Source: Candidatus Thalassarchaeum sp. | GTDB lineage: Archaea > Thermoplasmatota > Poseidoniia > Poseidoniales > Thalassarchaeaceae | Assembly: GCA_965658085.1 (NCBI GenBank) | Contig: CBFHQW010000001.1 | Location: forward strand, 1 to 50,423 | Direction of reading: 5' to 3' | DNA: 50,423 nucleotides | Shown here: positions 1 through 50,423 of the stretch, piece after piece | Layout: every line of letters starts with the position of its first letter | How positions within the stretch are numbered: position 1 is the stretch's first letter | Made by a program: the position numbers and the translations under genes | Notes under the pieces: model-generated | What the model was told of the DNA's origin: nothing | Databases searched by the model: none | Seen by the model: only the letters and a program-made list of their open reading frames with translations

Positions 1-2
1 AT

Positions 3-683
3 GGCGGCACTGATGTCGCTCTGATGTACATGACCAACGACTACGGTTCAGGATTCGCTGACGCGTTCACAGCCGCTCACGGTGCAGACAACCTCTGTGC
101 TTCGATTGGCTATGAGGAGACCACAACCGACTTCACCTCTCAGGTGCAGCAGGTCGTGGACAACAGCTGTGGTAGTGTAGTACTGATTTCGTACGCCGCT
201 GACGGAGCGGCCATCGTTGAGGAGCTCGCAGCGCAGAGCTTCTCTGGACAGATCTTCGGAGGCGACGGTGTCGCTGAAGAGGGACTGTGCTCATCGATGA
301 CTGACCCGACACTGTGTGACGGTATCGTTGCCACCAAGCCTGCTTCGGCTACGCCGAACGAGCGCTCGGTGGCTTTCGCGCAAATCTGTGGAGCAATCCC
401 TGACTGCGACAGTGGTATCTACACCGCCGAGGCGTTCGACGCTATGATCATCATGGGATATGCTGTCTTCGCGGGTGCTTCGAGCCCCGCAGGCACACCT
501 CTCGGCTTGCTGATCAATGCTGTCGGACAGGGCTTCGTAGGAGCTAGCGGCGTCCACACCTTCACCCCTGGTGGCGATGTGGGCGGCAACGGATACTGCG
601 TTGGAACCTTCAACGCAGCAGCCGACGGAACTGTATCGTTCGATTGCGACCGATTCTGGTCGCTTGAGAACGGCATACAGTAA
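3..683 (+). CDS. Branched-chain amino acid ABC transporter substrate-binding protein (LivJ/LivK-type periplasmic binding fold), C-terminal fragment; the 5' end lies outside the window
   Basis: The frame is open from base 3 (GGTDVALMYMTNDYGSGFADAF...), so the listed ATG at 24 is internal. The ...NDYG.GF...F pattern and the immediately downstream LivHM/G/F genes fit the family. Confidence 0.7.
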   Translation, partial: GGTDVALMYMTNDYGSGFADAFTAAHGADNLCASIGYEETTTDFTSQVQQVVDNSCGSVVLISYAADGAAIVEELAAQSFSGQIFGGDGVAEEGLCSSMTDPTLCDGIVATKPASATPNERSVAFAQICGAIPDCDSGIYTAEAFDAMIIMGYAVFAGASSPAGTPLGLLINAVGQGFVGASGVHTFTPGGDVGGNGYCVGTFNAAADGTVSFDCDRFWSLENGIQ

Positions 684-725
684 GTCCGAAGTTCTGAGTG
701 ACTGAAGACAAACTGGGAACGTAAA

Positions 726-758
726 GCACCACGGCGGGCTAATCGCCTGCCGTGGTGC
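726..758 (+). promoter_or_regulatory. Strong intercistronic stem-loop between the binding-protein gene and the permease gene
   Basis: GCACCACGGCGGGC-TAATC-GCCTGCCGTGGTGC forms a 14-bp stem (13 Watson-Crick pairs plus 1 G-T) with a 5-nt loop. No T-run follows, so it is not a classic terminator. Confidence 0.45.
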
Positions 759-813
759 CCCCCAACAATGATTACTATCTACAGACAGCGTCAGATGGGC
801 GGTATCGCCGCCG

Positions 814-3800
814 GTGATATCGATGCTCGACTCTCAACTTAGCAGGTGGAACTCTCTGTCTCGAGGGAGTCGTAGGACGGCCATCGCGCTGCTTATCATC
901 ATAGACGCCAATATAGGTCTACTGAACGGCTGGGGCCTACTCAATCTGTTAGACTCCCTCTCTGGGGGCAATGTACCCAATGATATGGTCTGGCTGCTGC
1001 AGGTCATCGAGTCAATTTCAGGCGGATTCTTCCTAGTCAAGATCCTATTCGACGATGTTCCTGCAAGTTGGCCAAGATCGATTGCCATCGCCTTGTCGCC
1101 GATATTCCTGTTGTTCATGGTGGGCATGAGTCTTGACAATTTATTCAAGGGCCTGAATGACGACGTCAGACTAACTCTCGACCTCATCTCCATAGGCACA
1201 TCAACACTCACATGGTCATCGACCTATCTCGCAATCGCAGTCGGACTGACTCTCACTTACAAGGTCCAGCGCTACGGTAACTTTGCCCAAAGTGAGTTCT
1301 TCATGCTCGGCATGTATCTCTCTATGGTCATGGTCTGGTCTGACTACTTCTTCCCGATGTACGATGCACCTCTGGACGGCACTCTGGCATGGTCTGTCCT
1401 TCTCTGGACGCTTGTTGCCGCTTTCGTACTCACCGGTCTTGCTGGTATCATCATCGACAGGCTCGTTTATCGCGGTTTCAGGAAGAAGGAAGCTTCACCG
1501 CAGGTGATGATGATCGCATCTCTAGGGGTGGCTCTAGCTCTGAGGGCCATCACCTACCTCCGCTTCGGCGCCGGCAAGAAGATGTTTGAGCCGGATGCTG
1601 ATTGGAGAGTCCCAACTCTGAGGTGGGACATACCGACCCAGAAACTGCGATTGAATCTAGGCGTTAGGGACCTCGAAGATGGCGATACATACACGCACGG
1701 TGGATGCGAGGCAGTAGGCACAGATGAGGCCGGTGCACCTCTGTATGAACATATCACGAGTGAGGGTAGCAAGCCACTGTTCGATATGTATAATCTAGCC
1801 AACGACTGTGTCACCGAGGCCACCACTGGCTACGCGTACTACAAGGGGGCAATCCCTGTCCTAGTATTCAGCTCCGTCATTCTGCTGCTGATTCTACTCA
1901 GGAAGACTCGCCTCGGGCGCAGAATGAGGGCAGTAGCCGACAACCCCGACCTAGCAGCCAGCAGTGGAATCAACGTCGAACGCATCCAACTAACAAGCGC
2001 ATTCCTGTCAGCAGGAATCTCAGGAATGGGAGGAGCCATCTTCGCAATGACCCTCAGATTCACCCCTGAGACCGCCTTCACTCTCTTACTACCTTCCTTT
2101 GCAGTCATCGTCCTCGGAACCATCGGCTCGATTCCTGGGGCCATAGTTGGCTCACTGATTGTCGGTTTCGTCAGAGCCCTCTCCTCACCTGTACTGATTG
2201 GAATAGGACTTCCTCTGGGGCGTTCCAACTATACTGCTCTAGACGGTGTGATGCCCTACGTCTTCCTTGTGGCAATACTCATGATTATGCCAGAAGGCAT
2301 CGGGTCGGCATGGGAGAAATGGAAAGTCGACAGGTTACGCAAACGAGCCGAGGAGAAACCATCCAAAAAATTGGGGGCGATTCTCGCCATATCTCCTTTG
2401 GGTGTACTGGGGGCGCATAACTTCCAGCAGAGAAAAAACGCCAGAGGCGAATCGATGATGATTGTGACCATCGGGGCCTATGTGTTCAGCAGAATCACCC
2501 GCTTCATTGCTGGCAACTCATTCGCCCAGGGATCCTGCTCCGCTGACTGCCAGGACTCTGGTTCAGTCGCAACTAACTTCGAGATGGTGACTGGCCGTAC
2601 CGATGGTGAATTCGTCCTCACTGACTCGCCATTTACAGAATCGGATGTCCAGAGTAGCCCGCCCAGTGATATGGACTCCACCGCTACAGAACAGTGGCTC
2701 GCAGACGCACTCGCCGATTTGAACAACTCATGGATGGACCTGATGAACACCGAACTTGGATTCGTCAACACCTTAGTGGACCTAGGCGACGTCATCTGGC
2801 CCACCGTCCCGATTTTGGTCTGGTTGATTGCTGTAATCGAGGGCTACTTCCTGTTTCAGGGTCGTGAAGATGACGCCTTGGAGCCACTAACTGACTTCAT
2901 CTCCAACCTGACCGCGCCTATCACCCAGTCTAGGAACTCTAGCTCGGTAGCCGTGACTCAGGCCCTTGGTTCGGCACGGGCCCCACTCGACTCGTTCCAC
3001 ACAACGATGTACAATAGCCTAGATAGTTTCCAGTCAGGATTCGACCGCAAAGGGAAGTACATGCTCCTAACCGTCTTGGTGATAATCCTCACCACGGCGG
3101 CTCCACCGTTCTTCGCAAGGGCCCTATTGATCCTACTGCTTCTGTGGATCGTCGGTCTCGCACTACTTGCTTGGAAGACGGGAGATCCTCCTCTGGGGGA
3201 ACTGAGGCGCCTAGCGCCGTATGGCAGAGAGAGCCCTTTCGGCTCGTGGGTCGCGTTCATCTCCCTACTGGTATTCCTGTTGCTGTTCGTCGAGTGGCTG
3301 CCGGTAGCAGAATCCGAGAATCAGACCTTCATCAAGACACTGCAAGTTTCCAATGTACTACTGACTCTCTCTATCTTCTCGCTGATGGCATTCGCTCTGA
3401 ACCTGCATACTGGCGTTACGGGGATGGTCAACTTCGGAATCATATTCTTCGTTGGGGTCGGGGCAATCACTGTGGGCATCTTGACCGCCCCCAAGGAGTT
3501 GCATGGCTACGACTGGCCAATCTTCTGGGCGGTCGTAGCAGGGGTGCTCCTGTCGGCCGTATTCGGCTGGTTATTGGCATATCCCACGGCCAGGCTCCGG
3601 ATGGACTACTTCGCCATCGTGACAATATCGCTCGGTGAGATTGTACGCGTGCTGCTGATGGGCGAGCCTTTGCTGAGAGCAGGTTCGTGGGGCTCGTCGA
3701 TAGGTATCTCGCGTTACCCTATGCCCTTCGAGCGCTGGTGGTTCTGTGGCAACACAGTTCCTAACAAGCTTCTCATGGGATCGGATTTTCTCTTTGGAAC

Positions 3801-4779
3801 TGCTGACGACATTATTGAGCCAATGACTCCTGATGATTGTGCTGATGTAGTCGGAATAGGAAGTCCCGCCGAGTTGCTGGGCCGCTCAAGTGGCGAGTTT
3901 ACAAATGTCGAAGTGTTAAATCATACATCAGGGTTTACTGACGTTTCCGATATTGTATATGAGGCGGCACCATACTCAATGGAGCTTGGCCAGCCAGCGC
4001 CCTACATGATGATGCTCGCCATCATAGGTATAGCCAGCCTGATTGCGATTTGGTGGCTTCTGGAGACGGTGCTGAAGTCGCCGTGGGGACGGATACTCCG
4101 TTCTATCAGGGAGGACGAGGAGGTCGCGCAGCACCACGGGCACGATGTATTGACGCACAAGGCGGCAAGCCTAGCACTCGGTGCTGCTATCGCAGGGTTT
4201 GCGGGAGCTCTTTGGGCTTGGAAACTCACAGGCTTCCAACCATCCTTCATGGCTCCTGCGAGATCCACATTCCTAGTCTGGGCCGCTTTCGTGATTGGCG
4301 GAGCGGCCAACAACAAGGGAATGATCATCGGCGCTTTCATCTACGTCATCATGGAATTCGTCTTCAATGTCCTAGTGGCTGGACAGGGCTCATCAGATCT
4401 CCCACTCAATGAAACTGCTGCCATGATCGATCGCTTCTTTGAGTGGATGGTAACAGGTAGTGAACTCTGGTTCTGGCCGCACTTCACTCCGTTAGAGACC
4501 TTCCTTGCGATTGTAGTGATAGGCCTCTTGACCAATAAATGGGGCATAGTCGAATCGGGTCTTTGTGGTGCCACAGTATTCGCCGCGAACTGGGTGCTCC
4601 TAGGTGAGCGCTCGATAGATGAGGGCTTCATCACCGGCGCAATTCTTGCTGACATGGCTTACGTCAAGGTCCTGCTGATTGGCTTGATGATAGTATTCTC
4701 ACTGAAGTACAACCCGAAGGGTCTGTTGCCCGAAGTCCCGAGCAGACCACCCCGTCGCACCGGAGGTGAAGCCGAATGA
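814..4779 (+). CDS. Fused LivH-LivM branched-chain amino acid ABC transporter permease with large insertions
   Basis: 1321-aa ORF. Residues ~140-505 are LivH-like (GLTLTYKVQRYGNFAQSEFFMLGMY; GRRMRAVADNPDLAASSGINV). Residues ~830-1300 are LivM-like (ALNLHTGVTGMVNFG; LRMDYFAIVTISLGEIVR; SPWGRILRSIREDEEVA). The stop overlaps the livG start (ATGA at 4776-4779). The start is uncertain: GTG 814 or ATG 823. Confidence 0.8.
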   Translation: MISMLDSQLSRWNSLSRGSRRTAIALLIIIDANIGLLNGWGLLNLLDSLSGGNVPNDMVWLLQVIESISGGFFLVKILFDDVPASWPRSIAIALSPIFLLFMVGMSLDNLFKGLNDDVRLTLDLISIGTSTLTWSSTYLAIAVGLTLTYKVQRYGNFAQSEFFMLGMYLSMVMVWSDYFFPMYDAPLDGTLAWSVLLWTLVAAFVLTGLAGIIIDRLVYRGFRKKEASPQVMMIASLGVALALRAITYLRFGAGKKMFEPDADWRVPTLRWDIPTQKLRLNLGVRDLEDGDTYTHGGCEAVGTDEAGAPLYEHITSEGSKPLFDMYNLANDCVTEATTGYAYYKGAIPVLVFSSVILLLILLRKTRLGRRMRAVADNPDLAASSGINVERIQLTSAFLSAGISGMGGAIFAMTLRFTPETAFTLLLPSFAVIVLGTIGSIPGAIVGSLIVGFVRALSSPVLIGIGLPLGRSNYTALDGVMPYVFLVAILMIMPEGIGSAWEKWKVDRLRKRAEEKPSKKLGAILAISPLGVLGAHNFQQRKNARGESMMIVTIGAYVFSRITRFIAGNSFAQGSCSADCQDSGSVATNFEMVTGRTDGEFVLTDSPFTESDVQSSPPSDMDSTATEQWLADALADLNNSWMDLMNTELGFVNTLVDLGDVIWPTVPILVWLIAVIEGYFLFQGREDDALEPLTDFISNLTAPITQSRNSSSVAVTQALGSARAPLDSFHTTMYNSLDSFQSGFDRKGKYMLLTVLVIILTTAAPPFFARALLILLLLWIVGLALLAWKTGDPPLGELRRLAPYGRESPFGSWVAFISLLVFLLLFVEWLPVAESENQTFIKTLQVSNVLLTLSIFSLMAFALNLHTGVTGMVNFGIIFFVGVGAITVGILTAPKELHGYDWPIFWAVVAGVLLSAVFGWLLAYPTARLRMDYFAIVTISLGEIVRVLLMGEPLLRAGSWGSSIGISRYPMPFERWWFCGNTVPNKLLMGSDFLFGTADDIIEPMTPDDCADVVGIGSPAELLGRSSGEFTNVEVLNHTSGFTDVSDIVYEAAPYSMELGQPAPYMMMLAIIGIASLIAIWWLLETVLKSPWGRILRSIREDEEVAQHHGHDVLTHKAASLALGAAIAGFAGALWAWKLTGFQPSFMAPARSTFLVWAAFVIGGAANNKGMIIGAFIYVIMEFVFNVLVAGQGSSDLPLNETAAMIDRFFEWMVTGSELWFWPHFTPLETFLAIVVIGLLTNKWGIVESGLCGATVFAANWVLLGERSIDEGFITGAILADMAYVKVLLIGLMIVFSLKYNPKGLLPEVPSRPPRRTGGEAE

Positions 4780-5573
4780 AGACAGTGCTCCGAGTCAAAG
4801 GTCTACGCAAGGAGTTCGGCGGGCTTGTTGCTGTTGAGGACGTCTCCTTCGAAATTGGCCCGGGTGAGTTCGTAGGCCTCATCGGGCCCAACGGCTGCGG
4901 CAAGTCCACCACGTTCAACTGTATCAGCGGGTTGCTTGATCAGACCACTGGCACAGTCGAGGTGTTCGAACAGGACGTCTCTACGAAGAGGCCCGATGAG
5001 ATTCAGAAACTCGGTCTTACTCGCACCTTCCAGCATACTAGGTTGTGGCGGCGGATGACAGTCATAGAGAACCTCATGGTGCCGCCGAGGAAGCAGTTTG
5101 GATTAGGCCTCAACGACTCCCTGAAAGCACTTCTTAGACCTCACAGCAGTTCAGCGGAAGAAGAGCGTCTGGATAAGGCGTACTCGGTGTTAGACCAACT
5201 CGAGGTCCCTCACATGGCTCACAATCTGACCAGTGAACTCTCTGGAGGTCAGAGTAAATTAGTCGATATCGGGCGCTCTATGATGGGCGACCCAGAACTC
5301 CTCCTACTCGACGAGCCGGTAGCTGGTGTTGCCGGGCCTCTCGCTATGAAGATCTTCAACAACCTGAGGAACATCGTTGATGAGACCGGTATCTCGGTAC
5401 TCATCATCGAACACAACATGGACTTCATTCTCAGACAGGGCGTTGATCGCATTATCGTCATGAACGAAGGCAAGATATTGATGCAGGGCACGCCCGATGA
5501 GGTCAGGGGTAATAGGGAGGTCATCGAGGCCTACTTGGGAGCGTCTGGGGAGCCACAGGAGGAAGAGATATGA
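4776..5573 (+). CDS. livG: Branched-chain amino acid ABC transporter ATP-binding protein LivG
   Basis: Walker A GPNGCGKST, signature LSGGQSKL, Walker B LLLLDEP. ATGA overlaps with both neighbouring genes. Confidence 0.9.
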   Translation: MKTVLRVKGLRKEFGGLVAVEDVSFEIGPGEFVGLIGPNGCGKSTTFNCISGLLDQTTGTVEVFEQDVSTKRPDEIQKLGLTRTFQHTRLWRRMTVIENLMVPPRKQFGLGLNDSLKALLRPHSSSAEEERLDKAYSVLDQLEVPHMAHNLTSELSGGQSKLVDIGRSMMGDPELLLLDEPVAGVAGPLAMKIFNNLRNIVDETGISVLIIEHNMDFILRQGVDRIIVMNEGKILMQGTPDEVRGNREVIEAYLGASGEPQEEEI

Positions 5574-6289
5574 CTCGGGTGCTTGAAGTGAATGCCCTCG
5601 AAGGTGGGTACGGTTCAGTACAGATCTTGCACGGCATAGACATGTACGTTGACGAGGGCGAGTTCGTCACTGTAATCGGACCTAACGGATGCGGTAAATC
5701 GACTCTGATCAAGACCATCTTCGGTATTGCCACCCACTATTCTGGAGATATCCAGTATCGAGACAAGGACGTCTCTGGATGGAGAACCGACCAACTGGTC
5801 AATCATGGGATAGCCTACGTCCCGCAAGTGGACAACGTGTTTCCCTCCTTGTCGGTTGAGGAGAACCTGCAGATGGGTGGCAACACACTCGACACCAGAA
5901 CCCTCAATGAGAGAATTGAGAGATCACTCAAGATGTTCCCAGACCTGCGCAACAGGGTGCACGACCTAGCAGCTTCATTGTCTGGAGGTGAGCGCCAGAT
6001 GCTTGCCATCTCACGAGCCCTAATCTCAGACCCTAGTTTTTTGCTGTTAGACGAGCCCACAGCCGCCCTCTCACCGTTGTACCAGCAGCAGATTATCGAC
6101 AGGATAGACTCGCTGCGTGAGCAGGGCATAACCGTCCTCATAGTCGAGCAGAACGCACGCCTTTCGCTTTCTCGCTCAGACCGCGGTTACATCATGGCGA
6201 GCGGTAAGATAGTTCACACCGGCGATGCCAGCCACATCCTGACGGACCCCGAAATCGCCGAGTACTTCCTCGGTGGCACCAGCGACTGA
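5570..6289 (+). CDS. livF: Branched-chain amino acid ABC transporter ATP-binding protein LivF
   Basis: Walker A GPNGCGKST, signature LSGGERQML, Walker B LLLDEPTAALSP. Last gene of the liv cluster. Confidence 0.9.
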   Translation: MTRVLEVNALEGGYGSVQILHGIDMYVDEGEFVTVIGPNGCGKSTLIKTIFGIATHYSGDIQYRDKDVSGWRTDQLVNHGIAYVPQVDNVFPSLSVEENLQMGGNTLDTRTLNERIERSLKMFPDLRNRVHDLAASLSGGERQMLAISRALISDPSFLLLDEPTAALSPLYQQQIIDRIDSLREQGITVLIVEQNARLSLSRSDRGYIMASGKIVHTGDASHILTDPEIAEYFLGGTSD

Positions 6290-6352
6290 GATTATTCGAT
6301 ACCGCAGAAAGAGAGCTGTAAGAACTCGCATCATTCGTCCATCGCATTCGTT

Positions 6353-6781
6353 CTAGTCAAATTCCAGACCCAATAACTCAAACTCAGCAAGAGGACAACG
6401 CGTCATGGAGGCATGATCCATGACCCTGATGTGAATTTCAGCTACAACATGAACGGTTGCTTGAAACAAATGACCAGCATGGACGTTATTGTCATCATCA
6501 GACCAGCAGCAGTGGATATGGGTGAATGCATCTCCTTTCTCCGTGCGAGCAATATTGCCGGAGAGACTCACCAATTCTGAGGGGGAGTCCAAAGACCGTC
6601 TTTGGTAAACTCCTTCCTCATCCATGTAACCATATTGATTGTCACGAGTTCGACCAATACCGCTTGTGATAGCTCCCGCATCAAATCCAAGATCATCTGC
6701 CAGTTCCTTTAGTGCCGCGTGAATTTCTTCCCCCGGGTCAAGTCGCACGAGGATGTCACTTCCTGAACGCGTGTGTTCCAT
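6353..6781 (-). CDS. PPC-domain (DUF296) protein
   Basis: LVRLDPGEEIHAALKELADDLGFDAGAITSGIG...GNIA...HIHCCWSD...GHL resembles the PPC/DUF296 fold. I chose ATG 6781 (MEHTRSG) over the ORF-track start at 6856, which would run into the MCM promoter region. Confidence 0.6.
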   Translation of the reverse strand: MEHTRSGSDILVRLDPGEEIHAALKELADDLGFDAGAITSGIGRTRDNQYGYMDEEGVYQRRSLDSPSELVSLSGNIARTEKGDAFTHIHCCWSDDDNNVHAGHLFQATVHVVAEIHIRVMDHASMTRCPLAEFELLGLEFD

Positions 6782-6952
6782 GAGTGGGCGATTGTGTAAC
6801 GGTGCTTGAATGCCACCCAAGGTAGTTTTCCCATGGGCTTCGGCCGAATCAGCCAAACACCTGCAGTGGAAGCCTCCATTCCCTCATTCGACGCCCTGCC
6901 CGGGTTGGTTTTCTCTACTGGAACAGCAGGGGTTGAGGAGGCTGAACCTTAG

Positions 6953-6960
6953 TATTATAT
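6953..6960 (+). promoter_or_regulatory. Candidate archaeal TATA box for mcm
   Basis: TATTATAT lies about 40 nt upstream of ATG 6999, with GGTGGTGA (SD-like) at 6987-6994. Confidence 0.35.
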
Positions 6961-6998
6961 GCCGTGAACTCGGAGTCACAAAGCCCGGTGGTGAAAAT

Positions 6999-9152
6999 AT
7001 GTCAATGGCGGCACACGACTCCTCAGCCAGATGGCGAACCTTCCTCACTGAGGCCAAGGAGGACCAGATCCTCCTCCTACTTTCTAAACAAGCTCCTCCT
7101 TACTTGGAAGTCCCCTTCCACGAATTGCAAGCCTTCGACCCGGAGTTTGCCGACGACGTGCTAGAGCACCCTCGGCAGATCCTCGATCGAGGCTCTCAAA
7201 CCCTCATAGAGATATGTCGAGAGAGGGGTGATGACATCGATGCCGTGCTAAGAGTCGGCGAATTACCTCGGGATAGCAAGAGACCTCTCCGTGACATTGG
7301 CACCGCTGACATCGAGCGCCTTCGCAGCGTCGATGCCATCATCACCAAAATCTCCGATCTCAAGCCGCGCCTACATGTAGCCGTCTTCACCTGTGAGGCC
7401 TGTGGTAACACCATAGAGGTCAGTCAAAAGAATGAGAGGGAGCTAGTCGAACCTCTGCGATGTCCGTCCGATTCCGGGTGCGGAGGAAGTAAGAACTCAA
7501 AGGACAACCCGACGAGATTCAATCTCGTAGTCAACATCTCCAGAATGGTCAACAACCAGTGGATAGAGATACAAGAACTTCCTGAAAATGTACCCAGTGG
7601 GGCGCAGCCCACCCGTGCCTCTGTCCTCGTTGAGGGAGATCAGGTGAATCGGCACTTACCTGGAGAGAGGATAGTGGCGAATGTGATGCCCGTGGTTCGT
7701 AGCGAGGTCCGCCGCAACCGGAAGACCCCCATGTTCGACATCATCTACCATCTGGTCAGTTCCGAGCATGAGAGCATCCCATTCAACGAAATCCAAATCA
7801 GTGAAGAGGACAGGGATGAGATTCTCGAAATCTCCCGGAGGGAGGACCTGATGAGGCTCATGCAGCAATCGATAGCACCATCGGTGTTTGCTACTGGAGT
7901 GATGCACTATGTCAAACGCTCGTTGGCTCTACAGTTGTTTGGAGGCGTGTCAAGAATAAACCCTGACAGGACCCGAACACGCGGAGACATACACATCCTC
8001 CTGATGGGTGACCCTGGTGTGGCCAAATCTCAAGTCCTGAATTACATGTCAAAACTCTCTCCACGAGGAAAATTGGCTTCTGGAGGAGGGGTTTCGGGAG
8101 CCGGTCTGACCGCGGCTGCAGTCAGAGATGCTTTTGGAGACGGCAGATTCGCTTTGGAGGCCGGCGTCCTACCTCTGTCCGACAGAGGCTTGGCGGCAAT
8201 CGACGAATTCGACAAGATTAGCGATGAGGACAGGAAGGTCATGCACCCTGCCATGGAACAGCAGGAGATACATGTCGCCAAGGGCGGAATCACCGCTACT
8301 CTCCCATCCAGATGCTCAATCCTTGCCGCGGCGAATCCTAAAGAAGGGAGATTCTCCAAAAGAGGGCCAAATCAGAGTGTCATGCGCTCTTACAACGAGA
8401 CAGGTTTACCACCGCCTCTGGCCTCACGTTTTGATATCATATGGATGATTAGGGATGAGGTCAGGGTTGAGGACGACGAGAGGATTGCCCGACACATTCT
8501 GGATATGAGGACCCAAGGAGTCAGCGAGTCCAAGATTGAGGAAGCCCTCGATCTTGATCCCACTGAGGAGCAGGTGGACCAGATATTCGCTACTGGAGTC
8601 GATAAGACCGAACACTTCACTCTCGAGTTTCTTCGTAAGTACATCGCCTACGCCAAGCGCAACATCCACCCTGATCTCGATGAAAATGCCAGAGCTGAGA
8701 TACTCAGTTACTACACCAATGAACGCCAGTCCTACGGGCGTGACGACCAGATGGGAGAATCCGAGGTCATACCAATCACAGCCCGTGCTCTCGAGGCACT
8801 CATCCGCCTTACTGAGGCCCACGCTCGGATGCATCTCAGAGAAACAGCCTCTTCCGAGGATGCGAAGGTGGCTCTCGCAGTATTCAGGCACTGGAGGGAT
8901 GAGTCCGGAATTGAGGATGAGTCAGAGCTCTACTCAGGAGTCTCCGCCAGCGCACGTGCTACCAATACCATGGTTCGCAGCATCATCAGGGATATCTGCT
9001 CTGAGGGTGACGGGACAGCGCACATCACGGAGATATACAACAGAGCCTCGGTCAGGAAGATTCCCGATGGGAAGGTCGACGATGTCCTAGCCCACCTCCG
9101 GGAGAGCGGCTCGGTGTTCAGTCCTCGCAACGACGTCTATTCATTCCCATGA
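6999..9152 (+). CDS. mcm: MCM replicative helicase
   Basis: Walker A GDPGVAKSQ, Walker B AAIDEFDK, arginine finger SRFD, Zn motif CEACGN...CPSDSGC. I chose ATG 6999 (MSMAAHD), giving 717 aa. The ORF-track start at 6810 overlaps the divergent gene. Confidence 0.92.
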   Translation: MSMAAHDSSARWRTFLTEAKEDQILLLLSKQAPPYLEVPFHELQAFDPEFADDVLEHPRQILDRGSQTLIEICRERGDDIDAVLRVGELPRDSKRPLRDIGTADIERLRSVDAIITKISDLKPRLHVAVFTCEACGNTIEVSQKNERELVEPLRCPSDSGCGGSKNSKDNPTRFNLVVNISRMVNNQWIEIQELPENVPSGAQPTRASVLVEGDQVNRHLPGERIVANVMPVVRSEVRRNRKTPMFDIIYHLVSSEHESIPFNEIQISEEDRDEILEISRREDLMRLMQQSIAPSVFATGVMHYVKRSLALQLFGGVSRINPDRTRTRGDIHILLMGDPGVAKSQVLNYMSKLSPRGKLASGGGVSGAGLTAAAVRDAFGDGRFALEAGVLPLSDRGLAAIDEFDKISDEDRKVMHPAMEQQEIHVAKGGITATLPSRCSILAAANPKEGRFSKRGPNQSVMRSYNETGLPPPLASRFDIIWMIRDEVRVEDDERIARHILDMRTQGVSESKIEEALDLDPTEEQVDQIFATGVDKTEHFTLEFLRKYIAYAKRNIHPDLDENARAEILSYYTNERQSYGRDDQMGESEVIPITARALEALIRLTEAHARMHLRETASSEDAKVALAVFRHWRDESGIEDESELYSGVSASARATNTMVRSIIRDICSEGDGTAHITEIYNRASVRKIPDGKVDDVLAHLRESGSVFSPRNDVYSFP

Positions 9153-9183
9153 GTCTATTGAACGGACCCTCCTCTGAAGGTCG

Positions 9184-11292
9184 ATGACTATGGAGCCGCG
9201 GGGTGATATCAGCAACCCCCAGGAACTCGACCCAACCGCTCTTGGATTCATGTGTGGTTTAGAGATTCATCAACAACTGGCCACCGGGAAGTTGCACTCT
9301 AGGATGCCGAGCAATCTATTCGATTATGGAATCGAAGAGGTGCCGGATGACTGGCCCCGCTCGAGTCGCCGCCTCCGGGCTTCTAGGGGTGAGGCGGGGC
9401 AAATTGACATCGCTGCTCGCTTTGAGCATAGGAGGAACCGATCCTTCGTCTATGTCCAGCCTCCCAACGCCGGATTAATTGAGATGGACGAGGCTCCTCC
9501 CCTTGGGCACGATGACGACGCAGTCGATGTGGTCCTCACCATGGCTGCGATGATGGATGCGAAACCAGTCGCTGCCCTCCAAGCTATGCGCAAGACGGTA
9601 GTAGATGGATCTAACACCAGTGGTTTCCAGCGCACCACGCTCATCGCTACCGATGGTGCAGTCGACACCTCCTCTGGTGTGGTTGGTGTAGATGTGATAT
9701 GCCTAGAGGAAGACTCAGCTAGGAAACTGGATACCCAGTCCTCCTTATCGGGAGAGACGGTCTTCTACACCCTCGACAGACTCGGTATGCCGTTAGTCGA
9801 GGTCGCTACGGCCCCGGATGTGCAGACCCCTGAGCACGCCAAGGAGACCGCACTAACTCTGGGAACCCTGCTCAGGGACACTCGCAGAGTTAGGAGGGGG
9901 TTGGGTTCAATTAGACAGGATCTCAATGTGAGCATCGCCTGTGGAGACCGAGTGGAGATTAAGGGATGTCAGGATCTTGATTGGATTCCACGGATAATCA
10001 GTCTTGAGATGGCACGACAACTACACATGTATCGGCTTGCCAATGAGCTCCGCAGTGAGGCCAATCTACCCCCTCTACCTCCAGACAGGGACGACGACAA
10101 TATTCCTGTCGAAAACCGAGTGTCTGCTGCTGCAACGTCCCGTCTTTCCCTCAATATTCATGATCTCTCAGGATGTTTCGCAGCTTGCGAGTCAGAGATG
10201 GTGCGTGCTTCACTCTCCGCAGGCTCGCGAGTGCAGGGAGTAGCGCTTTCTGGTTTCGCCAGTAAGATTGGAAGCAAACAACTCGACGGTGATGGAGCAC
10301 AACTTCCTCGACTCGGTAGGGAACTCGCCAGCGCAGCGAAACTAGCCGGTGTTGCCGGAATCTTCCACTCGGACGAGTTGCCTGCTTACGGAATATCAGA
10401 AACTGAGGTAGCAGAGGTCCGCCAGACACTCTCATTGGAAGTCTCCGATGCCTTCGTGCTGTGCGTCGCTCCAGCATGGCAGTCGGAACTTGCTCTGGAA
10501 GCAGTAATTGAGCGTGCCAGAGGTGCCTATCACAGAATTCCTCGTGAGGTTCGCAATGTCGTAATCCAGAAGGGGCAGCCCGCCGATGGAACGACGACAG
10601 CGATGAGGCCACTTCCCGGCGGAGCGCGGATGTATCCTGAGACCGACATCCCAATTCTGGAGGTCTCTACCGAGCACTGGGACGATATCCGAGAAAATCT
10701 GCCACTGAGTACGGAGCAGAGGCGCGAGCGGCTACAGAATCTCGAACTGTCCCAGAATCAGATGGAAGCTATCCTCAGCTCTGAGATGGATGATGTTCTG
10801 ATTATGGGAGTTGAGAAGGGGCTATGTGGATGCCCACCGGTTCCAGCCAAGGCATGGGCCTCAGCGATTCTCGACAATACTCGTGCAGAAATAGCAGAAG
10901 GCACCGGACACAGCGAATCGAAGGTCCCATGGCCAGTGCTCACACTAGCTGTGCATGCGCGTGAGGAAGACATCATCACACGCGATGGACTAGTCCCGCT
11001 GGCTCGCAGGCTCTGGCTGGAAGGACCGTCCTCCACTGATATCGAGTTCAAGGAGCGGCTGGAGTGGTTTGCACAGCAAGCCGAGGAAGCCGGGTTCACT
11101 CCGGCCGACATGGGGGCGGTTGAGACCGCGGTCGAGGAGGTCGTCTCTGAGAATATGGATATGATCAGGGAACGTGGTATGGGTGCTATGGGTCCGTTAA
11201 TGGGTGCTGTGATGCAGAAGCTAGGCGGTTCAGCTGATGGCAAAACTGTGAGCAAAGCTCTACGTAGTAAAATATCAGAGTTGGGCGATTAG
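9184..11292 (+). CDS. gatE: Glutamyl-tRNA(Gln) amidotransferase subunit E
   Basis: N-terminal GLEIHQQL motif, GatB/E core and a C-terminal YqeY/GatB-like tail (GAVMQKLGGSADGK). 31 nt downstream of mcm. Confidence 0.85.
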   Translation: MTMEPRGDISNPQELDPTALGFMCGLEIHQQLATGKLHSRMPSNLFDYGIEEVPDDWPRSSRRLRASRGEAGQIDIAARFEHRRNRSFVYVQPPNAGLIEMDEAPPLGHDDDAVDVVLTMAAMMDAKPVAALQAMRKTVVDGSNTSGFQRTTLIATDGAVDTSSGVVGVDVICLEEDSARKLDTQSSLSGETVFYTLDRLGMPLVEVATAPDVQTPEHAKETALTLGTLLRDTRRVRRGLGSIRQDLNVSIACGDRVEIKGCQDLDWIPRIISLEMARQLHMYRLANELRSEANLPPLPPDRDDDNIPVENRVSAAATSRLSLNIHDLSGCFAACESEMVRASLSAGSRVQGVALSGFASKIGSKQLDGDGAQLPRLGRELASAAKLAGVAGIFHSDELPAYGISETEVAEVRQTLSLEVSDAFVLCVAPAWQSELALEAVIERARGAYHRIPREVRNVVIQKGQPADGTTTAMRPLPGGARMYPETDIPILEVSTEHWDDIRENLPLSTEQRRERLQNLELSQNQMEAILSSEMDDVLIMGVEKGLCGCPPVPAKAWASAILDNTRAEIAEGTGHSESKVPWPVLTLAVHAREEDIITRDGLVPLARRLWLEGPSSTDIEFKERLEWFAQQAEEAGFTPADMGAVETAVEEVVSENMDMIRERGMGAMGPLMGAVMQKLGGSADGKTVSKALRSKISELGD

Positions 11293-11329
11293 GATTGTTC
11301 AATAACCGATTCAACTGACTTCAGGTTCC

Positions 11330-11881
11330 GTGTCCGACTCTTTGAAACCAATCTCTCTGGGAATACTTGTTCTGCTACTGGTATCATTCCCAAAAATCAG
11401 TACTGAGTGGGCTAGGATGACCGCGGATTTGGTTGATGAGGAAGATGACCCACACTTTGGCCTACCCGATATTTGGGATGGCCACCAAGTCGTTTGCATC
11501 CACTTCCCCGAAGCCGAGGCACCCGAGGACTTTGACCAAGGTCGCATACACATAGATTACGATGGGACCGAGTTCATGAGTGACGTTGAATGGAACGAGA
11601 CCGGAGCATGCATCGGCGGGTTTTCTGGTTACGACAGTGGCTGGTCGCTACTCAACGCCGCAATCAATTCCACAGGGGATACTTTCCTGCTGAACATCAC
11701 ACAATATTCGTTTGGGCTAATGGTCGACTCAATAGCGGGAGTTGATCCCAGTCAGATGTCGGGAAATTTTAGTGGGGCATATTGGTCACTCTACCATAAT
11801 GGAGCACTCTCGATGATTGGGATTACTGAATTGGAATTAGATTCTGACAGCGTTATCACATGGCGCGTGGACACTTGGTGA
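11330..11881 (+). CDS. Secreted DUF4430-like protein
   Basis: N-terminal hydrophobic signal or anchor (ISLGILVLLLVSF). The C-terminus, YWSLYHNGALSMIGITELELDSDSVITWRVDTW, resembles the DUF4430 terminal motif (W.Y.VNG...G....L.DGD.I.W). GTG start. Confidence 0.45.
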   Translation: MSDSLKPISLGILVLLLVSFPKISTEWARMTADLVDEEDDPHFGLPDIWDGHQVVCIHFPEAEAPEDFDQGRIHIDYDGTEFMSDVEWNETGACIGGFSGYDSGWSLLNAAINSTGDTFLLNITQYSFGLMVDSIAGVDPSQMSGNFSGAYWSLYHNGALSMIGITELELDSDSVITWRVDTW

Positions 11882-11900
11882 GGCCATATGCAGGACAACC

Positions 11901-12596
11901 ATGAAGTGCAAGTTGAATCTCACTAGTAGGGGGGCGCACATGTTCGATGCACACGCGGTAGTACTTGGACCTCAAGGCATGCTCGTAATCAACATCACAA
12001 TGCTCTCATTGATTGGATGGGCGCTGTGGAGGGCAGAACAGAAATTGTCCTCTGGAAGCGACCTAATCATCCTCGTTCTCTTGGGAGCGTTTGCAGTCTC
12101 AGGACGTATACTCCTAGATCCGATACCTAATGTTCAACCAGTCACTGTCATCGTGCTGCTGGCTGGTATCCATTTCGGTGCCGCCCGCGCTATTGCTCTG
12201 GCGGCGGCAGTGGCGCTGTGCTCGAACATGCTGTTGGGGCACGGATTATGGTCACTCTACCAGGCCGTCGGATGGTCCGTTGTGGGGATTGCGGGGGCGA
12301 CTCTGTCGAACCGACTCTACGTAAACGGTCGCATGATGATTCCAACTCTTGCTGGATTGGCCGCCGTCTCAGCCTTCGCATTCGATTGGATAGTATCACT
12401 CAGTGCACTCCACTCGCTTAGTAACGAGGTGTTCCTGGTCTATCTGATGACCGGCATTCCATACGACCTACTGCATGCAGCGGGTAACGTAGTCTTTGTC
12501 GTGTGGCTGGCCAACCCCCTCAGTGAAGTCATGACTAGGCATATTGCACCCCCTACTCCAATGGCGGTGAGGGACCCTGTCTCAAGCAGAGTCTGA
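11901..12596 (+). CDS. Polytopic membrane protein, ECF-transporter S-component-like (DUF6580/CbrT-like)
   Basis: About 6 hydrophobic helices. The DPIPNVQPVTVIVLLAG motif resembles the PN(V/F)xP motif of that family, and pairing with DUF4430 is typical. The start is uncertain: 11901, M14, or later. Confidence 0.4.
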   Translation: MKCKLNLTSRGAHMFDAHAVVLGPQGMLVINITMLSLIGWALWRAEQKLSSGSDLIILVLLGAFAVSGRILLDPIPNVQPVTVIVLLAGIHFGAARAIALAAAVALCSNMLLGHGLWSLYQAVGWSVVGIAGATLSNRLYVNGRMMIPTLAGLAAVSAFAFDWIVSLSALHSLSNEVFLVYLMTGIPYDLLHAAGNVVFVVWLANPLSEVMTRHIAPPTPMAVRDPVSSRV

Positions 12597-12603
12597 GATT
12601 ACG

Positions 12604-12948
12604 ATGGTGATGGTCACTCGTAGTGACTTGAAACTCTCTAGGGGCAAGCTTGCAGCCCAATGCGGTCATGCAGTGGCTGAGTGCGTTCTGAAGGCCAAGC
12701 GTGAACAGCCAAGGATGCTCAAGCGCTACATGAGTGAAGGAGCGAGGAAGATAGTCTGCGAAACTCCCGATCTAGAATCACTGAAGAGATTGTTCGGAGA
12801 TGCTCGAGTCTGTGGATTGGTGTGCTACATGGTGACGGATGCTGGTCACACAGAGATTCCTGCAGGAACTGTCACCATGCTCGGTATAGGCCCTGGTCCA
12901 CGTTCCGAAATCGACCCACTGACAAGCAGTTTGCCTTTAGTCAAGTAA
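12604..12948 (+). CDS. pth2: Peptidyl-tRNA hydrolase, archaeal type
   Basis: KLSRGKLAAQCGHA ... DAGHTEIPAGTVTMLGIGP; 114 aa. Confidence 0.88.
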   Translation: MVMVTRSDLKLSRGKLAAQCGHAVAECVLKAKREQPRMLKRYMSEGARKIVCETPDLESLKRLFGDARVCGLVCYMVTDAGHTEIPAGTVTMLGIGPGPRSEIDPLTSSLPLVK

Positions 12949-12963
12949 TATAAATTGAGAAAA

Positions 12964-12994
12964 CCCACCGTAAGCAAATGCTCTAGACGGTGGG
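12964..12994. terminator. Hairpin between convergent genes
   Basis: CCCACCG...CGGTGGG: a 7-bp stem with a 17-nt loop, 16 nt after the pth2 stop. Confidence 0.25.
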
Positions 12995-13004
12995 TATAAC
13001 GGCT

Positions 13005-13032
13005 GGACTGGGAGGCATTTGCCCCCCAGTCC
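13005..13032. terminator. Second hairpin between convergent genes
   Basis: GGACTGGG-(aggcatttgccc)-CCCAGTCC: an 8-bp stem, with possible extra GGC/GCC pairing inside the loop. Confidence 0.3.
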
Positions 13033-13070
13033 GCCTTACGTAATTCTGTCAGTCTAGTTTCCCAGAATGA

Positions 13071-13628
13071 TCAGGTCATTTCGACAATCTTAACCGAAGC
13101 CAGTGCTCCGATACCAACCATCACGCCGTCCATAACCCAGTGGCTTGCAGCAGCACCTATATCGCCACCATCGCCCATTAGGTTAGACGCCATGTCCATG
13201 TTTCCACCGACCATTGTACCCAGGGCCATCACCACGAAAGCGGTGACCCATGCGTCGCAGCGGTCGTAGACGGTCCACAGAAGTGCACCACCGGCAATCA
13301 AGCCTAGTGCCGGCCACATGTCGAATGCCCACATCTCAGGGGCCTCCACTGCAGACGACTCGCCACTGGTAAGTAGCAGCACTGCTAGCACTGCTCCAAT
13401 TACCTGCGCAACTAGGCGGCTTCCATTGTCCATCCAACTGTCCGCATCAGTCAGGTCACCTGTAACTATGTGACCCCACGTGATAACGGGCAGTATGTGG
13501 GCTCCACCTATTGCCATCCAAGCTGCAGCTAGTACGAGAGCACCACCTAGGTCCATCTCGCCAACTACAAGCCAGGAGAGCATGAAGGCTCCACCCATTT
13601 CATTCATCATTGTGTCTGTATCAACCAT
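13071..13628 (-). CDS. Compact MIP/aquaporin-superfamily-like membrane protein with non-canonical NPA boxes
   Basis: 185 aa. GGAHILPVIT aligns to GGHFNPAVT. VAQVIGAVLAVLLL aligns to the helix-3 AQ.(V/L)GA motif. GGNMDMASN aligns to the second SxNPARS box. SHWVMDGVMVGIGA aligns to hW.Y..gP..Ga. SD GGAGGA lies upstream of ATG 13628. Confidence 0.45.
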   Translation of the reverse strand: MVDTDTMMNEMGGAFMLSWLVVGEMDLGGALVLAAAWMAIGGAHILPVITWGHIVTGDLTDADSWMDNGSRLVAQVIGAVLAVLLLTSGESSAVEAPEMWAFDMWPALGLIAGGALLWTVYDRCDAWVTAFVVMALGTMVGGNMDMASNLMGDGGDIGAAASHWVMDGVMVGIGALASVKIVEMT

Positions 13629-13676
13629 TGTTGTTTCCTCCTCACCTTAGTGAGTGGTTGCCGGCTTTCCTGACGA

Positions 13677-13685
13677 TTTATAATA
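13677..13685 (-). promoter_or_regulatory. Candidate TATA box for the MIP-like gene
   Basis: TTTATAATA (plus-strand reading) lies about 50 nt upstream of ATG 13628, in a 237-bp divergent intergenic region. Confidence 0.3.
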
Positions 13686-13734
13686 GAATCCTACGAAATC
13701 CGGAAACGACCCCCCCAAATGAGGGTCTTTTCCG

Positions 13735-13746
13735 AACACCGGTGTT
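13735..13746. promoter_or_regulatory. Perfect 12-bp palindrome, candidate operator
   Basis: AACACCGGTGTT. The octamer AAATCCGG also occurs twice in the same spacer (13696-13703 and 13791-13798). Confidence 0.3.
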
Positions 13747-13865
13747 GCAGGAGATACCAGATTACTCCCACTACAGTGCACTTTCCTAACAAATCCGGTG
13801 CTACGCACCGAACACAGAGACCAGAATATGCTTAATTGTGAAATTCCTGCTACGCAGGAACCGTC

Positions 13866-14417
13866 ATGAGGCCCTACTACTCCCCGAAGGACGTGGTAAC
13901 TCAGATTACGATCGAGCCCGGCGTTCGAGATGGGTTGCTTGCAGAATGCTCAGGCCTTTCAGGCCTGATTAAATGGCTCGACTCCATTGAAAGGAGACCT
14001 GGTCTAGCAGAGCTAGACCATCGACTAGAGGGCCTAGAAATCAATCTAGCAGCTCTCAAGGAATGCATCGGCTACGCCGATGACGGTTACCAAAGGAACG
14101 TGATTAAGAAATCCAAGTTCTACGAACTAGTAGCAGTCTGCTGGCTTCCAGGCCAAGAGACCCCGATTCACGATCACGTCGGCAGCGACTGCGCCTTCCT
14201 CATCGTTGACGGTATCTCTACTGAGACAATCTATGAAACCAACGAAGAGGGGCTTGCGTATCCGATAACCTCCAGACATTATCAGCCCGGAGAGGTATGC
14301 GCAGCAGAGGAACCAGACATCCATCGCGTCTCAAATGATACCGATTCTGAGCTCGTTAACCTGCACATCTACACTCCACCACTGCATGCGTACAACATCT
14401 ACGCTCCAGCCGAGTGA
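13866..14417 (+). CDS. Cysteine dioxygenase type I (cupin), Arg-type
   Basis: GYQRNVIKKSKFYELVAVCWLPGQETPIHDHVGSDCAFLIVDG aligns to mammalian CDO YTRNLVD...[33 protein letters not shown] supplies the third His. NLHIYTPPL aligns to LHLYSPP. Confidence 0.75.
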   Translation: MRPYYSPKDVVTQITIEPGVRDGLLAECSGLSGLIKWLDSIERRPGLAELDHRLEGLEINLAALKECIGYADDGYQRNVIKKSKFYELVAVCWLPGQETPIHDHVGSDCAFLIVDGISTETIYETNEEGLAYPITSRHYQPGEVCAAEEPDIHRVSNDTDSELVNLHIYTPPLHAYNIYAPAE

Positions 14418-15712
14418 TTAGCAGTCACGGCATCGAGCCTGTATTCTTCAAACACTTCACTGAAAATTTGAATATCGGATTCAAACGTCTCTGGCAACAA
14501 CGGTCCGAAAGAAAAACGGAAGAATCGAGAATATGGTGTCACATAGTTTGGGTCTTTTGAATGTGGACGAGACATGTCACATTCAGAAGCGCATAGAATT
14601 GCGGCACCACGCTTGAACAGTCGCTTGTTGAGCTCAGCACTCGTCATCCCCTCTGGAAGCTCGAGCCAGTGGTAGAATCCACCGTTCCCAGTGTGAACTC
14701 CGAGGCCCATGTCCTCGAATGCCTTCCCGTATCGTTCTCGTTGCCAGTTGTAGTGCTGCTCCACGGCCTTACGAGCCTTTTTGACGCGGCCAGGCTCGAG
14801 AAGTTTGACGGCGTAGTGCTGCGATGGATGACTCACACCACCCATGCCGAAACTAGAGTAGTTGGCCATCGTCTCGATGTTCTTCTTACTGGCGATAATC
14901 CAACCGATGCGAATTCCAGGGGACTGCAGGCCCTTCGTGCAGGCCGCTGCGATGAACACGTTGCTGTTATCCAAGTCCTGCACGTACTCGATTGCACTAA
15001 CGGAAGGGGAATGAAACATTTCGTATGCTTCATCCAGTAGTATTCCGTTTCCAGGCTGCTCAGCCATTTGGATTAACTCTCGCAACTCCTCGCCTGAACG
15101 GGTCTGGCCAGATGGATTCTGAGGATTGGATATGACAGGCATTAGCCGCGTCTCAGGATTTAGGCCTGCGCGATCGAAGTAGGTTGCATTGTTTGGATGG
15201 AAACCATTCTCCTTGGTGAAGGGGACGACTTCGAAGTTGGTTTTGGTCTGCTCCATGATGTCCAGATAAGCGGGCCACTCGATGTTCCCGATTCTCACTT
15301 GCACGTAATCTTTGAGGAACGCCATAACGGTATAGATTCCAGGCCGGCCCCCTGCGAAGACCATGACGTTCTCTGGTGTAATCTTGGAGCTGTATTGGGA
15401 GTTGTAGTACTCTACGATGGCCTCTCGCAACTCCGGATGACCCCATGCCTTAGGGTAGAAACGATCTTCCCAAGTGACATCTATACTCGCAGGAAGAGGA
15501 GGGCCACCGAACTTCTCCAGAGGCGTCGTCAGAGGGAATCCCTGTGACCACGGGTGCGTGCCTTCGGTGCCCATGAAACTGCCGAAAGAGTCCCTGAACG
15601 CGTACAGCGTCTCGTAGATTCCCATTGGAGGGCAATTGTCAGACAGGAAGGACTCCACTTGGCGAGATTCAACGCCTTTGGTATCGCCTGACACGTCTTT
15701 TTGCTCTGCCAT
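14399..15712 (-). CDS. PLP-dependent aminotransferase, class I/II
   Basis: Aminotransferase fold length. SNPQNPSG aligns to the class I/II xNPxNPTG motif; I could not place the PLP lysine. ATG 15712 (MAEQKD) is preferred over the upstream TTG at 15787. The 3' end overlaps the CDO gene by 19 nt (convergent). Confidence 0.75.
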   Translation of the reverse strand: MAEQKDVSGDTKGVESRQVESFLSDNCPPMGIYETLYAFRDSFGSFMGTEGTHPWSQGFPLTTPLEKFGGPPLPASIDVTWEDRFYPKAWGHPELREAIVEYYNSQYSSKITPENVMVFAGGRPGIYTVMAFLKDYVQVRIGNIEWPAYLDIMEQTKTNFEVVPFTKENGFHPNNATYFDRAGLNPETRLMPVISNPQNPSGQTRSGEELRELIQMAEQPGNGILLDEAYEMFHSPSVSAIEYVQDLDNSNVFIAAACTKGLQSPGIRIGWIIASKKNIETMANYSSFGMGGVSHPSQHYAVKLLEPGRVKKARKAVEQHYNWQRERYGKAFEDMGLGVHTGNGGFYHWLELPEGMTSAELNKRLFKRGAAILCASECDMSRPHSKDPNYVTPYSRFFRFSFGPLLPETFESDIQIFSEVFEEYRLDAVTANHSAGA

Positions 15713-15790
15713 GCCTCGCCGTGAGGCTGCAAACAAATGAGTTTGACCTCTCAGTGCATTCGTCGTAATCCAAGGGTACTCGAACAATTG

Positions 15791-15796
15791 TTAAAT
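15791..15796 (+). promoter_or_regulatory. Candidate TATA element for the surface-protein gene, implying a leaderless mRNA
   Basis: TTAAAT ends 24 nt before ATG 15820. There is no SD in between. Confidence 0.25.
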
Positions 15797-15819
15797 CTCG
15801 TGAGAGAAGTCAGGGTGCT

Positions 15820-18800
15820 ATGCGCCAGCCTAGCCGACACCAAAACGTCCTCCCGATAGCCCTCGTGATACTGCTTTTGGGGATGTCAGCCTCAGTAACT
15901 ATTGACTCGGGAGACAGATCCAAATTGGCTGAGGATAAGCCCGCCCTTGAGACTCATGCGAACTCCACTCTCCACTTCCCCGGATCTCAAGCCGGCTCGA
16001 TATATTCGTCCTCCACAGTATCTGCCTCATATGACAATACTTGTGCAGTATTGGATAACAATTCAGTGAAGTGTTGGGGTGAAGGCCAGGTCGGAAGAGG
16101 GGGTTGGGGTGACAACAGTGACCGAAGAACTCCAACACATGTTTTACTCGGCTGGCAGTCCGGAACGCCCAGTTTAGCCACCGAAGTTGGACAGGGCTCC
16201 GGGGCCTCGGGACACCACACTTGTACTATTATGGTCGATGGCACAATTCAATGCTGGGGTGAGGACTTCAGTGGCCAAATCGGCCACGGCGGAAATTCTG
16301 GGTGGCATACTACTCCATATCCAGTAGCGATGCCTGCAGGAAAAACTGCTATACAAGTATCAAACGGAGGGCATCACACTTGCGCTATTATGGATGACCA
16401 TTCTCTCTATTGTTGGGGAGAAAATAGTGAAGGAATAGTAGGAACCGGTCAACGTGGCAACGATCATACTACTCCTTACCCAATCGACCTACCCGCCGGC
16501 CGAACCGCTGTTGCTGTGTCTACTGGATGGAAAAACTCCTGCGTTATCTTGGACGACGGCACTGGAATGTGCTGGGGCCTGAACACGGTGGGCCAAATAG
16601 GGGATGGAACTACTACTAACAGAGACGAACCGACACCGATAACAATCCTCCCAACAAGCAGTACGTTGGCTGCGATAGCAATTGGTGGTGGCGGTGGCAC
16701 TGGTGCTACTAATGGCAGCGAGTCTGGGACAACAACCTGTGCACTATTGAATAACGGTAGTGTAGCTTGCTGGGGCAAAAACGATGTTGGCCAATTTGGA
16801 GATGGAACAACCATATCATCCACCTCTCCCAAGTATGCCTTACTACCACCCGGCCGAACCGCGATATCGATTGATGTAGGAAGATTCCACGCCTGTTCAA
16901 TTCTAGATGACAACAGTAGCGTATGTTGGGGGAACAACACCGATGGACAAATCGGTGATGGGACTACTATTACTCGACTCACACCAACATATGTGGACTT
17001 CCCCAACGGACATTTCTCAACGATATCCACAGGGCAGTACCACACCTGTGGTATCGCATCCAATGCATCAGTACACTGTTGGGGTAAGCATGAGGATGGC
17101 GCACTCGGGTTGGGTACCTCTGACGGCGTGAATATTCAGGATAGTGACATCCCTGCATATGTTGAACTAGGGGATATAAATCCAAACTCAACGGTTCTTG
17201 CATCCGCCTCCTTAGGCGAGAGAGATCATGACAACGACGGCATTGTTTCAATATTCGACTCGACTCCATGGGTTGCTGAATCATGCTCTCCGGGTCAGTA
17301 TTTGTCTGGTCTGCAGTGCATAGACGCCTCCCCCGGGCACCACGTACCTTACCATGACATGACTGAGCAATACGAATGCTACCCTGGAACCTATCAACCA
17401 AATTACGGGCAGAGCTCTTGCATAGATACCTCGCCCGGGTACTTCACCGACGTCAATGGCTCGATCGACCAGAGCCCATGCTTCGCAGGGACCTACCAGC
17501 CTGCCGATGGTCAATCTTCGTGTATTGATGTCGATCGAGGAAATTACAGCGATGCAGGATTAGCCTATCAGATACCCTGTCCACCGGGAACCTACCAGCC
17601 CGACCCCGGCCAACCATCTTGCTTAGATGCAGATCCGGGGAACTATGTTTCTGAACCCCAACAATTCGACCAGACCAAATGTTCGCCGGGAACCTATCAG
17701 CCCGTGGCAGGTAAGACCGGCTGCTTCTTAGCAACGGAAGGGCATTACGCGCCAGGCTTTGGTTCTACAGATCAACTGGCATGTGAGCCTGGGACCTACG
17801 CACCATCGTCTGGCATGGACTCGTGTCACCCTGCCGACCCCGGGTACTATGTCACCGATGGTGGGGGCATAGCACAGATGGCCTGTCCGGCTGGTTCGCA
17901 TCAACCGACTCCCGCATCGATTGGTTGCTCTCTGGTCGATCCAGGGCACTACGCACCTGAGCCAGGGACACCCTTCCAGATACCATGCCCAGCGGGCAAC
18001 TATCAACCAGGCACCGGTTCACAGGATTGTATCGAAGTCGCTTCAGGTCACTATGCACCAGGCCCTGCCGCTACTTCACAAACTGAGTGTGATGCTGGTA
18101 GTTATGCACCTGAGAGCGGTATGGGTGAATGTCTGTTCGCTGATCCAGGCCACCATGTCCCTGATGTAGGTTCAGACTCACAGACTGCATGTTCTGCCGG
18201 ATACCATCAGCCGGCTTCGGGCGCTTCGGAGTGCCTAGTCAACCAGATCGGACATTACACGGATGAGAGTGGAATTGCAGAACAGATACCTTGCTCACCC
18301 GGGACCTACCAGTCGATGATTGGTGCAACATCCTGTTCCGAGGCCGACTATGGTTTCCATGTCCCCAACTCGGGCTCCGCGGGCCAGGAGGGCTGCCTGA
18401 TAGGCACCTATCAGTCACATACCGGACAATCAGAATGCATCGACGCTGAGGCGGGACATTACGTTGACACCCGCGAGGCTGCAGTGTCCACCGCTTGCGA
18501 GCGCGGGACCTACCAGCCTGAGAAAGGACAGACGGAATGCATAGACGCAGATGCGGGCAAACATGTCCCTTCGGCCGGCTCTCCAACCCAGACACCTTGC
18601 GAGCGCGGCACCTTCCAAGAAATGATGGCACAGGCAGAGTGTATTGACTCTCAACCCGGATACTATGTATCAACCAGTGGTGCTGATTACCAGACGGCCT
18701 GCAAGGCAGGCACGTATCAAGACAATGCGGGTAAGATGAGTTGCAAGGAGGCAGACGTCGATCACTTCGTCGCTGAATCCGCAGCGACCAATCAGGAGAA

Positions 18801-19092
18801 GTGCAAGGATGGCTCAACGCAGCCTGAACAGGGGCAGACGAACTGCATTGAGCCTGACAACTCTGTACTCATGATGGGTGCGGCAGCGGGCGTCGCAGCG
18901 ATCGGATTCATAGTAATCTATACTCAGTCCCAGAAAAAGGAGAAGGCACCAAAACGCCGTAAGAAAATAGACTCTAAACTCGGTCATTTGGGTGATCAGA
19001 AGGGCAAGCGCAGGAAATCTCCCGCTAAGGGCAAGCGCAGAAAGCGACCCGCTAAGGGCAAGCGCAGAAAGCGACCTCCTCAAGGTGAGTGA
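15820..19092 (+). CDS. Large surface protein: signal/anchor, 7-blade RCC1-like beta-propeller, ~15 ephrin-receptor-like (GCC2_GCC3) Cys modules, TM helix and Lys/Arg-rich tail
   Basis: Seven C-W-G-x-N-x-x-G-Q-x-G-D-G blades (for example CWGLNTVGQIGDGTT, CWGKNDVGQFGDGTT). About 33-aa modules of the form C.pGTYQp..Gq..C.da..G.Y........q..C. TM helix MMGAAAGVAAIGFIVIY, then a KKEKAPKRRKK... tail. Confidence 0.8.
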   Translation: MRQPSRHQNVLPIALVILLLGMSASVTIDSGDRSKLAEDKPALETHANSTLHFPGSQAGSIYSSSTVSASYDNTCAVLDNNSVKCWGEGQVGRGGWGDNSDRRTPTHVLLGWQSGTPSLATEVGQGSGASGHHTCTIMVDGTIQCWGEDFSGQIGHGGNSGWHTTPYPVAMPAGKTAIQVSNGGHHTCAIMDDHSLYCWGENSEGIVGTGQRGNDHTTPYPIDLPAGRTAVAVSTGWKNSCVILDDGTGMCWGLNTVGQIGDGTTTNRDEPTPITILPTSSTLAAIAIGGGGGTGATNGSESGTTTCALLNNGSVACWGKNDVGQFGDGTTISSTSPKYALLPPGRTAISIDVGRFHACSILDDNSSVCWGNNTDGQIGDGTTITRLTPTYVDFPNGHFSTISTGQYHTCGIASNASVHCWGKHEDGALGLGTSDGVNIQDSDIPAYVELGDINPNSTVLASASLGERDHDNDGIVSIFDSTPWVAESCSPGQYLSGLQCIDASPGHHVPYHDMTEQYECYPGTYQPNYGQSSCIDTSPGYFTDVNGSIDQSPCFAGTYQPADGQSSCIDVDRGNYSDAGLAYQIPCPPGTYQPDPGQPSCLDADPGNYVSEPQQFDQTKCSPGTYQPVAGKTGCFLATEGHYAPGFGSTDQLACEPGTYAPSSGMDSCHPADPGYYVTDGGGIAQMACPAGSHQPTPASIGCSLVDPGHYAPEPGTPFQIPCPAGNYQPGTGSQDCIEVASGHYAPGPAATSQTECDAGSYAPESGMGECLFADPGHHVPDVGSDSQTACSAGYHQPASGASECLVNQIGHYTDESGIAEQIPCSPGTYQSMIGATSCSEADYGFHVPNSGSAGQEGCLIGTYQSHTGQSECIDAEAGHYVDTREAAVSTACERGTYQPEKGQTECIDADAGKHVPSAGSPTQTPCERGTFQEMMAQAECIDSQPGYYVSTSGADYQTACKAGTYQDNAGKMSCKEADVDHFVAESAATNQEKCKDGSTQPEQGQTNCIEPDNSVLMMGAAAGVAAIGFIVIYTQSQKKEKAPKRRKKIDSKLGHLGDQKGKRRKSPAKGKRRKRPAKGKRRKRPPQGE
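17284..18860 (+). repeat. Protein-level tandem array of ~15-16 two-Cys modules (~99-102 nt each), diverged at the DNA level
   Basis: Recurrent ...GTYQP..GQ..C... units run from CSPGQYLSGLQC to CKDGSTQPEQGQTNC. Confidence 0.75.
19000..19080 (+). repeat. 3 x 27-bp near-perfect tandem repeat inside the CDS
   Basis: AAGGGCAAGCGCAG(G/A)AA(A/G)(T/C)(C/G)(T/A)CC(C/T)(G/C)CT at 19000-19026, 19027-19053 and 19054-19080. It encodes KGKRRKSPA / KGKRRKRPA / KGKRRKRPP. Confidence 0.9.
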
Positions 19093-19136
19093 AGGCCTAG
19101 CGCACTTGATATGCGAGAGGGGCTCAGGGAGGTCCT

Positions 19137-20204
19137 GTGAAGGACTATCCGGGTGAACGAGTCGACCTGCGCAGTGACACGGTCACACAGCCCACACCTC
19201 CGATGCGCGAGGCGATGGCAGCAGCGGTAGTGGGCGATGATGTCCTAGGCGACGACCCCACCGTGATAGAGCTGCAGAATCGCATTGCAGAGATGCTTGG
19301 AAAAGAGGCCGCACTGTTCGTTCCTTCTGGGACTATGTCCAATGCGGTAGCAATCAAATCGCAGACCAAGCCTGGCGACGAAATTGTCACCCATCGCAAG
19401 AGCCACATCTACATGTACGAGGCAGGCGGTTACGCGGTACTAGCAGGATGCTCAATCTCCTTGGTTGAAGGGGAGATGGGACAAATGTCTCCTGAAGATG
19501 TTCAGAGGGCAATTCGAAAGGTAGCCGGAAGCGATTCACATTATCCAGAATGCACTCTGATTTGTGTTGAGAATACAGCAAATGTAGGAGGCGGGTCAAT
19601 CTACAATCAGGAGACTTTGGATGCAATCTGTGAAGTCGCACATAAGAACGACTGTCGTGCCCACATGGATGGTGCAAGGATGTTCAATGCAGTTGTTGCC
19701 AGTGGTACCGATCCAGCAAGGATGGTTAGAGACTTCGATACTATCTCGATATGTTTGTCAAAGGGCCTTGGTGCACCCATAGGCTCCGTCCTTGTAGGGG
19801 ATGCCGCTACCATTGCCGAGGCTCACAGATGGCGCAAGATGTTTGGTGGAGGCATGAGGCAGTCAGGGATACTCGCAGCCGCTGGATTGTATGCCTTGGA
19901 GAACAATATCGATAGACTCGGAGAGGACCACGCCCGAGCCCGGCGCCTCGCCGAAGCATTGGACGCCATGGAGGCGTATTCAATTGACCTTGGAGCAGTG
20001 CAGTCAAACATGGTGTACATCAATTGTAAGAAGGATGGAGCAAAGAATCTCGTCAATAGCCTAGCCGAGCAGGGCGTCGATGTTCTAGACTTAGAGCAGG
20101 GTGTTGACTATGGTGATATATCCACTGTCAGAGCGGTAGTGCATCTGCACATCACCGATGAGGATGTCGACCGGGTCATCGCTGCTTTCGATGCCGCTCA
20201 ATGA
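19137..20204 (+). CDS. ltaE: Low-specificity L-threonine aldolase
   Basis: [18 protein letters not shown]...[12 protein letters not shown]......[14 protein letters not shown] is the classic family N-terminus. GTG start. Confidence 0.85.
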
Positions 20205-21175
20205 CCCGGAAGCATTCAATATCCCAATATGCAGGGACTAATGTGAGAGTGACGCCATTTCTCTTGGTCGCACTGCTTCTAACAGCCTCAACCCAAGTCA
20301 TTGCTACCAGTGAGCAGAGCTCGATGTGGATCGATGCAAGACGAGGAGCCGACGGAGGAGTCCTCGGTGCTCTAGAGATTCCTCTGACCAATGAGACAAC
20401 AGACAGTGAAACCTCACTCAACTACTCTGAGATGACTCCAGTCGTCGAAGTCTACACCGCCACATGGTGTTTCAACTGCGTGACCACAGAGCAGGCCCTT
20501 GACGAGGCCATAGGTGATTCTGATATCATGCGTATCCATTACCACAGGCACAGGTCCGAACCAGAGGACCCCTTCGGCAACAATGCCACGGAACATCGCT
20601 GGGAGTCTACTTACGGCGACGCCTCGAATGCAGAGGCGGGATTGTCCAGAGTGGCTCCGTCCACGGTGTTTGATGGTGAGAGGATGCATTTGGGGACCTC
20701 ACCGAGCTCAAGCACCCTCACGAACGATTACTCTACATCATTGGCCACCGGATCTTCTTGGAGCTTCATAGGAACCGCTCAGTTCTCTGTTTCTGTTACC
20801 GAATCAGGTGAGACGAAGTTCTCATGGAACATCACCGATTTGAGTGTTGACAACGATGATGTGCACTGGACATTTACTCTGACACCATGGCTTCTCTTTG
20901 TCGAGGACAGCGCCAGTTTCCCAGACGGCTCGAATGGTGTCGAGGACTACCTGCATGTGCTGCATGATGCCATTGAATTGGATGGATTAGAAGGCTCCAT
21001 GATTGTAGAATCTCCATCGGCATGGGATGGTGATGATGTCTCAGCCGTGCTGTTAATAGATTGGTCAAAGAGAGGGCCTTCAGTTTGTTGCGGCCCCTCT
21101 CTACCGGGGCCGGGGATGGTAGCCGTAATGCTGTGTTTCCTTGTTGCTTCTCTGCCGTCACGCAGAGAGCGATGA
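20201..21175 (+). CDS. Secreted thioredoxin-fold-like protein with a single CxxC and a C-terminal hydrophobic anchor
   Basis: N-terminal signal ([16 protein letters not shown]). [19 protein letters not shown] is DUF1223/thioredoxin-like. The C-terminal [24 protein letters not shown] is PGF-CTERM-like. ATGA overlap with ltaE. Confidence 0.45.
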
Positions 21176-21235
21176 TATCTTAGATTCGATATCAGACCCT
21201 TAGGTGGGTTGAATAACCCCACCCCACCATTATGT

Positions 21236-24200
21236 ATGCTCGGTGATGCCATGTCCTCGGAAACCCTCGTTCAAGTGACTTGTGAAGAGGTGCCTAGGGG
21301 CAATAGCCCGGCATGGCTCACAGAGCATATTCTGAGACAGTCGTTGGGTCCAACAGGATCCGAGTCAGATCTCTCAGGAAGAGTTCTGGTCGTCTACCCT
21401 ACTGATGAATCCAGAAAGCAGGCTCTTGCTGAAATGCCGATAAATCAGGCGATTGACAGCACACTCCACCATACCATCGACTCTCTAAAGTCCTCACTGG
21501 TGGCGGATTTGAGGTTGCCAAGGGTTCTGAGCACTGAGGGCGGCTTTGAACTGGTGTTGCATGAGGCCTGTCGTCGCGAGGCGGCAAGGCTAGCATTTCC
21601 GATGATTAATCCACTGCCGGAGATGAGGTGGGGCAGGGGAAAGACCGCAGCTCTGGCGGAGTTGCACTCGTACCTGACGCGAGAGTCGGCCGAGGCCGCT
21701 TGGGACGGCCCAGGGATCGTTTCCTTTGGCTTCATCATCAGGAAGCTCGAGAGGCGATTGGGAGGAACTCACCCTGATTTGGTCGCCTCTCGCATCATCG
21801 GTGGATTGAACAGAGGGGAGAAGCCGTTCTCTCTGCTCGATGTCGATGGCATAATCATGCTCGACCATCCTCCAGAGCTCCCCCTCTCGCACATTGAACT
21901 CATGCTAGCAGTTTCGAGGCACTGCCCCATCCACCAATTGGCCCACCCAGGCAACTTTAGGCTTGGACACCACGGTATGCTCCTACTGGATCAACACCCA
22001 ATCAAGACCCAATCAGACCTTCCTCCATGGGTGCCGCCGCACCAGCCAGAATCAACTCCTCCCGAGTCGTCTGCCGAGCGCATGCTGCTGCAGAGGGAGA
22101 AACATTCCTTCGAGGTGACGATTGAGTTGATACGAGAACGTCTTGAGTCAAACACTTCTTCCCATCTTATCATCGTGGATCCGGCGCTGGAATCTAACCT
22201 ACCACAATGGAAGAGGTGTCTGAAGGCACTTGGGGTACCACTTCCTCCTTCGCGCCAACCGGCACACACTCATTCTCTGGGCCACTGGCTAATCGCTTTG
22301 GCAACCCTGCCCCACGGTCCCGATGCATTCTCCCTTGAGGCATTGAGGTCTTTCTCTCTGCAAGCGACACTCAAGCCATTCGAAAGCCCCGATGCTCACC
22401 CCACGGAGAACAAGATCAGTCCGCTTGCCGACCCCGACATGTTGACGGAAATGGCTCGCAGCGAGCATGTGCTGGGTGGCCCCGGAGCTCTCGCTAGATG
22501 GCTACAGACGATAGCGAGACCGCCGATATCGGAGCGCGACCAGTTCAGAAAAGAGTCGACGCAGTGGTGGCTTCTTTGCCTCGTTGATTCCCTGAGGCCA
22601 CTACTCACGGGGGAGGACCGCGCAGTCCTCGATGAGGCCAGCAGGGTGGGCTGCCACACAGGGCAAAAACTCCCGATGATTGAGTCTTCAGCCAGTGCCG
22701 ATAACTGGCTGCTCTCCATACTCGGAATGATTGACCTAGAGTCCGCGATGGAGTCGTGTGACGGCGAGGGCCCCACTCCGTCAGCGGTGGCTCAAGCCGT
22801 AGTCAAGGACATTCAGGCGCTCAGGTCGATGCAGTCCAGTATGGGTCACAACGCACCTAAAATGGGTCCAAAATGGGTTGATGAGTTCATTCCACTTGTC
22901 CGCTCCTCAAGCATCCAAAGCGGCTCTTCACTAGCCTCTGGAAGGGTCAGGGTACTCACTCCATCTGCCGCTCTCGGCTGCACTGCCGATACCATCATTT
23001 TAGCAAATCTGTCGAGCTCCTCGTGGGATCTCAGAGCCCCGAAGATGGCCTTTCTCGGCGACGAGGAGAGACATTCACTGGACCTGCTCCGACCGGATGG
23101 CCCAATCAGAGCAGCAAGGCACCAACTCGAACACCTTCTCGCCGCGGCTCCCGAAGTCTTAGTCCTCGATCCGAGCCTCGATGATGCGTCCCCGGCAGCC
23201 GCTCCTATTCGAGAGTGGGCAGCAGCTCACGACCCTGATGACGCCGCCGAGGTGATGCGCACCGAGCCCGAGCAACCGGTCAGTCCACGCGATCTCAAGC
23301 AGTCCGACGGAATTTCTCTCAGGAACATGCTTCCTCCAGCCCGAGCACCCCTCAACCCCAGTGCCATATCAGTATCAATGGACTCGGAATTGCAGCGCAA
23401 TCGCGAGAGACGGCAACCGAGTCATGCCGATGACGATGGATACCTAGCCCTAACTTCTGTCCAACACCTGTTCTCTATTGACAGGACAGATCTGACCCGT
23501 CGGACTCCGCCTGGCATCGAACCTCCTCGCTCGCACGACAGGTGGCCCGTGGTTGGAGGATTTGTCGCTGGAGGCAAGAGGACCCCTACCATCGACCCCC
23601 GACCATTCGTCCCTCATGCAACTGGTACGAATGTCAGCGATTCGAGGCACGGTCATTCAGTAGGAGCCGAGCAGGATGTCCCTATCTGGTCGCCGAGTAG
23701 GCTACATTACTGGCTCAAGTGCCCGAGAATGGGTTGGTTGTCGAATGGACTCAGGGCAGAGGAGGACGAACTGCAGGCTGAGGACTTAGATCCCCGCACC
23801 CACGGTGAGTTACTTCACAATGTCCATCACGATCTAATCTGTCAGACTCTTGGGTTCGAAATTGGTATTGAGAGGCCTTTCGGAGAAGGCAGCTCTGTCA
23901 GCAGCGTCGCCCAATCTGGCAGGAGCGAGGATGAGCTGATGCAAATAGTACTTGAGTCTCTAGACAGCCGAGCCCCTTGGCTCGACAGGACTGACGCGGT
24001 TTCTACTCATAGGCTGATGATACTGACTGGGATGAGCAGAGACGAGTGGAATCGATGGTTGACTAATCCCTGCCCTGTACCACCATCGGGAAGGGTCGGG
24101 ACTATCGTAAGGGCCGAATCAACAGTCAGTCATGCCTCACCGGTATGCCTAGAATGGAGCGTGGCTGATTTCGATGAGAAAGGAATCGAGATATCGATAC

Positions 24201-24823
24201 CAAAGAACCTCTCTGGTGGCGAGCAGCTCCCGCCGATTCGGGTTCGAGGCTACATAGACAGGGTCGACATCCTACCAATAGATGAGTCCACTAAAGAGTG
24301 GCTAGATCCTGATGGTGAGGAGAGCGTCGCTCCACTCAGAATCCACGGTTCGGGGTGGAGACCGCGCCGCTTAGTGGCAATTAGGGACCTCAAGACCTCT
24401 GAAAGCAAGGCCGCAAAGATACGACATTCCGACGGATTGCTCGATGAACTCCAATTGGCGTTGTACGCGAGGGCATGGGAGATTGCTCACCCAGGTGACT
24501 TGGTGGTCGCTGCTGGGATCTCCCTGTTCAGTCACCACACCGAGCACATGCTGGAACTATCTTCGCATTACTCTGCAGCTCACAGGGATCTCCTACTCGG
24601 TACTCGTACGGACATCACCACATCACTGCACAGATTTCCCGACGAGCCGCCTTCTCCGCACAGTGACCACTTCAGGGCATGGCTCACACAGCGCCTAGCA
24701 GTGGCGCTACGTGTCGCAGCCGGGGCTGCTGCGGGAAGAGTCCACCCGACCCCCTCACCAGGAGTGTGTGGTTACTGTCCGGTGAGGAATGTCTGCGAAG
24801 TCAGGATGGAGGCTGGTTTCTGA
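21236..24823 (+). CDS. addB: AddB/RexB-like subunit: no P-loop, C-terminal Cas4/AddB-type Fe-S PD-(D/E)XK nuclease
   Basis: Cys at 23720 (LKCPRMGW). RGYIDRVD. IRDLKTSE (D 24386, K 24392). QLALYARAW. CGYCPVRNVC (Cys at 24767, 24776 and 24794). I found no GxGKT. The start is ambiguous: TTG 21209, ATG 21236 or ATG 21251. Confidence 0.65.
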   Translation: MLGDAMSSETLVQVTCEEVPRGNSPAWLTEHILRQSLGPTGSESDLSGRVLVVYPTDESRKQALAEMPINQAIDSTLHHTIDSLKSSLVADLRLPRVLSTEGGFELVLHEACRREAARLAFPMINPLPEMRWGRGKTAALAELHSYLTRESAEAAWDGPGIVSFGFIIRKLERRLGGTHPDLVASRIIGGLNRGEKPFSLLDVDGIIMLDHPPELPLSHIELMLAVSRHCPIHQLAHPGNFRLGHHGMLLLDQHPIKTQSDLPPWVPPHQPESTPPESSAERMLLQREKHSFEVTIELIRERLESNTSSHLIIVDPALESNLPQWKRCLKALGVPLPPSRQPAHTHSLGHWLIALATLPHGPDAFSLEALRSFSLQATLKPFESPDAHPTENKISPLADPDMLTEMARSEHVLGGPGALARWLQTIARPPISERDQFRKESTQWWLLCLVDSLRPLLTGEDRAVLDEASRVGCHTGQKLPMIESSASADNWLLSILGMIDLESAMESCDGEGPTPSAVAQAVVKDIQALRSMQSSMGHNAPKMGPKWVDEFIPLVRSSSIQSGSSLASGRVRVLTPSAALGCTADTIILANLSSSSWDLRAPKMAFLGDEERHSLDLLRPDGPIRAARHQLEHLLAAAPEVLVLDPSLDDASPAAAPIREWAAAHDPDDAAEVMRTEPEQPVSPRDLKQSDGISLRNMLPPARAPLNPSAISVSMDSELQRNRERRQPSHADDDGYLALTSVQHLFSIDRTDLTRRTPPGIEPPRSHDRWPVVGGFVAGGKRTPTIDPRPFVPHATGTNVSDSRHGHSVGAEQDVPIWSPSRLHYWLKCPRMGWLSNGLRAEEDELQAEDLDPRTHGELLHNVHHDLICQTLGFEIGIERPFGEGSSVSSVAQSGRSEDELMQIVLESLDSRAPWLDRTDAVSTHRLMILTGMSRDEWNRWLTNPCPVPPSGRVGTIVRAESTVSHASPVCLEWSVADFDEKGIEISIPKNLSGGEQLPPIRVRGYIDRVDILPIDESTKEWLDPDGEESVAPLRIHGSGWRPRRLVAIRDLKTSESKAAKIRHSDGLLDELQLALYARAWEIAHPGDLVVAAGISLFSHHTEHMLELSSHYSAAHRDLLLGTRTDITTSLHRFPDEPPSPHSDHFRAWLTQRLAVALRVAAGAAAGRVHPTPSPGVCGYCPVRNVCEVRMEAGF

Positions 24824-27800
24824 TGCGTCTGAATACCGCCCAACGCCTCGCACTCAATTTGGATGCGCACATAGTCGTCGACGCTGGGGCAGGCACTGGC
24901 AAGACCAGTACGATAGTTGATCGCGTCATCGAGCACTATCTGACCGAGGATCAGAGAGCAACCCGACTACTCCCCAAGCCCGAGCGTCCATCCAAGTTGC
25001 AAGGAGGTATGATAGCCGCCCCAGCAGCAGAGCGCATAGATCTCAGGGAGTGGGGGGGCTTGCTTCCAGGGGAAGTAGTGCTGCTGACCTTCACCAACCG
25101 TGCAGCCGATGAGATGAGAGACAGACTGCGACGAAGCATCGCCCGGCTGCGGCCCGGCCCCATAGGGGATGACGGGACTTGGCGCAGCGACCCTAGAATC
25201 AGGCACAAGGGATTCAGCGAACAACTCCTGACGTTGCTAGAGGACGCACCAATAGGAACCATCGATGCGTTCCTCAATCAACTGGTCTCGCCGTACCGAG
25301 GTATCCTCGGAGACGCTCTAAGCCGAGACAACGTCTCGGACGCAGGCAGGATTATGCTGGTGGAGTCTGCCTTGAACACTCTCTGGAGGTTGCCGAGTTC
25401 GGTCTCTCACATCGGAGAGGCGGTTGATGCGGGCATCCCGGCCGAAATCGCTTCAGATGTACTAGCAGCCAGAGACAGGATTGCGCGACATTACTCAGGG
25501 CGGCGCTCTGCAGCTAGGGTGCTGCGCAGTTTGGTGGGAAGTTCCGTGTTCATCGAGGAGGCAGCTCGCAGGATAATGGATGGCGACACCATCACCTCCG
25601 AGTTGCTGCACCAGCAGATTATGGCATCAGTAGATGCCAACGAGGTCGCCAAACACGCGACTGAGGTCCATTCTATTGCACAGCGTTTCTGCGATTTGGT
25701 AAGGGAAAATTCAGCATCCATGGCGCTCACTGGATGGCCGGCCGATTCTAGGATGGCCTGCTTGGACTCCCTATGTAGCGAGGGGCCGCCTGAAGACGCA
25801 TGGGGGCAACTGACATGGCTGAGCCACACTCTAGTCTGCACCCTCAACTCATCAGCCCTAATGAAGAATAATCCGGCTTTCTTCCCTCATTCTCATCTCC
25901 CATCTGATTCATGGGAGGCTGGTATAGAGAAGTACTCGAGAATTCCAGACGCGCGCTCCAAGGCACGCGTCAAGGATGAAATCAGTGACATAGTAATCGA
26001 TCTCAAAGCCGCTTGGTCCTCCGACCGCGGCAGACTGATGCTGCACTTCACGCGAGTTGCCATGCTGCTCAGTGACTCAACTCCTCCGGCTTCTCCCGCA
26101 GATTGGACTCCCCCGTTATCCCCTCTTCAGATTCCTCTACCTGAACGAATCGATGGCCCCGCTTCCAGTCACTACTTTTCTCTCGATGCCGAAGTTCGCA
26201 ACCTACAGGACCTATACCTCGCTCATCGGGGCTTCCAAGGTATCATCAGGAAACTCAAGGAGAGGGACGAGGTCCACGACTTCGACGACATCCAGAGACT
26301 AGCCGGAGATTTGCTTTTGGCTAACTGCCCCTCAACATGCAGATCGTTCTACCACTCTTCGATGCAGGATGCTCTGGACTCGTTGACGGATAGCCCATGG
26401 CGTGATGATCACATCGATGCGGCGTTCGCAGCCCTCGAGCGTCTGGAGGCCAATCCTAGTATGGCCGGGGAGGCAGCTTCGAGCCTCGGCGCCATCCGCG
26501 CCGACCTCGAGGGCAGGTATAGCCTGCTGATGACAATCAGGAGACGCTACCGAGCCTTCATCATCGACGAGGCCCAAGACAACTCACCACTCCAGTGGAG
26601 GCTACTCTCGAGGTTATGGGGCGAGAGGCGCGTAGACGAAGGCGAACCGAACGCCCCCGACACTCCATGGCAGCCAACAGTTTGCTACGTGGGAGACGTT
26701 AAGCAGAGCATTTACGCATTCAGACAGGCAGAGGTCACCGGCTTCCTTGAATTCGCGAGGCAGTTGATGGCGGTTAACGACCACGAACTGGCGGGAGTCC
26801 CAGAGTTAACACGCAAGCCAGCGCTCAGAAAAGACTCCCACAGTCGCGATCCAAGGAACGCACACTCTCTGACCATCGTAACAGCCACTGAGTACATGGA
26901 ACAGGGAGGGAGGGATCTAGTGGCTTGGATACCCTTCGACGCGACCGATCGCGACCTGCCCGCCCCGAGTGGGGCTGAGGTCAAGAACCGCAGGAGGGGA
27001 CTGATTGCTCTGCAGGTGAACTATCGTACCAGCGGGGGACTTCTGAGAGCGATGAACGAGTGGTGGGAAGACGTCTTTTCAGATAGACACCGACTTTTTC
27101 CCAACGGTGATTTCTACGCCACCCCTCAGACGTTATTCGCATGCCCAGACAAGCGCGATACCCCAGGAGCCATTGAGTGGATATGTCCTTTGAGCACCGG
27201 TGGAGATTCCAATCCTCCCACTGACTTGACCACGCACCTAGATCCGTTTGGTGAGGGCAAGCCAGACTCTCTCGAGCGCCAGGCCCTGCTGATAGCTCGA
27301 CGCGTTGGCAGCCTCATCGACGGTTCACCAGTCAGTGTTAGGTCGGCAGATGGGAAGTGGCATCAGGTGGATGCTGAAGACCCCGTTTCTCCCAGTGAAA
27401 TCATGATACTGCTTCCCACTAGGCCGAATATCAGGGACGTGGTCATCAGACATCTCCATGACCACGGAATTCCAGCTCAGGCAGACCGGGAGGGAGGGTT
27501 GCTGGACAGACCGGCCGCACACGCCCTTGAGGGGTTGCTACAGTTTGTCGCTAGACCTAGGTCGCGCCACCACGCTTCCTGGGTAGCCCGCTCCGTCCTG
27601 ATTGGCTTGGACGACTCCCAGTTGCAGGACTACATCGGAGGTGCACAACGGGGGGAAGATTTGCTGTCCCGACTAGTGGAGCATTGCTCGAGCGATTCTC
27701 AACGGGCCTTGGTAGAGAGGTGGCAACAATTGTCCGAATCGGGACGTCTAATTGATCTGCTGGATGAGACCATAGACAGGTCTGATTTACTTACTGCCCA

Positions 27801-29739
27801 CCCCGATCCAGTCTCACGTCAAGACGTCGAGCAAATTGTTGATGTCATCAGAGCACTGGCTGCTGAGGTCGGAGGTGACGCAATGGTCCTAGCAGACAGG
27901 ATACGTGATCTCAGAGAGCGTAGCGCCGGCGCCCTTGAGGCCATCACCATCCCACCCAGTGATGCTGTCAAGGTGATGACGATTCACAGCGCCAAAGGGC
28001 TTGAGGCCAAGGTAGTGGTATTGGCCGATGTCTTCTCCAACAGGCAGACCAACATGAGGAACGAGAACCTCAGCCGTCTGATAGTGAGTCCCGAGCTCTT
28101 CGCAGGAAATCCCAAGCCGTGGTCTAGCGAACCCTCTCCTCACTCTGCGCTGTGGTCCCACGTTCAGGTGTTGCATCAGGCTCGTAAGGATGCTGAGGCT
28201 CGAAGGCTGCTGTATGTAGGTGCCACACGTGCGGAGGAGAGACTGATTGTGGTGGGCTCGAATAGAGGAACTGAGTGGGCCGAGGGAGAGGGTCTACGGA
28301 TGCCTTGGTCCTACGATACGAAGATACCTCAATTGGGTCAAATGTGGATTGAATCATTGCGCCAAGGCTCGTTGAGGCGAGCGGAAACTGCTTCACCGTG
28401 GCTAGATGAGGGTGACGACAATGACGCTCCAGCCATCAGAACCAGAGGTCAGCGCACCTTCGATCCCACCAGAATGTTCTCCAAAGCCTCTCTTGGCGGC
28501 AACTCAACTCTCCCGGGCATGCTTGTAATCCACCACCCAGACTGCTTCGAGGATACTGACAATTCGCCTGTGCTGACGCCGCTACAACGTATTGAGAGGC
28601 TGGATGATGCCGCCAACTCCTCGGTAGAGTCTGAGGACCCTGCTCCTCCTAGGCAGGACTCAGCACCTCGAATCAGAATCACTCCGAACAGACTCCCAGT
28701 GTTCCAAGAGTGTCAACGGCGACAGTGGTTCGAGACCAAGGGTGGCCTGAGTCCGGATCCGATAGTATCCAGTGGACAAGCGCATTTATCGAAAGGGATG
28801 CCAGCTAACGTTGATTCTGCGACTCTCGGTACCGTTTTCCACAGGATATTGGAGATAGGAATCGGCAATCCTGGTCTCGACGGCGAGCCGACGAGCTCCC
28901 CACTTCAAGCATCATGGACGGAACACAGAGAGAATCTTCTGTTAGATCCAGAGACTCATTCCACGGTGTTCACAGAACTTCTTCCCCCTGACGCTGACCT
29001 CCAGCGAACCCGCCTTCTGGTTGAGAGCATGGCAGAGCGCATTGACTCCGGACCCCTGGGCAGGATGGTGCAGCGTGAATCGGTGGACGACCACAGACTC
29101 GAAGGACTCAGAACAGAGATGCCGTTCCATATCTCCATTGATGTCGATACAGGGGGCTCAGTCAGGCAACGTTGGAGTCCCGATGGACCCGAGCTGTTGG
29201 CGAACATGGATAAGGCCACTATCGAGATGAACGGAATCATCGATCTCGTGCTGTGCACGACGACTCCAAACGGTGGTTCTGCTATCCGAGCTGTCGATCT
29301 AAAGACCGAGGATGCCGGATTAATCGACAATGATTCCTCTGAGGGACTCCTCGAAGCCCTCGGTTCGGATGACTCTGGACCCGCTTGTGAAGCCGAACTC
29401 GAGATACTGAACAAGCACCGCATGCAGCTGGCCCTGTACTATCGTGCGTTACAGAGCATGGAGGACGCGAGAAAAGCGGCCAATCTAGGGTTCAGGACTG
29501 TCTTGCCCCCTGCCATACTGGTTGGAGTGACTGGCAGGATGGTCGAGTACCCAAAGGAGATGCTCGATCTAGCATCACGGGAGTTAGAAGAACTGCTTGT
29601 TAGGACTGCTGGCATGGCTCTGGCTTCAGACGCCCCGCTGTCAGATTTCGACAGGCTCCCGGCAGAGTCCGCCCACATATGCGAGAACTGCCCATTCCAT
29701 CGCGGCGCGCTACCTATCTGTGGCCCTGCGGAGCATTAA
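24823..29739 (+). CDS. addA: AddA/RecB-like UvrD-family SF1 helicase fused to a C-terminal PD-(D/E)XK nuclease
   Basis: Motif I AGAGTGKTS (24886-24906). Ia LTFTNRAADEM. II IIDEAQD (26566-26580). III VGDVKQSIYAFRQA. IV VNYRTSG. V TIHSAKGLEAKVV. VI LYVGATRAEERL. Nuclease: GTVFHRILE, GIIDLV, AVDLKT (29296-29307), QLALYYRAL. The start ATG overlaps the addB stop (TGATG at 24821-24825), giving 1638 aa. Confidence 0.8.
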   Translation: MRLNTAQRLALNLDAHIVVDAGAGTGKTSTIVDRVIEHYLTEDQRATRLLPKPERPSKLQGGMIAAPAAERIDLREWGGLLPGEVVLLTFTNRAADEMRDRLRRSIARLRPGPIGDDGTWRSDPRIRHKGFSEQLLTLLEDAPIGTIDAFLNQLVSPYRGILGDALSRDNVSDAGRIMLVESALNTLWRLPSSVSHIGEAVDAGIPAEIASDVLAARDRIARHYSGRRSAARVLRSLVGSSVFIEEAARRIMDGDTITSELLHQQIMASVDANEVAKHATEVHSIAQRFCDLVRENSASMALTGWPADSRMACLDSLCSEGPPEDAWGQLTWLSHTLVCTLNSSALMKNNPAFFPHSHLPSDSWEAGIEKYSRIPDARSKARVKDEISDIVIDLKAAWSSDRGRLMLHFTRVAMLLSDSTPPASPADWTPPLSPLQIPLPERIDGPASSHYFSLDAEVRNLQDLYLAHRGFQGIIRKLKERDEVHDFDDIQRLAGDLLLANCPSTCRSFYHSSMQDALDSLTDSPWRDDHIDAAFAALERLEANPSMAGEAASSLGAIRADLEGRYSLLMTIRRRYRAFIIDEAQDNSPLQWRLLSRLWGERRVDEGEPNAPDTPWQPTVCYVGDVKQSIYAFRQAEVTGFLEFARQLMAVNDHELAGVPELTRKPALRKDSHSRDPRNAHSLTIVTATEYMEQGGRDLVAWIPFDATDRDLPAPSGAEVKNRRRGLIALQVNYRTSGGLLRAMNEWWEDVFSDRHRLFPNGDFYATPQTLFACPDKRDTPGAIEWICPLSTGGDSNPPTDLTTHLDPFGEGKPDSLERQALLIARRVGSLIDGSPVSVRSADGKWHQVDAEDPVSPSEIMILLPTRPNIRDVVIRHLHDHGIPAQADREGGLLDRPAAHALEGLLQFVARPRSRHHASWVARSVLIGLDDSQLQDYIGGAQRGEDLLSRLVEHCSSDSQRALVERWQQLSESGRLIDLLDETIDRSDLLTAHPDPVSRQDVEQIVDVIRALAAEVGGDAMVLADRIRDLRERSAGALEAITIPPSDAVKVMTIHSAKGLEAKVVVLADVFSNRQTNMRNENLSRLIVSPELFAGNPKPWSSEPSPHSALWSHVQVLHQARKDAEARRLLYVGATRAEERLIVVGSNRGTEWAEGEGLRMPWSYDTKIPQLGQMWIESLRQGSLRRAETASPWLDEGDDNDAPAIRTRGQRTFDPTRMFSKASLGGNSTLPGMLVIHHPDCFEDTDNSPVLTPLQRIERLDDAANSSVESEDPAPPRQDSAPRIRITPNRLPVFQECQRRQWFETKGGLSPDPIVSSGQAHLSKGMPANVDSATLGTVFHRILEIGIGNPGLDGEPTSSPLQASWTEHRENLLLDPETHSTVFTELLPPDADLQRTRLLVESMAERIDSGPLGRMVQRESVDDHRLEGLRTEMPFHISIDVDTGGSVRQRWSPDGPELLANMDKATIEMNGIIDLVLCTTTPNGGSAIRAVDLKTEDAGLIDNDSSEGLLEALGSDDSGPACEAELEILNKHRMQLALYYRALQSMEDARKAANLGFRTVLPPAILVGVTGRMVEYPKEMLDLASRELEELLVRTAGMALASDAPLSDFDRLPAESAHICENCPFHRGALPICGPAEH

Positions 29740-29782
29740 TGCTCAGCGAAGACTCCATGTGCTGAAGACCTCACACAAGCCC

Positions 29783-31195
29783 ATGGAACCTGATCTTGAT
29801 GCCCTCGCCCAACGTAGTGACGAGTTGTGGGAGGAATCGATACTCCCCAGCCTGATGGATTTCGTGGCCATCCCCGCTCTTTCCCCTGGATTCGATCCCA
29901 ATTGGGCCGAGACTGGGGATCTGGACGCCACCGTGGAACTGTTCTGCGACTGGCTCGACACACAGTCCATCGACGGTATGTCGTACGAGGTCCACCGTAT
30001 TGGGGAGCGCAGCCCAGTTCTGTTAGTGACAATCGAGGGCACGGGTCCCGGTGAGGTCCTGTTTTACTCTCATCTCGACAAGCAGCCGGCCCGCCCGGAG
30101 TTGTGGTCAGAGGGTCTGCACCCATGGAAGGCGGTCCGACGTGAGCCTTGGCTGTTCGGCCGTGGGGCCCTCGACGATGGGTACGGTGGCTACCTGTGTG
30201 TGACCTCGGTCAGGATGCTACAGGAGCAGGGCGTTGCATACCCTACCTGCCGATTTATCATCGAAACCTGTGAAGAATCTGGCTCGTACGATCTCCCTGA
30301 GTACCTTGACGCCCTAACCGACGACCTAGGTAGCCCCAATCTCATTGTCGTGCTCGACACTGGAGGCGGTGATTACGAGCACATCTGGGTGACTGATGCT
30401 CTGCGTGGACTACTGGCCGGAACCCTCTCTGTACAGGTTTCCCACGAAGGTATACACTCAGGTCACGGAGGAGGCGTAATACCCTCATCCTTCAGGATAG
30501 CAAGGATGCTACTCAACAGGGTCGAGGACTCGGATACCGGTGAGGTGCTAATCCCTGGGATGCACGTGCCAATCACCGAGGAGGTCAGAGCACAGTCTGA
30601 TTCACTAATCGAACTTCTAGGCGACACGGTATGGGACGATCTCCCGGTGGTCGACGGCATGCGACCCCAGACACCGGGTGCGGCAGAGATGCTCCTGAAC
30701 ATGAACTGGAGGCCGTGCATGTCGGTAATCGGGGCCGATGGGATGCCCCCAATACAGACGGCTGGAAATGTCCTCAGGACCAACACCGATCTCAAACTCA
30801 GTTTCAGAATCCCTCCCGGGGTTGACTCAGAGGCCGCCATCTCTGAGGTCAAGAGGATCCTCGAGGAGGACCCGCCATACGGTGCAAAGGTCACATTCAC
30901 ACCAGATGCAGTCTCTGACGGCTTCCGCGCCCCCCCTCTCTCCTCAAGTGCCAGTCAAGCCCTCTCCAAGGCCGCGAACAGCATTAGTGGGCTTCCACCA
31001 ATGACAATCTGGCTAGGCGGAACAATTCCATTCCTAGCGATGATTCAGGGCAAGTACCCCGACGCCCAGTTTCTGTGCACCGGCACAGGGGGGCCAGGCA
31101 ACAACGCTCACGGGCCAGATGAGAAACTGCACATCCCAGCTTCAAAGAGGCTCACTGCGGTACTGTCTGCAACTGTAGCCGCAGTTTCTAGATGA
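29783..31195 (+). CDS. M20-family metallodipeptidase (CNDP/DUG1-like)
   Basis: FYSHLDKQP, LFGRGALDDGYG, FIIETCEESGS and GGTIPF motifs. I chose ATG 29783 (MEPDLDAL). The ORF-track start at 29597 overlaps addA. Confidence 0.75.
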   Translation: MEPDLDALAQRSDELWEESILPSLMDFVAIPALSPGFDPNWAETGDLDATVELFCDWLDTQSIDGMSYEVHRIGERSPVLLVTIEGTGPGEVLFYSHLDKQPARPELWSEGLHPWKAVRREPWLFGRGALDDGYGGYLCVTSVRMLQEQGVAYPTCRFIIETCEESGSYDLPEYLDALTDDLGSPNLIVVLDTGGGDYEHIWVTDALRGLLAGTLSVQVSHEGIHSGHGGGVIPSSFRIARMLLNRVEDSDTGEVLIPGMHVPITEEVRAQSDSLIELLGDTVWDDLPVVDGMRPQTPGAAEMLLNMNWRPCMSVIGADGMPPIQTAGNVLRTNTDLKLSFRIPPGVDSEAAISEVKRILEEDPPYGAKVTFTPDAVSDGFRAPPLSSSASQALSKAANSISGLPPMTIWLGGTIPFLAMIQGKYPDAQFLCTGTGGPGNNAHGPDEKLHIPASKRLTAVLSATVAAVSR

Positions 31196-31276
31196 GCCGG
31201 ATAACCCCGTGATGGGATGAGATTGATTCCGCCGAGGTTAAAGCGGATGCACCGGTCGAGCACCCTGAGGACTCGT

Positions 31277-31918
31277 ATGAGCGAGGAAGAGGGAATCATC
31301 ACTCCTGAGTTACAGACGCGACAGCTCGAGGAGAGGCTGGCCGAGGAGACCGACCGCCTCGAGAAGCTTTACGTGGCTTACAAGAAGGTCGAAGACGAGT
31401 TGGCAGAGAAGAACGCCATCATCGAGGTCCTCGAGAAGGAAGCCATCGACAAGGAGATCGACAAGGAGGGACTAGAATCACTCCTATCCGAGAAGGAAGC
31501 GAGAATCCACGAAATCGAGATAGAGGGGGCCAAGACCGGCAAAAGGGTCGAGCATCTTGAGCCAGAACTCGAGAAGATGGAGGAGCTGTACACTCGCGAG
31601 AAGGCTCGCCTTGGACGTGTCTTCGAGGTCACCGAGGAACTCGACGAGCGCAATCGGGTAGCTACTGCAGAACTCTCCGCGCGCGATGACTGGTATGTCC
31701 AGCACATGCAACTCTTCGAGCAACTCAACGAGGCCATCGACACCCGCTACACAATGATAGACAGGGCAGTTGAAGCGGCAAGGGACGTGCTAGCCAGTCA
31801 AGAGACCTTCAAGGAGCGCATGGAGGAAGCCCTCGATGCAGTCAAGGAGACCGTCGATGACATAGTTGATGGCGATGACGAAGAGGACACCGACGAGCCC
31901 GAAGCGGACGAGTCCTGA
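31277..31918 (+). CDS. Acidic coiled-coil protein, function unknown
   Basis: Heptad-like E/K/L-rich sequence throughout, with an acidic tail DGDDEEDTDEPEADES. Start is either 31277 (MSEEEG) or 31217. Confidence 0.5.
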   Translation: MSEEEGIITPELQTRQLEERLAEETDRLEKLYVAYKKVEDELAEKNAIIEVLEKEAIDKEIDKEGLESLLSEKEARIHEIEIEGAKTGKRVEHLEPELEKMEELYTREKARLGRVFEVTEELDERNRVATAELSARDDWYVQHMQLFEQLNEAIDTRYTMIDRAVEAARDVLASQETFKERMEEALDAVKETVDDIVDGDDEEDTDEPEADES

Positions 31919-32761
31919 TTACTTCGGCTGGTGCATGTAGCAGTACTCGCTGGCTCGAAATGTTACCCTTCGACACTTCTTCCCATTCTTCTCCCCGATG
32001 TGCATGCAGTTAGTGTTCGCTCCTTTCGCAATCAACTCCGTTATTCCGGCCTTTTTCTTCTCTGCACTCTCTACCTTCCTCCGGGCTATCTCCTCCTCTC
32101 CATCTTCGACCGAAGTGCTTTGTTTGACAGTATTCATTTCCTTTGCATCGAACCAGAATGTGCCACAATCTTGACACCCATCGATTACCATTAGGTTTCC
32201 TTTTTTCGATTTGGAGGATTCAGCGGCTGCTGCTACCACCGCGATCACGGCAATACCCAGCAGGAGTCCAGCACCACCACCTCCGAGGCCGCCGATGTTT
32301 CCACCACCTCCCTCAGGGAGTTTGTAGGCCACTCTAATTTGTAGCATCAGAGCCTCACACCTAGGGCAATTCAGCGAGCATTCTTTGCCGTTCTCAAGGA
32401 GATCTTTGAGGGTCTCAGCGTGGTACGAAAGCTTAGTCTCCATCGACTTGGCATCGAGCATTGTACCTCTGCACTTATTGCAATAGTAGTGCCCATTATT
32501 GTATTCTGATCGGTAGGTGAGTTGGCCGCAGCCCCGAGGGCACTGGAGCTTCTCGATGTCCCCAAGCTGGGTCCTGTGTCCCTTGCAGAAGAGCGCCCCA
32601 GTCATTGCCTCTCTGAAGCAGGGCTTACCATTCCCCATCTTACCCATGCAGATCTTCACGGATGGGTCCTGAGCCCTGTGTTTCTTGCAGTAATCGGATT
32701 GGTACATCGATGGGCGCCCACAAACCGAACCATCCTCGTTGGAACCCTTGCACTTGGTCAT
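31919..32761 (-). CDS. Cysteine-rich multi-zinc-finger protein with a central Gly-rich/hydrophobic segment
   Basis: 18 Cys in 280 aa. Three C-x9/10-C-x10-C-x2-H modules (aa 4-28, 38-62, 252-277). A C-x3-C...C-x2-C ribbon (aa 74-97). A CPRC...CQDCGTFWFD ribbon interrupted by GGGGNIGGLGGGGAGLLLGIAVIAVVAAAA. Confidence 0.6.
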   Translation of the reverse strand: MTKCKGSNEDGSVCGRPSMYQSDYCKKHRAQDPSVKICMGKMGNGKPCFREAMTGALFCKGHRTQLGDIEKLQCPRGCGQLTYRSEYNNGHYYCNKCRGTMLDAKSMETKLSYHAETLKDLLENGKECSLNCPRCEALMLQIRVAYKLPEGGGGNIGGLGGGGAGLLLGIAVIAVVAAAAESSKSKKGNLMVIDGCQDCGTFWFDAKEMNTVKQSTSVEDGEEEIARRKVESAEKKKAGITELIAKGANTNCMHIGEKNGKKCRRVTFRASEYCYMHQPK

Positions 32762-33484
32762 TCAATCACTCGGTTTGTTTCCATCAGCCAGCCTAATGCA
32801 TTTAGCAGGTACCCCGCCCCAGACCTCTCCAGGAGGGATTTTGGTCCATTTCGGTACGACTGCTCTCGATGCTACGACAGCTCCCTCACCAATCACGCAC
32901 CCGGGCTGGACGATGCTTCCCGTACCCAGCAATGCCCCATCGCCAACCTTGACCGGAGACAGTACCAGCTCACCCTTCTCAGTGAGGTGCGCGTTGATAG
33001 TGGCATGACCGCCCATCACCACACCTTCACCAAGCGTCACCATACCAGCATCGTTGATGTTGTCCGTGTTCAACTGGGCGCCTTTACCAATCTTGGCTCC
33101 CATCAGCCGGTAGTACATGTTGCCGAGGAACGAAGGCACTAGCACCCACAGGAAGAGCAGGGCAGAGCGATGGAATATCATTGACCACGCCCATTGAATT
33201 GTTGTGAATGACTCTAGGGGCACCCTGCCCTCATCGAGTCTAGGTCGTAGCAGCCCACCCAGAAACCCACAGAGCAGGACCATGCAAATACCCCAGAAAA
33301 GATAGCCTAGGCCGATTCCAATCCCCGTCCCTACTGCTTCTATTAGCAGACCCTCGCCGACCACACGGTCTCTGATCCACATTACGATGAGATAGCCGGG
33401 AGCAGCCGAAATTCCCCAGATTACTGCAATGAACAGCATCACCAGCACAGACAGAACGTTCTGTATCAGGTGGAAGCCCCGCAT
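32762..33484 (-). CDS. Membrane-anchored hexapeptide-repeat (left-handed beta-helix) protein, putative acyltransferase
   Basis: About 4 N-terminal TM helices, then GAKIGKGAQLNT...VTLGEGVVMGGHATI...VKVGDGALLGTGSIVQPGCVIGEGAVVASRAVV. Its stop abuts the start of the downstream Cys-rich gene (32762/32761). Confidence 0.7.
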   Translation of the reverse strand: MRGFHLIQNVLSVLVMLFIAVIWGISAAPGYLIVMWIRDRVVGEGLLIEAVGTGIGIGLGYLFWGICMVLLCGFLGGLLRPRLDEGRVPLESFTTIQWAWSMIFHRSALLFLWVLVPSFLGNMYYRLMGAKIGKGAQLNTDNINDAGMVTLGEGVVMGGHATINAHLTEKGELVLSPVKVGDGALLGTGSIVQPGCVIGEGAVVASRAVVPKWTKIPPGEVWGGVPAKCIRLADGNKPSD

Positions 33485-33573
33485 GTCACCACTTCTCGCA
33501 ACCCTGTCACCTAACTACGACCCTAAAGCATCGTCTACGGCATCCTCAAGTCGTCGTCGCCAACGGCAAGTCC

Positions 33574-34707
33574 ATGGCACAGGCATCAGGGATGCTGGGC
33601 GACGGCTCAAAGGCCGTCAAGGTCCACCATTTGGTCAAGGCCCCTGAGAACACCCCTGGTTCGGTGAGGAAACGGGAGTCGTGGGACGCCAGCGAGCCGG
33701 CAACGGTGTACAAGACTCCTGAGATTCTACCTGACGGTACTCACTGCACTGCTGCCACGGTGATTTTCAGGACTCGCGGGTGTGTCTGGTGGTGGAAGTC
33801 TGGTTGTACCTTTTGCGGCTACTTCAACGATGTCCGCGACGACGTGACAGCCGACGATCTGTTTGCGCAGTGGGATGAGGCCAAGCGCAGGCTCAACGAC
33901 TTCGAAGGTTGTAGCATGATCAAGGTGTATACCTCTGGGACTTTCTTCGAGGACCGCGAGAATCCCCCAGAGTGGCAGGAGGCTATTCTGAAGGAGACCT
34001 ACGAAAGGGGACTGGACCTAGTCATCGAGGCTCAGGCACAGATGTGCACGCCTGAGAAAATTGCTTGGGTTGCCGAACGCCATCCTGGCTGTACTGTGGC
34101 TATCGGATTGGAGGCCTACGACGATGCAGTCCTTCGGTTTCACGTAAACAAGGGCTTCTCGACCAAGCAATGGCATCGCTCCATTGACATGCTCAAGGAG
34201 AACGGCCTGAGGGTCAAGACCTACCTCCTGTTCAAGCCCCCGTTCATGTCGGAGGGTGATGCACTCGAGCTCACCAGTAAGTGGATTAGCGAGGTCGCAC
34301 CGTACTCAGACGACATCTCGGTCAACCCGATGAACATTCAGCGACGAACTATCGTCGACCGACTCTACCGCAACCGCGAGTACCGCACACCTTGGCTATG
34401 GTCTCTAGTGGAGATGCTCGAGAGAACCCATGCCGACATCACCGAGTTGAAGGCACGTATCATCGTCCATCCGACTGCGGGTGGCAAACTCAGGGGTGCT
34501 CACAACTGCGGCTCTTGCGATACTGAGGTGGTCGCTGCGATAGAACGCTACTCGGTCTCTGCCGACATCCGCGAGTTCGCAGGTCTGGACTGCGAGTGCA
34601 AAGGAGTCTGGAGGGCTGAAGTCGACAGCGACCTCTGGCTACCTGCTCCAATGGGAACTGGTGGTAACAGACGTGGCTCATCTGTGGACCTTGCTCGCGC
34701 ACCTTAA
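33574..34707 (+). CDS. Elp3-like radical SAM protein (TIGR01210 / RaSEA-like, archaeosine-related)
   Basis: FRTRGCVWWWKSGCTFCGY (C-x7-C-x2-C) followed by a TIM-barrel-like pattern (IKVYTSGTFFED; AIGLEAYDD). The family assignment is from memory of the motif. Confidence 0.5.
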   Translation: MAQASGMLGDGSKAVKVHHLVKAPENTPGSVRKRESWDASEPATVYKTPEILPDGTHCTAATVIFRTRGCVWWWKSGCTFCGYFNDVRDDVTADDLFAQWDEAKRRLNDFEGCSMIKVYTSGTFFEDRENPPEWQEAILKETYERGLDLVIEAQAQMCTPEKIAWVAERHPGCTVAIGLEAYDDAVLRFHVNKGFSTKQWHRSIDMLKENGLRVKTYLLFKPPFMSEGDALELTSKWISEVAPYSDDISVNPMNIQRRTIVDRLYRNREYRTPWLWSLVEMLERTHADITELKARIIVHPTAGGKLRGAHNCGSCDTEVVAAIERYSVSADIREFAGLDCECKGVWRAEVDSDLWLPAPMGTGGNRRGSSVDLARAP

Positions 34708-34792
34708 CGAGGGACATAGTCCCTCGCCCAATGCTTAAGGGGCAATCTTCAGTGGTAGATGCGTCCCTATTGGTTGGGACAGAGGGACTGAG

Positions 34793-35071
34793 ATGTCTGA
34801 GAGTGGCTCCGGTACAGTCGGCGAGTTCATCCAAGGGGAGGAGGAACCGTCGTCATCATGGGTCGTCCTCGCATTCGGTCTGGTCACCTCACTGGCTTTG
34901 CTCATACTCCATGGTATTCTCTATCCCGGCAGGGACCTACCGGTGATTTCCGAGATTCTGCCGGTGTTTGACGGAGTTTTCGACTCCGGTATCTGGTTCT
35001 TCATCCTGGGAGTCATGGGGGGCGTATTCGCAATCATAGCCACCATGCTGACGGAAGCGACTAGCGAGTGA
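34793..35071 (+). CDS. Small two-helix membrane protein
   Basis: 92 aa with two hydrophobic helices. Lies 10 nt upstream of the large membrane-protein gene. Confidence 0.4.
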   Translation: MSESGSGTVGEFIQGEEEPSSSWVVLAFGLVTSLALLILHGILYPGRDLPVISEILPVFDGVFDSGIWFFILGVMGGVFAIIATMLTEATSE

Positions 35072-35080
35072 GGTGTTCAA

Positions 35081-36745
35081 ATGGGCGACGTTCTGACTTC
35101 CCTAATGCTGTTCTGGGGGCTAATGCTACTTACCTACTTCTTGATGCAGAATGGACTCTCAATCTTCAACGATGTCACGAAGGCGATGTCTCACTTCATG
35201 CTCGAGAAGGCCTTAGGGCCAGGAATTGACTTAGTCGAAGGCAGGGATGGATCCGCTTCCAAGGCGTGGTTCATTCAGGGCATGCTCTGGCTAATCGCAG
35301 CATCTACACTGGTCTTTGAGGGCCTGTGGCTGAAGCAAGATCCAACGGCTCTGCACAGTCTTTCAGCATGGGGTTATGATCCGACCGCGAATTCACTCAT
35401 CTACGCATCCAACTACGCGGCACTATATGGTGGGATTGGGATGCTACTGATTGGCTCTAGCCTGCACATCATGCCTCGTCTTGCTGGCACCAAGCTCGCC
35501 AGTGAGAGGAATGCGACCCTAGTCTCATTTCTTTGGACACTGTCAGTCCTTGTCCTAGTTGTCGCTGCCCATGACTCTGAGATACTGGGTGTGAATATCT
35601 TCCTAATCGGAACCGGCATGCACGTCCTTGGCTTCATTGCCATCGTCATCAACCTGCTTCTAACTATATCCGAGAGACAGAGAGCACTACCAATTCCGGG
35701 ATGGCTCATCATCATGGGGATGCTAGCAGATCCGATATCCACAACTGCCACCATAATCACGGGCAGCATCCAGGCCGGAGCAGGTCAGTGGCTACTGGCT
35801 CACATGATTGGTGGTACCTTCTTCTTCGCCACAGCCGCAGGGGTCGCTTTGTACGTCTCGTCCAGCGCTTCGGGTAATCCGCTGTGGTCAAGGTCATTGG
35901 GGGCGGCCACACTGGTCGGTGCTCTGGCAACGATAAATCCGATAGGAGATAGTAATGGAATGATGGCTGCTGATATGCTAGGAGTCACCTTTGAGCAACT
36001 CCAACCCTCATCTCAGGACAGCATTGTCATAGCCTTCCTGATGGCTCTGGCGATAATCCCCATAATGGCTCTCGCAGCCAACGTCATGATGACACTCAGG
36101 GGTGGTGACGCCTTCATCGAAAACCCCGACTCAGCAGGTATCGCCGAGTTGAATCTGGGTGCCTCTATGCTGTTTCCGCTGGCCATAGCCTCGTTGTTCG
36201 TGCAGTCTGATGCCCTAGCGGCGACACCCGAACTCTCTGGCATGGCACCAACACTGCTTCTGATGGGAATCTGGCTCGTTCTAGTACCAATATCACTTGG
36301 AGCTGCACTACATCTGTTCCCTACAGTCACGGGCAGAAACCTTCTGTCACGCAATCGTGCCCGTTGGGCTTACTGGATGATGGGAGGCGGTGCCTTTCTC
36401 GGTCTCACGGTGTCGATGATGTCAGATTTGATTGACATGGCTCTGATTGAGGTCGCAGTGGATGACTCAAGCGCCCTAGCTGCAGATGTTCAGGCAGTGG
36501 GAGCAATTCTGTTCTATGGTGTTGCAGTTGGCGCCATCATGCACACTCTCAATGCAGTCAGTGGCTTGTTCCGGGGTGCTCGAGTTGTCACCGATAGAGC
36601 CACATCCAGCTCGATAACCACAGAAGCCTACTCTCTGGCCTCGCCTACTTCGGTAAGGAAGATCCTAGCAGGTGGGGCAAGCCTCGACACCACAGTGGTG
36701 CCTGTTGGGGAGAGTGACGATGCTGGTAGCGCCACCGAGTTGTGA
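35081..36745 (+). CDS. Polytopic membrane protein (about 12 or more helices), function unknown; faint heme-copper-oxidase subunit I-like pattern
   Basis: 554 aa, hydrophobic throughout. Weak resemblances are described in the findings. Confidence 0.6.
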   Translation: MGDVLTSLMLFWGLMLLTYFLMQNGLSIFNDVTKAMSHFMLEKALGPGIDLVEGRDGSASKAWFIQGMLWLIAASTLVFEGLWLKQDPTALHSLSAWGYDPTANSLIYASNYAALYGGIGMLLIGSSLHIMPRLAGTKLASERNATLVSFLWTLSVLVLVVAAHDSEILGVNIFLIGTGMHVLGFIAIVINLLLTISERQRALPIPGWLIIMGMLADPISTTATIITGSIQAGAGQWLLAHMIGGTFFFATAAGVALYVSSSASGNPLWSRSLGAATLVGALATINPIGDSNGMMAADMLGVTFEQLQPSSQDSIVIAFLMALAIIPIMALAANVMMTLRGGDAFIENPDSAGIAELNLGASMLFPLAIASLFVQSDALAATPELSGMAPTLLLMGIWLVLVPISLGAALHLFPTVTGRNLLSRNRARWAYWMMGGGAFLGLTVSMMSDLIDMALIEVAVDDSSALAADVQAVGAILFYGVAVGAIMHTLNAVSGLFRGARVVTDRATSSSITTEAYSLASPTSVRKILAGGASLDTTVVPVGESDDAGSATEL

Positions 36746-36805
36746 GCACCGGCAGACAACCGTCACCTTGAGAGCGAGAGCCCCACTTCACTTCTGAGGG
36801 ATGGC

Positions 36806-38089
36806 ATGCGTATAGGACTCGTCGGCAAGCCGAACGTGGGTAAATCCACTACATTCTCTACGATGACACAAACTCCGGTGGAAATCGCCAACTACCCGTT
36901 CACGACCATCGACCCAAACGTGGGCGTGGCATGGCTGCCCCTGCCCTCTGTGTGTGCTTGCTCCGAGTTGCGCAGAAGGAGAGAGCAGGCAGGAAGGCTC
37001 GAGGCGAACATCAAAGACGATCCGAGGCGGGGCAGCATCTGCACTCCAAAATCAGGTTCTTGCACCAATCATCGCCGACTGGTTCCGGTAACTCTCGTGG
37101 ACGTCGCTGGACTTGTCCCCGGAGCACATGAGGGTAAGGGTCGGGGCAATCAATTCCTTTCCGACCTTGCGAGGTGCGACGCCCTGATTCAGGTTGTGGA
37201 TGTATCTGGATCGACTGACATCGACGGGAATCCTGTCGGCAGCGGTGGCTCAGACCCAATCGAGGAACATAATTTTCTCATCGAGGAGCTTGAGGCGTGG
37301 ATAGCCGGAATACTCAGCATAGGATGGAAGCGCGGTGCCAGACGGGTGCAGGCTGAGGGTGATAGGGCTCTGATTGACTACGCTGTAGACCAACTCACCG
37401 GTATCGGCGCCTCCGAGCAGCATGTTGTAGCTGGATTCAACGCCGTACACTCCGAACACCCCAATGCCGATGTGCCCTGGAATTGGGGAGAGGCCGAGAT
37501 GAAGTCGATGTCATCGGCGATTCGCAGCGAACTGTTCCCGATTTCGGTCGCAGCAAACAAGGCAGATCTAGCAATGTCTGGTTCATGGACTCCCCTCGCA
37601 GAGATGATTCGGAGTGAGGGCGGCGTACTCGTTGCGACCAGCGCCGAGGCGGAACTGGCACTCAGCAGGGCCTCACAGGCCGGTCTAATCGAGCATAGCA
37701 TCGGAGAGACAGACTTCGAAATCACGCCTGAGGGAGAAGAGAGGCTATCGCAAACTCAGAGGAAGGCACTGACATCGATTACTGAATCTCTGGTTTGGGA
37801 AGGGGGTGGACTCGTCGGCCTGCTGTCTGAAGTGGTGTTCGGCACACTCTCGCGCAGGGTAGCGTACCCAGTTCAGGACGAGACCCACTGGGTTGACAGT
37901 GAAGGCAATGTCCTCCCTGACGCATTGTTAGTCGCTGAGGGAACCACAGCGAAAGGCCTCGCTTACGCGGTACACTCTGATCTCGGTGATGGCTTCATCA
38001 GAGCAGTTGATGCCAGATCATCGAGAGTCATTGGCGCCGAGCATGAAGTGCAGGACGGGGATGTTATCAGCATCTACGCTAGGACCTAA
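36806..38089 (+). CDS. Obg-family GTPase/ATPase of the archaeal YchF/DRG type with a C-terminal TGS domain
   Basis: G1 GKPNVGKST, G2 YPFTTIDPN, G3 DVAGLV, a Cys-containing insert (CAC...C...C) as in archaeal homologues, and a TGS-like end VQDGDVISIY. Confidence 0.8.
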   Translation: MRIGLVGKPNVGKSTTFSTMTQTPVEIANYPFTTIDPNVGVAWLPLPSVCACSELRRRREQAGRLEANIKDDPRRGSICTPKSGSCTNHRRLVPVTLVDVAGLVPGAHEGKGRGNQFLSDLARCDALIQVVDVSGSTDIDGNPVGSGGSDPIEEHNFLIEELEAWIAGILSIGWKRGARRVQAEGDRALIDYAVDQLTGIGASEQHVVAGFNAVHSEHPNADVPWNWGEAEMKSMSSAIRSELFPISVAANKADLAMSGSWTPLAEMIRSEGGVLVATSAEAELALSRASQAGLIEHSIGETDFEITPEGEERLSQTQRKALTSITESLVWEGGGLVGLLSEVVFGTLSRRVAYPVQDETHWVDSEGNVLPDALLVAEGTTAKGLAYAVHSDLGDGFIRAVDARSSRVIGAEHEVQDGDVISIYART

Positions 38090-38767
38090 TCAGGTCTCTA
38101 CGTCGATGACAGGCTGTAGTACCAATTCGTAGGTCATAGCGGTCCAAGTGATATCGTACTCCTCGTCAGAATCGACGATGGAACCTAGAGGGGATGGCGG
38201 AGAATTGATTTCAGCTGTAATCGTGGCAGCCCAGGTGCCTCTTCCTGTGCCACCATCCATCCACATTTCGTGCAGTTCCGATTCACTCATCCCGGTAGCC
38301 GTGTAGTTCGCTCCAGTGTAGTTCTGGGTGACATCCCATCGAAATGTGAAACCTGAGTCTCCTCCTGAGCAAGGCCCGTCAGCGGATTCATCTACGAACT
38401 CACCCTCGACCTGGCTGACGTCACTGCTGCCCTCTGCTCTGTCAGTGAAACCGGGTCCGGGGTCGTCGTTGTCATTGCAATCCACATCCAACTCGACATA
38501 TCCGATATTCAACTCAGACATGACGTCGAAGAAGGAGTCATGAGTATCTCCATCTCCTAATATTTGGGATTCCTGCATTATTATCGGAGTCTCAGCGAAT
38601 CCGACTTCCCAGTCACCAGAGGGGCCCGAAGAACCTCCTCCAATCATGTCGTCATCAAGCAATGAAGGCATCAACTGGAAGTACAACGGAAAGGCCAGCA
38701 TGAAAGCCACACTTATCCCGAGGATTCTCATCTTCCTCGGGGTGTTTACGAGGTCCTCAAAGTCCAT
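38090..38767 (-). CDS. N-terminally anchored extracytoplasmic acidic protein, function unknown
   Basis: TM helix ILGISVAFMLAFPLYF followed by an acidic soluble domain. Its stop abuts the stop of the convergent GTPase gene. Confidence 0.45.
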   Translation of the reverse strand: MDFEDLVNTPRKMRILGISVAFMLAFPLYFQLMPSLLDDDMIGGGSSGPSGDWEVGFAETPIIMQESQILGDGDTHDSFFDVMSELNIGYVELDVDCNDNDDPGPGFTDRAEGSSDVSQVEGEFVDESADGPCSGGDSGFTFRWDVTQNYTGANYTATGMSESELHEMWMDGGTGRGTWAATITAEINSPPSPLGSIVDSDEEYDITWTAMTYELVLQPVIDVET

Positions 38768-38875
38768 GCTACTCCCGTACCGCCGTCAGCACGCCCCCTA
38801 TCAAACACTCTCATTCTGCGTTTGTTACAGGTTCATTCACGAACTTATGTTTACTTCAGATACGAATTGCATGGT

Positions 38876-39991
38876 CTAGTGGTTGTGCTCACCACCGCCT
38901 TCACCCGCCGCCTCATCCCAGCACGAGTCTTCAGGGTCGCTAGCCGCCCCCTCCTCCTTCAGACAGGGGTGGTGGTTGGTGAAGACGTCGAATTCGGTTA
39001 GCCAAGGCTCGATAATCCATGCATGTGTCATCCAGTAATCGTCCAGATACACATTGGTTCCATCCCGATAATGGCAGTCCTCATCGCTGATGTCCTCGCC
39101 GACCGCTTGGAAACTGGAGTTGGTGAAACAGAGCGTTTCGTGGACATGCCACCAGTCGTTGTCACCAGGGAACCCAGAGGGAGGGTTCTCTGAGTCTGTC
39201 TGCACGTACCATGCGAACCCGACGAGTTCCGCATCCTGCGCGTTGCTGGCGTACATCAAGAACTCCGGGCGTTCGAAATCGAAATCATTGTCCATCCTAG
39301 TGCCTGAGAACTCGGGGTTGAGGGGGTCGAAGCCGTCATTCTCCATCGAGAAGTCACCTAGCCGGACGTGATGCGTGCCCATGCCCATGACGTAGTCCAC
39401 CGCCATGTGGAATCCGTCGGCCTCGGCCTCGGCAAGTGTGGGCCACTGCATTGCCCACGCGATCACGTCTTCGAACTGCTCTGAAACATCGATACAGTCC
39501 TGCCATGACAGCATCCCCTTCGTCATCCCGTGATAGGCGGGGGCGAGGTGGTCCCCGTGCTCTTGGCCATCGCCGTGACCGGTGCCAGTCGATTGGCACC
39601 ACCACGGGCGCATCGACATGTCAACCTCGGAATCCGCGCAACCGTCGCTGGCCGCAGTTTCATTGGCAGGAGTGGAGGGGCATGAGTCATCAGCGTCAAC
39701 GAGACCATCGCCATCACCGTCCCTCTCAGTCGCACTGCATCCGCTCTCGTCCACATCCTCGCTAATCGGGGTCTGCGTGCACATATCGTCCGCGTCCGAG
39801 ATATCATCCCCATCACCGTCCTTCTGGCTCGCCGAACAGCCGTTTTCATCTACTACTTCGCCGATAGGGGTCAGCGTGCACAGGTCCAGCACGTCAGAGA
39901 CACCATCGACATCCTCGTCTACAGGTCCCATGCAACCGGAGAGTGAACTGCCTAGCAGTAGCAGGAATAACAACACAGCTCTAAGATTCAC
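38876..39991 (-). CDS. Lipoprotein with thrombospondin type-3-like Ca-binding repeats and a His-rich C-terminal domain
   Basis: Lipobox LSGC. Repeats of D.DGD..SD..D.C (DVDGVSDVLDLC, DGDGDDISDADDMC, DGDGDGLVDADDSC). The C-terminal domain carries GMGTHH and WWHVHE. Confidence 0.6.
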   Translation of the reverse strand: MNLRAVLLFLLLLGSSLSGCMGPVDEDVDGVSDVLDLCTLTPIGEVVDENGCSASQKDGDGDDISDADDMCTQTPISEDVDESGCSATERDGDGDGLVDADDSCPSTPANETAASDGCADSEVDMSMRPWWCQSTGTGHGDGQEHGDHLAPAYHGMTKGMLSWQDCIDVSEQFEDVIAWAMQWPTLAEAEADGFHMAVDYVMGMGTHHVRLGDFSMENDGFDPLNPEFSGTRMDNDFDFERPEFLMYASNAQDAELVGFAWYVQTDSENPPSGFPGDNDWWHVHETLCFTNSSFQAVGEDISDEDCHYRDGTNVYLDDYWMTHAWIIEPWLTEFDVFTNHHPCLKEEGAASDPEDSCWDEAAGEGGGEHNH

Positions 39992-40024
39992 ACTTCGAAG
40001 AACGTACGATGGGTGATAAATCCA

Positions 40025-40528
40025 TCATTCAAACGAATCACTTCCTTTCCAGTCATTGATATCTACTCCTTCACCTTGGAACAGCACCCTTGAGCGTCTA
40101 TATTCTGGGAGAAAATACCCTATCATGGAACGCTCACCAAAACTCCATTTCCAAGGGCAGCGGGGGAGCGAATCACTCCATTCTCTCAATAATGAACTCC
40201 AACTTTCCAGTTCCATCCGGCGCGGAATCTCAAATGATACTGTGGATAGTCTCCCAGCCGAACCCGGAACGTAGGACCATGAGCGTATGGAGAGGCCGGC
40301 AGCCTCGCCATCTTCCACGACCAGTCCGATTACCCTCGCCTGCCTTGATATTGGGACGATGATGGCCCATCTGTGGACCATCCGCGACTCCTGAATCCGC
40401 CTCATATCCCATCCGTGCGCCTCTCCGATCTCGCGTAAAGCGCGGATGGCATCAGTAGGGGCGATGCTGACTGGAATCTCAAGTAGCCGGCTAGACGCCA
40501 TCGCCTCGGCCTCTAGGCTCTCGCCCAT
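40025..40528 (-). CDS. Hypothetical cytoplasmic protein
   Basis: 167-aa ORF downstream of rpl12 on the same strand. No motif recognised. Confidence 0.4.
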   Translation of the reverse strand: MGESLEAEAMASSRLLEIPVSIAPTDAIRALREIGEAHGWDMRRIQESRMVHRWAIIVPISRQARVIGLVVEDGEAAGLSIRSWSYVPGSAGRLSTVSFEIPRRMELESWSSLLREWSDSLPRCPWKWSFGERSMIGYFLPEYRRSRVLFQGEGVDINDWKGSDSFE

Positions 40529-40560
40529 AGCGGCTTCGCGTCAATTTGTGTTCTGCGGGA

Positions 40561-40875
40561 TTAGCCGAAGAGGGAGCCGAGGCCTTCGAAGCCAGCGTCC
40601 TCCTCCTCAGGCTCTTCCTCTGCAGCCGCTTCCTCAGCCGGAGCCGCCTCAGCGCCACCGCCGCCAGAGGCAGCAGGTGCGGCTGAAGCAACCGGAGCTG
40701 CCACGGCGGTAGCCATGGCCTCACCAATATCGACGGAGCCCAAAGATGCGACTAGAGCCTTAACTCGGCCTCCGTCAGCATCCACTCCAGCAGCGGTCAA
40801 AACCGCGCTTACAGCGTCTTCGTCAATATTCTTCTCAGCAGAGTGCAGTAACATTGCAGCATATACATATTCCAT
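40561..40875 (-). CDS. rpl12: Ribosomal stalk protein P1 (aL12)
   Basis: [17 protein letters not shown]... with an Ala/Glu-rich linker and the [12 protein letters not shown] tail. SD AAGGTGA lies upstream of ATG 40875. Confidence 0.92.
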
Positions 40876-40925
40876 TTTTTTCACCTTTTTTTATTTGAGG
40901 AATCACCCGGGCCGTTGAACTCGGC

Positions 40926-41873
40926 TTACTCCTCTTCCCCCTCTTCCACTCCGTCCGGTGCTTCAGCACCAGAATCCGAGTCAGCCGCATCGGAGGCGAC
41001 GGCGTCAGCGCCCGAGAGCGCTGAGGAATCTAATTGGCCAGAGATGGCCATAGCATGCGCGTTCGCGCGCGTAATGAACAGTGAAACAGTGTCATCATTG
41101 ACCACTCCAGCTTCTATGGCGACAGACATCGCCTCGCTGCTGGCCTTGGACAGCAGCGTGGGCATAGTGGTCGTTGAGAACCATCGTGTGTTACATGCCA
41201 AGTTGAAGGCGCCCGAGGTTGCTGAGATAACATCGTTCTTGAAACCGTCTAGATCGAGATTTAGGGATGAGGCAGGGAATACGATTCCACCCTCTACAGC
41301 TCCAGTCAGGATTAGCCCGATTTCTATCGGAGTTATTCCCAGTTTGGCCAGCATGATCCCAAGGTCGCCGGAGATAATTTCACCCTCGTTGACGACGGTA
41401 ACAGTCTTCTGGATGGCGACCTTGCCCTTGTCTATCTTGGCTGGTATGCCCACTGCGTTGAACTCACCCACGATAGGTCCCGGTCCGAACTCGGTCGGAC
41501 CTTTTTCGACCACAATGTCTGAGGGGGCCTTCTCACCCTCCTTAGCCGCGCGACCCTGACGGGTTTTATCGAGTTCAGCAAACAATTCGAATGAATTCAG
41601 ACTCTCAGAATGCACTATACAGGGCTGGACAGCTCCATCGAGCAGTGAGTTGAGACTATCTTCGGGCAAGCCGGCCTGTTCCCAAGCAATCCTAATCAGC
41701 GTCTTCTTGGCCATCGTCATCGTCATCCTGTCGCGCAGCGAGCTGCGCATGTCCAGCATGTTCCCGGCGGGTACTCCACCGATATCCACAATCCCGACGA
41801 TGCCATCGTTGGAGAGTATCTCTGTGAGTTCGGACACCCGGTCCTTCTTCCAAGGCGCCACCTTGGCCATCAT
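40926..41873 (-). CDS. rpl10: Ribosomal protein uL10 (P0)
   Basis: MMAKVAPWKKDRVSEL... with an acidic C-terminal tail. ATGA overlap with the rpl1 stop (41870-41873). Confidence 0.9.
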   Translation of the reverse strand: MMAKVAPWKKDRVSELTEILSNDGIVGIVDIGGVPAGNMLDMRSSLRDRMTMTMAKKTLIRIAWEQAGLPEDSLNSLLDGAVQPCIVHSESLNSFELFAELDKTRQGRAAKEGEKAPSDIVVEKGPTEFGPGPIVGEFNAVGIPAKIDKGKVAIQKTVTVVNEGEIISGDLGIMLAKLGITPIEIGLILTGAVEGGIVFPASSLNLDLDGFKNDVISATSGAFNLACNTRWFSTTTMPTLLSKASSEAMSVAIEAGVVNDDTVSLFITRANAHAMAISGQLDSSALSGADAVASDAADSDSGAEAPDGVEEGEEE

Positions 41874-42514
41874 TCGATTACCTCCACCTTGACGGAGGGC
41901 CCCATTGAGGTCTTGATGTAGCACGAGCGGATGTTCCCAGCTCCCCTCTCTAGTTTGCCAGTGACCCGGTTCCAGATTGCCATCGCGTTAGTGGTGAGGT
42001 CGTCGACCCCCTGCTCACGCGAGCCCATTGCGGTGTGGAAGGTGATACGGTCTCGTGATCTGACAATCGCAGTATCCTTGAGCCCGGCGGCAATCATTCC
42101 AGGGTCTAGATTAGGAGGGACTGGGCGAGGCATCTTGCCACGCGGCCCTAGTACAACACCGAGGAATCTTCCTACGGTTCCCATATGGGGTATCTCGGAC
42201 AAGAAGAAGTCACTCTTGTTGGCCATTTTGCGGGCTTGCTGTCGGTTACCACCCAAATCTTCGATGGTGGATGGATCTATGACGTTAATTCCGGCGGCCT
42301 TGGCTTTGGTTGCCATCTCGCCGCCAGCAAACATCGTGATGCGTATCGGTTTGCCCCTTCCGGTAGGCAGTCGAACCTCTTCCTGAATCCTGTTCGTTGG
42401 ATTCTTCAGATCAACGTCCCTGAGCGTGAAAGCAATTTCGACTGACTCGACGAACTTGCGCTCCGGCGATTCATCGAGAGCCTGTTGAATCGCGCTCTGA
42501 ATATTTTCTTGCAT
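41870..42514 (-). CDS. rpl1: Ribosomal protein uL1
   Basis: 214 aa, with ...RKFVESVEIAFTLRDVDLK... and GKMP.P typical of uL1. SD GGAGGTGG upstream. Confidence 0.9.
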   Translation of the reverse strand: MQENIQSAIQQALDESPERKFVESVEIAFTLRDVDLKNPTNRIQEEVRLPTGRGKPIRITMFAGGEMATKAKAAGINVIDPSTIEDLGGNRQQARKMANKSDFFLSEIPHMGTVGRFLGVVLGPRGKMPRPVPPNLDPGMIAAGLKDTAIVRSRDRITFHTAMGSREQGVDDLTTNAMAIWNRVTGKLERGAGNIRSCYIKTSMGPSVKVEVIE

Positions 42515-42567
42515 TTTTTCCCACCTCCGCGGTCAACGAGGTCTCCCTCTCCCGCAATTCGTGATTC

Positions 42568-42846
42568 TCAACTGAAATGTTCGCTAAACCTACCCTCACT
42601 CATCGCTTGTAAAGCATCCTTTGGTGCCATACCCTCGACATTCACTCTCATTGAGACACAAGTGCCCATAATCTCACGGCTTCGGGCGTATAGATTGGCA
42701 CCCGTAAGCCGGTCCTTCTGGTCCTCTGCCAACTTCTTGATCTGATCCATAGTCAGGTTCTCAGAAGACTCCTCCCAGGAGCCGTTGCACGTCTTCTGTC
42801 CGAGCATCTGAATCACCTTGTGTGGCGTTTCATTACGTGCAGACAT
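42568..42846 (-). CDS. rpl11: Ribosomal protein uL11, C-terminal (rRNA-binding) domain only
   Basis: ENLTMDQIKKLAEDQKDRLTGANLYARSREIMGTCVSMRVNVEG aligns to the archaeal L11 C-terminal domain (GNLTLEQVIKIAKMKKD...LGTCGSMGVTVEG). There is no GPPLGPALG N-terminal domain. SD AGGAGGA and an in-frame TAA lie just upstream of the ATG. Confidence 0.8.
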   Translation of the reverse strand: MSARNETPHKVIQMLGQKTCNGSWEESSENLTMDQIKKLAEDQKDRLTGANLYARSREIMGTCVSMRVNVEGMAPKDALQAMSEGRFSEHFS

Positions 42847-42904
42847 CGGTTATATCCTCCTGTTAGTGCGCCCCGCCGACCTGCTTTCCCTATTTGAGAG
42901 TGAT

Positions 42905-42924
42905 GCAACGCCCGTAGGGCGTGC
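42905..42924 (-). promoter_or_regulatory. Small GC-rich hairpin in the spt5-rpl11 spacer
   Basis: ACGCCC-GTA-GGGCGT (plus-strand reading), with two extra GC pairs across a bulge. Confidence 0.25.
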
Positions 42925-42932
42925 CTTCAGCA

Positions 42933-43799
42933 CTACTCAACGCGCTGGGTGACCCTAACTTGGTCGGCGCGTACTGTGAGAGCGACTGGCACTGCTGCTT
43001 CGAAGAGCTCGACAGTAACCTCTTCTTTCGACTCTGTCACACGGGTCACACGGGCCGCTTGACCTCGGAAGGCGCCGCCGTGAATCTCCACGATGCTACC
43101 CTCTTCGATGCCGGCAGTCGCCGCCTTGGGCTCAAGATAGGGAAGCACATCGCCTAGTGGCGACTCACCGCCGAGTACCTTGCGACAGTTCTTCATCGGC
43201 GTTGTGGAGACACCGACGCGACCGATGAGCTTCTCGACGTGATGTAGAGCTGAGGCTTCGACGAAGATGTAGCCACGCATGAAGTGGGGGCTGAGGACGC
43301 CGAAGATCTCGTCCTGAATTTCTTTGAGCGAACCAGTACCTGAGAGCCGGGCACGAACCTCCCTAGCTACGTTCTGCTCTTGACCAATGGAGGTCTTGAG
43401 GATGTAGAGGTAGGAAGCGACGTCGCCGTACATATCACGCAGTTGGGGGGTGGTGTAATCTCTCTCCTGAATGGTTCCCGGGTCAATCCACTCGCAGCCC
43501 TTGTACAGGCCACGAGCATCGACCTCCTCGACAGAGCTGACGAAGAGAAGTGGCGTGACTTCATTGAGTCGATTTTCGTAGGCTAGACCGCGGGCGCCGC
43601 CCGAACGTACGTACTGCAGATTGTCAGCCTCAATACCTGTGACCTCAGTTATCCTGGCCACCACTGCATCTAGATCCTCAGGGTCACCGATACCATAGAT
43701 ACCGTCCCAGGCGCCAGGGAAGTCTGCGACTCCATCGGCGCGCTGCATGAGCAACACTCTCTCTCCGTTTCGGATGTAGACCGTGAACGCATCTGACAT
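42933..43799 (-). CDS. spt5: Transcription elongation factor Spt5 (NGN + KOW) with an N-terminal Nudix-fold extension
   Basis: Residues ~131-288: LYILKTSIGQEQNVA...GYIFVEA (NGN), then GSIVEIHGGAFRGQAARVTRV...EVTVEL (KOW). Residues 1-~122: VYIRNGERVLLMQRA...PGAWDGIYGIGDPEDLDAVVARITEVTGIE...CEWIDP (Nudix-like). Confidence 0.85.
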   Translation of the reverse strand: MSDAFTVYIRNGERVLLMQRADGVADFPGAWDGIYGIGDPEDLDAVVARITEVTGIEADNLQYVRSGGARGLAYENRLNEVTPLLFVSSVEEVDARGLYKGCEWIDPGTIQERDYTTPQLRDMYGDVASYLYILKTSIGQEQNVAREVRARLSGTGSLKEIQDEIFGVLSPHFMRGYIFVEASALHHVEKLIGRVGVSTTPMKNCRKVLGGESPLGDVLPYLEPKAATAGIEEGSIVEIHGGAFRGQAARVTRVTESKEEVTVELFEAAVPVALTVRADQVRVTQRVE

Positions 43800-43809
43800 T
43801 TTTCTTACC

Positions 43810-44073
43810 TCACTCTGTTAGCCAATTGAAGAAGGATGGGAGGGCACTATCCATCATCCACAGCATCGCGAATCCGATTGCGCCGAGGATAAACATCCCT
43901 ATGCCACAAACGATTACGGTCTGGCGAAACTCCTGCTTGGATGGCTTCCTTGCCATCTTTAGAATACGAGCATAAGAACCGGTTTGAAGGCTGCGAACAC
44001 GCCCTTCAATCTCGTCCTGCCAACTCTGAACAGTCTCCTCGATGGGACCTATATTGGAACTCTCGATAGCCAT
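43810..44073 (-). CDS. secE: Preprotein translocase subunit SecE (Sec61 gamma)
   Basis: ARKPSKQEFRQTVIVCGIGMFILGAIGFAMLWMM, in the conserved position before spt5. ATG 44073 is preferred to the longer ORF-track start. Confidence 0.8.
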   Translation of the reverse strand: MAIESSNIGPIEETVQSWQDEIEGRVRSLQTGSYARILKMARKPSKQEFRQTVIVCGIGMFILGAIGFAMLWMMDSALPSFFNWLTE

Positions 44074-44165
44074 CACTAACCCTCGAAGCGACCCGGCGAC
44101 CAACAGACTCCATTTAAGCACGCCGGGCGAGCCCTAAGGGGCTCGAAATCAAATCAGAGTAATAA

Positions 44166-45284
44166 TCAATTCACGAACTCGACAGTTCGGTCCCTGAGGT
44201 TGCGTATCTGAGTGTGTCGCGAAGCTCCGTCTATCTGCTCACTCTTCACGCCAGTCAGCACGAGCAGGACCCTGATATTGTCCCCCATGGTGTCATCAGT
44301 AGTAGCGCCCCAGATGATTCGAGCATAGGGATTCACCTTTTCGCGAATCAGCTTGGCGCACAGTTCGGCGTCTCCAAGTGACAGAGTAGGCCCGCCGACC
44401 ACATTTACCAGCGCTCCTCGGGCATCGGAAATGTCTATGTCGAGCAGAGGCGATTCTAGAGCCTCCTCGGTGGCTTTCTCGGCCCTACCTTCACCGTGAG
44501 CCTCTCCGAGTCCAATGACCGCCACTCCTCCCCCGTTTTCCATCACGGAGCGCAGGTCTTGGAAGTCGAGGTTGACAACACCCTCCTTAGAAAGCATCTC
44601 AGAGACTCCTGAAATACTCCTCATCAACAATTCGTCTGCGACGCGGAATGCAGCATCGAGTGGGAGGTCACGAACCCCCTCGATCTCGAGAAGACGCTCG
44701 TTAGGCAGTACGACCACTGTGTCGCACACCTCCCGCAATCTTTCCAAGCCCCATTCTGCATTCTGCTTCCGCAGCGCCCCCTCTGACATGAAGGGATAAC
44801 TCACCACAGCGATGGTCAAAGCTCCGGCCGATTTGGCCAACCGAGCAACTACATGCGCACTCCCTGTCCCAGTGCCACCTCCCAGTCCCGCTGTGATGAA
44901 TGCCAAATCGCAGTTTTCAATCTCCGTCTTGAGCGCGCGTTCAGACTCGTATGCAGCCTGCTCGCCTTTCTCCGGGTCGCCACCAGCGCCCCTACCTCTG
45001 GCAGAGCGCCCAATTAGCACCTTGTCCCGGACATTGACCCTCAACAGGTGTTGGGCGTCAGTGTTGACCGCCAGCCCCCTGACATATGTCCCGTCGAACA
45101 CACCTTCGAGCTCTAGCCTTGCTACGGTGTTGGAACCGCACCCTCCACAGCCGAACACACGTATCTTGGGCTGCAGTGATTTGAGTAGGTTCTTCAGTTC
45201 CGCATCGTTCTTCCTGTCGTTCAAGTCGTTAGGTATGACATTGTCATCTCTGTCAGCCAGAGCCCTCTCGACGATGAAGTCCAC
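44166..45284 (-). CDS. ftsZ: Cell division GTPase FtsZ
   Basis: GCGGCGSN and the tubulin signature GLGGGTGTGS. GTG start at 45284. Confidence 0.92.
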   Translation of the reverse strand: MDFIVERALADRDDNVIPNDLNDRKNDAELKNLLKSLQPKIRVFGCGGCGSNTVARLELEGVFDGTYVRGLAVNTDAQHLLRVNVRDKVLIGRSARGRGAGGDPEKGEQAAYESERALKTEIENCDLAFITAGLGGGTGTGSAHVVARLAKSAGALTIAVVSYPFMSEGALRKQNAEWGLERLREVCDTVVVLPNERLLEIEGVRDLPLDAAFRVADELLMRSISGVSEMLSKEGVVNLDFQDLRSVMENGGGVAVIGLGEAHGEGRAEKATEEALESPLLDIDISDARGALVNVVGGPTLSLGDAELCAKLIREKVNPYARIIWGATTDDTMGDNIRVLLVLTGVKSEQIDGASRHTQIRNLRDRTVEFVN

Positions 45285-45371
45285 GAGGCCGAGGCGAGTC
45301 GTAGAGAGGATAACCGTTACCCCCCGCCTTCGGCGGGCAAGGCGTGTTTCATCGGGGCGGCTACAAGGCCA

Positions 45372-46052
45372 CTATCTCAGCAACTGGTTCCGTGTACTGA
45401 TGAAGCGGGAGAGGAATGTGTATACTCCTCCCCAAGCGGAGATGGCAAGAGTGGCCGTCATGCCGTTGAGGTTACTATTTCCCAGCATGACCCAACTGGC
45501 GTAGCCTGCGTCCGAGAGATCAATACCAACTCCTCCAGAGTAAGCCTGCCAAGAAGCGGCGACCAAACAGGCCACCGTCAGTACCATGCGGTCAGCGCGA
45601 CCGAAGCCACCGTAGATTCTGTCGAGTCCGACTGACTGAGCCTGAGTCCCCATGTAGGAGCCGAACAAGGTCAGCACCGCTGCCACAGCCCCCGAGCTCG
45701 GATCACTGACAAAAGTCGCGTTCATCCCTATCGCAATGAGTAAACCTACGTCGACAACCCTGTCGATGGTGTGGTCGAGGAAGTCTCCGTACGGTCCAGC
45801 CACTCCCTGATGACGTGCCAGAGCACCGTCAAGCGCGTCGAGAACGCCGGCAAGTAGTATCAGCAAGACGGAGGCTCCAATCATGATTGCACCGTTATTG
45901 TCGAGGGCAGCCTCTGAAATCAGCCAGAAGGCGCCGAGAGCGAGGATTAGACTAGCCCAAGTCAGGATACTAGGGTCAAGACTCCCCATTTTCAGGACTA
46001 ATGGCTCGATTGCCTTAGTCCAGGTTCCTCTCATCCTCTCAAACACCGTCAC
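45372..46052 (-). CDS. CDP-alcohol phosphatidyltransferase (archaetidylinositol-phosphate or archaetidylserine synthase-like)
   Basis: DALDGALARHQGVAGPYGDFLDHTIDRVVD matches D-x2-DG-x2-AR-x8-G-x3-D-x3-D. Multiple TM helices. GTG 46052 overlaps the upstream stop. Confidence 0.8.
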   Translation of the reverse strand: MTVFERMRGTWTKAIEPLVLKMGSLDPSILTWASLILALGAFWLISEAALDNNGAIMIGASVLLILLAGVLDALDGALARHQGVAGPYGDFLDHTIDRVVDVGLLIAIGMNATFVSDPSSGAVAAVLTLFGSYMGTQAQSVGLDRIYGGFGRADRMVLTVACLVAASWQAYSGGVGIDLSDAGYASWVMLGNSNLNGMTATLAISAWGGVYTFLSRFISTRNQLLR

Positions 46053-46618
46053 TCCTCCATCCTGGCTACCCAGTCAATCAGCGAGCCCGGGCTAGCCGGC
46101 TTGAAGCCATCTGCTATCCAGTTGGAAAGCGAGTCGACGACTGAGTCGACGCTGCCATGCGAAGTATCGAATTCACACCATGGGGTATCGCCCTCGCGCT
46201 CGTTCCAAGCCCCTCCTAGTAACTCCCACTCGCAGTTTGCCTGCACTTTCTCGGCCGTGTAACCTCTACTCGTGAGTCTAGAGTCTAGAATCTCTGGCGA
46301 GCAGCGCAGTACGGCCACCGCATCACAAGGCAGATGATGAGAGAGGTGACCGTCCACCACTACGGTCCCTTCAGGAGGAGATTCCCACTCAGGAGCGAGC
46401 GCATCATGCAATGCGTCAGTGTCGATGACCCTCGCCCCGTCGGCTGGATCGGCCTCACCTAGCAAACCGTTCTGCTCGGCTAGAGATTCTACTGAAACTA
46501 CGATACATCCACCATCGGATAGCATCTGTGCCACTGTGCTCTTTCCAGTCCCGGGCGTGCCGGTCAGGGCCAGTCGGAAGCCTCCGCTCACATTCCGACC
46601 GGCCAGTAGGGATACCAT
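46049..46618 (-). CDS. AK6/Fap7-type adenylate kinase / NTPase
   Basis: LTGTPGTGKST, ...VVDGHLSHHL..D.VAVLRC.P..L..RL..RGY. ATG 46618 preferred. Confidence 0.7.
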   Translation of the reverse strand: MVSLLAGRNVSGGFRLALTGTPGTGKSTVAQMLSDGGCIVVSVESLAEQNGLLGEADPADGARVIDTDALHDALAPEWESPPEGTVVVDGHLSHHLPCDAVAVLRCSPEILDSRLTSRGYTAEKVQANCEWELLGGAWNEREGDTPWCEFDTSHGSVDSVVDSLSNWIADGFKPASPGSLIDWVARMEE

Positions 46619-46672
46619 CAACGCTACGCGTGGCAGGCGCAATATTGACCATCCTCCCACACCGCGGTCAGT

Positions 46673-47818
46673 TTGAGCCACATGTCTGAAGGAGAAACTA
46701 GCTGGGTCCGAGCGATGGACCCTAGGGATACCAAACTCAACCTTCTACTACTAGCCCTGCCGGTAACTTGCTACTTCGCGTACATCGCGCATGACGAGTC
46801 CATGGCCTTCATGTTCTCTCTTCTAGCGATTATGCCACTGGCTTTCTTGATGGGTAGAGCAACTGAGGAGATTGCGCTCTATACATCAGAATCCTTGGGT
46901 GGATTACTCAATGCAACTTTTGGAAATGCTGCTGAGATGATAATCGCTTTACTCGCAATTTATACAGCATCGCAAGCAGTCTCTGGAAGTGATACAGAGA
47001 CACTCATGATTGGTCTAGTACAAGCCAGCCTAATCGGTAGTATTCTTGGAAATCTACTACTCGTGATGGGTCTTGCATTTTTGTGGGGGGGAATCAATTT
47101 CCCCGAGCAGAAATTCTCTGAAACTCAGGTCAGTTCCAACGGTTCACTGATGATGTTAGCGATGATTGTACTAATCATTCCAACCGTATTCAACTCAACC
47201 GTAGGGGGAACCGAGGGTGAAGAAGGCGTCATGCAACTAAGCCACGTAGCAGCAATCGTACTCCTTTTGTTGTACGGATTATTCCTTTACTTCCAGTTCA
47301 AGTCTCACGTGGATCTATTCGCTACAGAGACACATGACCATGAAGCGCCTGAGATGAGTAAGCGTGATGCCATTATTCTCTTAGTTGTCGCTACAATTCT
47401 AGTTTCTTGGATGGCCGAGATTCTTGTTCATTCGGTAGAATATGCTGCCTCGGATGAAGGACTGGGCCTTCCCCACTTATTCATTGGAGTGATTCTACTC
47501 CCTCTATTCGGTAACGCGGCCGAGCACTTCACCGCCGTGGTAGTTGCGGGCAAGGACAAGATGGATCTCTCCTTTGCCATCTCGATGGGCTCATCAACTC
47601 AGATCGCAGTCTTTGTAGCTCCAATGATGATTCTCGTGGCATGGGCATTGAATGTACCATTAACTTTCGAGTTTGGAATGCTAGAGACTGTATCTGCATT
47701 CCTAGCCGTACTAATTGTGAATATCATAGCTTCAGACGGCAAATCGAACTGGCTAGAAGGAGCAATGCTGCTTGGCACCTACGCGGTCTTAGGTGCAGCC
47801 TTCATGTTCCATCCCTGA
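46673..47818 (+). CDS. Ca2+/H+ antiporter (CaCA/CAX family)
   Basis: Two alpha-repeats, GNAAEMIIAL and GNAAEHFTAV, and about 11 TM helices. Possible starts: 46673, 46682 or 46715. Confidence 0.85.
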   Translation: MSHMSEGETSWVRAMDPRDTKLNLLLLALPVTCYFAYIAHDESMAFMFSLLAIMPLAFLMGRATEEIALYTSESLGGLLNATFGNAAEMIIALLAIYTASQAVSGSDTETLMIGLVQASLIGSILGNLLLVMGLAFLWGGINFPEQKFSETQVSSNGSLMMLAMIVLIIPTVFNSTVGGTEGEEGVMQLSHVAAIVLLLLYGLFLYFQFKSHVDLFATETHDHEAPEMSKRDAIILLVVATILVSWMAEILVHSVEYAASDEGLGLPHLFIGVILLPLFGNAAEHFTAVVVAGKDKMDLSFAISMGSSTQIAVFVAPMMILVAWALNVPLTFEFGMLETVSAFLAVLIVNIIASDGKSNWLEGAMLLGTYAVLGAAFMFHP

Positions 47819-47886
47819 ACATTGAGTAGTGGATTCTGTATGATGGATGCAGAGGATTCAATGAGTATGAGCAACAGGAGAAGACC

Positions 47887-48597
47887 GTGAGCTCAGACAA
47901 TTCCACCAGCCCGCAACAGCGAGCACTTGCCATGTCTGTACATCTGGGCACGGCTTCCGGCGCGCTTTGGGCACTACTTTCTTTGGAAGCGATTTTTGTC
48001 GAAGACTACCGGACCGCCTTCTTCTGGATGTTCCTAGCAATGGTGGTTGATTCAGTAGATGGGCCCCTGGCTAGGAAGCTCGATGTCAAGCGTCATGCGC
48101 CACAGATTGATGGAGCACGACTTGACGACATCATCGACTACATCAACTACACTTTTGTCCCCATTGTCCTCCTAATCCATGCCGAATGGATCCCTGACCC
48201 AGTCTCGCTATGGGCAGCCGTCCCACTCATCGCGAGCGCCCTAGCGTTCACCAACACCGAATCCAAAGACACCGAGGAAGGCTTCTTCCTCGGCTTTCCT
48301 TCCTATTGGAATGTCTTCGCCTTCTACGTCGTAGTCGCAGCTCCCCCTGGCAGCGAGTGGTACGTGCTCCTACTGACATTAGCACTCAGTGCACTGAGCG
48401 TGATGCCAGTCCGCTTTGTCTACCCGAATCGATTCGACCGATTGCGCTGGTTCTTCATCGGTGGCGGCATTGTTTGGATAGCATCACTACTACTCATTGC
48501 CACACTATACCCGGACGCTCCGCGGCTGCTGGTGTTCGCTTCGATGTCTTATCCAGTGCTGTATCTCGGGCTATCGCTGTGGCTAGATAGGGATTGA
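47887..48597 (+). CDS. pcs: Phosphatidylcholine synthase-like CDP-alcohol phosphatidyltransferase
   Basis: SVHLGTASGALWAL..., FWMFLAMVVDSVDGPLARKLDVKRHAPQIDGARLDDIIDYINYTFVP, FFLGFPSYWNV and FVYPNRFDRLR align closely with rhizobial Pcs as I remember it. GTG start. Confidence 0.7.
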   Translation: MSSDNSTSPQQRALAMSVHLGTASGALWALLSLEAIFVEDYRTAFFWMFLAMVVDSVDGPLARKLDVKRHAPQIDGARLDDIIDYINYTFVPIVLLIHAEWIPDPVSLWAAVPLIASALAFTNTESKDTEEGFFLGFPSYWNVFAFYVVVAAPPGSEWYVLLLTLALSALSVMPVRFVYPNRFDRLRWFFIGGGIVWIASLLLIATLYPDAPRLLVFASMSYPVLYLGLSLWLDRD

Positions 48598-48598
48598 A

Positions 48599-50248
48599 TC
48601 ATTCCCTACCTACAACTCTATTCTTGTAAGCAGAGTAGTTTCCAGGCCAGACAATTAGGTTTCCATCTCCTTGTAAATCCCAAATTGTGTCACACACTTT
48701 ATCTAGGAAAAATCGGTCATGACTTACCGCGATAATACCTCCATCAAACTCATTCAAAGCAATCTCGAGAGCCTCCTTTGCATCTGTGTCCAAGTGGTTT
48801 GTGGGTTCATCGAGCAAAAGCATATTATTTTCCTCAAGCAGGAGCCTAAGTAGAGCCACTCTGGCCCTTTCACCACCACTAAGTTTGCTAAGTGGAGTTG
48901 TGACCATTTCCTTTGTGAATTGAAACTGCCCAAGAAGTGCCCGCAATTCACCATACTCCATTCTAGGTTTCAATTTCTGAACCTCTTCGATTGGAGTGAG
49001 TTCAAAATTCAAGGATCTATGGTCTTGATGGAAGTACCCGATTTGCACCCCGGGACTGATTTCTATTTTCCCTGAATCAAGAGTTAACTCACCTGTTATG
49101 AGTCTAAGGAGAGTGGTCTTGCCTACTCCATTTGGACCTATTACGCCTATCTTTTGACCCCTGCGGACACTTACTCCCAAATCCTGAATTATTGGTTTTG
49201 AAAGAGACTCAAAGGATAAGTTCGCATCACGGAACTCCAATACCTCCAGACTACTCTTCTCTGCAGATTGGAGATTGAAATTTAGACTCTGACGCTGCTT
49301 CGGCTTCAAAGATTTTAGCCATTTTAACTCTCTTTGGGAACGTGCAATCATGAAATGTTTCTGAGATACTGACTTGTCGAACTTGTTAGCTCTCTTCATC
49401 GATTGCATAGCTCCTTTAAGACGCTTAATTTCCTTCTGTGTCTTTACGATTCGATCATTCAATGTCCGTAGGAAGATTTCCTTCTGTTTCAGAAACGACG
49501 TGTAGTTTCCTGGATAGGCACGAAGATGAGAATCCTGAATCTCGACGATGTTATTGCAGACCCTATCGAGGAAATACCTGTCATGGCTAACTATCATCAG
49601 TGCACCCTCAAATCTGTTTAGGAACCTCTCAAGCCACTCTAGAGTATTGAAGTCAAGGTGATTCGTTGGCTCATCAAGGAAGAAAACATCAATTTGACTT
49701 AGACCGACCAGTTGTCTGGCAAGAGCAACTTTTGCACGCTCACCACCAGAGAGAGATTTTAGTGGCACCTCCATCGAGTTTTGATCTAGATTCAGTGCCT
49801 TGAGAATCTCCTGAGCATGCCCGGCGACGTCGCCCCCACCGGATCGAGCCATCAAACTCTGTAACTCCTGATATCTTTCCATGTCTGGTTGCCAGTCGCC
49901 ATCATAGAACGATGGTTTCCCCATTTTTTCTTCGAGTTCAGAGATTTCTTCTTCTAGTTCTAGAAACTGCCTTCCTCTGCGATTGAGCTCCTGCCTGAGA
50001 GTCGCACCGTCGTCTATGTCTCTAATTTGTGTTAGAAAGGCGAGCCTCAATGCCGGGGCGAATGAAATGTCTCCAAGATCTTGATCTTGGTTACTGATAG
50101 TTCTGAGGAGTGTAGTTTTTCCAGATCCATTGTGCCCTATTACGCCAATACGATTACCTTCGTCAATGCGTAAATTTACTCCCTCTAGAACTGTCAGTGG
50201 ACCAAAGGCCCTGTGAACTTCTTCAAGGCGAATCAGCTCTCTGGCCAC
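48599..50248 (-). CDS. ABC-F family ATPase (two ABC domains, no TM domain)
   Basis: Domain 1: GHNGSGKTT / LSGGERAKVAL / FFLDEPTNHLD. Inter-domain linker: GNYTSFLKQKE...KEIKRLK. Domain 2: GPNGVGKTT / LSGGERARVAL / LLLDEPTNHLD. C-terminal GNYSAY. GTG start preceded by GGAGAGG. Confidence 0.88.
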   Translation of the reverse strand: MARELIRLEEVHRAFGPLTVLEGVNLRIDEGNRIGVIGHNGSGKTTLLRTISNQDQDLGDISFAPALRLAFLTQIRDIDDGATLRQELNRRGRQFLELEEEISELEEKMGKPSFYDGDWQPDMERYQELQSLMARSGGGDVAGHAQEILKALNLDQNSMEVPLKSLSGGERAKVALARQLVGLSQIDVFFLDEPTNHLDFNTLEWLERFLNRFEGALMIVSHDRYFLDRVCNNIVEIQDSHLRAYPGNYTSFLKQKEIFLRTLNDRIVKTQKEIKRLKGAMQSMKRANKFDKSVSQKHFMIARSQRELKWLKSLKPKQRQSLNFNLQSAEKSSLEVLEFRDANLSFESLSKPIIQDLGVSVRRGQKIGVIGPNGVGKTTLLRLITGELTLDSGKIEISPGVQIGYFHQDHRSLNFELTPIEEVQKLKPRMEYGELRALLGQFQFTKEMVTTPLSKLSGGERARVALLRLLLEENNMLLLDEPTNHLDTDAKEALEIALNEFDGGIIAVSHDRFFLDKVCDTIWDLQGDGNLIVWPGNYSAYKNRVVGRE

Positions 50249-50423
50249 ACCTCTCCGCGAGAGCCCCCCCTACAAGTAACCGATTGACTGAGGGGCGGCT
50301 CATTCACTACTCTACGTTTCGACACTGCTTCGATTCGAAAACCATCCACCTATCCATAGTCCCAATCCTATCATTGCAATCTGGGCGAAAAGCCTCACTA
50401 TATGTCCAGTAGGCGAAAGAGAT

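What the first reader, a model, noticed from the sequence alone, without database searches (positions are those of the whole stretch)
21209..29739. Bacterial-type AddB/AddA-like helicase-nuclease pair embedded in an archaeal core region
Two very large, translationally coupled genes (TGATG overlap at 24821-24825) encode an AddB-like protein and an AddA/RecB-like SF1 helicase-nuclease. In established knowledge, archaeal DNA-end resection is carried out by Mre11-Rad50 with HerA-NurA, whereas AddAB/RecBCD machines are bacterial. The local GC content looks like that of the neighbouring genes, and I see no flanking mobile elements. The pair therefore appears long-resident rather than a recent island. 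It could act in end resection and recombination or, like RecBCD/AddAB, in degrading foreign linear DNA.
Basis: partly seen in the sequence, partly recalled or inferred. Interest (0 to 1): 0.7.

Follow-up and report, generated by a model that had tools for sequence, protein, structure and literature searches.

The report
Divergent AddAB-like helicase-nuclease in marine archaea
Two overlapping giant genes in a Marine Group II archaeon encode a very divergent relative of the bacterial AddAB machine that chews back broken DNA ends; every related genome examined carries the pair in the same chromosomal neighbourhood, although a recent paper states that archaea lack such enzymes.

Summary
A 1195-aa gene (ATG 21236, not TTG 21209, to 24823) and a 1638-aa gene (24823-29739) overlap in TGATG.

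**What the proteins are**
- The second protein is an SF1A UvrD-type helicase with motifs I-VI intact and a C-terminal PD-(D/E)XK nuclease. Its best solved relative is B. subtilis AddA.
- The first has no detectable helicase sequence and no Walker A (0 of 153 homologs). Its AlphaFold model matches B. subtilis AddB best, then AdnA. It ends in an intact nuclease with the AddB-type C...CX2CX5C iron-sulfur signature.

**Context**
- The window is Marine Group II (Poseidoniales) chromosome (MCM, GatE, P0/L1, Spt5, FtsZ).
- The pair sits in one syntenic block in all 80 genomes inspected, from 348 species-level hits. These include single-cell genomes and a 1.6-Mb contig.
- dN/dS is 0.07-0.10.

This is a long-resident, functional AddAB-type complex, most likely for DNA-end resection.

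**How it departs from canonical AddAB**
- It fails all curated AddA/AddB models.
- No bacterial donor is detectable.
- The motor subunit carries a Cas4/AddB-type cysteine-bearing nuclease, not an AddA/RecB-type one.

Archaeal addAB was noted in 2009, and a haloarchaeal plasmid carries a more canonical pair. I rate this a new variant of a known kind.

The parts
21236..24823 (+).
   Evidence: ORF. Homologs are 1195 aa and start at this ATG. Pfam PDDEXK_1. Foldseek top hits are AddB chain B, 7e-15.
21266..23275 (+). N-terminal helicase-like but ATPase-dead module of the AddB-like subunit (residues ~11-680). The P-loop position reads VLVVYPTDESRKQ.
   Evidence: AF2 pLDDT is mostly 80-90 here. The fold matches AddB, then AdnA, UvrD and RecC. 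No conserved Walker A at the P-loop position in 0/153 homologs. No Pfam or NCBIfam helicase hit.
23678..24820 (+). PD-(D/E)XK nuclease domain of the AddB-like subunit, with motifs GYIDRVD, RDLKT and QLALY
   Evidence: Pfam PF12705, 2.9e-13. Catalytic residues are invariant in 25 and 22 sequence sets. Coordinates checked.
23720..23722 (+). First iron-sulfur ligand candidate, Cys829 (WLKCPRMGW)
   Evidence: Invariant in A1 and A3.
24767..24796 (+). CX2CX5C (CGYCPVRNVC), the AddB/Cas4/Dna2-type cluster motif
   Evidence: Present in 152/153 full-length homologs. Coordinates checked.
24821..24825 (+). TGATG stop/start overlap (translational coupling)
   Evidence: Overlapping or abutting stop/start junctions are seen in most of 80 related loci.
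24823..29739 (+). AddA-like motor-nuclease subunit gene (1638 aa)
   Evidence: Pfam UvrD-helicase, UvrD_C and PDDEXK_1. Best NCBIfam hits are addA_alphas, recB and addA_Gpos, all below cutoff. Best PDB relative is AddA 3u44_A, 3.9e-20 with the family profile.
24823..28272 (+). SF1A helicase core (residues 1-1150): Walker A GAGTGKT 24886-24906, motif II DEAQD 26566-26580, motifs III-VI, with enlarged 1B/2B inserts
   Evidence: All motifs are invariant in 26 homologs. Coordinates checked.
28675..29736 (+). C-terminal nuclease of the motor subunit, AddB/Cas4 class: Cys1297 at 28711-28713, GIIDLV, VDLKT, QLALY, and CENCPFHRGALPIC at 29680-29721
   Evidence: AF2 pLDDT 85. Foldseek top hits are AddB chain B, AdnA, ACE1 (Cas4 family) and Dna2, ranking ahead of RecB. 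hhalign to the ORF1 nuclease gives 97.5% probability, E about 1e-12. Cys conservation.

Best explanation
The two genes encode the subunits of an AddAB-type heterodimeric, single-motor, dual-nuclease enzyme that acts on double-stranded DNA ends. The large subunit (ORF2) is the only ATPase. As an SF1A (UvrD/AddA-like) 3'->5' translocase it would pull the 3'-ended strand through and feed it to its own C-terminal nuclease. The partner (ORF1) is a helicase-shaped but ATPase-dead scaffold, like AddB or RecC. It would hold the complex on the end, possibly scan the passing 3' strand for a regulatory sequence, and cut the 5'-ended strand with its own nuclease domain, which is stabilised by an iron-sulfur cluster. 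The net result is resection of breaks to 3' tails for the archaeal recombinase, and incidentally destruction of unprotected linear foreign DNA. Shown here: the domain content, intact catalytic and ATPase motifs, the AddB-like fold, the cysteine signatures, strict gene pairing, conserved synteny and purifying selection. Inferred by analogy with B. subtilis AddAB: heterodimer formation, strand assignment, Chi-like control and the biological role.
For: ORF2 has UvrD-helicase, UvrD_C and PDDEXK_1 domains. Helicase motifs I-VI and the nuclease motifs are invariant in its homologs. Its best-scoring curated families are AddA and RecB rather than PcrA, UvrD or Rep. Its best solved relative is AddA. 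The ORF1 AF2 model matches all five B. subtilis AddB chains first (E 7e-15 to 6e-14). AdnA follows at 1e-10, then UvrD and RecC. The ORF1 nuclease motifs and C829 plus CX2CX5C are invariant. There is no Walker A at the P-loop position in 0/153 homologs. The genes overlap by TGATG. All 80 related loci have the AddA-like gene immediately downstream. dN/dS is 0.07-0.10. The block Beta_elim_lyase - hyp324 - B - A - M20 is conserved down to about 42% protein identity among the 80 loci. In a still more divergent lineage (L004, about 30% identity) the same upstream order, lyase - hyp324 - B - A, recurs.
Against: Neither protein reaches any curated AddA, AddB, RexB or RecB threshold. ORF2 scores 136 bits against a cutoff of 861, and ORF1 has no hit at all. 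The ORF1 family profile finds nothing in PDB by sequence. Foldseek TM-scores are low (0.37-0.40), and the ORF1 nuclease domain was modelled poorly. The ORF2 nuclease is not of the AddA/RecB class. In 37/119 homologs the last C-terminal cysteine is missing. There is no biochemical or genetic evidence. The presence or absence of Mre11-Rad50 and HerA-NurA in these genomes was not determined.
Confidence: 0.75

Rival explanations
1. The primary role is defence. The complex would be a RecBCD-like degrader of linear viral or plasmid DNA, or a relative of the defence-associated UvrD-Cas4 fusion helicase-nucleases, rather than a recombinational repair enzyme.
For: The ORF2 architecture (UvrD helicase fused to a Cas4-class cysteine-bearing nuclease) is the one described for UvrD-Cas4 fusions of bacteria and mesophilic archaea, which sit in type III R-M and Dcm-Vsr contexts (PMC5704561). 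The nuclease model matches the Cas4-family protein ACE1. RecBCD and AddAB are themselves known to degrade foreign linear DNA (established knowledge).
Against: No methyltransferase, restriction subunit, WYL/HTH or other defence gene is adjacent. PADLOC gives only generic UvrD/GajB-type helicase hits. The pair lies in a fixed housekeeping neighbourhood in all 80 genomes examined, unlike patchy, island-borne defence systems. No relatives were found in viral contigs. A partner AddB-like subunit is not part of the UvrD-Cas4 description.
Confidence: 0.15
2. The pair is an artefact: bacterial DNA mis-binned or mis-assembled into an archaeal contig, or a recently acquired island.
For: The architecture is overwhelmingly bacterial. 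GC of the pair is slightly higher than the rest of the window (0.566 against 0.538).
Against: The same block occurs on a 1.53-Mb and a 1.60-Mb Poseidoniales contig, in several single-cell genomes (AG-457-A01, AG-404-A19, AG-447-I14, AG-313-L18, AG-319-P11), and in 348 GTDB species-representative hits. Flanking genes are syntenic. No mobile-element genes are present. Of the ten clusters looked up, the named members are Poseidoniales, Thermoplasmatota or Euryarchaeota, apart from one partial labelled only 'bacterium'.
Confidence: 0.01
3. The pair works in a different DNA transaction that needs a helicase plus two nucleases, such as processing of reversed or stalled replication forks, flap or Okazaki-type intermediates (Dna2-like role), or crosslink repair. 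In that case it would not carry out general DSB end resection.
For: The ORF2 nuclease also resembles the iron-sulfur nuclease of Dna2. The gene block lies about 12 kb from MCM. The extra ~400 residues and additional invariant cysteines in ORF2 hint at lineage-specific functions.
Against: Dna2 has the opposite layout (N-terminal nuclease, SF1B helicase). The AddB-like partner fold is specific to end-processing machines (AddAB, AdnAB, RecBCD). AddAB and RecBCD themselves process reversed forks as DNA ends, so this is largely a sub-case of the main explanation.
Confidence: 0.09

Closest known systems
AddAB (Bacillus subtilis type; PDB 3U44/3U4Q/4CEH-4CEJ)
   Same: The gene order is B then A, and the genes are coupled. 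One active SF1A motor with a C-terminal PD-(D/E)XK nuclease is paired with a helicase-shaped inactive partner that carries an active nuclease and a C...CX2CX5C iron-sulfur signature. Best structural match for ORF1 and best sequence match for ORF2.
   Different: It fails the curated AddA and AddB models. The B-like subunit has no Walker A. The motor is about 400 aa longer (1638 against 1232). The motor's nuclease is of the cysteine-bearing AddB/Cas4 class rather than the AddA/RecB class. The host is an archaeon that presumably uses RadA, not RecA.
Haloarchaeal plasmid addB-addA-like pair (Halobacterium salinarum R1 PHS3, WP_012289693.1 / WP_012289692.1), and the 'archaeal addAB genes' of Cromie 2009
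   Same: An archaeal host, adjacent overlapping B-then-A genes, and a B-like subunit with C677 plus CX2CX5C.
   Different: The haloarchaeal AddA-like protein is much closer to bacterial AddA (TIGR02784 357 bits, nearly full length, against 136 bits partial for ORF2). It has no cysteines in its nuclease domain. It is plasmid-borne next to an IS element, not in a conserved chromosomal core. It shares only about 27% identity with ORF2 over the helicase region and has a marginal profile match to ORF1.
AdnAB (mycobacteria; PDB 6PPJ, 6PPR, 7SJR)
   Same: A heterodimer of two helicase-nuclease-shaped subunits. AdnA is the second-best fold match for ORF1 and for the ORF2 nuclease.
   Different: In AdnAB both subunits keep ATPase motifs (from my own recollection of the AdnAB literature, not checked here). 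ORF1 has none.
RecBCD
   Same: A RecB-like motor-nuclease plus a helicase-shaped inactive partner. RecC is among the fold matches.
   Different: There is no RecD-like SF1B gene nearby. RecC has no active nuclease, whereas ORF1 keeps all nuclease motifs.
UvrD-Cas4 fusion helicase-nucleases (Hudaiberdiev et al. 2017, PMC5704561)
   Same: ORF2 alone has this architecture: a UvrD-like SF1 helicase with a C-terminal Cas4-like four-cysteine nuclease. The family is reported in bacteria and mesophilic archaea.
   Different: Those proteins are described as stand-alone or linked to type III R-M or Dcm-Vsr defence genes. ORF2 is always paired with an AddB-like gene in a housekeeping neighbourhood. The phylogenetic relationship was not tested.

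Membership tests
AddAB | A subunit: SF1A UvrD-like helicase with intact motifs I-VI and a C-terminal RecB-family PD-(D/E)XK nuclease | tested here: met
   Pfam UvrD-helicase, UvrD_C and PDDEXK_1. The motifs are invariant in 26 homologs.
AddAB | A subunit reaches the curated AddA models (TIGR02784, TIGR02785) | tested here: not met
   136 bits against a cutoff of 861, and 108 bits against 708. The alignments are partial.
AddAB | B subunit: helicase-like N-terminal fold without motor activity, plus an active C-terminal PD-(D/E)XK nuclease | tested here: met
   Foldseek top five hits are AddB chain B, E 7e-15 to 6e-14. Pfam PDDEXK_1 and invariant D, D-x-K and Q-x3-Y motifs.
AddAB | B subunit reaches the curated AddB/RexB models (TIGR02773, TIGR02786, TIGR02774) | tested here: not met
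   No NCBIfam hit at E <= 0.01. The family profile finds no PDB sequence.
AddAB | Iron-sulfur cluster cysteines flanking the AddB nuclease (C...CX2CX5C) | tested here: met
   C829 plus C1178, C1181 and C1187 are invariant. 152/153 homologs have CX2CX5C. Metal binding itself was not tested.
AddAB | Walker A ATP-binding motif in AddB (B. subtilis class; reported as variable among AddB classes by Cromie 2009, from memory of the abstract) | tested here: not met
   0/153 homologs have a conserved P-loop at the N-terminal position. The sequence there is YPTDESRKQ.
AddAB | A-subunit nuclease of the AddA/RecB type, without an iron-sulfur module | tested here: not met
   ORF2 has C1297 plus CX2CX9C. 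Its model matches AddB, AdnA, ACE1 (Cas4 family) and Dna2 before RecB. It is most similar to the ORF1 nuclease.
AddAB | addB and addA adjacent in one operon | tested here: met
   TGATG overlap. Adjacent in 80/80 related loci.
AddAB | Stable heterodimer with ATP-dependent dsDNA-end helicase-nuclease activity, regulated by Chi | not testable with these tools
   Needs biochemistry. A complex prediction exceeds the size limit of the structure tool.
AdnAB | Both subunits retain ATPase motor motifs | tested here: not met
   ORF1 lacks Walker A, and no helicase family is detected in it.
RecBCD | Third subunit RecD (SF1B helicase), and a RecC without nuclease catalytic residues | tested here: not met
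   No SF1B helicase gene lies in the surrounding genes. ORF1 keeps its nuclease motifs.
UvrD-Cas4 fusion (PMC5704561) | Single polypeptide with a UvrD-like helicase and a Cas4-like four-cysteine nuclease | tested here: met
   ORF2 architecture.
UvrD-Cas4 fusion (PMC5704561) | Helicase domain inside the monophyletic fusion clade, in a stand-alone or defence (type III R-M, Dcm-Vsr) context | tested here: inconclusive
   The context criterion is not met. Monophyly could not be tested because no reference members were retrievable.

The most novel reading that the evidence does not exclude
Poseidoniales use this pair as their main long-range end-resection and linear-DNA-degrading machine. It would work with the archaeal RadA recombinase and a lineage-specific Chi-like signal, in place of or alongside HerA-NurA. 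The machine would be a distinct 'double iron-staple' design, in which the motor's original RecB-type nuclease was replaced by a copy of the partner's iron-sulfur nuclease.
Probability: 0.3. Interest if true: 0.75.

Novelty: new variant of a known kind. Interest (0 to 1): 0.55.

Why it matters
A 2026 preprint still states that RecBCD/AddAB 'are not present in archaea' (10.64898/2026.05.08.723854). Reviews of archaeal repair describe resection only through Mre11-Rad50 with HerA-NurA (PMC7690668). Here an AddAB-type machine is a conserved, selected, chromosomal core feature of Marine Group II, described in the literature as the most abundant planktonic archaea of the surface ocean (PMC6461757). 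It is annotated only as 'hypothetical', 'PD-(D/E)XK nuclease family protein' or 'UvrD-helicase domain-containing protein'.

If active, four questions follow:
- How does a bacterial-style resection engine hand DNA to RadA?
- Do archaeal Chi-like sequences exist?
- Does the enzyme shape virus (magrovirus) defence and CRISPR-independent immunity in these uncultured organisms?
- What does a second iron-sulfur-type nuclease on the motor subunit do?

The pair also gives annotation pipelines a family to name.

Tried and rejected
- **ORF1 against PDB by sequence.** Single-sequence and family-profile searches found nothing. Only the structure comparison linked ORF1 to AddB.
- **ORF1 N-terminus against the ORF2 helicase.** Profile-profile comparison gave no match. 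Only the nuclease domains align.
- **PADLOC.** Only generic UvrD/GajB hits, no defence system.
- **Rfam and tRNA scans of the window.** Nothing found.
- **ORF1 against plasmids by tblastn.** No match.
- **Viral contig scan.** No relatives.
- **Cromie 2009.** Could not be read. Its claim is cited second-hand from PMC2887965 and from my memory of the abstract.
- **MGII genome papers.** Three I searched directly contain none of the terms helicase, nuclease or DNA repair (PMC6461757, PMC10480650, PMC4122925). A library-wide search found no MGII paper that mentions NurA.
- **The upstream 324-aa gene as a third subunit.** Rejected. It is a signal-peptide, WCFNC thioredoxin-like, membrane-anchored protein coupled to the lyase gene.
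- **A bacterial donor.** Could not be identified. The exhaustive representative search returned only 190 clusters. The ten I looked up either carry Poseidoniales-type names or are unnamed.
- **Mre11, Rad50, HerA and NurA in these genomes.** Presence could not be tested, because no whole genome is accessible and no query sequence was available.
Full report
**1. Observation**

The window holds two long ORFs on the + strand, 21209..24823 and 24679..29739. The sequence at 24821-24825 is TGATG. TGA ends the first ORF, and the ATG at 24823 is in frame with the second. Homologs of the second protein begin with the same MRLNTAQRLALNLD as the ATG at 24823. The genes are therefore 21236-24823 (1195 aa) and 24823-29739 (1638 aa).

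**2. What the proteins are**

*The large subunit (ORF2).*
- Pfam finds UvrD-helicase, AAA_19, UvrD_C and a C-terminal PDDEXK_1.
- Its best curated families are addA_alphas (136 bits), recB (120) and addA_Gpos (108), ahead of PcrA (80). All are far below the family cutoffs.
- Its best solved relative is B. subtilis AddA. The E-value is 1.4e-9 with the single sequence and 3.9e-20 with a 26-sequence family profile. PcrA, UvrD1, UvrD, RecB and AdnB follow.
- In 26 homologs of 49-88% identity, the Walker A (GAGTGKT), motif II (DEAQD), motifs III-VI and the nuclease motifs (GIIDLV, VDLKT, QLALY) are invariant.

*The small subunit (ORF1).*
- Pfam finds only a C-terminal PDDEXK_1. NCBIfam finds nothing, and PDB sequence searches find nothing even with a family profile.
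- An AlphaFold2 model from a 25-sequence alignment is confident for residues ~11-680 (pLDDT mostly 80-90) and poor for the nuclease domain.
- Foldseek against PDB ranks the five B. subtilis AddB chains first (E 7e-15 to 6e-14, >800 aligned columns). AdnA follows at 1e-10, then UvrD, Rep and PcrA, then RecC.
- TM-scores are modest (0.37-0.40), as expected for a multidomain protein with an unmodelled domain.
- None of 153 full-length homologs has a conserved P-loop at the N-terminal position. The window sequence there reads VLVVYPTDESRKQ.
- The nuclease motifs GYIDRVD, RDLKT and QLALY are invariant. So are Cys829 (WLKCPRMGW) and the terminal CX2CX5C, which is present in 152/153 homologs. This is the cysteine pattern of the AddB/Cas4/Dna2 iron-sulfur nucleases (pattern from established knowledge and PMC5704561).

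ORF1 is thus an AddB-like subunit: a helicase-shaped, ATPase-dead scaffold with an active-looking, cluster-bearing nuclease.

**3. An unexpected feature**

The ORF2 nuclease domain also carries an upstream invariant Cys1297 (FQECQRRQW) and a C-terminal CX2CX9C (CENCPFHRGALPIC). Several lines place this domain in the AddB/Cas4 class rather than the AddA/RecB class.
- A confident model of residues 1165-1638 (pLDDT 85, 92-sequence alignment) matches AddB chain B, AdnA chain A, the Cas4-family protein ACE1 and Dna2. All of these rank ahead of RecB, and AddA chains are not among the listed matches.
- Profile comparison shows the ORF1 and ORF2 nuclease domains are each other's best match (97.5% probability, E about 1e-12, ~290 columns).
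- By contrast, ORF2 against a haloarchaeal AddA nuclease aligns over only a 67-column core.

One caveat applies. Among 119 ORF2 homologs, 65 have CX2CX9C, 16 have CXCX2C, and 37 keep only CX2C at the C-terminus. The fourth ligand is therefore not universal.

**4. Host and residency**

The neighbouring genes are archaeal housekeeping genes: MCM, GatE (GatB_N with a GAD insert), ribosomal P0 and L1, Spt5/NusG and FtsZ. The window is 99% identical at protein level to Marine Group II euryarchaeote MED-G34 (L005).

A pattern scan of one genome per GTDB species found 348 loci encoding an ORF1 relative. The 80 retained all come from Marine Group II, Poseidoniales or Thalassarchaeaceae assemblies, or from assemblies titled only Euryarchaeota, Methanobacteriota or Thermoplasmatota archaeon. 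They include single-cell genomes and a 1.60-Mb contig.
- In 80/80 loci the AddA-like gene follows immediately. The stop and start mostly overlap as TGATG, TAATG or ATGA.
- Four loci have interrupted AddA-like ORFs. These are probably assembly errors or occasional pseudogenes.
- Wherever the contig reaches far enough, the block Beta_elim_lyase - hyp324 - B - A - M20 peptidase is conserved: 71, 76 and 71 of the 80 loci show the lyase, hyp324 and M20 respectively. This holds down to about 42% ORF1 identity.
- A still more divergent lineage, about 30% identical in both proteins but 56-60% in GatE and the lyase, keeps the same upstream order, lyase - hyp324 - B - A.

dN/dS is 0.07-0.10 for both genes at three divergence levels. 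There are no mobile-element genes, tRNAs or relatives in viral contigs. GC is 0.566 against 0.538. The pair is therefore ancient in this order, not an island and not a chimera.

**5. Origin**

An exhaustive phmmer search of 1.84 billion 50%-identity representatives returned only 190 clusters for ORF1. Of the ten clusters I looked up, members with an informative organism name are Poseidoniales, Thermoplasmatota or 'Euryarchaeota archaeon'. One partial is labelled only 'bacterium'. No canonical bacterial AddB is reachable by sequence, so a donor lineage cannot be named. 'Bacterial-type' describes the architecture, not a demonstrated transfer.

**6. Comparison with what is known**

Archaeal addAB genes have been reported before. 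Cromie 2009 is cited for transfer of addAB 'even into the archaea' (PMC2887965). I could not read the paper itself.

I found a concrete example on Halobacterium salinarum R1 plasmid PHS3. A 1018-aa PD-(D/E)XK protein overlaps a 1211-aa UvrD-domain protein.
- That AddA-like protein aligns almost full-length to TIGR02784 (357 bits) and has no cysteine in its nuclease.
- Its partner has C677 plus CX2CX5C.
- It is therefore an orthodox AddAB pattern.

The MGII pair is far more divergent. ORF2 shares 27% identity with the haloarchaeal AddA-like protein over the helicase region, and ORF1 gives only a marginal profile match to the partner.

ORF2 alone resembles the 'UvrD-Cas4 fusion' family of bacteria and mesophilic archaea. 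That family is described as stand-alone or defence-linked (PMC5704561). No such context exists here.

MGII genome papers that I searched do not mention the pair. A 2026 preprint states that RecBCD/AddAB are not present in archaea.

**7. Mechanism (inferred from B. subtilis AddAB)**

- ORF2 is the single 3'->5' motor and cuts the 3' strand.
- ORF1 anchors the complex at the end and cuts the 5' strand.
- ORF1 may also read a Chi-like signal.
- The product is a 3' tail for the recombinase, and unprotected linear DNA is destroyed.

Heterodimer formation, strand assignment, cluster binding and regulation are all untested.

**8. Verdict**

The pair is best filed as a new, strongly divergent variant of the AddAB kind. 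It is conserved in every Poseidoniales genome inspected. Its distinguishing features are an AddB/Cas4-class nuclease on both subunits, no Walker A in the B-like subunit and an enlarged motor. It fails the curated family models, so it should not be called AddAB sensu stricto without biochemical or phylogenetic support. Interest is moderate to good (0.55).

Noticed in passing
window 24823-29739 (ORF2 residues 502, 506, 621, 788, 1241, 1478): Six further invariant cysteines lie outside the terminal cluster motif: NCPxxC at 502/506, C621 just before helicase motif III, C788 in EWICP, C1241 and C1478. They may form a second metal site in the helicase part.
   Followed up: no
L085 2770-9454 (Halobacterium salinarum R1 plasmid PHS3, NC_010368.1 203712-210396): A more canonical overlapping addB-addA-like pair sits on a haloarchaeal megaplasmid beside an ISH1A transposase. 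Similar UvrD-domain genes hit on about 40 other haloarchaeal plasmids.
   Followed up: partly
window 20201-21175: A conserved 324-aa gene lies directly upstream of the pair. It has a signal peptide, a WCFNC thioredoxin-like motif and a C-terminal membrane anchor. It is ATGA-coupled to the Beta_elim_lyase gene (19137-20204), present in 76/80 related loci, and evolves as fast as the AddB-like gene.
   Followed up: partly
window 15820-19092: A 1090-aa protein combines RCC1-repeat propeller and Ephrin_rec_like repeats, which are eukaryote-associated domains. It is conserved at the same position in other MGII genomes.
   Followed up: no
window 814-4779: A 1321-aa branched-chain amino-acid ABC permease has two BPD_transp_2 stretches, apparently a LivH-LivM fusion. 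Two ATPase genes follow it.
   Followed up: no
window 47001-50423: GC falls from about 0.55 to 0.44-0.50 over the last 3.4 kb, around an ABC-F type ATPase gene (48599-50248).
   Followed up: no
L030/L055 (JAJPRD01) and L025/L080 (CAZKVK01): Two MAGs each carry two divergent copies of the pair, each with at least one of the syntenic flanking genes, on different contigs. This suggests mixed-population bins rather than paralogs.
   Followed up: no
L008, L029, L040, L043: The AddA-like ORF is interrupted (609, 1231, 281 and 544 aa before a stop) although similarity continues downstream. The cause is either assembly frameshifts or occasional pseudogenisation.
   Followed up: no
window 31217-31918: A 233-aa protein has no Pfam hit and only weak SMC-like (LmuB/MkoC) PADLOC matches, so it is probably coiled-coil. 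It is conserved downstream of the M20 peptidase in other MGII loci.
   Followed up: no

What the first reader, a model, noticed from the sequence alone, without database searches (positions are those of the whole stretch)
42568..42932. The L11 gene encodes only the C-terminal domain; the factor-binding N-terminal domain is absent from its conserved locus
In the conserved secE-spt5-rpl11-rpl1-rpl10-rpl12 cluster, the rpl11 ORF is 92 aa rather than about 160. It aligns with archaeal L11 from roughly residue 70 onward, which is the rRNA-binding C-terminal domain. The spacer to spt5 is only 86 nt, far too short for the ~70 missing codons. It contains a strong SD (AGGAGGA), an in-frame TAA 6 nt before the ATG, and a small hairpin (42905-42924). 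The upstream DNA is occupied by an intact Spt5 KOW domain, so a simple frameshift cannot restore the N-terminal domain. In established ribosome biology this domain contacts translational GTPases at the stalk base. Its loss or relocation would change the GTPase-associated centre.
Basis: partly seen in the sequence, partly recalled or inferred. Interest (0 to 1): 0.7.

Follow-up and report, generated by a model that had tools for sequence, protein, structure and literature searches.

The report
Ocean archaea's half-size ribosomal protein L11
In Marine Group II archaea (Poseidoniales), among the most abundant archaea in surface seawater, the ribosomal protein uL11 gene encodes only the rRNA-binding half. 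The half that normally touches translation factors and forms the thiopeptide antibiotic pocket is missing across the order.

Summary
Window 42568..42846 (-) encodes a 92-aa uL11 with only the C-terminal rRNA-binding domain. It sits in the canonical SecE-Spt5-L11-L1-P0-P1 cluster, 86 nt after Spt5, and a stop lies one codon before its ATG.

It is not an artefact. The same 92-aa gene is found in 342 species-representative genomes. All 80 fetched, MAGs and single-cell genomes, are Marine Group II. It is under strong purifying selection (dN/dS about 0.05), has a conserved promoter-like block and SD, and is transcribed in situ.

Three more divergent short types (91, 93, 101 aa; 36-42% identical) occupy the same locus in other Poseidoniales. 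The truncation is therefore old and order-wide.

A validated N-terminal-domain HMM finds nothing in 1.47 Mb around 88 such loci. A published gene table of an 82-92% complete MAG lists one L11-family gene, the short one. I could not scan whole genomes, so relocation is unlikely but not excluded.

Best reading: the N-terminal domain was truly lost, so the stalk base is remodelled and probably thiopeptide-insensitive. Similar short L11 genes occur in a few other archaeal lineages. I found no prior description. Verdict: new variant of a known kind.

The parts
42568..42846 (-). uL11 (rpl11) gene encoding the C-terminal rRNA-binding domain only, 92 aa
   Evidence: PF00298 only. NF002232 model positions 81-158 of 164. 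The AF2 model (pLDDT 83) superposes on the C-terminal half of M. jannaschii L11 (5d8h_C, TMq 0.84, rmsd 1.6 A). dN/dS about 0.05.
42847..42932 (-). 86-nt Spt5-L11 spacer. It holds a conserved promoter-like block (42874-42905, with TATA-like TCAAATAG at 42890-42897), SD AGGAGGA (42855-42861), an in-frame TAA (42850-42852) and a small hairpin (42908-42922).
   Evidence: The block CATCAC.CTCAAATAGGGAAAGCAGGTCGGCG and a GGAGG-type SD are conserved at the same distance from the ATG in all type-A loci. No L11 N-terminal-domain coding potential in any frame. Its role as a promoter is inferred.
42933..43799 (-). Spt5 (NGN + KOW) with an extra N-terminal NUDIX domain, 288 aa
   Evidence: PF03439 at aa 131-193, PF00467 at aa 234-264, TIGR00405 at aa 132-286. 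PF00293 NUDIX at aa 4-110, E 1.8e-4.
41870..42514 (-). uL1 gene, 214 aa
   Evidence: PF00687, E 2.5e-40.
40926..41873 (-). uL10/P0 gene, 315 aa from the MMAKV start. It ends before the usual C-terminal GLGDLFG factor-binding tail.
   Evidence: PF00466 + PF17777. An in-frame stop precedes a decaying tail remnant.
40561..40875 (-). P1 (archaeal L12) stalk protein gene with an intact GLGSLFG tail
   Evidence: PF00428. Tail seen.
43810..44121 (-). SecE gene
   Evidence: PF00584.

Best explanation
The window comes from a Marine Group II archaeon of the order Poseidoniales, family Thalassarchaeaceae, close to Ca. Thalassarchaeum. Its only detectable uL11 gene encodes just the C-terminal domain. That domain binds helices 43/44 of 23S rRNA at the base of the P stalk.

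The roughly 66-residue N-terminal domain was deleted cleanly at the interdomain linker in an ancestor of the order. The new start codon sits about where residue 67 of M. jannaschii L11 would be.

The short gene has its own promoter-like element and Shine-Dalgarno site in the 86-nt spacer after Spt5. It probably heads the L11-L1-P0-P1 transcription unit.

Shown: the domain content, the conserved locus, the lineage-wide distribution, purifying selection and transcription.

Inferred: these ribosomes assemble a stalk base with the C-terminal domain alone. Translational GTPases (aEF1A, aEF2, aIF5B) are then recruited through the P0/P1 tails and the sarcin-ricin loop, without the uL11 N-terminal domain. 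The cleft between that domain and H43/H44, where thiostrepton-class thiopeptides bind, does not exist, so the ribosomes should be intrinsically insensitive to those antibiotics.
For: - Domain content: (hhalign against the C-terminal domain 98% probability, against the N-terminal domain 0.3%).
- No room for an extension: a stop lies 1-35 codons upstream of the ATG in all 81 type-A genes.
- Distribution: 166 protein clusters, of which the 120 listed are almost all 92 aa, on hundreds of contigs up to 495 kb. 342 species-representative genomes, with the best 80 all Marine Group II MAGs and single-cell genomes.
- Age: three further short types occupy the same Spt5...L11-L1-P0-P1 locus. They are 93, 101 and 91 aa and 36-42% identical to each other and to type A. 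Their source names are 'Poseidoniales' and 'Thalassarchaeaceae'.
- Function retained: dN/dS 0.05-0.06, and 0.08 for the first 24 codons. The N-terminus MSARNETPH is invariant. The promoter-like block and SD are conserved.
- Expression: gene 1040 of SIMO Bin 19-2 has metatranscriptome coverage like the neighbouring L1 gene (PMC9723583 supplement 4).
- Absence of the N-terminal domain nearby: my HMM's best E-value is 3-5 in the six-frame translation of the window plus 87 loci, 1.47 Mb in all. The same HMM hits 38 control loci at 1e-11 to 1e-28.
- Absence genome-wide in one case: the gene table of SIMO Bin 19-2 (82.5-92.3% complete, about 1260 genes) has one gene with K02867/COG0080/arCOG04372, and it is the 279-bp one.
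- Plausibility: the C-terminal domain alone is a known stable rRNA-binding unit (L11-C76 structures 1fow and 1hc8 appear among the fold matches). Bacteria lacking L11 and yeast lacking its orthologue are viable. L11 loss or N-terminal-domain lesions give thiopeptide resistance (PMC11731312; PMC2175356).
Against: - I could not scan complete Poseidoniales genomes for PF03946, so a very divergent, relocated or fused N-terminal domain is not excluded.
- The one whole-MAG table is 82-92% complete. It relies on eggNOG/KEGG annotation, and its Pfam column did not even flag the short L11.
- No ribosome structure, proteomics or biochemistry exists for this uncultured group. All consequences for factor binding and antibiotic sensitivity are inferred from bacteria, yeast and M. 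jannaschii.
- The L11 C-terminal domain is the fastest-evolving protein of the cluster between families: 36-42% identity against 64-73% for L1. That could mean altered or relaxed function rather than a simple 'same job minus one domain'.
Confidence: 0.8

Rival explanations
1. Gene fission with relocation. The N-terminal domain survives as a separate small gene or as a fusion to another protein elsewhere in Poseidoniales genomes, and joins the stalk base in trans.
For: Whole genomes could not be scanned. A natural split exists elsewhere: in locus L088 an in-frame TAG at the domain boundary separates a 62-aa PF03946 ORF from a 93-aa PF00298 ORF, in three cluster members. The Tully pangenome assigns K02867 to four gene clusters, and one of them could in principle be an N-terminal-domain gene.
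Against: - In L088, the only split example found, the two halves stay adjacent. No Marine Group II type (A-D) has anything N-terminal-domain-like within 10 kb.
- SIMO Bin 19-2 lists a single L11-family gene.
- Four gene clusters match the four divergent short types found here.
- From established structures, the N-terminal domain is held on the ribosome mainly through its tether to the C-terminal domain. A free domain would have little affinity (inference).
Confidence: 0.1
2. Remnant paralogue. A full-length rpl11 lies elsewhere in the genome, and this 92-aa ORF is a decaying or neofunctionalised copy.
For: Only that genome-wide absence was not tested directly, and that the short protein is unusually divergent between families.
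Against: - It occupies the orthologous position between Spt5 and L1 in every genome.
- dN/dS is about 0.05 with no disrupted copies among 81.
- The promoter-like block and SD are conserved.
- It is transcribed at a level like L1, and it is the only L11-family gene in an 82-92% complete MAG.
- A phmmer search of 1.84 billion representatives returned no full-length L11 closer than 43% identity. Those nearest ones were named as DPANN or Bathyarchaeota.
Confidence: 0.04
3. Assembly, binning or gene-calling artefact at the Spt5-L11 junction.
For: None found.
Against: The same junction appears in independent assemblies from ENA, JGI, NCBI, Logan and Tara, in single-cell genomes (AG-313-L18, AG-447-I14, AH-287-M04 and others) and on contigs up to 495 kb. 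The spacer sequence is conserved block by block.
Confidence: 0.01

Closest known systems
Canonical archaeal uL11 (L11P; NCBIfam NF002232; Pfam PF03946 + PF00298), e.g. M. jannaschii L11 in the P-stalk base complex 5d8h/5col
   Same: Same C-terminal domain fold (TMq 0.84, rmsd 1.6 A over 87 columns) and the same archaeal C-terminal helix ending ...EHF. Same position between Spt5 and L1.
   Different: Lacks the whole N-terminal domain (about residues 1-66). Scores 55.6 bits against the 162-bit equivalog cut-off. It has a lineage-specific CNGSW motif in the RNA-binding loop. NCBI names it 'hypothetical protein'.
Laboratory L11 C-terminal fragments (L11-C76; PDB 1fow, 1hc8, 1y39) bound to the 58-nt GTPase-centre RNA
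   Same: A C-terminal domain that folds and binds rRNA on its own. These chains are among the fold matches.
   Different: Those are engineered bacterial fragments. Here the fragment is the natural gene product of a whole order.
L11-deficient or N-terminal-domain-mutant thiopeptide-resistant bacteria (B. subtilis delta-rplK, Pro22 deletion; PMC11731312) and yeast lacking L12/uL11 (PMC2175356)
   Same: They show that life without the uL11 N-terminal domain, or without uL11, is possible and removes the thiopeptide target.
   Different: Those are laboratory mutants with a growth cost, selected under drug. Here the state is ancient, fixed and under purifying selection in very abundant wild populations.
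Lineage-specific ribosomal protein losses (CPR bacteria lacking L30/L9/L1, DPANN, tiny-genome symbionts) (recalled from memory, not checked here)
   Same: Natural simplification of a universally conserved ribosome component in an uncultured lineage.
   Different: Here one domain of a protein is lost, not a whole protein. The host is a free-living planktonic heterotroph, not a reduced symbiont, and the loss is at a functional centre.

Membership tests
uL11 / archaeal L11P (NF002232 equivalog) | C-terminal rRNA-binding domain (PF00298) | tested here: met
   PF00298 at 26.5 bits (cut-off 21.4). hhalign 98.2% probability. Fold match to 5d8h_C.
uL11 / archaeal L11P (NF002232 equivalog) | N-terminal factor-contacting domain (PF03946) | tested here: not met
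   No Pfam hit. The N-terminal-domain HMM is negative in six frames of the window and 87 loci. hhalign 0.3% probability.
uL11 / archaeal L11P (NF002232 equivalog) | Full-length score above the curated equivalog cut-off (162 bits) | tested here: not met
   55.6 bits, covering model positions 81-158 only.
uL11 / archaeal L11P (NF002232 equivalog) | Orthologous genomic position (SecE-Spt5-L11-L1-L10-L12 cluster) | tested here: met
uL11 / archaeal L11P (NF002232 equivalog) | Single-copy gene per genome, with no other L11 gene | tested here: inconclusive
   There is one K02867/COG0080 gene in the published table of one 82-92% complete MAG. Complete genomes could not be scanned.
uL11 / archaeal L11P (NF002232 equivalog) | Incorporation into the 50S subunit at H43/H44 | not testable with these tools
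   Needs proteomics or cryo-EM of Marine Group II ribosomes. Purifying selection and transcription are only indirect support.
Pseudogene / decaying remnant | Relaxed selection, disrupted copies, loss of expression signals | tested here: not met
   dN/dS 0.05-0.06, all 81 copies intact at 92 aa, conserved promoter-like block and SD, transcribed.

The most novel reading that the evidence does not exclude
The whole order Poseidoniales runs ribosomes whose GTPase-associated centre has no uL11 N-terminal domain at all, neither in cis nor in trans. In this window's sub-lineage P0 has also lost its factor-binding tail. This would be a natural, ancient and successful remodelling of a site conserved in all three domains of life. 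It would make these archaea intrinsically immune to thiopeptides. The same loss has happened independently in several other archaeal lineages.
Probability: 0.7. Interest if true: 0.7.

Novelty: new variant of a known kind. Interest (0 to 1): 0.62.

Why it matters
- The uL11 N-terminal domain is treated as a universal part of the ribosome's GTPase-associated centre. It moves with EF-G/eEF2, contacts the stalk proteins, and forms the thiostrepton/micrococcin pocket with H43/H44.
- A hugely abundant free-living lineage that has done without it for a long evolutionary time is a natural experiment. It shows what the domain is really needed for, and how archaeal factors can be recruited by the P-stalk tails alone.
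- It predicts intrinsic thiopeptide resistance in Marine Group II.
- It has practical consequences. NCBI annotates the gene as 'hypothetical protein'. Marker sets that include PF03946 or full-length L11 models will under-score Marine Group II genome completeness. L11 is a poor phylogenetic marker for this group, because it is the fastest-evolving protein of the cluster.

Tried and rejected
- Hidden N-terminal domain in another frame, in the spacer or inside Spt5: rejected by six-frame HMM searches.
- The extra 130 aa at the Spt5 N-terminus as a displaced L11 N-terminal domain: rejected. It is a NUDIX domain.
- The three ORFs inserted between Spt5 and L11 in type-B loci: rejected. Their sequences are strongly hydrophobic (membrane-like, by eye) and have no N-terminal-domain similarity.
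- The conserved unknown ORF after P1 (40025-40528) as a substitute: no Pfam hit, and hhalign against the N-terminal domain gives 0.3%.
- Rfam scan of the window for leaders or regulatory RNAs: nothing.
- RNA structure in the spacer: not significant.
- Searching the protein database with the L081-type L11 found only itself. Its PurA is 44-47% identical to its nearest homologues, of which the top named ones are Methanomassiliicoccales/Thermoplasmatota and others are bacterial. That lineage stays unplaced.
- The nearest full-length L11 hits (P0142 and others) looked Marine Group II-like in one motif, but are DPANN or Bathyarchaeota.
- The state of the sister group Marine Group III could not be determined.
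- Literature searches for any prior mention of this truncation, and the supplements of Rinke 2018 and Orellana 2019, gave nothing.
- A database search with an N-terminal-domain query was considered and not run. Only the top 120 hits are shown, and canonical archaeal L11s would swamp any divergent Marine Group II domain.

Full report
**What is in the sequence**

On the minus strand the window carries the universal cluster, in this order:

| Gene | Coordinates (-) | Note |
|---|---|---|
| SecE | 43810..44121 | |
| Spt5 | 42933..43799 | 288 aa |
| L11 | 42568..42846 | 92 aa |
| L1 | 41870..42514 | |
| L10/P0 | 40926..41873 | |
| P1/L12 | 40561..40875 | |

- The L11 ORF hits only Pfam PF00298, the RNA-binding C-terminal domain.
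- The archaeal L11 equivalog NF002232 aligns its positions 81-158 of 164 to residues 15-91. The score is 55.6 bits against a cut-off of 162.
- PDB archaeal L11P chains (4v6u_BH, 5col_A, 1s72_I) align from about residue 79-95 to 158.
- An AlphaFold model built on 16 homologues (pLDDT 83) superposes on the C-terminal half of M. jannaschii L11 in the P-stalk base complex. The match is 5d8h_C, with TMq 0.84 and rmsd 1.6 A over 87 columns.
- By my count on a remembered M. jannaschii sequence, the start methionine corresponds to about residue 67. That is the interdomain linker.
The TAA lies one codon before the ATG, so the ORF cannot be extended.

**It is not an artefact or a private mutation**

- A protein search returned 166 clusters at 72-99% identity. 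Of the 120 listed, nearly all are exactly 92 aa. Sources name them Poseidoniales, Thalassarchaeaceae or Marine Group II, and they sit on hundreds of contigs up to 495 kb.
- A scan of one genome per GTDB species found 342 genomes encoding a relative. The best 80 loci are all Marine Group II MAGs or single-cell genomes.
- In all 81 sources the ORF is 92 aa, with an in-frame stop 1-35 codons upstream.
- The N-terminus MSARNETPH is invariant in the 16-sequence alignment.
- Pairwise dN/dS is 0.05-0.06, and 0.08 for the first 24 codons.
- The spacer carries a block conserved in all type-A loci, CATCAC.CTCAAATAGGGAAAGCAGGTCGGCG (window 42874-42905). It contains a TATA-like TCAAATAG about 48 nt before the ATG, followed by a GGAGG-type SD.
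- I read this block as the promoter of an L11-L1-P0-P1 unit. That is an inference.

**The truncation is old and order-wide**

A phmmer search of 1.84 billion representatives and cluster look-ups revealed further short L11 types:

| Type | Length | N-terminus | Source name / origin | Locus context |
|---|---|---|---|---|
| B | 93 aa | MPKPWTSH... | 'Poseidoniales', 316 contigs | SecE-Spt5, three ORFs, then L11-L1-P0-P1 |
| C | 101 aa | MSDNWTAR... | 'Thalassarchaeaceae' | FtsZ-SecE-Spt5-L11-L1-P0-P1 |
| D | 91 aa | | Tara contig | follows a Spt5 whose C-terminus closely resembles the type-B one |

- All sit in the same locus.
- In type B the three ORFs between Spt5 and L11 look like membrane proteins from their sequences.
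- The types are only 36-42% identical to one another. L1 is 64-73%, P0 50-62% and P1 64-71% identical in the same genomes.
- The domain was therefore lost before these families diverged, and the remaining half has evolved unusually fast between families.
- Tully's Marine Group II pangenome maps the L11 KO to four gene clusters, against one or two for other ribosomal proteins (PMC6336850 supplement 12). That fits four divergent types.

**Is the N-terminal domain somewhere else?**

- I built HMMs of the two domains from eight full-length L11 sequences written from memory.
- The C-terminal-domain HMM finds the short gene in every locus, at 1e-12 to 1e-21.
- The N-terminal-domain HMM finds nothing in six frames of the window plus 87 Marine Group II-type loci, about 1.47 Mb. 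Its best E-values are 3-5.
- Its sensitivity is shown by controls. It hits the adjacent N-terminal ORF in L088 at 1e-27. It hits 37 of 43 diverse archaeal L11 loci from JGI metagenomes at 1e-11 to 1e-28.
- Of the six loci without a hit, one is cut by a contig end and one is a copy of another. The rest are themselves short L11 genes (see below).
- For whole-genome evidence I found one published table, supplement 4 of PMC9723583. It lists the genes of SIMO Bin 19-2 (Thalassarchaeaceae genus O1, 82.5-92.3% complete, about 1260 genes).
- That table has exactly one gene carrying K02867/COG0080/arCOG04372. It is a 279-bp gene followed by L1 and P0, and its metatranscriptome coverage resembles that of L1.
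- I did not read every row. The table had moved on to the next MAG before the stored text was cut.
Relocation or fusion of a very divergent N-terminal domain is therefore unlikely, not excluded.

**Mechanism, with what is shown and what is inferred**

- Shown: the only detectable uL11 gene encodes a conserved, expressed C-terminal domain.
- From established ribosome biology and the papers read here, this domain alone binds H43/H44. The L11-C76 structures 1fow and 1hc8 are among the fold matches.
- The N-terminal domain contacts the stalk protein and the G domain during factor docking, and it is what thiostrepton or micrococcin pins to the rRNA (PMC3505967).
- B. subtilis delta-rplK and N-terminal-domain lesions are viable and fully resistant to a thiopeptide (PMC11731312).
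- Yeast lacking its uL11 orthologue grows very slowly but lives (PMC2175356).
- Inferred: Marine Group II ribosomes have a stalk base without the factor-contacting domain. They rely on the P0/P1 tails and the sarcin-ricin loop for GTPase recruitment, and they lack the thiopeptide pocket.
- Why the loss was fixed is unknown. Candidates are drug avoidance, streamlining, or compensation elsewhere.

**Further remodelling in this genome**

- Most Marine Group II P0 proteins end in the factor-binding tail GFGGLGDLFG.
- In the window and seven related loci, an in-frame stop precedes the tail. What follows the stop is a decaying remnant: *AEFNGPGDSS in the window, and an intact *AGFYGLGDLFG in L012.
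- This genome therefore lacks both the uL11 N-terminal domain and the P0 tail. P1 keeps its tail.

**Beyond Marine Group II**

Short L11 genes directly after Spt5 also occur on other contigs:

- L081: 94 aa, on a high-GC contig. Its PurA is 44-47% identical to its nearest homologues, of which the top named ones are Methanomassiliicoccales/Thermoplasmatota.
- L090: 96 aa, GC 35%, overlapping the stop of a normal 148-aa Spt5.
- L106 and L118: FtsZ-SecE-Spt5-L11(C-terminal domain)-L1, GC 34-35%.
- L119/L120: GC 38-40%.

The closest relatives of L090's protein are full-length, so these look like independent losses. They rest on short contigs of unplaced organisms.

**Comparison with what is known, and novelty**

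- The gene is the positional orthologue of rpl11 and has the family's C-terminal domain. It fails two defining features of the family, the N-terminal domain and the equivalog score. I file it as a domain-loss variant of uL11, not as a canonical member.
- Full-text searches combining L11/uL11/PF03946 with Marine Group II, Poseidoniales or Thermoplasmatota terms found no description of this.
- NCBI calls the protein 'hypothetical' and JGI calls it L11.
- To my knowledge, natural loss of this domain in a free-living lineage has not been described.

**Verdict**

The best explanation is true loss of the N-terminal domain (confidence 0.8). It is a new variant of a known kind, with interest 0.62.

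Noticed in passing
window 43410-43799 (-), N-terminal 130 aa of Spt5; also L082:7428-8342 and L085:9012-9926: Marine Group II Spt5 is 288-304 aa because a NUDIX domain (PF00293, E 1.8e-4, just above the gathering score) is fused in front of the NGN and KOW domains. By eye the Nudix box looks degenerate. The L081 lineage has an acidic low-complexity extension instead.
   Followed up: partly
window 40884-40928 (-), end of P0; also L002, L004, L005, L007, L012, L015, L016: An in-frame stop removes the conserved C-terminal GLGDLFG factor-binding tail of P0. The tail sequence is still readable after the stop: degenerate in the window (AEFNGPGDSS) and intact in L012 (AGFYGLGDLFG). Close relatives (L001, L003, L006) keep a normal tail, so the stop allele does not follow overall P0 similarity. 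Recombination, repeated loss or stop-codon readthrough are all possible.
   Followed up: partly
window 40025-40528 (-): A 167-aa ORF with no Pfam hit follows P1 in 64 of the loci (38-100% identity), in all three main Marine Group II types. It has no similarity to the L11 N-terminal domain (hhalign 0.3%). Function unknown.
   Followed up: partly
L088:180-650: In an unrelated archaeon (GC 58%) L11 is split exactly at the domain boundary by an in-frame TAG followed by GTG. This gives adjacent 62-aa N-terminal-domain and 93-aa C-terminal-domain ORFs. The cluster has three members from different sources. It could be a real fission, readthrough or TAG recoding.
   Followed up: no
L081:8228-8512, L090:615-905, L106:~1008-1301, L118:~946-1239, L120:~4490-4727: L11 genes with only the C-terminal domain, directly after Spt5, occur in several other unplaced archaeal lineages, mostly low-GC. 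The closest relatives of some of them have full-length L11, which suggests repeated independent loss.
   Followed up: partly
L082:8423-9886 (and L083, L084): In type-B Marine Group II loci, three hydrophobic ORFs that look like membrane proteins (234, 121 and 125 aa; the last two look like paralogues) are inserted between Spt5 and L11. This breaks an otherwise universal adjacency.
   Followed up: no
window 42568-42846 compared with L082 and L085: The L11 C-terminal domain is the most divergent ribosomal protein of the cluster between Marine Group II families (36-42% identity against 64-73% for L1). It carries a lineage-specific CNGSW motif in the loop that normally reads GSGxP.
   Followed up: partly
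window 38876-39991 (-): A 371-aa very acidic protein with an N-terminal signal-like segment and repeated D-x-D-G-D-G / Cys-containing motifs. These are reminiscent of calcium-binding repeats.
   Followed up: no
window 42908-42922 and the same position in related loci: The small hairpin after the Spt5 stop is confined to the window's sub-lineage, and only its loop varies (TAC, TGC, TTC, TTT). Other sub-lineages have a T-rich run there instead. That is consistent with a transcript-end signal for Spt5, which was not tested.
   Followed up: partly

What the first reader, a model, noticed from the sequence alone, without database searches (positions are those of the whole stretch)
42933..43799. Spt5 fused to an N-terminal Nudix-fold domain with a degenerate Nudix box
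Archaeal Spt5 is normally about 150 aa (NGN + KOW). Here a continuous 288-aa ORF places about 122 extra residues (43434-43799) in front of a canonical NGN domain. The extension has the Nudix-fold layout. It runs from beta strands (VYIRNGERVLLMQRA) through PGAW.G to a box region, and ends with CEWIDP. The box GIGDPEDLDAVVARITEVTGI (43632-43694) deviates from G-x5-E-x7-R-E-U-x-E-E-x-G-U: only one Glu of the RE..EE set is retained. Nudix enzymes remove 5' pyrophosphate and NAD-type caps. Spt5 sits on the RNA polymerase clamp next to the RNA exit path, and in eukaryotes Spt5 recruits capping enzymes. A Nudix module tethered to Spt5 could therefore act on, or merely bind, nascent 5' ends co-transcriptionally. 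An internal ATG at 43433 could also produce a normal-length Spt5. I am not aware of this fusion having been described.
Basis: partly seen in the sequence, partly recalled or inferred. Interest (0 to 1): 0.8.

Follow-up and report, generated by a model that had tools for sequence, protein, structure and literature searches.

The report
Spt5 carrying an inactive Nudix domain
In Marine Group II archaea, which are abundant in the ocean, the universal transcription elongation factor Spt5 carries an extra N-terminal domain with the fold of a Nudix hydrolase but without its catalytic residues; the fusion is conserved, appears undescribed, and its role on RNA polymerase is unknown.

Summary
ORF 42933-43799(-) encodes a 288-aa protein. 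Residues 130-288 are a complete archaeal Spt5 (NGN+KOW), sitting in the usual ftsZ-secE-spt5-rpl11-rpl1-rpl10 cluster. Residues 1-128 are a highly diverged Nudix-fold domain. Evidence: Pfam NUDIX just above threshold; hhalign 99.4% to box-intact Nudix relatives; AlphaFold pLDDT 90; Foldseek TM 0.82 to a Methanosarcina MutT-related protein.

The fusion is not an assembly artefact. It is full length in 78 of the 80 retained GTDB species-genome loci (154 stretches matched), in both families of Poseidoniales, and in single-cell and long-read assemblies. The domain is under purifying selection (dN/dS 0.07). Translation signals point to codon 1, and the internal Met123 is a non-start Leu codon in several lineages.

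Four of the five acidic catalytic positions of its active relatives are replaced in all 306 fused sequences (E to R49, E to Y99, E to V/S/C/A, and a shortened loop). Canonical hydrolysis, including decapping, is therefore unlikely.

The most likely role is a non-catalytic binding or regulatory module held beside the RNAP clamp, comparable to the Nudix effector domain of NrtR. The ligand or partner is unknown. I found no paper describing it. It is a new variant of a known kind and of moderate to high interest.

The parts
42933..43799 (-). Whole ORF, 288 aa plus stop: Nudix-fold domain fused to Spt5 (NGN+KOW).
   Evidence: An identical protein is on 17 contigs. The ORF is full length in 78 of the 80 loci kept from GTDB species genomes.
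43807..43811 (-). Shine-Dalgarno-like GAGGT, 7 nt upstream of the ATG at 43799. It overlaps the secE stop codon (43810-43812).
   Evidence: Sequence. Of 89 related loci, 83 have an anti-SD match of at least 5 nt upstream of codon 1; the common motifs (GAGGTG, GAGGTGA, AGGTGA, GGTGAT) lie 3-7 nt from it.
43416..43799 (-). Residues 1-128: diverged, strongly acidic Nudix-fold domain (beta-grasp sandwich; helix 43-54 is the former Nudix helix; C-terminal helix 118-127).
   Evidence: Pfam 21.6-22.0 bits. hhalign 99.4%. AF2 pLDDT 89.9. Foldseek 3grn TM 0.82. dN/dS 0.07. Median net charge -13.
43632..43694 (-). Degenerate Nudix box, residues 36-56 (GIGDPEDLDAVVARITEVTGI). The Gx5E loop is shortened by 3 residues. 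MutT R52 becomes A48, E53 becomes R49, E56 is kept as E52, and E57 becomes V53.
   Evidence: Alignments. Column counts over 306 fused proteins: R49 in 304, E52 in 257 with Q in 36, and position 53 is V/S/C/A.
43503..43505 (-). Tyr99 codon. It replaces a Glu that is invariant in the box-intact relatives (motif N-W-E).
   Evidence: Y in 306 of 306 sequences. Relatives have an invariant E98. The columns are aligned.
43431..43433 (-).
   Evidence: ATG in 75 of 76 MGIIb species genomes and TTA in one. Elsewhere it is CTG (L085, L086), TTA (L087) or TTG (L083, L088-L091). No usable SD motif. No dip in synonymous diversity upstream.
43200..43412 (-). NGN domain, residues about 130-200. I133, Y177 and F179 correspond to the RNAP-clamp-binding residues A4, Y42 and L44 of M. 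jannaschii Spt5. E181 corresponds to E46, which is held by Spt4.
   Evidence: PF03439, pairwise alignment, residue roles from PMC2896526. I133, Y177 and E181 are invariant in 47 diverse sequences.
43008..43100 (-). KOW motif, residues 234-264.
   Evidence: PF00467 23.0 bits against a 22.3 cut-off. Aligns to the KOW of solved Spt5 structures.
43810..44121 (-). secE, directly upstream in the same orientation.
   Evidence: PF00584. Found upstream in 78 of 82 related loci.
42568..42846 (-). rpl11 (92 aa, C-terminal RNA-binding domain only), directly downstream, followed by rpl1 and rpl10.
   Evidence: PF00298 only. Neighbours identified.

Best explanation
The ORF is the organism's ordinary, housekeeping Spt5. 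The organism is a Thalassarchaeaceae (Marine Group II) archaeon, and the fusion is shared by both families of Poseidoniales, which suggests a Nudix protein was fused to the Spt5 N-terminus before the two families split.

Shown: the added domain keeps the Nudix fold and is under purifying selection. It has lost the metal-binding glutamates, with R49, Y99 and D32 fixed in or next to the former active site. It is strongly acidic. It joins NGN strand beta-1 through only about 3 residues after its last helix.

Inferred: it does not hydrolyse anything. It is carried onto RNA polymerase by the NGN domain and sits beside the clamp coiled-coil and the upstream edge of the transcription bubble. There it acts as a non-catalytic binding module. 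The most likely partner is a phosphorylated nucleotide-type effector held in the remodelled pocket; the alternative is a protein partner. This would add a regulatory input or an extra contact to elongation, in the way the degenerate Nudix effector domain works in bacterial NrtR regulators. The ligand or partner is not identified.
For: Real and fixed: the ORF is full length in 78 of the 80 best loci among 154 matching stretches in GTDB species genomes, including single-cell assemblies and a 1.6-Mb long-read contig. It is also present in Poseidoniaceae at 304-330 aa.

Translated and selected: dN/dS is 0.07 for residues 2-122, against 0.013 for the Spt5 core, over 175 genome pairs. An SD motif precedes codon 1 in 83 of 89 loci.

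The long form suffices: the Met123 position is CTG or TTA in several lineages, and L087 has no Met in the segment shown before the NGN strand. No second Spt5 is in the window.

Nudix fold and homology.

Loss of catalytic residues across the whole family, while the closest relatives keep RE(I/L)xEE and the downstream Glu.

The former active site is the best-conserved part of the domain (invariant R20, W31, D32, G33, G36, R49, T54, G55, Y99).

Intact Spt5 determinants (I133, Y177, F179 for the clamp; E181 for Spt4).

Precedent: NrtR, where a perturbed Nudix box goes with effector binding and no activity (PMC2330246).
Against: There is no direct evidence that anything binds. The invariant R49, Y99 and D32 could simply plug and stabilise a pocket that no longer holds metal, which would be a purely structural role.

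E52 survives in 257 of 306 sequences, so a non-canonical catalytic arrangement cannot be formally excluded.

The placement on RNAP is inferred from the sequence position of the fusion point and from published complexes of other archaea. It was not modelled. The full-length AlphaFold model was poor in the NGN region (pLDDT 36-60), and no coordinates were available to test domain packing or pocket geometry.

A net charge of -13 argues against non-specific nucleic-acid binding but says nothing positive about a ligand.
Confidence: 0.55

Rival explanations
1. Purely structural appendage. The dead Nudix domain binds no effector. It stabilises the NGN domain or strengthens and extends the Spt5-RNAP contact, as proposed for the DII insert of Thermotoga maritima NusG. 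It might partly take over the stabilising role of Spt4.
For: The junction is very short (helix 118-127, then strand 131-136), and the MYGxVxS junction segment is invariant. Both suggest rigid packing against NGN. The domain evolves about 5 times faster than the Spt5 core, as expected for a scaffold. [quoted passage not shown] Spt4 is reported mainly to stabilise NGN (PMC2896526).
Against: The strongest conservation is at the former catalytic positions, not spread evenly over a surface. The Glu that Spt4 holds (E181) is invariant, which suggests Spt4 is still used. Whether Poseidoniales have Spt4 could not be checked; none is in the window.
Confidence: 0.25
2. Active enzyme. The domain still hydrolyses a pyrophosphate bond, for example in ppp- or NAD-capped nascent RNA or in a damaged nucleotide, using a non-canonical set of catalytic residues.
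For: Structural neighbours include RppH, BdRppH, NudC and Ap4A hydrolases. A profile search of PDB sequences puts NudC first, but only at E=0.008. E52 is kept in 84% of sequences and D32 is invariant.
Against: The Gx5E loop is shortened. E53 becomes Arg, E57 becomes V/S/C/A, and the downstream catalytic Glu becomes Tyr in essentially all 306 sequences. The closest relatives keep all of these residues. E52 is Gln in 36 sequences. A perturbed box abolishes activity in NrtR/Slr1690, and restoring it raises the rate 600-fold. The structural matches are generic to the fold.
Confidence: 0.08
3. Two products. The working elongation factor is a normal-length Spt5 (166 aa) started at the internal ATG 43433. 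The long form is a minor or regulatory isoform.
For: Met123 is present in 296 of 306 sequences. It lies 7 residues before the position that aligns with Met1 of canonical Spt5. Some of the Leu replacements are TTG, a possible start codon.
Against: The codon is CTG or TTA in at least four lineages. No SD motif at a workable spacing: 56 of 89 loci have none, and the rest lie 0-1 nt from the codon as a by-product of the coding sequence. There is no drop in synonymous diversity and no TATA-like element upstream. The whole junction segment is invariant, so the conservation of Met123 is not special. The N-domain's dN/dS of 0.07 shows the long form is made and matters.
Confidence: 0.05
4. Artefact: an assembly join or a gene-calling error has merged a separate Nudix gene with spt5.
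For: None found.
Against: The same continuous frame occurs on hundreds of independent contigs from different samples, assemblers and technologies, including single-cell genomes and long-read contigs. There is no stop codon or frameshift between the domains.
Confidence: 0.01

Closest known systems
Archaeal Spt5 (TIGR00405; e.g. P. furiosus 3P8B, M. jannaschii 4ZN1, T. kodakarensis 9BCT)
   Same: Residues 130-288 are a complete NGN+KOW Spt5, with the clamp-binding residues and the residue held by Spt4. The gene sits in the canonical secE-spt5-rpl11-rpl1-rpl10 cluster.
   Different: It has an extra 128-residue folded domain before NGN. It also has small lineage-specific insertions in NGN (6 and 7 residues in the alignments). 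Ile replaces Ala at the A4 position.
NrtR family (bacterial Nudix-related transcriptional regulators)
   Same: An N-terminal Nudix-like domain with a perturbed Nudix box and no appreciable hydrolase activity serves as an effector-binding module attached to a transcription factor (PMC2330246). This is the best functional analogy.
   Different: The NrtR partner domain is a winged-helix DNA binder acting at promoters. Here the partner is the universal elongation factor bound to RNAP. There is no close sequence relationship, and effector binding is untested here.
Thermotoga maritima / Aquifex NusG with the extra domain DII
   Same: A NusG/Spt5 family member that acquired an additional folded domain, thought to aid recruitment and stabilise the RNAP complex (PMC7819879).
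   Different: DII is an insertion inside NGN, is bacterial, and is not a Nudix fold. The present domain is an N-terminal fusion.
Small archaeal Nudix proteins (128-138 aa) and haloarchaeal Nudix-eIF-2B-domain fusions (HVO_1934 type)
   Same: These are the closest sequence relatives of the N-domain: phmmer E 1e-9 to 1e-6 and hhalign 99.4%. They share the R20, W31, G36, G55 and W104 framework and, in MGIIb, the C-terminal T-x-P-x-L helix motif (naming).
   Different: They keep an intact Nudix box and the downstream Glu. None of them is joined to Spt5.
RNA 5'-end Nudix enzymes RppH, NudC and Dcp2
   Same: Same fold. RppH and BdRppH are among the best structural matches (TM 0.70-0.74).
   Different: Those enzymes need the intact box, which is absent here. 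The similarity is that of the fold in general; a MutT-related protein scores higher.
Non-catalytic Nudix domains: MutY/MUTYH C-terminal domain and TRPM2 NUDT9-H
   Same: Nudix folds reused as recognition modules without hydrolysis (my own knowledge). MUTYH appears among the structural matches (ranks 19-21 and 38).
   Different: The MutY domain binds DNA and is not acidic. This domain carries a net charge of about -13. The TM scores are lower (0.60-0.63).
Acidic N-terminal region of eukaryotic Spt5
   Same: A strongly acidic segment immediately N-terminal to NGN (domain description). Some Poseidoniales variants add a further acidic tail (P0121, P0137).
   Different: The eukaryotic region is disordered and unrelated in sequence. 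This one is a folded Nudix domain. The resemblance is in charge and position only.

Membership tests
Archaeal Spt5 / NusG family | NGN domain | tested here: met
   PF03439 E=7e-10. TIGR00405 110.2 bits against a 69.95 cut-off, covering profile positions 1-142 of 145. Solved Spt5 structures match at E about 1e-22.
Archaeal Spt5 / NusG family | C-terminal KOW domain | tested here: met
   PF00467 23.0 bits against a 22.3 cut-off, residues 234-264. Aligned to the KOW of 3P8B and 9BCT.
Archaeal Spt5 / NusG family | Hydrophobic pocket residues that bind the RNAP clamp coiled-coil (Mja A4, Y42, L44) and the Glu held by Spt4 (E46) | tested here: met
   I133, Y177, F179 and E181 align with them. I133, Y177 and E181 are invariant. 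Residue roles come from PMC2896526. Binding itself was not tested.
Archaeal Spt5 / NusG family | Conserved gene neighbourhood secE-spt5-rpl11-rpl1-rpl10 | tested here: met
   The same order is seen in related loci.
Archaeal Spt5 / NusG family | Binds RNAP and stimulates elongation | not testable with these tools
   Needs biochemistry.
Nudix superfamily (fold and homology) | Alpha/beta/alpha Nudix fold | tested here: met
   AF2 pLDDT 89.9, pTM 0.84. Foldseek gives 390 PDB matches at E<=1e-3; the best are 3grn at TM 0.82 / 2.4 A, then NudI, RppH and Ap4A hydrolases.
Nudix superfamily (fold and homology) | Significant sequence or profile similarity to Nudix proteins | tested here: met
   PF00293 21.6-22.0 bits against a gathering score of 21.1; this is marginal, and only 4 of 19 family members reach E<=0.01. 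hhalign to box-intact relatives gives 99.4%, E=2.5e-21. phmmer hits at E 1e-9 to 1e-6.
Nudix hydrolases (active enzymes) | Nudix box G-x5-E-x7-R-E-U-x-E-E-x-G-U with its metal-binding glutamates | tested here: not met
   The loop is shortened. R becomes A48, E becomes R49, the second E of the EE pair becomes V53, and only E52 is kept (Gln in 36 of 306). The downstream Glu becomes Y99 in 306 of 306.
Nudix hydrolases (active enzymes) | Pyrophosphohydrolase activity | not testable with these tools
   Needs enzyme assays. Predicted to be absent.
RNA-decapping Nudix enzymes (RppH, NudC, Dcp2) | Intact catalytic box plus 5'-end or NAD recognition elements | tested here: not met
   The box is degenerate. 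Similarity to RppH and NudC is at the level of the fold.
NrtR-type Nudix-related regulators | Degenerate Nudix effector domain | tested here: met
   Degenerate box. The same criterion is used for NrtR.
NrtR-type Nudix-related regulators | C-terminal winged-helix DNA-binding domain | tested here: not met
   The C-terminal part is NGN+KOW. This is an analogy only, not membership.
NrtR-type Nudix-related regulators | Binds ADP-ribose or another effector | not testable with these tools
   Needs binding assays.

The most novel reading that the evidence does not exclude
The dead Nudix domain is a sensor mounted on the elongating RNA polymerase. It would bind a nucleotide-derived signal (such as ADP-ribose, NAD(H), Ap4A or an alarmone) or a capped or triphosphorylated RNA 5' end in its remodelled pocket. 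Because it is rigidly joined to the NGN strand that forms the clamp-binding pocket, binding would change how Spt5 holds the clamp. Elongation, pausing or termination across the genome would then respond directly to metabolic state. That would be effector control of the one universal transcription factor, in one of the ocean's most abundant archaeal groups.
Probability: 0.15. Interest if true: 0.85.

Novelty: new variant of a known kind. Interest (0 to 1): 0.6.

Why it matters
Spt5/NusG is the only transcription factor shared by all life, and in archaea its two-domain layout is treated as invariant. Here an entire order, the Poseidoniales (Marine Group II), has fixed a third, folded domain at the end of the protein that forms the RNAP-binding pocket. 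These are among the most abundant archaea in the surface ocean.

The domain is a pseudo-enzyme that standard annotation misses: only 4 of 19 members reach the Pfam model at E<=0.01. If it binds an effector or a partner, it would be a new route for regulating elongation in archaea. It would also be a natural counterpart to Nudix-based sensors such as NrtR.

Even if it is only structural, it shows how this conserved factor can be remodelled. It also gives a clean lineage marker for Poseidoniales. The question can be tested directly with recombinant protein.

Tried and rejected
- **Assembly join or gene-calling error.** Rejected. The same frame occurs on many independent contigs, including single-cell and long-read assemblies.
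- **Internal promoter or start at Met123.** I computed synonymous-codon diversity along 76 aligned genes and found no dip upstream of codon 123. A scan for SD motifs found none at a usable spacing, against 83 of 89 loci at codon 1. I also looked up the DNA of Leu-123 variants: CTG, TTA and TTG. An internal start is not a conserved feature, though it cannot be excluded for this particular organism.
- **Second, short Spt5 or a separate Nudix paralogue in the window.** None found.
- **Spt4 in the window** (zinc-ribbon pattern scan). None found.
- **Histone gene in the window or loci**, to test the idea of a eukaryote-like acidic N-terminus. None found. Uninformative.
- **IPP isomerase.** The NCBIfam hits were weak (E about 0.01-0.07, far below the cut-offs). 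Dismissed as generic Nudix-fold similarity.
- **Profile search of PDB sequences with the N-domain family.** Only marginal hits (NudC E=0.008). Sequence alone does not single out a subfamily.
- **Full-length AlphaFold model.** The NGN region had low confidence (pLDDT 36-60), so it says nothing about how the domains pack. No coordinates are returned in any case.
- **Taxonomic limit of the fusion beyond Poseidoniales** (for example Marine Group III). Could not be determined, because the top-120 hit lists were filled by Marine Group II sequences.
Full report
**What is in the sequence.** The minus strand carries one uninterrupted ORF from 43799 down to 42933, 288 codons plus a stop. The box GIGDPEDLDAVVARITEVTGI is residues 36-56 (43632-43694). 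CEWIDP is residues 102-107. Met123 is the ATG starting at 43433.

The gene sits in the standard archaeal cluster ftsZ (44166-45284), secE (43810-44121), spt5, rpl11 (42568-42846), rpl1 (41870-42514) and rpl10 (40926-41924), all on the minus strand. The nearest genomes are Marine Group II euryarchaeote MED-G34 and UBA623, at 99% protein identity. These belong to Candidatus Thalassarchaeaceae, order Poseidoniales, phylum Thermoplasmatota.

**The C-terminal 159 residues are a complete Spt5.** Pfam finds Spt5-NGN (residues 131-193, E=7e-10) and KOW (234-264, 23.0 bits against a 22.3 cut-off). The NCBIfam equivalog TIGR00405 scores 110 bits against a 69.95 cut-off and covers 142 of its 145 positions. 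Solved Spt5 chains of 147-152 aa align from query residue 130-131 onward at E about 1e-22.

In a pairwise alignment, Met1 of M. jannaschii Spt5 falls on Tyr130. Its numbering agrees with the residues named in PMC2896526. [quoted passage not shown] They correspond here to I133, Y177, F179 and E181. I133, Y177 and E181 are invariant in a diverse family alignment. Nothing that defines Spt5 is missing, and about 128 residues are extra.

**The extra residues are a Nudix-fold domain.**
- Scanned alone, residues 1-122 match Pfam NUDIX at 21.6 bits, just above the gathering score of 21.1.
- Only 4 of 19 diverse family members reach E<=0.01, and the full-length protein does not report the domain. This explains why every database record calls the protein plain Spt5 or NusG with NGN/KOW only.
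- An exhaustive phmmer search of 1.84 billion representative proteins gives 100 hits at E<=1e-3. Apart from fragments and other fused Spt5 proteins, the hits checked with Pfam are bona fide Nudix proteins at E 1e-9 to 1e-6. They include 128-138-aa stand-alone proteins and haloarchaeal Nudix-eIF-2B-domain fusions (the Haloferax example is named).
- A profile of the fused N-domains against a profile of 15 such relatives gives 99.4% probability, E=2.5e-21, over 113 columns.
- AlphaFold2 on residues 1-128 gives pLDDT 89.9 and pTM 0.84. In the full-length model the same region scores 81-95.
- Foldseek against the PDB returns 390 matches at E<=1e-3. The 50 listed are Nudix-fold proteins: best TM 0.82 at 2.4 A to the Methanosarcina mazei MutT-related protein 3grn, then NudI, RppH, BdRppH, Ap4A hydrolases, NudC, the MUTYH C-terminal domain and IPP isomerase.

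**The catalytic machinery is gone, in every member.** In the 15 box-intact relatives the acidic positions are invariant or nearly so: the Glu of G-x5-E, the Glu of R-E, both Glu of E-E, and a downstream Glu in an N-W-E motif.

| Position in active relatives | State in 306 fused proteins |
|---|---|
| G-x5-E loop | shortened, by 3 residues here and more elsewhere |
| Arg of R-E | A48 here (A/N/E/T/D in the family) |
| Glu of R-E | R49 (304 of 306) |
| first Glu of E-E | kept as E52 in 257; Gln in 36 |
| second Glu of E-E | V/S/C/A |
| downstream Glu | Y99 (306 of 306) |

D32, next to the box glycine, is a new invariant. In NrtR proteins a comparably perturbed signature goes with no appreciable ADP-ribose pyrophosphatase activity, and restoring it in Slr1690 raised the rate 600-fold (PMC2330246). 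Canonical metal-dependent hydrolysis, including RNA decapping, is therefore unlikely. This step is an inference from sequence, not an assay.

**The fusion is real, old and selected.**
- A scan of one genome per GTDB species found 154 matching stretches. The best 80 are 73-99% identical, and 78 of them cover residues 1-288. They include single-cell assemblies and long contigs of up to 1.6 Mb.
- The other family of the order, Poseidoniaceae (including Ca. Poseidonia), has the same architecture at 304-330 aa. Identity to this protein is about 50% overall and 37-45% in the N-domain.
- A rare clade close to Poseidoniaceae adds a further 85-residue acidic, C2H2-like extension (P0137).
- Over 175 genome pairs with dS between 0.1 and 1.5, dN/dS is 0.07 for the N-domain and 0.013 for the Spt5 core. 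The domain is translated and constrained, but evolves about five times faster than the core.

**Which protein is made.** Upstream of codon 1 this window has GAGGT, 7 nt from the ATG. Of 89 related loci, 83 have an anti-Shine-Dalgarno match of at least 5 nt there, the common motifs lying 3-7 nt from the start. Upstream of codon 123, 56 of 89 loci have no match at all. The rest have 4-5-nt matches, most of them 0-1 nt from the codon, and these are by-products of the Arg-Asp/Glu codons.

Synonymous-codon diversity shows no dip upstream of codon 123 that would mark an embedded promoter or ribosome-binding site: 0.84-0.92 there against a gene mean of 0.87. Met123 is Leu in 10 of 306 sequences. At the DNA level that codon is CTG in two lineages, TTA in two (L087 and one of the 76 species genomes) and TTG in two. 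L087 has no Met in the segment shown before the NGN strand. The whole junction segment M-Y-G-x-V-x-S is invariant or nearly so, so the conservation of Met123 is not special. The long form must therefore be functional. A short isoform is not a conserved feature, although it cannot be excluded in this particular organism.

**Where the domain would sit.** The last Nudix helix (118-127) runs into NGN strand beta-1 (131-136) with about three residues between them. The strand contains I133, the equivalent of the clamp-pocket residue A4. In solved archaeal complexes the NGN domain binds the clamp coiled-coil and bridges the cleft. Residues next to this strand and in the 64-68 loop touch the non-template strand or upstream duplex (Tko residues 12, 13, 68; Pfu H12, R64, H65, R67). 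The KOW domain sits at the RNA exit with FttA.

By inference, the Nudix domain lies beside the clamp tip and the upstream fork of the bubble, not at the RNA exit. I could not model this. The domain is strongly acidic: median net charge -13 and pI 4.2. That is -10 per 100 residues, against -0.6 for the Spt5 core and about -4 for other proteins in the window. This argues against non-specific nucleic-acid binding.

**Most likely mechanism.** I rate a non-catalytic binding or regulatory module on Spt5 as most likely (0.55). The fold is kept, and the former active site is the most conserved part of the domain. The substitutions there are fixed, not random: Glu to Arg and Glu to Tyr could hold a phosphate without metal. 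The closest working analogy is the degenerate Nudix effector domain of NrtR transcription factors.

The main rival (0.25) is a purely structural role like that proposed for the DII insert of Thermotoga NusG. In that case R49, Y99 and D32 would merely plug the empty metal site. An active non-canonical hydrolase (0.08), a functional short isoform (0.05) and an artefact (0.01) are much less likely.

**Novelty.** Five full-text searches found no description of a Nudix-Spt5 or Nudix-NusG fusion. The term sets were Spt5/Nudix/archaea, Poseidoniales/Spt5, NusG/Nudix/fusion, Marine Group II/Nudix, and NusG/Spt5 domain architectures. The one Marine Group II paper that mentions Nudix refers to an unrelated gene. 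A 2021 review of NusG diversity lists only the Thermotoga DII domain as an extra domain. Automatic structure-based annotations in databases I cannot query may already flag it. I class it as a new variant of a known kind: a universal factor with an added pseudo-enzyme domain, fixed in a whole, ecologically dominant order.

Noticed in passing
window 42568-42846 (-); also L081 5560-5838, L083 4982-5257 and the other Marine Group II loci: Ribosomal protein L11 is only 91-93 aa and matches only the C-terminal RNA-binding domain (PF00298). The N-terminal factor-binding domain is absent, and there is no room for it in the 87-nt gap after spt5. Most related loci show the same 92-aa frame, and gene calls on other contigs give 91-93 aa. 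An order-wide L11 lacking its N-terminal domain would be unusual and deserves its own check.
   Followed up: partly
L081 4112-5474 and L082 3162-4524 (protein P0137, 385 aa): A rare clade close to Poseidoniaceae has a further ~85-residue N-terminal extension in front of the Nudix domain. The extension is very acidic and contains a C2H2-like CxxC...HxxxH motif. Its gene call overlaps by 44 nt an 82-aa upstream ORF with faint zf-C2H2 hits. secE is not upstream in these contigs. A Tara fragment (P0121) also has a long acidic tail before the Nudix domain.
   Followed up: partly
P0147, P0159, P0163 (haloarchaea, e.g. Halobellus WP_336024400.1): [quoted passage not shown] Their function appears uncharacterised.
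   Followed up: no
alignment A1; Poseidoniaceae sequences such as P0135: Poseidoniaceae (MGIIa) Spt5 has a 9-residue insertion (DLDMENAHGLF-like) at the Nudix-NGN junction. It also has a longer basic insertion in NGN (GRSGGRDPSARRGINQS) where this window's protein has GRVGVST. Canonical Spt5 has neither.
   Followed up: no
window residues 130-230 in model mcc8c1022219c: AlphaFold2 gave very low confidence (pLDDT 36-60) for the NGN region in the full-length model, despite strong HMM matches to NGN. The likely cause is the shallow, lineage-restricted alignment with lineage-specific insertions.
   Followed up: no
protein P0056: One copy of this archaeal Spt5 (95% identical) is labelled 'Arenicellales bacterium' in NCBI. 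This is presumably a mis-binned contig in a bacterial MAG.
   Followed up: no
window 38090-40528 (-): Three consecutive ORFs downstream of the ribosomal cluster (167, 371 and 225 aa) have no Pfam match at E<=1e-3.
   Followed up: no

Follow-up and report, generated by a model that had tools for sequence, protein, structure and literature searches.

Planktonic archaea of the genus Candidatus Thalassarchaeum carry a gene that, judged by its sequence, belongs in the broad sense to the bacterial family of phosphatidylcholine synthases (Pcs). The gene probably encodes a functional, horizontally acquired Pcs, for which the lipid donor would most likely be of the CDP-archaeol type and the product an archaetidylcholine-like lipid. 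The enzyme family itself is known; what is new is that an archaeal genus has taken up and fixed a bacterial member of it. The gene lies in the window, by which we mean the whole 50,423-nucleotide stretch of DNA that was analyzed, in a source genome of 1.34 Mb (136 contigs, 83% complete) that GTDB groups in one genus with Candidatus Thalassarchaeum betae, the type species of Marine Group II b (family Thalassarchaeaceae, order Poseidoniales; PMC6461757). The window protein shares 86% identity with its orthologue in T. betae.

The pcs gene occupies positions 47887..48597 on the plus strand and, as the initial annotation had proposed, is an intact Pcs-like open reading frame, encoding a 236-residue CDP-alcohol phosphatidyltransferase that was characterized here from its reading frame, a match to Pfam family PF01066, hidden Markov models (HMMs) for Pcs, a phylogenetic tree, an AlphaFold2 (AF2) model, and dN/dS values. 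It begins with a GTG codon, which is also the start codon of six orthologues, and the sequence AGGAG at 47876..47880 (+), 7 to 11 nt upstream of this GTG, is a putative ribosome-binding site. PF01066 matches residues 36–167 with 26.9 bits (Pfam cut-off 22). The catalytic motif, D55-x2-D58-G59-x2-A62-R63-x12-G76-x3-D80-x3-D84 (48049..48138, +), was identified from the sequence and alignment and has the x12 spacing of Pcs, for which the modified motif DX2DGX2ARX12GX3DX3D has been defined and its aspartates found to be essential (PMC3972451). Further downstream lie the Pcs-family signature GFFLGFPSYWN (residues 132–142; 48280..48312, +), recognized from conservation and the AF2 model, and a second family signature recognized from conservation, FVYPNRFDRLR (residues 177–187; 48415..48447, +). 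The sequence elements named in the initial annotation, the motif DSVDGPLAR-x12-G-x3-D-x3-D and the FFLGFPSYWN and FVYPxRxxRLR segments, are therefore all present. In the AF2 model (pLDDT 92.3, pTM 0.88) the protein folds into about eight long helices, with long helices at residues 9–37, 41–64, 76–98, 106–122, 141–172, 187–207, and 213–235, which predicts an integral membrane protein with approximately eight helices. The model places the catalytic motif on helices 2 and 3, and within the GFFLGFPSYWN signature it has a short strand at residues 133–135 and a helix that starts at residue 141. This aromatic-rich loop and helix start is a candidate choline pocket.

Assignment to Pcs, in preference to other CDP-alcohol subfamilies, was borne out by HMM searches. 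The five NCBIfam models for Pcs are the five best matches to the window protein, at 123–153 bits over nearly its full length, while the next family, archaetidylserine synthase, reaches 34 bits. Models for inositol-phosphate and glycerol-phosphate transferases score 34 bits or less, and the best profile match of the window protein is thus to none of the archaeal CDP-archaeol head-group transferases for serine, inositol phosphate, or glycerol phosphate. The protein misses all of the cut-offs of the Pcs equivalogs NF045884–NF045888, which range from 300 to 440 bits, with a best score of 152.9 against a cut-off of 440. These scores were calibrated with three anchors, the authenticated pcs genes of S. 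meliloti, P. aeruginosa, and Legionella adelaidensis, taken from annotated records. On the NCBIfam model of their own lineage the anchors score 437, 443, and 472 bits, each passing only its own model, and on the Pcs models of other lineages they score 119–182 bits. Therefore, the 123–153 bits of the archaeal protein are in the range of a genuine Pcs from an unmodelled lineage. By these scores the window protein is in none of the five NCBIfam Pcs lineages, which leaves its family membership unaffected.

Residue conservation gives the same assignment. We aligned 55 sequences (47 bacterial rows, eight archaeal rows, the three authenticated anchors included) and found 20 invariant columns, all 20 of which are kept in the window protein. 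They include all of the motif residues as well as K127, F134, G136-F137-P138, W141-N142, and P180; conservation reaches at least 90% at G132, F133, S139, Y140, F177, and Y179. Among the 47 bacterial rows, 39 columns show conservation of at least 90%, and the archaeal rows keep 37 of these, the exceptions being A126S (five of eight archaeal rows) and P72S (one row). The window protein is 35% identical to Pcs from S. meliloti over residues 9–197, 37% identical to Pcs from P. aeruginosa over residues 6–232, and 31.5% identical to Legionella Pcs over residues 2–232. The initial annotation had described a match to rhizobial Pcs along the whole length of the protein; a whole-length match exists for the gammaproteobacterial enzymes, but the rhizobial enzyme is matched over only ~80% of the length. 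Compared with the characterized bacterial enzymes from S. meliloti (NF045884), P. aeruginosa (NF045887), and Legionella (PcsA, NF045886), the window protein has in common the PF01066 domain with the x12 motif, the GFFxGFPSYWN signature, ~8 predicted helices, a similar length (236 residues vs 238–254), all 20 family-invariant residues, and membership in a common clade supported at 100/100. It differs from them in being encoded by an archaeon and in being only 31–37% identical.

The relationship to the bacterial enzymes was examined with a maximum-likelihood tree of 92 rows, calculated in IQ-TREE with the LG+C20+F+G4 model and archaetidylserine synthases from Thermoplasmatota as the outgroup. 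The window protein falls inside, not outside, a Pcs clade of 85 rows that also contains all three authenticated anchors and that is separated from the outgroup with support of 100/100. Six archaeal Pcs sequences are monophyletic (100/100) and are nested in otherwise all-bacterial clades of 47 rows (100/100), 44 rows (97/88), and 12 rows (93/92). When the tree is rooted on the serine synthases, the branch of S. meliloti and P. aeruginosa and then that of Legionella split off first, with the archaeal clade nested. However, a quick tree with wider outgroups placed the root of the Pcs family elsewhere, which makes the bracketing of the archaeal clade by characterized enzymes insecure. The nearest bacterial rows are metagenome-assembled genomes (MAGs) labelled Myxococcales or 'MYXO', together with unnamed marine sequences, and the sub-clade around the archaeal genes, known from sequences alone, is mostly made up of uncultured Myxococcota, Planctomycetota, and Acidobacteriota. 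The immediate sister pair of the archaeal clade (L017 and P0015) has support of only 72/69, so that any donor phylum read from it is tentative. As the tree indicates, the archaeal pcs is of bacterial origin and was horizontally acquired.

Pcs identity is at least 74% within the genus and at most 56% outside it, where the named relatives are all bacterial among the matches listed (contig scan: best 80 loci). Such a distribution of relatives could also arise if pcs were a bacterial contaminant, or lay on a mis-binned contig or in a chimeric assembly. We reject this explanation, which has a negligible probability in view of the genomic context. The 50-kb window contig carries archaeal Spt5, a Sec61-gamma-type SecE, and FtsZ, and pcs is linked to a kinase-AIPS-FtsZ-SecE-Spt5 cluster in three independent assemblies, namely contig C1 of the source genome (G000:C1), G013:C44, and G031:C42. 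The order of genes is uL11 ... Spt5-SecE-FtsZ-AIPS-kinase-CaCA-pcs in G013:C44 and kinase-CaCA-pcs in G031:C42. Because the linkage recurs in independent assemblies, pcs is physically archaeal, and the synteny answers the concern, raised in the initial annotation, that the contig might be bacterial or chimeric: it is neither. Orthologues are also found in six further species genomes, where they diverge in step with core genes, and the composition of pcs (GC 54.4%, GC3 60.8%) is host-like, with GC3 of 58–64% in the neighboring core genes.

The AIPS gene of this cluster (45372..46052, −) encodes a second CDP-alcohol phosphatidyltransferase (PF01066, 38.9 bits), which confirms the archaeal-type enzyme described earlier at this position. 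Its best NCBIfam match is archaetidylinositol-phosphate synthase, at 98 bits and below the cut-off of 180, and we refer to it as archaetidylinositol-phosphate-synthase-like (AIPS). It is the sole other PF01066 gene in the source genome and stands beside FtsZ in all four of the other Thalassarchaeaceae genera examined (g6, g8, and g9 among them). Directly upstream of pcs is a CaCA-family Ca2+/H+ exchanger gene (46673..47818, +; TIGR00378, 334 bits) with a GC content of 47% and only 70% identity to the G013 copy; the CaCA-pcs pair is common to G000, G013, and G031. Downstream, a convergent gene (48599..50248, −; GC 44%) encodes an ABC-F ATPase, identified by profile matches and synteny.

The gene is present in seven of ten Thalassarchaeum genomes (G000 and six of nine others). 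An eighth (G045) has a deletion remnant, in which an in-frame deletion leaves 85 amino acids, the first 79 residues followed directly by the final six; in three Thalassarchaeum genomes (79–86% complete) no copy was found. A protein search of 201 genomes from 24 genera did not find pcs in the 192 genomes of the 23 other Poseidoniales genera, which rules it out as an order-wide trait. Among 401 Thermoplasmatota genomes (161 genera), no Pcs was found beyond Thalassarchaeum, and further matches came only from genus g79. These 'Pcs-like' proteins are 28–31% identical and are archaetidylserine synthases by NCBIfam, not Pcs. The pcs gene is a one-genus horizontal acquisition and not a Marine Group II trait.

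Within the genus, pcs has diverged in step with AIPS and FtsZ: identity to the source-genome copy is 94%, 86%, and 77% for pcs, 94%, 78%, and 78% for AIPS, and 97%, 88%, and 89% for FtsZ. Across six species, dN/dS for pcs is 0.07–0.14, with dS up to 1.8. The host-like GC content and these low dN/dS values mark pcs as an old horizontal acquisition that has been maintained, and the data fit a single old gain close to the base of the genus, with vertical inheritance and purifying selection thereafter. The position of the gene is less constant, with at least three gene neighborhoods in Thalassarchaeum: beside CaCA (G000, G013, and G031), 1.2 kb from the ABC-F gene (T. betae), and near glycosyltransferase genes (G161). 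Furthermore, pcs must be dispensable in at least one lineage, since G045 keeps only a remnant. Such variable placement, together with the remnant and the three genomes without a copy, is what would be expected if the region were flexible and pcs were carried along in it, neutral or decaying and with no role in membrane synthesis. We consider that very improbable for a gene with dN/dS this low at such high dS, which in six species retains both an intact frame and its catalytic residues, and for which the related clusters of metagenome proteins comprise more than 900 sequences. The size of these clusters also means that a pcs-type gene is common in ocean data.

Enzymes of the Pcs family condense free choline with a CDP-activated lipid, releasing CMP, and need Mn2+ or Mg2+ (PMC3972451). 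In the archaeal enzyme, residues D55, D58, D80, and D84 on the second and third helices would be expected to hold divalent cations. The cations would position the pyrophosphate of the CDP-activated lipid so that the hydroxyl group of free choline could attack it, and this attack would release CMP and leave a choline phospholipid. A search of sequences in the PDB with a Pcs family profile gave no match, and no Pcs structure was found there. The best fold match of the AF2 model in the PDB is the phosphatidylserine synthase (PSS) of M. jannaschii (7POW; Foldseek E 5e-6, TM 0.59/0.67). The archaetidylserine/phosphatidylserine synthases (M. jannaschii PSS, 7POW/7B1K; NF038087, TIGR04217) are thus the closest solved fold as well as the nearest non-Pcs family by HMM, and they are the native archaeal type of enzyme for attaching head groups to CDP-archaeol. 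In contrast to this similarity in fold, their models give only 34 bits, their structural identity with the window protein is 17–19%, their motif has x8 spacing where the window protein has x12, and a branch with 100/100 support separates the two families. The eukaryotic enzymes CPT1 and CEPT1 (e.g. 8UL9) are further members of the CDP-alcohol phosphotransferase superfamily and likewise form a choline-headed product, but their chemistry is reversed, using CDP-choline and diacylglycerol, and the structural match of the AF2 model to 8UL9 is insignificant (E 2.1).

From the conservation of the family and the linkage of choline-transporter genes to pcs in bacterial relatives, we infer that choline would be the acceptor. 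A choline symporter of the CHT1/SLC5A7 type adjoins pcs in six of 98 bacterial pcs loci. Two of these loci, L025 and L016, fall within the 47-row clade in which the archaeal genes are nested, and in the tree such symporter-coupled loci flank the archaeal clade on either side. L025, from a marine Planctomycetaceae MAG, is an example of the symporter-coupled genes of Planctomycetota and Acidobacteriota; its pcs is homologous to the archaeal gene, with a product 46% identical to the window protein, and the symporter gene overlaps the start of this pcs. The L025 symporter matches the bacterial choline transporter of PDB entry 9RWS with E 3.5e-120 and human CHT1 with E 1.5e-97. Unlike these bacterial loci, the archaeal genomes did not acquire the transporter, and in the three closest archaeal genomes it is the CaCA exchanger that adjoins pcs.

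We took an inventory of choline-importer and lipid genes in five pcs-positive genomes; both the source of the choline and the identity of the lipid donor are matters of inference. Searches of these five genomes found no BCCT, OpuAC, or CHT-type importer (each 0/5, with one weak 27% match), and neither ChoXWV nor BetT, in which respect Thalassarchaeum differs from the bacterial Pcs pathway. An SSS transporter is present in all five genomes and was considered as a pcs-linked choline importer. It is a generic protein without a relative in the PDB and occurs in 10 of 13 Thalassarchaeaceae genera, most of them without pcs; it is therefore not tied to pcs, and we set it aside. A GDPD-like gene is also found in all five genomes, with weak scores of 33–40 bits, and its product could, on the basis of this similarity, release choline from glycerophosphocholine.

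The lack of a recognized importer in the five genomes would be understandable if the acceptor had shifted since the transfer, to another amino alcohol, to serine, or to a sulfonium analogue, giving a head group other than choline. The same reading could draw on an immediate sub-clade that has no characterized member and on a closest solved structure that is of a serine-using enzyme. However, the archaeal rows keep all 20 invariant and 37 of 39 highly conserved columns, choline-transporter genes are coupled to pcs in the bacterial relatives that flank the archaeal clade, and serine-synthase models score just 34 bits. A shifted acceptor is therefore quite improbable, and choline remains the acceptor that we favor.

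The lipid to which choline would be attached depends on which CDP-activated lipid the cells make. The initial annotation had suggested that comparing genes for CDP-archaeol and CDP-diacylglycerol synthases would be informative, and the inventory revealed a single CTP-transferase gene in each of the five genomes. This gene is CarS-like, with 54+31 bits to PF01864 against 36 bits to PF01148 in the same place, and its only NCBIfam match is NF003114, CDP-2,3-bis-(O-geranylgeranyl)-sn-glycerol synthase, at 121 bits (cut-off 148). The CDP-diacylglycerol synthase CdsA was not found in the five genomes. In this, too, Thalassarchaeum departs from the bacterial Pcs pathway, because it offers CarS and not CdsA as the source of CDP-lipid. 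With a CarS-like enzyme as the only CDP-lipid synthase found, and no CdsA, the donor is most likely of the CDP-archaeol type. The earlier proposal left a choice between choline head groups on archaeal lipids and phospholipids of the bacterial type, and the inventory favors the first of these. Geranylgeranylglyceryl phosphate (GGGP) synthase is present in four of the five genomes and glycerol-1-phosphate (G1P) dehydrogenase in none of the five, in agreement with reports that Poseidoniales are without G1P dehydrogenase and have a glycerol-3-phosphate (G3P) dehydrogenase together with the remaining ether-lipid pathway (PMC6461757; PMC7852524). Without G1P dehydrogenase in these genomes, the backbone stereochemistry of the lipid may be unusual. 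Bacterial enzymes have been found to tolerate such a change of substrate, with PgsA and PssA accepting archaeol derivatives (PMC5889666). In the proposed reaction, the donor would accordingly be an isoprenoid ether lipid of the CDP-archaeol type and the product an archaetidylcholine-like lipid.

The main rival to this proposal keeps the same enzyme and choline as the acceptor but has CDP-diacylglycerol as the donor, so that the product would be ordinary ester-linked phosphatidylcholine (PC), indistinguishable from bacterial or algal PC. CDP-diacylglycerol is the native donor of Pcs enzymes (PMC3972451), and Marine Group II is reported to encode bacterial-like genes for ester bonds (PMC6461757; PMC7852524) in addition to the G3P dehydrogenase noted above; G1P dehydrogenase, as described, is missing from all five genomes. 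A PlsC-like acyltransferase domain is found in four of the five genomes, and waters dominated by Marine Group II contain diacyl PC, with archaeal (archaeol-based) intact polar lipids not detected (PMC6962369). On the other side, the PlsC-like match is weak, at 27 bits on TIGR00530 against a cut-off of 103, GGGP synthase is present, CdsA was not found, and the single CTP-transferase matches only the model for CDP-archaeol synthase. We regard an ester-linked product as unlikely, while taking it as the alternative that deserves most attention. The reading that we prefer, if tentatively, is that Thalassarchaeum makes an isoprenoid ether choline phospholipid from a CDP-archaeol-type donor, possibly with an unusual glycerol stereochemistry, and we see this as a realistic prospect on the present inventory.

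A lipid of the predicted kind has a precedent in Methanopyrus kandleri, for which archaetidylcholine is reported by Nishihara et al (2002, Archaea 1:123), as cited in PMC3426160. Archaetidylcholine, an archaeal ether phospholipid with a choline head group, is of the type that we predict for Thalassarchaeum, but in M. kandleri the lipid itself was seen, whereas Thalassarchaeum is known here from its genes alone. The two organisms also differ in lifestyle, with M. kandleri a hyperthermophilic methanogen and Thalassarchaeum a mesophilic planktonic heterotroph. We know of no biosynthetic enzyme for the archaetidylcholine of M. kandleri.

The set of head-group enzymes in related genera places pcs in context. 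Among 36 Thalassarchaeaceae genomes from 13 genera, most have a single PF01066 gene, which in the genera examined is the AIPS-like gene beside FtsZ, and Pcs is added to it in Thalassarchaeum only. A few other genera of the family have, instead of Pcs, an extra gene that is serine-synthase-like or PgsA-like. In Marine Group II b, the set of head-group transferases therefore appears to vary from genus to genus. Thalassarchaeum is predicted to carry choline and inositol phosphate-derived head groups on its phospholipids.

Our literature search turned up no publication on Pcs in connection with archaea, Marine Group II, Poseidoniales, or Thalassarchaea, and in the literature searched Pcs is treated as a bacterial pathway. 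Automatic pipelines already label some of the related metagenome proteins 'phosphatidylcholine synthase'. Confined as it is to one genus, pcs cannot explain the lipids of Marine Group II in general. Candidatus Thalassarchaeum is, however, the type genus of Marine Group II b, and Pcs is maintained there; the gene predicts a choline-headed membrane lipid in abundant archaea whose membrane lipids were never identified. The prediction is testable, in that choline head groups, on ether or ester cores, should occur in size fractions rich in Thalassarchaeum. The genus also offers a natural experiment on the action of bacterial head-group enzymes on archaeal CDP-lipids, which bears on the 'lipid divide' and on the debate about mixed membranes. 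If the donor is indeed CDP-archaeol, pcs would define, for the first time at the level of genes, how a choline lipid is made in Archaea. It would also be a natural instance of a head-group enzyme from bacteria working within an archaeal lipid pathway, and it would give mass spectrometry a specific target among the lipids, invisible until now, of a major Marine Group II lineage.

In G045, a genome of the same genus, the pcs gene (phosphatidylcholine synthase family; window positions 47887-48597, forward strand, 236 aa) survives as a remnant, an 85-aa open reading frame on the reverse strand of contig C1 (L103 8769-9026) that joins the N-terminal 79 residues in frame to the final six (DRQTVP). 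This internal deletion of ~155 codons removes the motif residues D80 and D84 and everything downstream of them. In G161, another genome of the genus, the genes flanking pcs lie on the reverse strand of contig C3 (L102 7433-8398 and 8938-9753); the product of one contains a pair of dockerin-like repeats (GDANDDGSVDLGDF...), and the other encodes a Cys-rich zinc-ribbon membrane protein, of which the window open reading frame at 31919-32761 is a distant relative (30% identity). A CHT1/SLC5A7-type choline symporter gene directly adjoins pcs in several bacterial metagenome-assembled genomes (MAGs; loci L025, L016, L022, L026, L074, and L118), which belong to Planctomycetaceae, Pirellulales, Acidobacteriota, and one unnamed class; at L025 the symporter gene (2515-4005, forward strand) runs over the start of pcs (3992-4705).

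In the window, the ABC-F ATPase gene that neighbors pcs (48599-50248, reverse strand; also L014 5898-7538 and L100 9886-11535) encodes a protein that is 95.8% identical between the window genome and Candidatus Thalassarchaeum betae, compared with 87.6% for FtsZ and 86% for pcs in the same pair, and its GC content is 44% versus 54% for the window. Together, these values suggest that the ABC-F gene was exchanged recently between members of the genus. The CaCA Ca2+/H+ exchanger (46673-47818, forward strand; also L104 5247-6377), with a gene GC content of 47%, is just 70% identical between the window genome and G013 of the same genus, compared with 84-97% for the flanking genes. Situated where a conserved FtsZ cluster ends, it resembles an allele that has diverged locally or been replaced.

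That tight cluster (44166-46681, reverse strand) comprises FtsZ, an archaetidylinositol-phosphate synthase (AIPS)-like transferase (45372-46052), and a putative kinase (AAA_18/PRK03839), with a 4-nt overlap between the latter two open reading frames. Two other genera of the family, g6 and g8, retain this three-gene grouping; in a third, g9, the AIPS-like and kinase genes were matched, with no FtsZ match inside the stretch examined around them. Elsewhere in the genus, a 507-aa protein found in four of five genomes (in G013, contig C22, L157 640-2163, reverse strand) has a weak PlsC-type acyltransferase domain (PF01553, ~40 bits; TIGR00530, 27 bits) ahead of a hydrophobic C-terminal half; its gene is one candidate for the 'bacterial-like ester-bond gene' that Marine Group II is reported to carry. 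In most genomes of Marine Group II b, the CDP-alcohol phosphatidyltransferase domain PF01066 occurs in a single gene. Among loci L126, L129-L131, and L135-L136 from other Thalassarchaeaceae genera, g2 and g9 have an additional archaetidylserine-synthase-like gene, g7 has an additional PgsA-like gene, and g12 and g13 add another divergent PF01066 gene. Marine Group II b genera differ in their predicted repertoire of head-group enzymes.

Follow-up and report, generated by a model that had tools for sequence, protein, structure and literature searches.

The gene at positions 48,599 to 50,248 (minus strand) of the window, the whole 50,423-nt stretch of DNA analyzed, encodes a soluble ABC-F ATPase of an archaeal clade that extends across the Thermoplasmatota, and the low-GC copy found here is probably an allele exchanged within the family Thalassarchaeaceae. 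A probability of about 0.68 is assigned to this reading as a whole. The host is Candidatus Thalassarchaeum, a member of the Poseidoniales (Marine Group II, MGIIb). To our knowledge, reviews continue to describe ABC-F factors as all but missing from archaea, and we know of no archaeal ABC-F that has been studied experimentally. The family is nevertheless almost universal in the Poseidoniales, which outnumber all other planktonic archaea in surface ocean waters, and occurs in ∼60% of the sampled Thermoplasmatota genomes.

Architecture and family assignment of the ABC-F ATPase

The 549-amino-acid CDS begins with GTG, ends with a TGA stop at 48,599 to 48,601, and has a GC content of 0.444 (GC3, 0.425). 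As described in an earlier note made from the letters of the window, it encodes two ABC cassettes. Each was found to be complete, with Walker A, an LSGGE signature, Walker B with the catalytic glutamate (LDEPTNHLD), and an SHDR H-loop. NBD1 (amino acids 1 to 246; 49,511 to 50,248, minus strand), delimited from motifs, Pfam ABC_tran, and the AF2 model, carries GHNGSGKT, LSGGE, FFLDEPTNHLD, and SHDR, with PGNY at its end. Within it, an arm subdomain of two long helices (approximately amino acids 84 to 151; 49,796 to 49,999, minus strand) was recognized by alignment to Escherichia coli EttA, YbiT, YheS, and Uup together with the AF2 model, in which the helices span residues 93 to 109 and 120 to 135. 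The inter-cassette linker (amino acids 247 to 334; 49,247 to 49,510, minus strand) is a PtIM-type helical hairpin according to Pfam ABC_tran_Xtn, AF2, and alignment. Its modeled helices cover residues 249 to 286 and 293 to 314, and the charged stretch that had been claimed for it, KQKEIFLRTLNDRIVKTQKEIKRLKGAMQSMKR, was found at amino acids 254 to 286. NBD2 (amino acids 335 to 549; 48,602 to 49,246, minus strand) was defined from motifs, Pfam, and alignment and carries GPNGVGKT, LSGGE, LLLDEPTNHLD, SHDR, and PGNYSAY. The claimed GNY motifs after each cassette are PGNYTSF (amino acids 246 to 252) and PGNYSAY (amino acids 535 to 541), and with only 8 residues beyond the second there is no C-terminal domain. 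Transmembrane domains are likewise absent, as stated in the note; the maximum 19-residue Kyte-Doolittle hydropathy was 1.15, and NBD1, the linker, and NBD2 fill the whole length. The AF2 model had a pLDDT of 83 and a pTM of 0.76. Values of dN/dS among ABC-F alleles (0.03 to 0.07) indicate a functional gene, and the ORF is an intact soluble twin-cassette ABC-F ATPase.

The ABC-F identity was borne out by profile searches. Pfam ABC_tran matched twice (E value, 7.5e−47), ABC_tran_Xtn (PF12848, the PtIM linker) scored 38.8 bits against a cutoff of 25.9 at amino acids 235 to 296, and NCBIfam NF000355 scored 426.7 bits against a cutoff of 380 (409.6 bits in a six-frame search of the genome). NF000355, named “ribosomal protection-like,” was the sole NCBIfam model passed, and no named subfamily model was reached. 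EttA from E. coli and Mycobacterium tuberculosis (PDB 4fin, 3j5s, 9nl5, and 7msc) was the top PDB sequence match at 261 bits and a structural match, in ribosome-bound states, with TM of 0.73 to 0.74; it is similar in size, has an arm of comparable length, and also lacks a long C-terminal domain. However, the two proteins share 31% identity, the Thalassarchaeum linker is ∼8 amino acids longer, the EttA models were not reached (NF008775, 376.9 versus 599; TIGR03719, 369.3 versus 806.75), and E. coli EttA fell outside the archaeal clade. Uup, YbiT, YheS, human ABCF1, and yeast Arb1 have the same fold, and each has a lower PDB score than EttA, the highest being 254 bits (human ABCF1) and the lowest 231 bits (yeast Arb1). 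Membership in the Uup, YbiT, or YheS subfamilies was rejected (NF050005, 332 versus 900; NF011646, 312 versus 762; NF007921, 278 versus 917), and the Thalassarchaeum protein has neither the C-terminal coiled coil of Uup and YheS nor the N-terminal extension found in human ABCF1. The best structural matches of the AF2 model (TM, 0.72 to 0.74) were ribosome-bound closed ABC-Fs, namely Uup-EQ2 (9nlj), EttA-EQ2 (9nl5), M. tuberculosis EttA (7msc), and human ABCF1 (5zxd).

ABCE1 (Rli1), canonical in archaea, is also a soluble twin-cassette ABC ATPase that works on ribosomes, but NF009945 scored 143 bits against a cutoff of 469 and the N-terminal Fe-S domain is absent. The true ABCE1 of the organism (828 bits) is the product of a separate locus (G000:C20:6790-8565, where G000 is the source MAG). 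The ARE ABC-F families (Msr, Vga, Lsa, Sal, OptrA, CplR, and producer types) gave best scores of 202 to 322 bits against cutoffs of 680 to 1,450. Matches to the anti-phage ATPases in PADLOC (AriA, GajA, PtuA, and mad3) were generic, at the level of the cassette, and far below the ABC-F score (mad3, 173 bits in three pieces; others, at most 72 bits), and no defense partner genes adjoin the ABC-F gene.

Distribution and phylogeny in archaea

ABC-F was identified in 154 of the 251 Thermoplasmatota genomes searched, including 97 of 120 Thalassarchaeaceae genomes (12 of 13 genera), 48 of 50 from the sister family f3, 2 of 2 from family f2, and 0 of 24 from the sister order. Absence calls are drawn from incomplete MAGs, and some represent assembly breaks, as in G006, whose contig ends directly after pcs. 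Within the genus Thalassarchaeum, 13 members yielded no copy. The single-cell genomes AG-447-I14 and AH-273-K03 also carry it. Identity to the Thalassarchaeum protein drops with taxonomic rank, from 94 to 99% through 88%, 64 to 80%, and 49 to 60% to 33 to 40%. In an IQ-TREE phylogeny, the Thermoplasmatota copies formed a single clade (100/100), as did those of the Poseidoniales (100/100), with a topology that tracks family and genus; this tree was built without eukaryotic ABCF, Bacillus subtilis YdiF, or the Murina subfamily set, its backbone supports are <50, and its “archaeal” clade also takes in five library representatives without taxonomy. Together, the data show that the ABC-F family is old and common in the Thermoplasmatota and forms one archaeal clade.

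The survey of Murina et al. (2019) found ABC-Fs to be absent from almost all archaea and described archaeal “YdiF”-class members in the Methanomassiliicoccales, “YdiF” being a paraphyletic catch-all there and hence a label, not a defined family (PMC6723617). The group they reported corresponds to family f7 in our set (Methanomethylophilaceae/Methanomassiliicoccaceae by source names), and its ABC-Fs fall in the same 100/100 Thermoplasmatota clade as the Thalassarchaeum protein. They share the twin-NBD, arm, and PtIM architecture but are just 34 to 40% identical to it and, at ∼600 amino acids, have a ∼60-amino-acid C-terminal domain that all Poseidoniales copies lack. The statement in the earlier note that ABC-Fs are essentially absent from archaea thus agrees with the survey but does not extend to the Poseidoniales or to the majority of the Thermoplasmatota genomes counted above. 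The comparison with related archaea that it had proposed returned order-wide presence in the Poseidoniales and one strongly supported archaeal clade. A broad, vertically inherited archaeal clade, which the note had set against horizontal acquisition if of native composition, is what was found at order level; composition is native in 64 other species of the family, but not in Thalassarchaeum.

Composition, movement, and origin of the low-GC allele

The lower GC content of the gene than of its neighbors, first noticed from two 60-nt hand counts, is real (44.4%, versus 54.4% for the pcs-like gene, 56.5% for FtsZ, and 54.0% for the whole MAG), although the counts themselves (37 to 40%) were local minima below the gene average of 44%. 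Among 3,784 genome-wide 1,650-bp windows (mean, 0.540; SD, 0.024), the gene ranks at the 0.26th percentile for GC, and among 882 ORFs with 150 or more amino acids (mean, 0.587; SD, 0.062), it ranks at the 2.3rd percentile for GC3. The drop has a sharp edge at the 3′ end of the gene, where the stop codon of the convergent pcs-like CDP-alcohol phosphatidyltransferase gene (47,887 to 48,597, plus strand), with a native GC of 0.544, lies 1 nt from that of ABC-F, at the left boundary of the low-GC patch. On the other side, across a gap of 63 nt, is the 3′ end of a gene for a DoxX-like membrane protein (50,312 to 50,423, minus strand; GC, ∼0.43 to 0.45), the upstream neighbor in context A, which is truncated where the contig stops. 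The gene for a Ca2+/H+ exchanger (CAX; 46,673 to 47,818, plus strand) forms another low-GC patch (0.472) and was replaced separately; its dS exceeds 2 in comparisons with G002, G016, and G008, while neighboring genes have a dS of 0.1 to 0.4.

In 64 other Thalassarchaeaceae species, the difference in GC between gene and flank was −0.005 ± 0.017, and the orthologs follow the GC of their own genomes from 0.34 to 0.62, which argues against a gene-intrinsic GC constraint. In the six species with an allele of at least 94% identity, the difference was −0.06 to −0.11. Low GC was therefore shown to be a property of one allele lineage only, the Thalassarchaeum type. Its GC3 differs by 0.32 to 0.39 from that of the sister normal-GC allele at just 13% amino acid divergence, and the adjacent genes are native.

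The allele occupies at least four genomic contexts, and in G008 and G016 the site between pcs and DoxX holds a dockerin-repeat gene instead. In every context the gene is accompanied by a conserved 42-nt upstream element, CAGTCAATCGGTTACTTGTAGGGGGGGCTCTCGCGGAGAGGT (50,249 to 50,290, minus strand), which is conserved in G000, G011, G002, G016, G054, and G051 and largely in the normal-GC allele of G100. Within it, TTACTTGTA at −31 to −23 occupies the position expected for an archaeal TATA box if the mRNA is leaderless. The segment that was transferred or relocated (48,607 to 50,290, minus strand) comprises this putative promoter and the CDS minus its last two codons and retains 90 to 93% nucleotide identity across species and genera whatever the flank; the C-terminal tails vary with genomic context. 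Between the source and G054 (Ca. T. betae), ABC-F is 93% identical at the nucleotide level and the flanks are 77 to 81% identical, with a dS of 0.31 for ABC-F versus 0.86 for pcs, and the dS between the ABC-F genes of G016 and G054 is 0.055. In G051, from another genus (g15), ABC-F is 92% identical versus 65 to 70% for the flanks. Among G011, G002, G016, and G008, the dS of ABC-F equals that of the flanks, which puts the age of the low GC at that of the subclade itself. The surroundings of the gene in G054, G051, and G008 contained no integrase or transposase ORFs, no repeats accounted for its mobility, no conserved termini extended past the 42-nt promoter-like element, and no IMG/VR contig matched as a viral vehicle. 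The search for a donor revealed no lineage combining a genome GC of ∼44% with an ABC-F closer than the 88% type. An 86%-type ABC-F (P0055) has a GC of 0.576 in a 0.58 context, a 93%-type (P0002) is likewise low in GC compared with its context (0.54), and the ABC-Fs of 44%-GC Thalassarchaeaceae genera are only 78 to 79% identical.

The low-GC gene is best read as a within-family xenolog. The earlier proposal of horizontal acquisition is upheld in that the composition is foreign and fits a transfer, but the transfer or replacement most likely took place inside the Thalassarchaeaceae rather than from bacteria to archaea. ABC-F would have entered, or arisen in, the Thermoplasmatota long ago, been inherited largely vertically through the Poseidoniales, and been dispensable in some lineages. 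The low-GC lineage nests within the Thalassarchaeaceae, where its sister is the normal-GC allele carried by a neighboring genus, and most likely derives from a hypothetical donor, either an unsampled lower-GC family member or a shared flexible gene pool. Acquisition most likely preceded the split of the G000, G011, G002, G016, and G008 species, with later relocation and passage to the more distant Ca. T. betae (G054) and G051, the allele apparently moving as a promoter-plus-CDS unit without visible mobile-element genes.

Under a contrasting explanation, which is possible but unlikely, the gene is native and was never transferred; either drift or selection lowered its GC3 in situ in the Thalassarchaeum ancestor, with AT-rich codons favored, for instance, for tuning expression or loosening mRNA structure, and the later oddities are ordinary rearrangements. 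The lack of a donor, the dS equal to that of the flanks in four genomes, the retention of the ancestral DEAD-box-helicase neighborhood in G016 and G013, and the position of the allele clade, sister to genus g15 as a native genus-level gene would be, all fit such a history. It sits poorly with the 64 species whose orthologs follow genome GC, with the GC3 gap to the sister allele beside native adjacent genes, with DNA identity in G054 and G051 far above that of the flanks, and with an AU test that rejects monophyly of genus g15 (P = 0.007).

Recent acquisition from a bacterium or eukaryote, with low GC as the signature of the donor, is the interpretation implied by the earlier note. ABC-Fs are overwhelmingly bacterial and eukaryotic, none is present in four model archaea used as controls, Haloferax volcanii has no ABC-F, and the gene is a compositional outlier. 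Nevertheless, the best matches outside the Poseidoniales among 1.84 billion cluster representatives are only ∼38% identical (360 bits, versus 693 for Poseidoniaceae) and spread over scattered phyla, which excludes a recent bacterial transfer. With the gene also nested in Thermoplasmatota and Poseidoniales clades that mirror taxonomy, an import of this kind is highly improbable. An assembly artefact, in which foreign DNA of 44% GC was joined or binned onto the end of a Thalassarchaeum contig, might be suspected given that just 175 bp separate the gene from the contig end, that contigs of relatives break at or in it (G008, G013, and G006), and that a 1-kb contig of the same MAG (C136) bears a different ABC-F 3′ end. 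The mis-join that had been feared is scarcely credible, since the order pcs, ABC-F, DoxX, and epimerase is internal to contigs of two independent assemblies, MED-G34 (NTJT01000001, 83 kb) and UBA623 (16 kb). The gene is also mid-contig in other carriers (at 84 kb in G016 and 147 kb in G051), and the last 112 nt of the window run into a DoxX-like gene also found in G011. Read as a within-family exchange, the low-GC allele illustrates neatly and on a small scale how a core-like translation gene can be exchanged and relocated among related uncultured archaea with no visible mobile element, and it warns against taking a GC dip in a gene of this sort as proof of inter-domain transfer.

Possible role on the archaeal ribosome

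Homology and the predicted fold suggest that the protein binds ribosomes and affects translation, and eukaryotic ABC-F members show that the family is able to act on E sites of the archaeal/eukaryotic type. By homology, the ATP-bound closed form would occupy an empty E site on the archaeal ribosome, with the arm touching the L1-stalk side and the helical PtIM hairpin reaching the acceptor arm of the P-site tRNA. The latter contact could adjust the geometry of the peptidyl-transferase center and so aid initiation or hard-to-translate stretches, and ATP hydrolysis at the two intact sites would free the protein, which would act alongside the genome-encoded ABCE1. An E-site ABC-F on the archaeal ribosome beside aIF5A and ABCE1 poses a concrete question with clear candidate proteins.

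A broader proposal, which we regard as doubtful, is that the Thermoplasmatota ABC-F is a translation factor adapted to the archaeal ribosome and that the low-GC allele is a self-contained promoter-plus-gene cassette in a selective sweep. It would pass between species and genera of marine archaea by protecting or rescuing ribosomes from an environmental stress, perhaps a ribosome-targeting natural product or cold. If so, the allele would be an archaeal counterpart of the mobile bacterial ARE ABC-F genes. More doubtful still is a strictly ARE-like reading by analogy with the mobile bacterial vga, msr, lsa, and poxtA genes, in which the circulating allele provides ribosome protection and is selected for displacing a ribosome-targeting natural product. 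Single-gene mobility, atypical GC, and patchy presence in the genus resemble those bacterial genes, and the one NCBIfam model passed carries a ribosomal protection-like name. However, in the alignment the PtIM tip is of YbiT/YheS-like length rather than extended as in ARE proteins and is near-identical in the low-GC and neighboring normal-GC alleles, and no ARE family cutoff was approached. The 63 nt to the upstream gene contain no leader peptide, leader ORF, or attenuator, and the family is order-wide and housekeeping-like. Compensation by ABC-F for a loss of aIF5A was also considered and rejected; TIGR00037 was not found in the 83%-complete MAG but is present in 71 of 79 genomes of the class, including 4 of 5 from Thalassarchaeum.

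Protein architecture and predicted function

The window is the complete contig C1 (50,423 bp) of the Candidatus Thalassarchaeum (family Thalassarchaeaceae, MGIIb; order Poseidoniales) metagenome-assembled genome G000 (1.34 Mb, 136 contigs, 83% complete, 1.9% contamination). It carries an uninterrupted ORF of 549 codons with a GTG start on the minus strand at 48599-50248. Two ABC cassettes were identified in the product, the first with the motifs GHNGSGKT, LSGGE, FFLDEPTNHLD, and SHDR and the second with GPNGVGKT, LSGGE, LLLDEPTNHLD, and SHDR, each followed by PGNY(T/S). The charged linker quoted in the earlier note is present at aa 254 to 286, connecting both cassettes, and no hydrophobic segment was found in the protein. 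Pfam identified two ABC_tran domains and the ABC-F linker domain ABC_tran_Xtn, and the NCBIfam model NF000355 (ribosomal protection-like ABC-F) scored 426.7 bits (cutoff, 380); motifs and both databases therefore agree with the ABC-F identity first proposed. The protein fell far below every cutoff of the named subfamily models (EttA, Uup, YbiT, YheS, and all ARE types). Judged from the best PDB sequence matches (EttA, 261 bits; ABCF1, 254; Uup, 252; YbiT, 250; YheS, 245; Arb1, 231), none of the known ABC-F subfamilies is preferred.

An AlphaFold2 model built from a 49-sequence input (pLDDT, 83.2; pTM, 0.76) showed two nucleotide-binding domains (NBDs), a two-helix arm within NBD1, and a linker folded as a long helical hairpin. 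Foldseek aligned it with ribosome-bound, ATP-closed ABC-Fs at TM scores of 0.72 to 0.74 (Uup-EQ2, 9nlj; EttA-EQ2, 9nl5; Mycobacterium tuberculosis EttA, 7msc; YbiT, 9njf; human ABCF1, 5zxd). The linker of Escherichia coli EttA is ∼8 residues shorter than that of the archaeal protein, whereas E. coli YbiT and YheS have the same linker tip length; the tip is not ARE-like. Only 8 residues lie beyond the second GNY motif, so there is no C-terminal domain. Thermoplasmatota ABC-Fs outside Poseidoniales (∼600 aa; loci L060 to L079) have in common a short C-terminal domain of ∼60 aa with the conserved pattern Y.V...F.NW.TG.KY..GD, dissimilar to the coiled-coil C-terminal domain of Uup/YheS and lost in Poseidoniales copies.

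The dN/dS values of 0.03 to 0.07 indicate that the gene has been kept functional. It encodes an intact twin-site ATPase of the ABC-F fold that is under purifying selection and kept order-wide. By analogy with characterized ABC-Fs, the protein would bind the empty E site in an ATP-dependent manner with its arm toward the L1 stalk, the PtIM could touch the P-site tRNA and tune the peptidyl-transferase center, and ATP hydrolysis would bring release. As eukaryotic ABC-Fs act on 80S ribosomes, this mechanism is plausible on an archaeal ribosome. The gene coexists with ABCE1 in G000 and, in relatives, also with aIF5A. Within the class, 71 of 79 genomes have aIF5A (TIGR00037) but no match was found in G000; an assembly gap in this 83%-complete genome is the most likely cause.

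Distribution and descent in archaea

According to Murina et al. (2019, PMC6723617), nearly all archaea lack ABC-Fs, Methanomassiliicoccales being the exception they noted. Consistent with this statement, a control search matched 8 model bacteria and no model archaea. Six-frame searches of species-representative genomes identified ABC-F in 97 of 120 Thalassarchaeaceae genomes (12 of 13 genera), 48/50 genomes of a Poseidoniaceae-like family (f3), 2/2 of family f2, and none of 24 from the sister order of the class; across Thermoplasmatota at ≥80% completeness, 154 of 251 were positive. Two single-cell genomes carry the gene, so its link to these archaea does not depend on binning alone. Family f7 represents the group already published by Murina et al., as an f7 query retrieves Methanomethylophilaceae and Methanomassiliicoccaceae proteins. 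Near-complete genomes with no match (G018, 91%; two of genus g14, 98% and 93%; G032, 96%) suggest that the gene is not essential.

Protein identity fell with taxonomic rank, from 94 to 99% within the genus to 88% in the neighboring genus, 64 to 80% in other genera, 49 to 60% in other families, and 33 to 40% in other orders. In LG+C20 trees (a quick tree of 96 rows and a careful tree of 70), all Thermoplasmatota ABC-Fs plus five further representatives formed one clade (100/100 support; stem, 0.37). Within it, Poseidoniales formed a single clade (100/100) branching as in the taxonomy, with f2, then f3, then the Thalassarchaeaceae genera. In this phylum the family is therefore old, and within Poseidoniales its inheritance has been largely vertical. 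E. coli EttA, Uup, YbiT, and YheS fell outside the Thermoplasmatota clade, and the bacterial backbone lacked resolution in these trees. Among 1.84 billion cluster representatives searched, the best matches outside Poseidoniales reached only ∼38% identity and came from scattered bacteria (e.g., Bacteroidia and Armatimonadota). With the gene nested in an archaeal clade, a recent bacterial or eukaryotic origin, the source implied by the earlier note, is excluded.

The gene belongs to a known family, in a large but little-noticed archaeal clade. Relatives are already labeled ABC-F in public annotation, and neither the protein family nor its likely mechanism is new. No publication dealing with ABC-F in Poseidoniales was found. 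Its presence there corrects a textbook-level generalization about archaea.

A low-GC allele shared within the family

The gene has a GC content of 44.4%, markedly lower than the neighboring pcs-like gene (CDP-alcohol phosphatidyltransferase-like; 54.4%), FtsZ (56.5%), or the whole genome (54.0%), which confirms the contrast with the pcs-like gene first noticed by hand counts. This places it at the 0.26th percentile of genome-wide 1,650-bp windows, ∼4 standard deviations under the mean, and, among 882 long ORFs, its GC3 of 0.425 ranks at the 2.3rd percentile. The fall starts exactly at the 3′ end of the gene. In 64 other Thalassarchaeaceae species (genomic GC, 0.34 to 0.62), ABC-F GC minus that of the 6-kb flanks was −0.005 ± 0.017; in six species with the ≥94% identity allele it was −0.06 to −0.11. 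As the gene otherwise tracks its flanks, low GC is a trait of one allele lineage, not of the gene family. GC3 was 0.42 to 0.45 in this allele versus 0.74 to 0.82 in its sister allele from genus g15, at 87% amino acid identity. Five short G000 contigs (C46, C77, C53, C102, and C107) are uniformly low in GC (0.44 to 0.46; GC3, 0.38 to 0.43) and make up most of the low-GC tail of the genome; these contigs could represent flexible islands, or else DNA of foreign or mis-binned origin.

In the closest species, ABC-F dS was on par with that of flanking genes (ABC-F and pcs, respectively: G011, 0.08 and 0.08; G002, 0.16 and 0.27; G016, 0.31 and 0.39; G008, 0.45 and 0.33), making the allele as old as that subclade. 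Beyond them, it was far less diverged than the genomic background. Candidatus Thalassarchaeum betae (G054) shared 93% nucleotide identity across the gene (dS, 0.31) versus 77 to 81% in the flanks (pcs dS, 0.86), dS between G016 and G054 was only 0.055, and a g15 member (G051) shared 92% versus 65 to 70%. An AU test on the protein tree rejected monophyly of g15 (P = 0.007). The best reading is that the low-GC allele is a within-family xenolog or an allele of a shared flexible pool, which would have become fixed in ancestral Thalassarchaeum and later been handed to more distant relatives and relocated on the chromosome. No donor with matching genomic GC was found, nor were mobile-element genes or viral copies accounting for its movement; an in situ GC fall in the ancestor is therefore still a live, if rather unlikely, rival. 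Read as a xenolog, the gene provides a tidy example of allele exchange within a family.

A Ca2+/H+ exchanger gene (CAX; 46673-47818, plus strand; TIGR00378, 333 bits) forms a second low-GC patch (GC, 0.472; GC3, 0.484). Its G000/G011 allele shares 66 to 81% identity (dS, >2) with the same-position CAX in G002, G016, and G008, versus a dS of 0.1 to 0.4 for neighboring genes. These values mark CAX as an allelic replacement of its own at this hotspot.

Junctions and genomic contexts

A distance of 175 bp separates the ABC-F gene from the end of its contig, and contigs of several relatives break in or beside the gene. A mis-join at the 3′ end, raised earlier as a concern, is contradicted by the same junctions lying inside long contigs of independent assemblies (NTJT01000001 of MED-G34, 83 kb; DAUV01000077). 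The final 112 nt of the window run into the same DoxX-like gene as in G011. The smallest G000 contig (C136, 1,024 bp; GC, 0.548; locus L002) carries a GST-like gene and the final 60 codons of another ABC-F (843-1022, minus strand; normal GC; 82% amino acid identity). It shares 97.9% nucleotide identity with JAAZXW010000011 (bin18o, L090) and probably stems from a co-occurring relative, wrongly binned with G000; a second ABC-F locus of G000 is less likely.

The low-GC allele lineage occupies several contexts: pcs/ABC-F/DoxX-like (G000, G011, and G002); thyA–DEAD-box helicase/ABC-F (G016 and G013); pcs–LLM-type oxidoreductase–ABC-F in the opposite orientation (G054); thyA–folA/ABC-F (G051); and a fifth setting in G008. 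The shared unit (48607-50290) spans 42 nt of upstream sequence and the CDS apart from its final two codons. This upstream element is conserved even in the normal-GC allele and contains TTACTTGTA at −31 to −23, a position that fits a putative TATA box of a leaderless transcript. Of 100 Thalassarchaeaceae loci, 27 (from genera g15 and g17, and from G016 and G013) have a DEAD-box RNA helicase gene immediately beside ABC-F (L030, 6623-7951; L033, 6182-7321; L035, 6746-7873; and 24 others). As it is also that of g15 and g17, this neighborhood is probably ancestral. Relative order and orientation of the two genes take three different arrangements; a functional link is possible, both being RNA/ribosome related.

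The pcs/ABC-F neighborhood is eroded in G018 (91% complete, no ABC-F match), with the pcs-like gene reduced to its first 80 codons (89% identity; L050, contig C1, 10001-10240). At the pcs–DoxX-like site of G008 and G016, a gene whose 209-aa product contains a pair of dockerin-like repeats (GDANDDGSVD..GDF...ADINGD..V.VLDL) stands in place of ABC-F (L054, G008 contig C44, 3706-4335; L055, G016 contig C42, 1-312), and the G016 contig ends within it.
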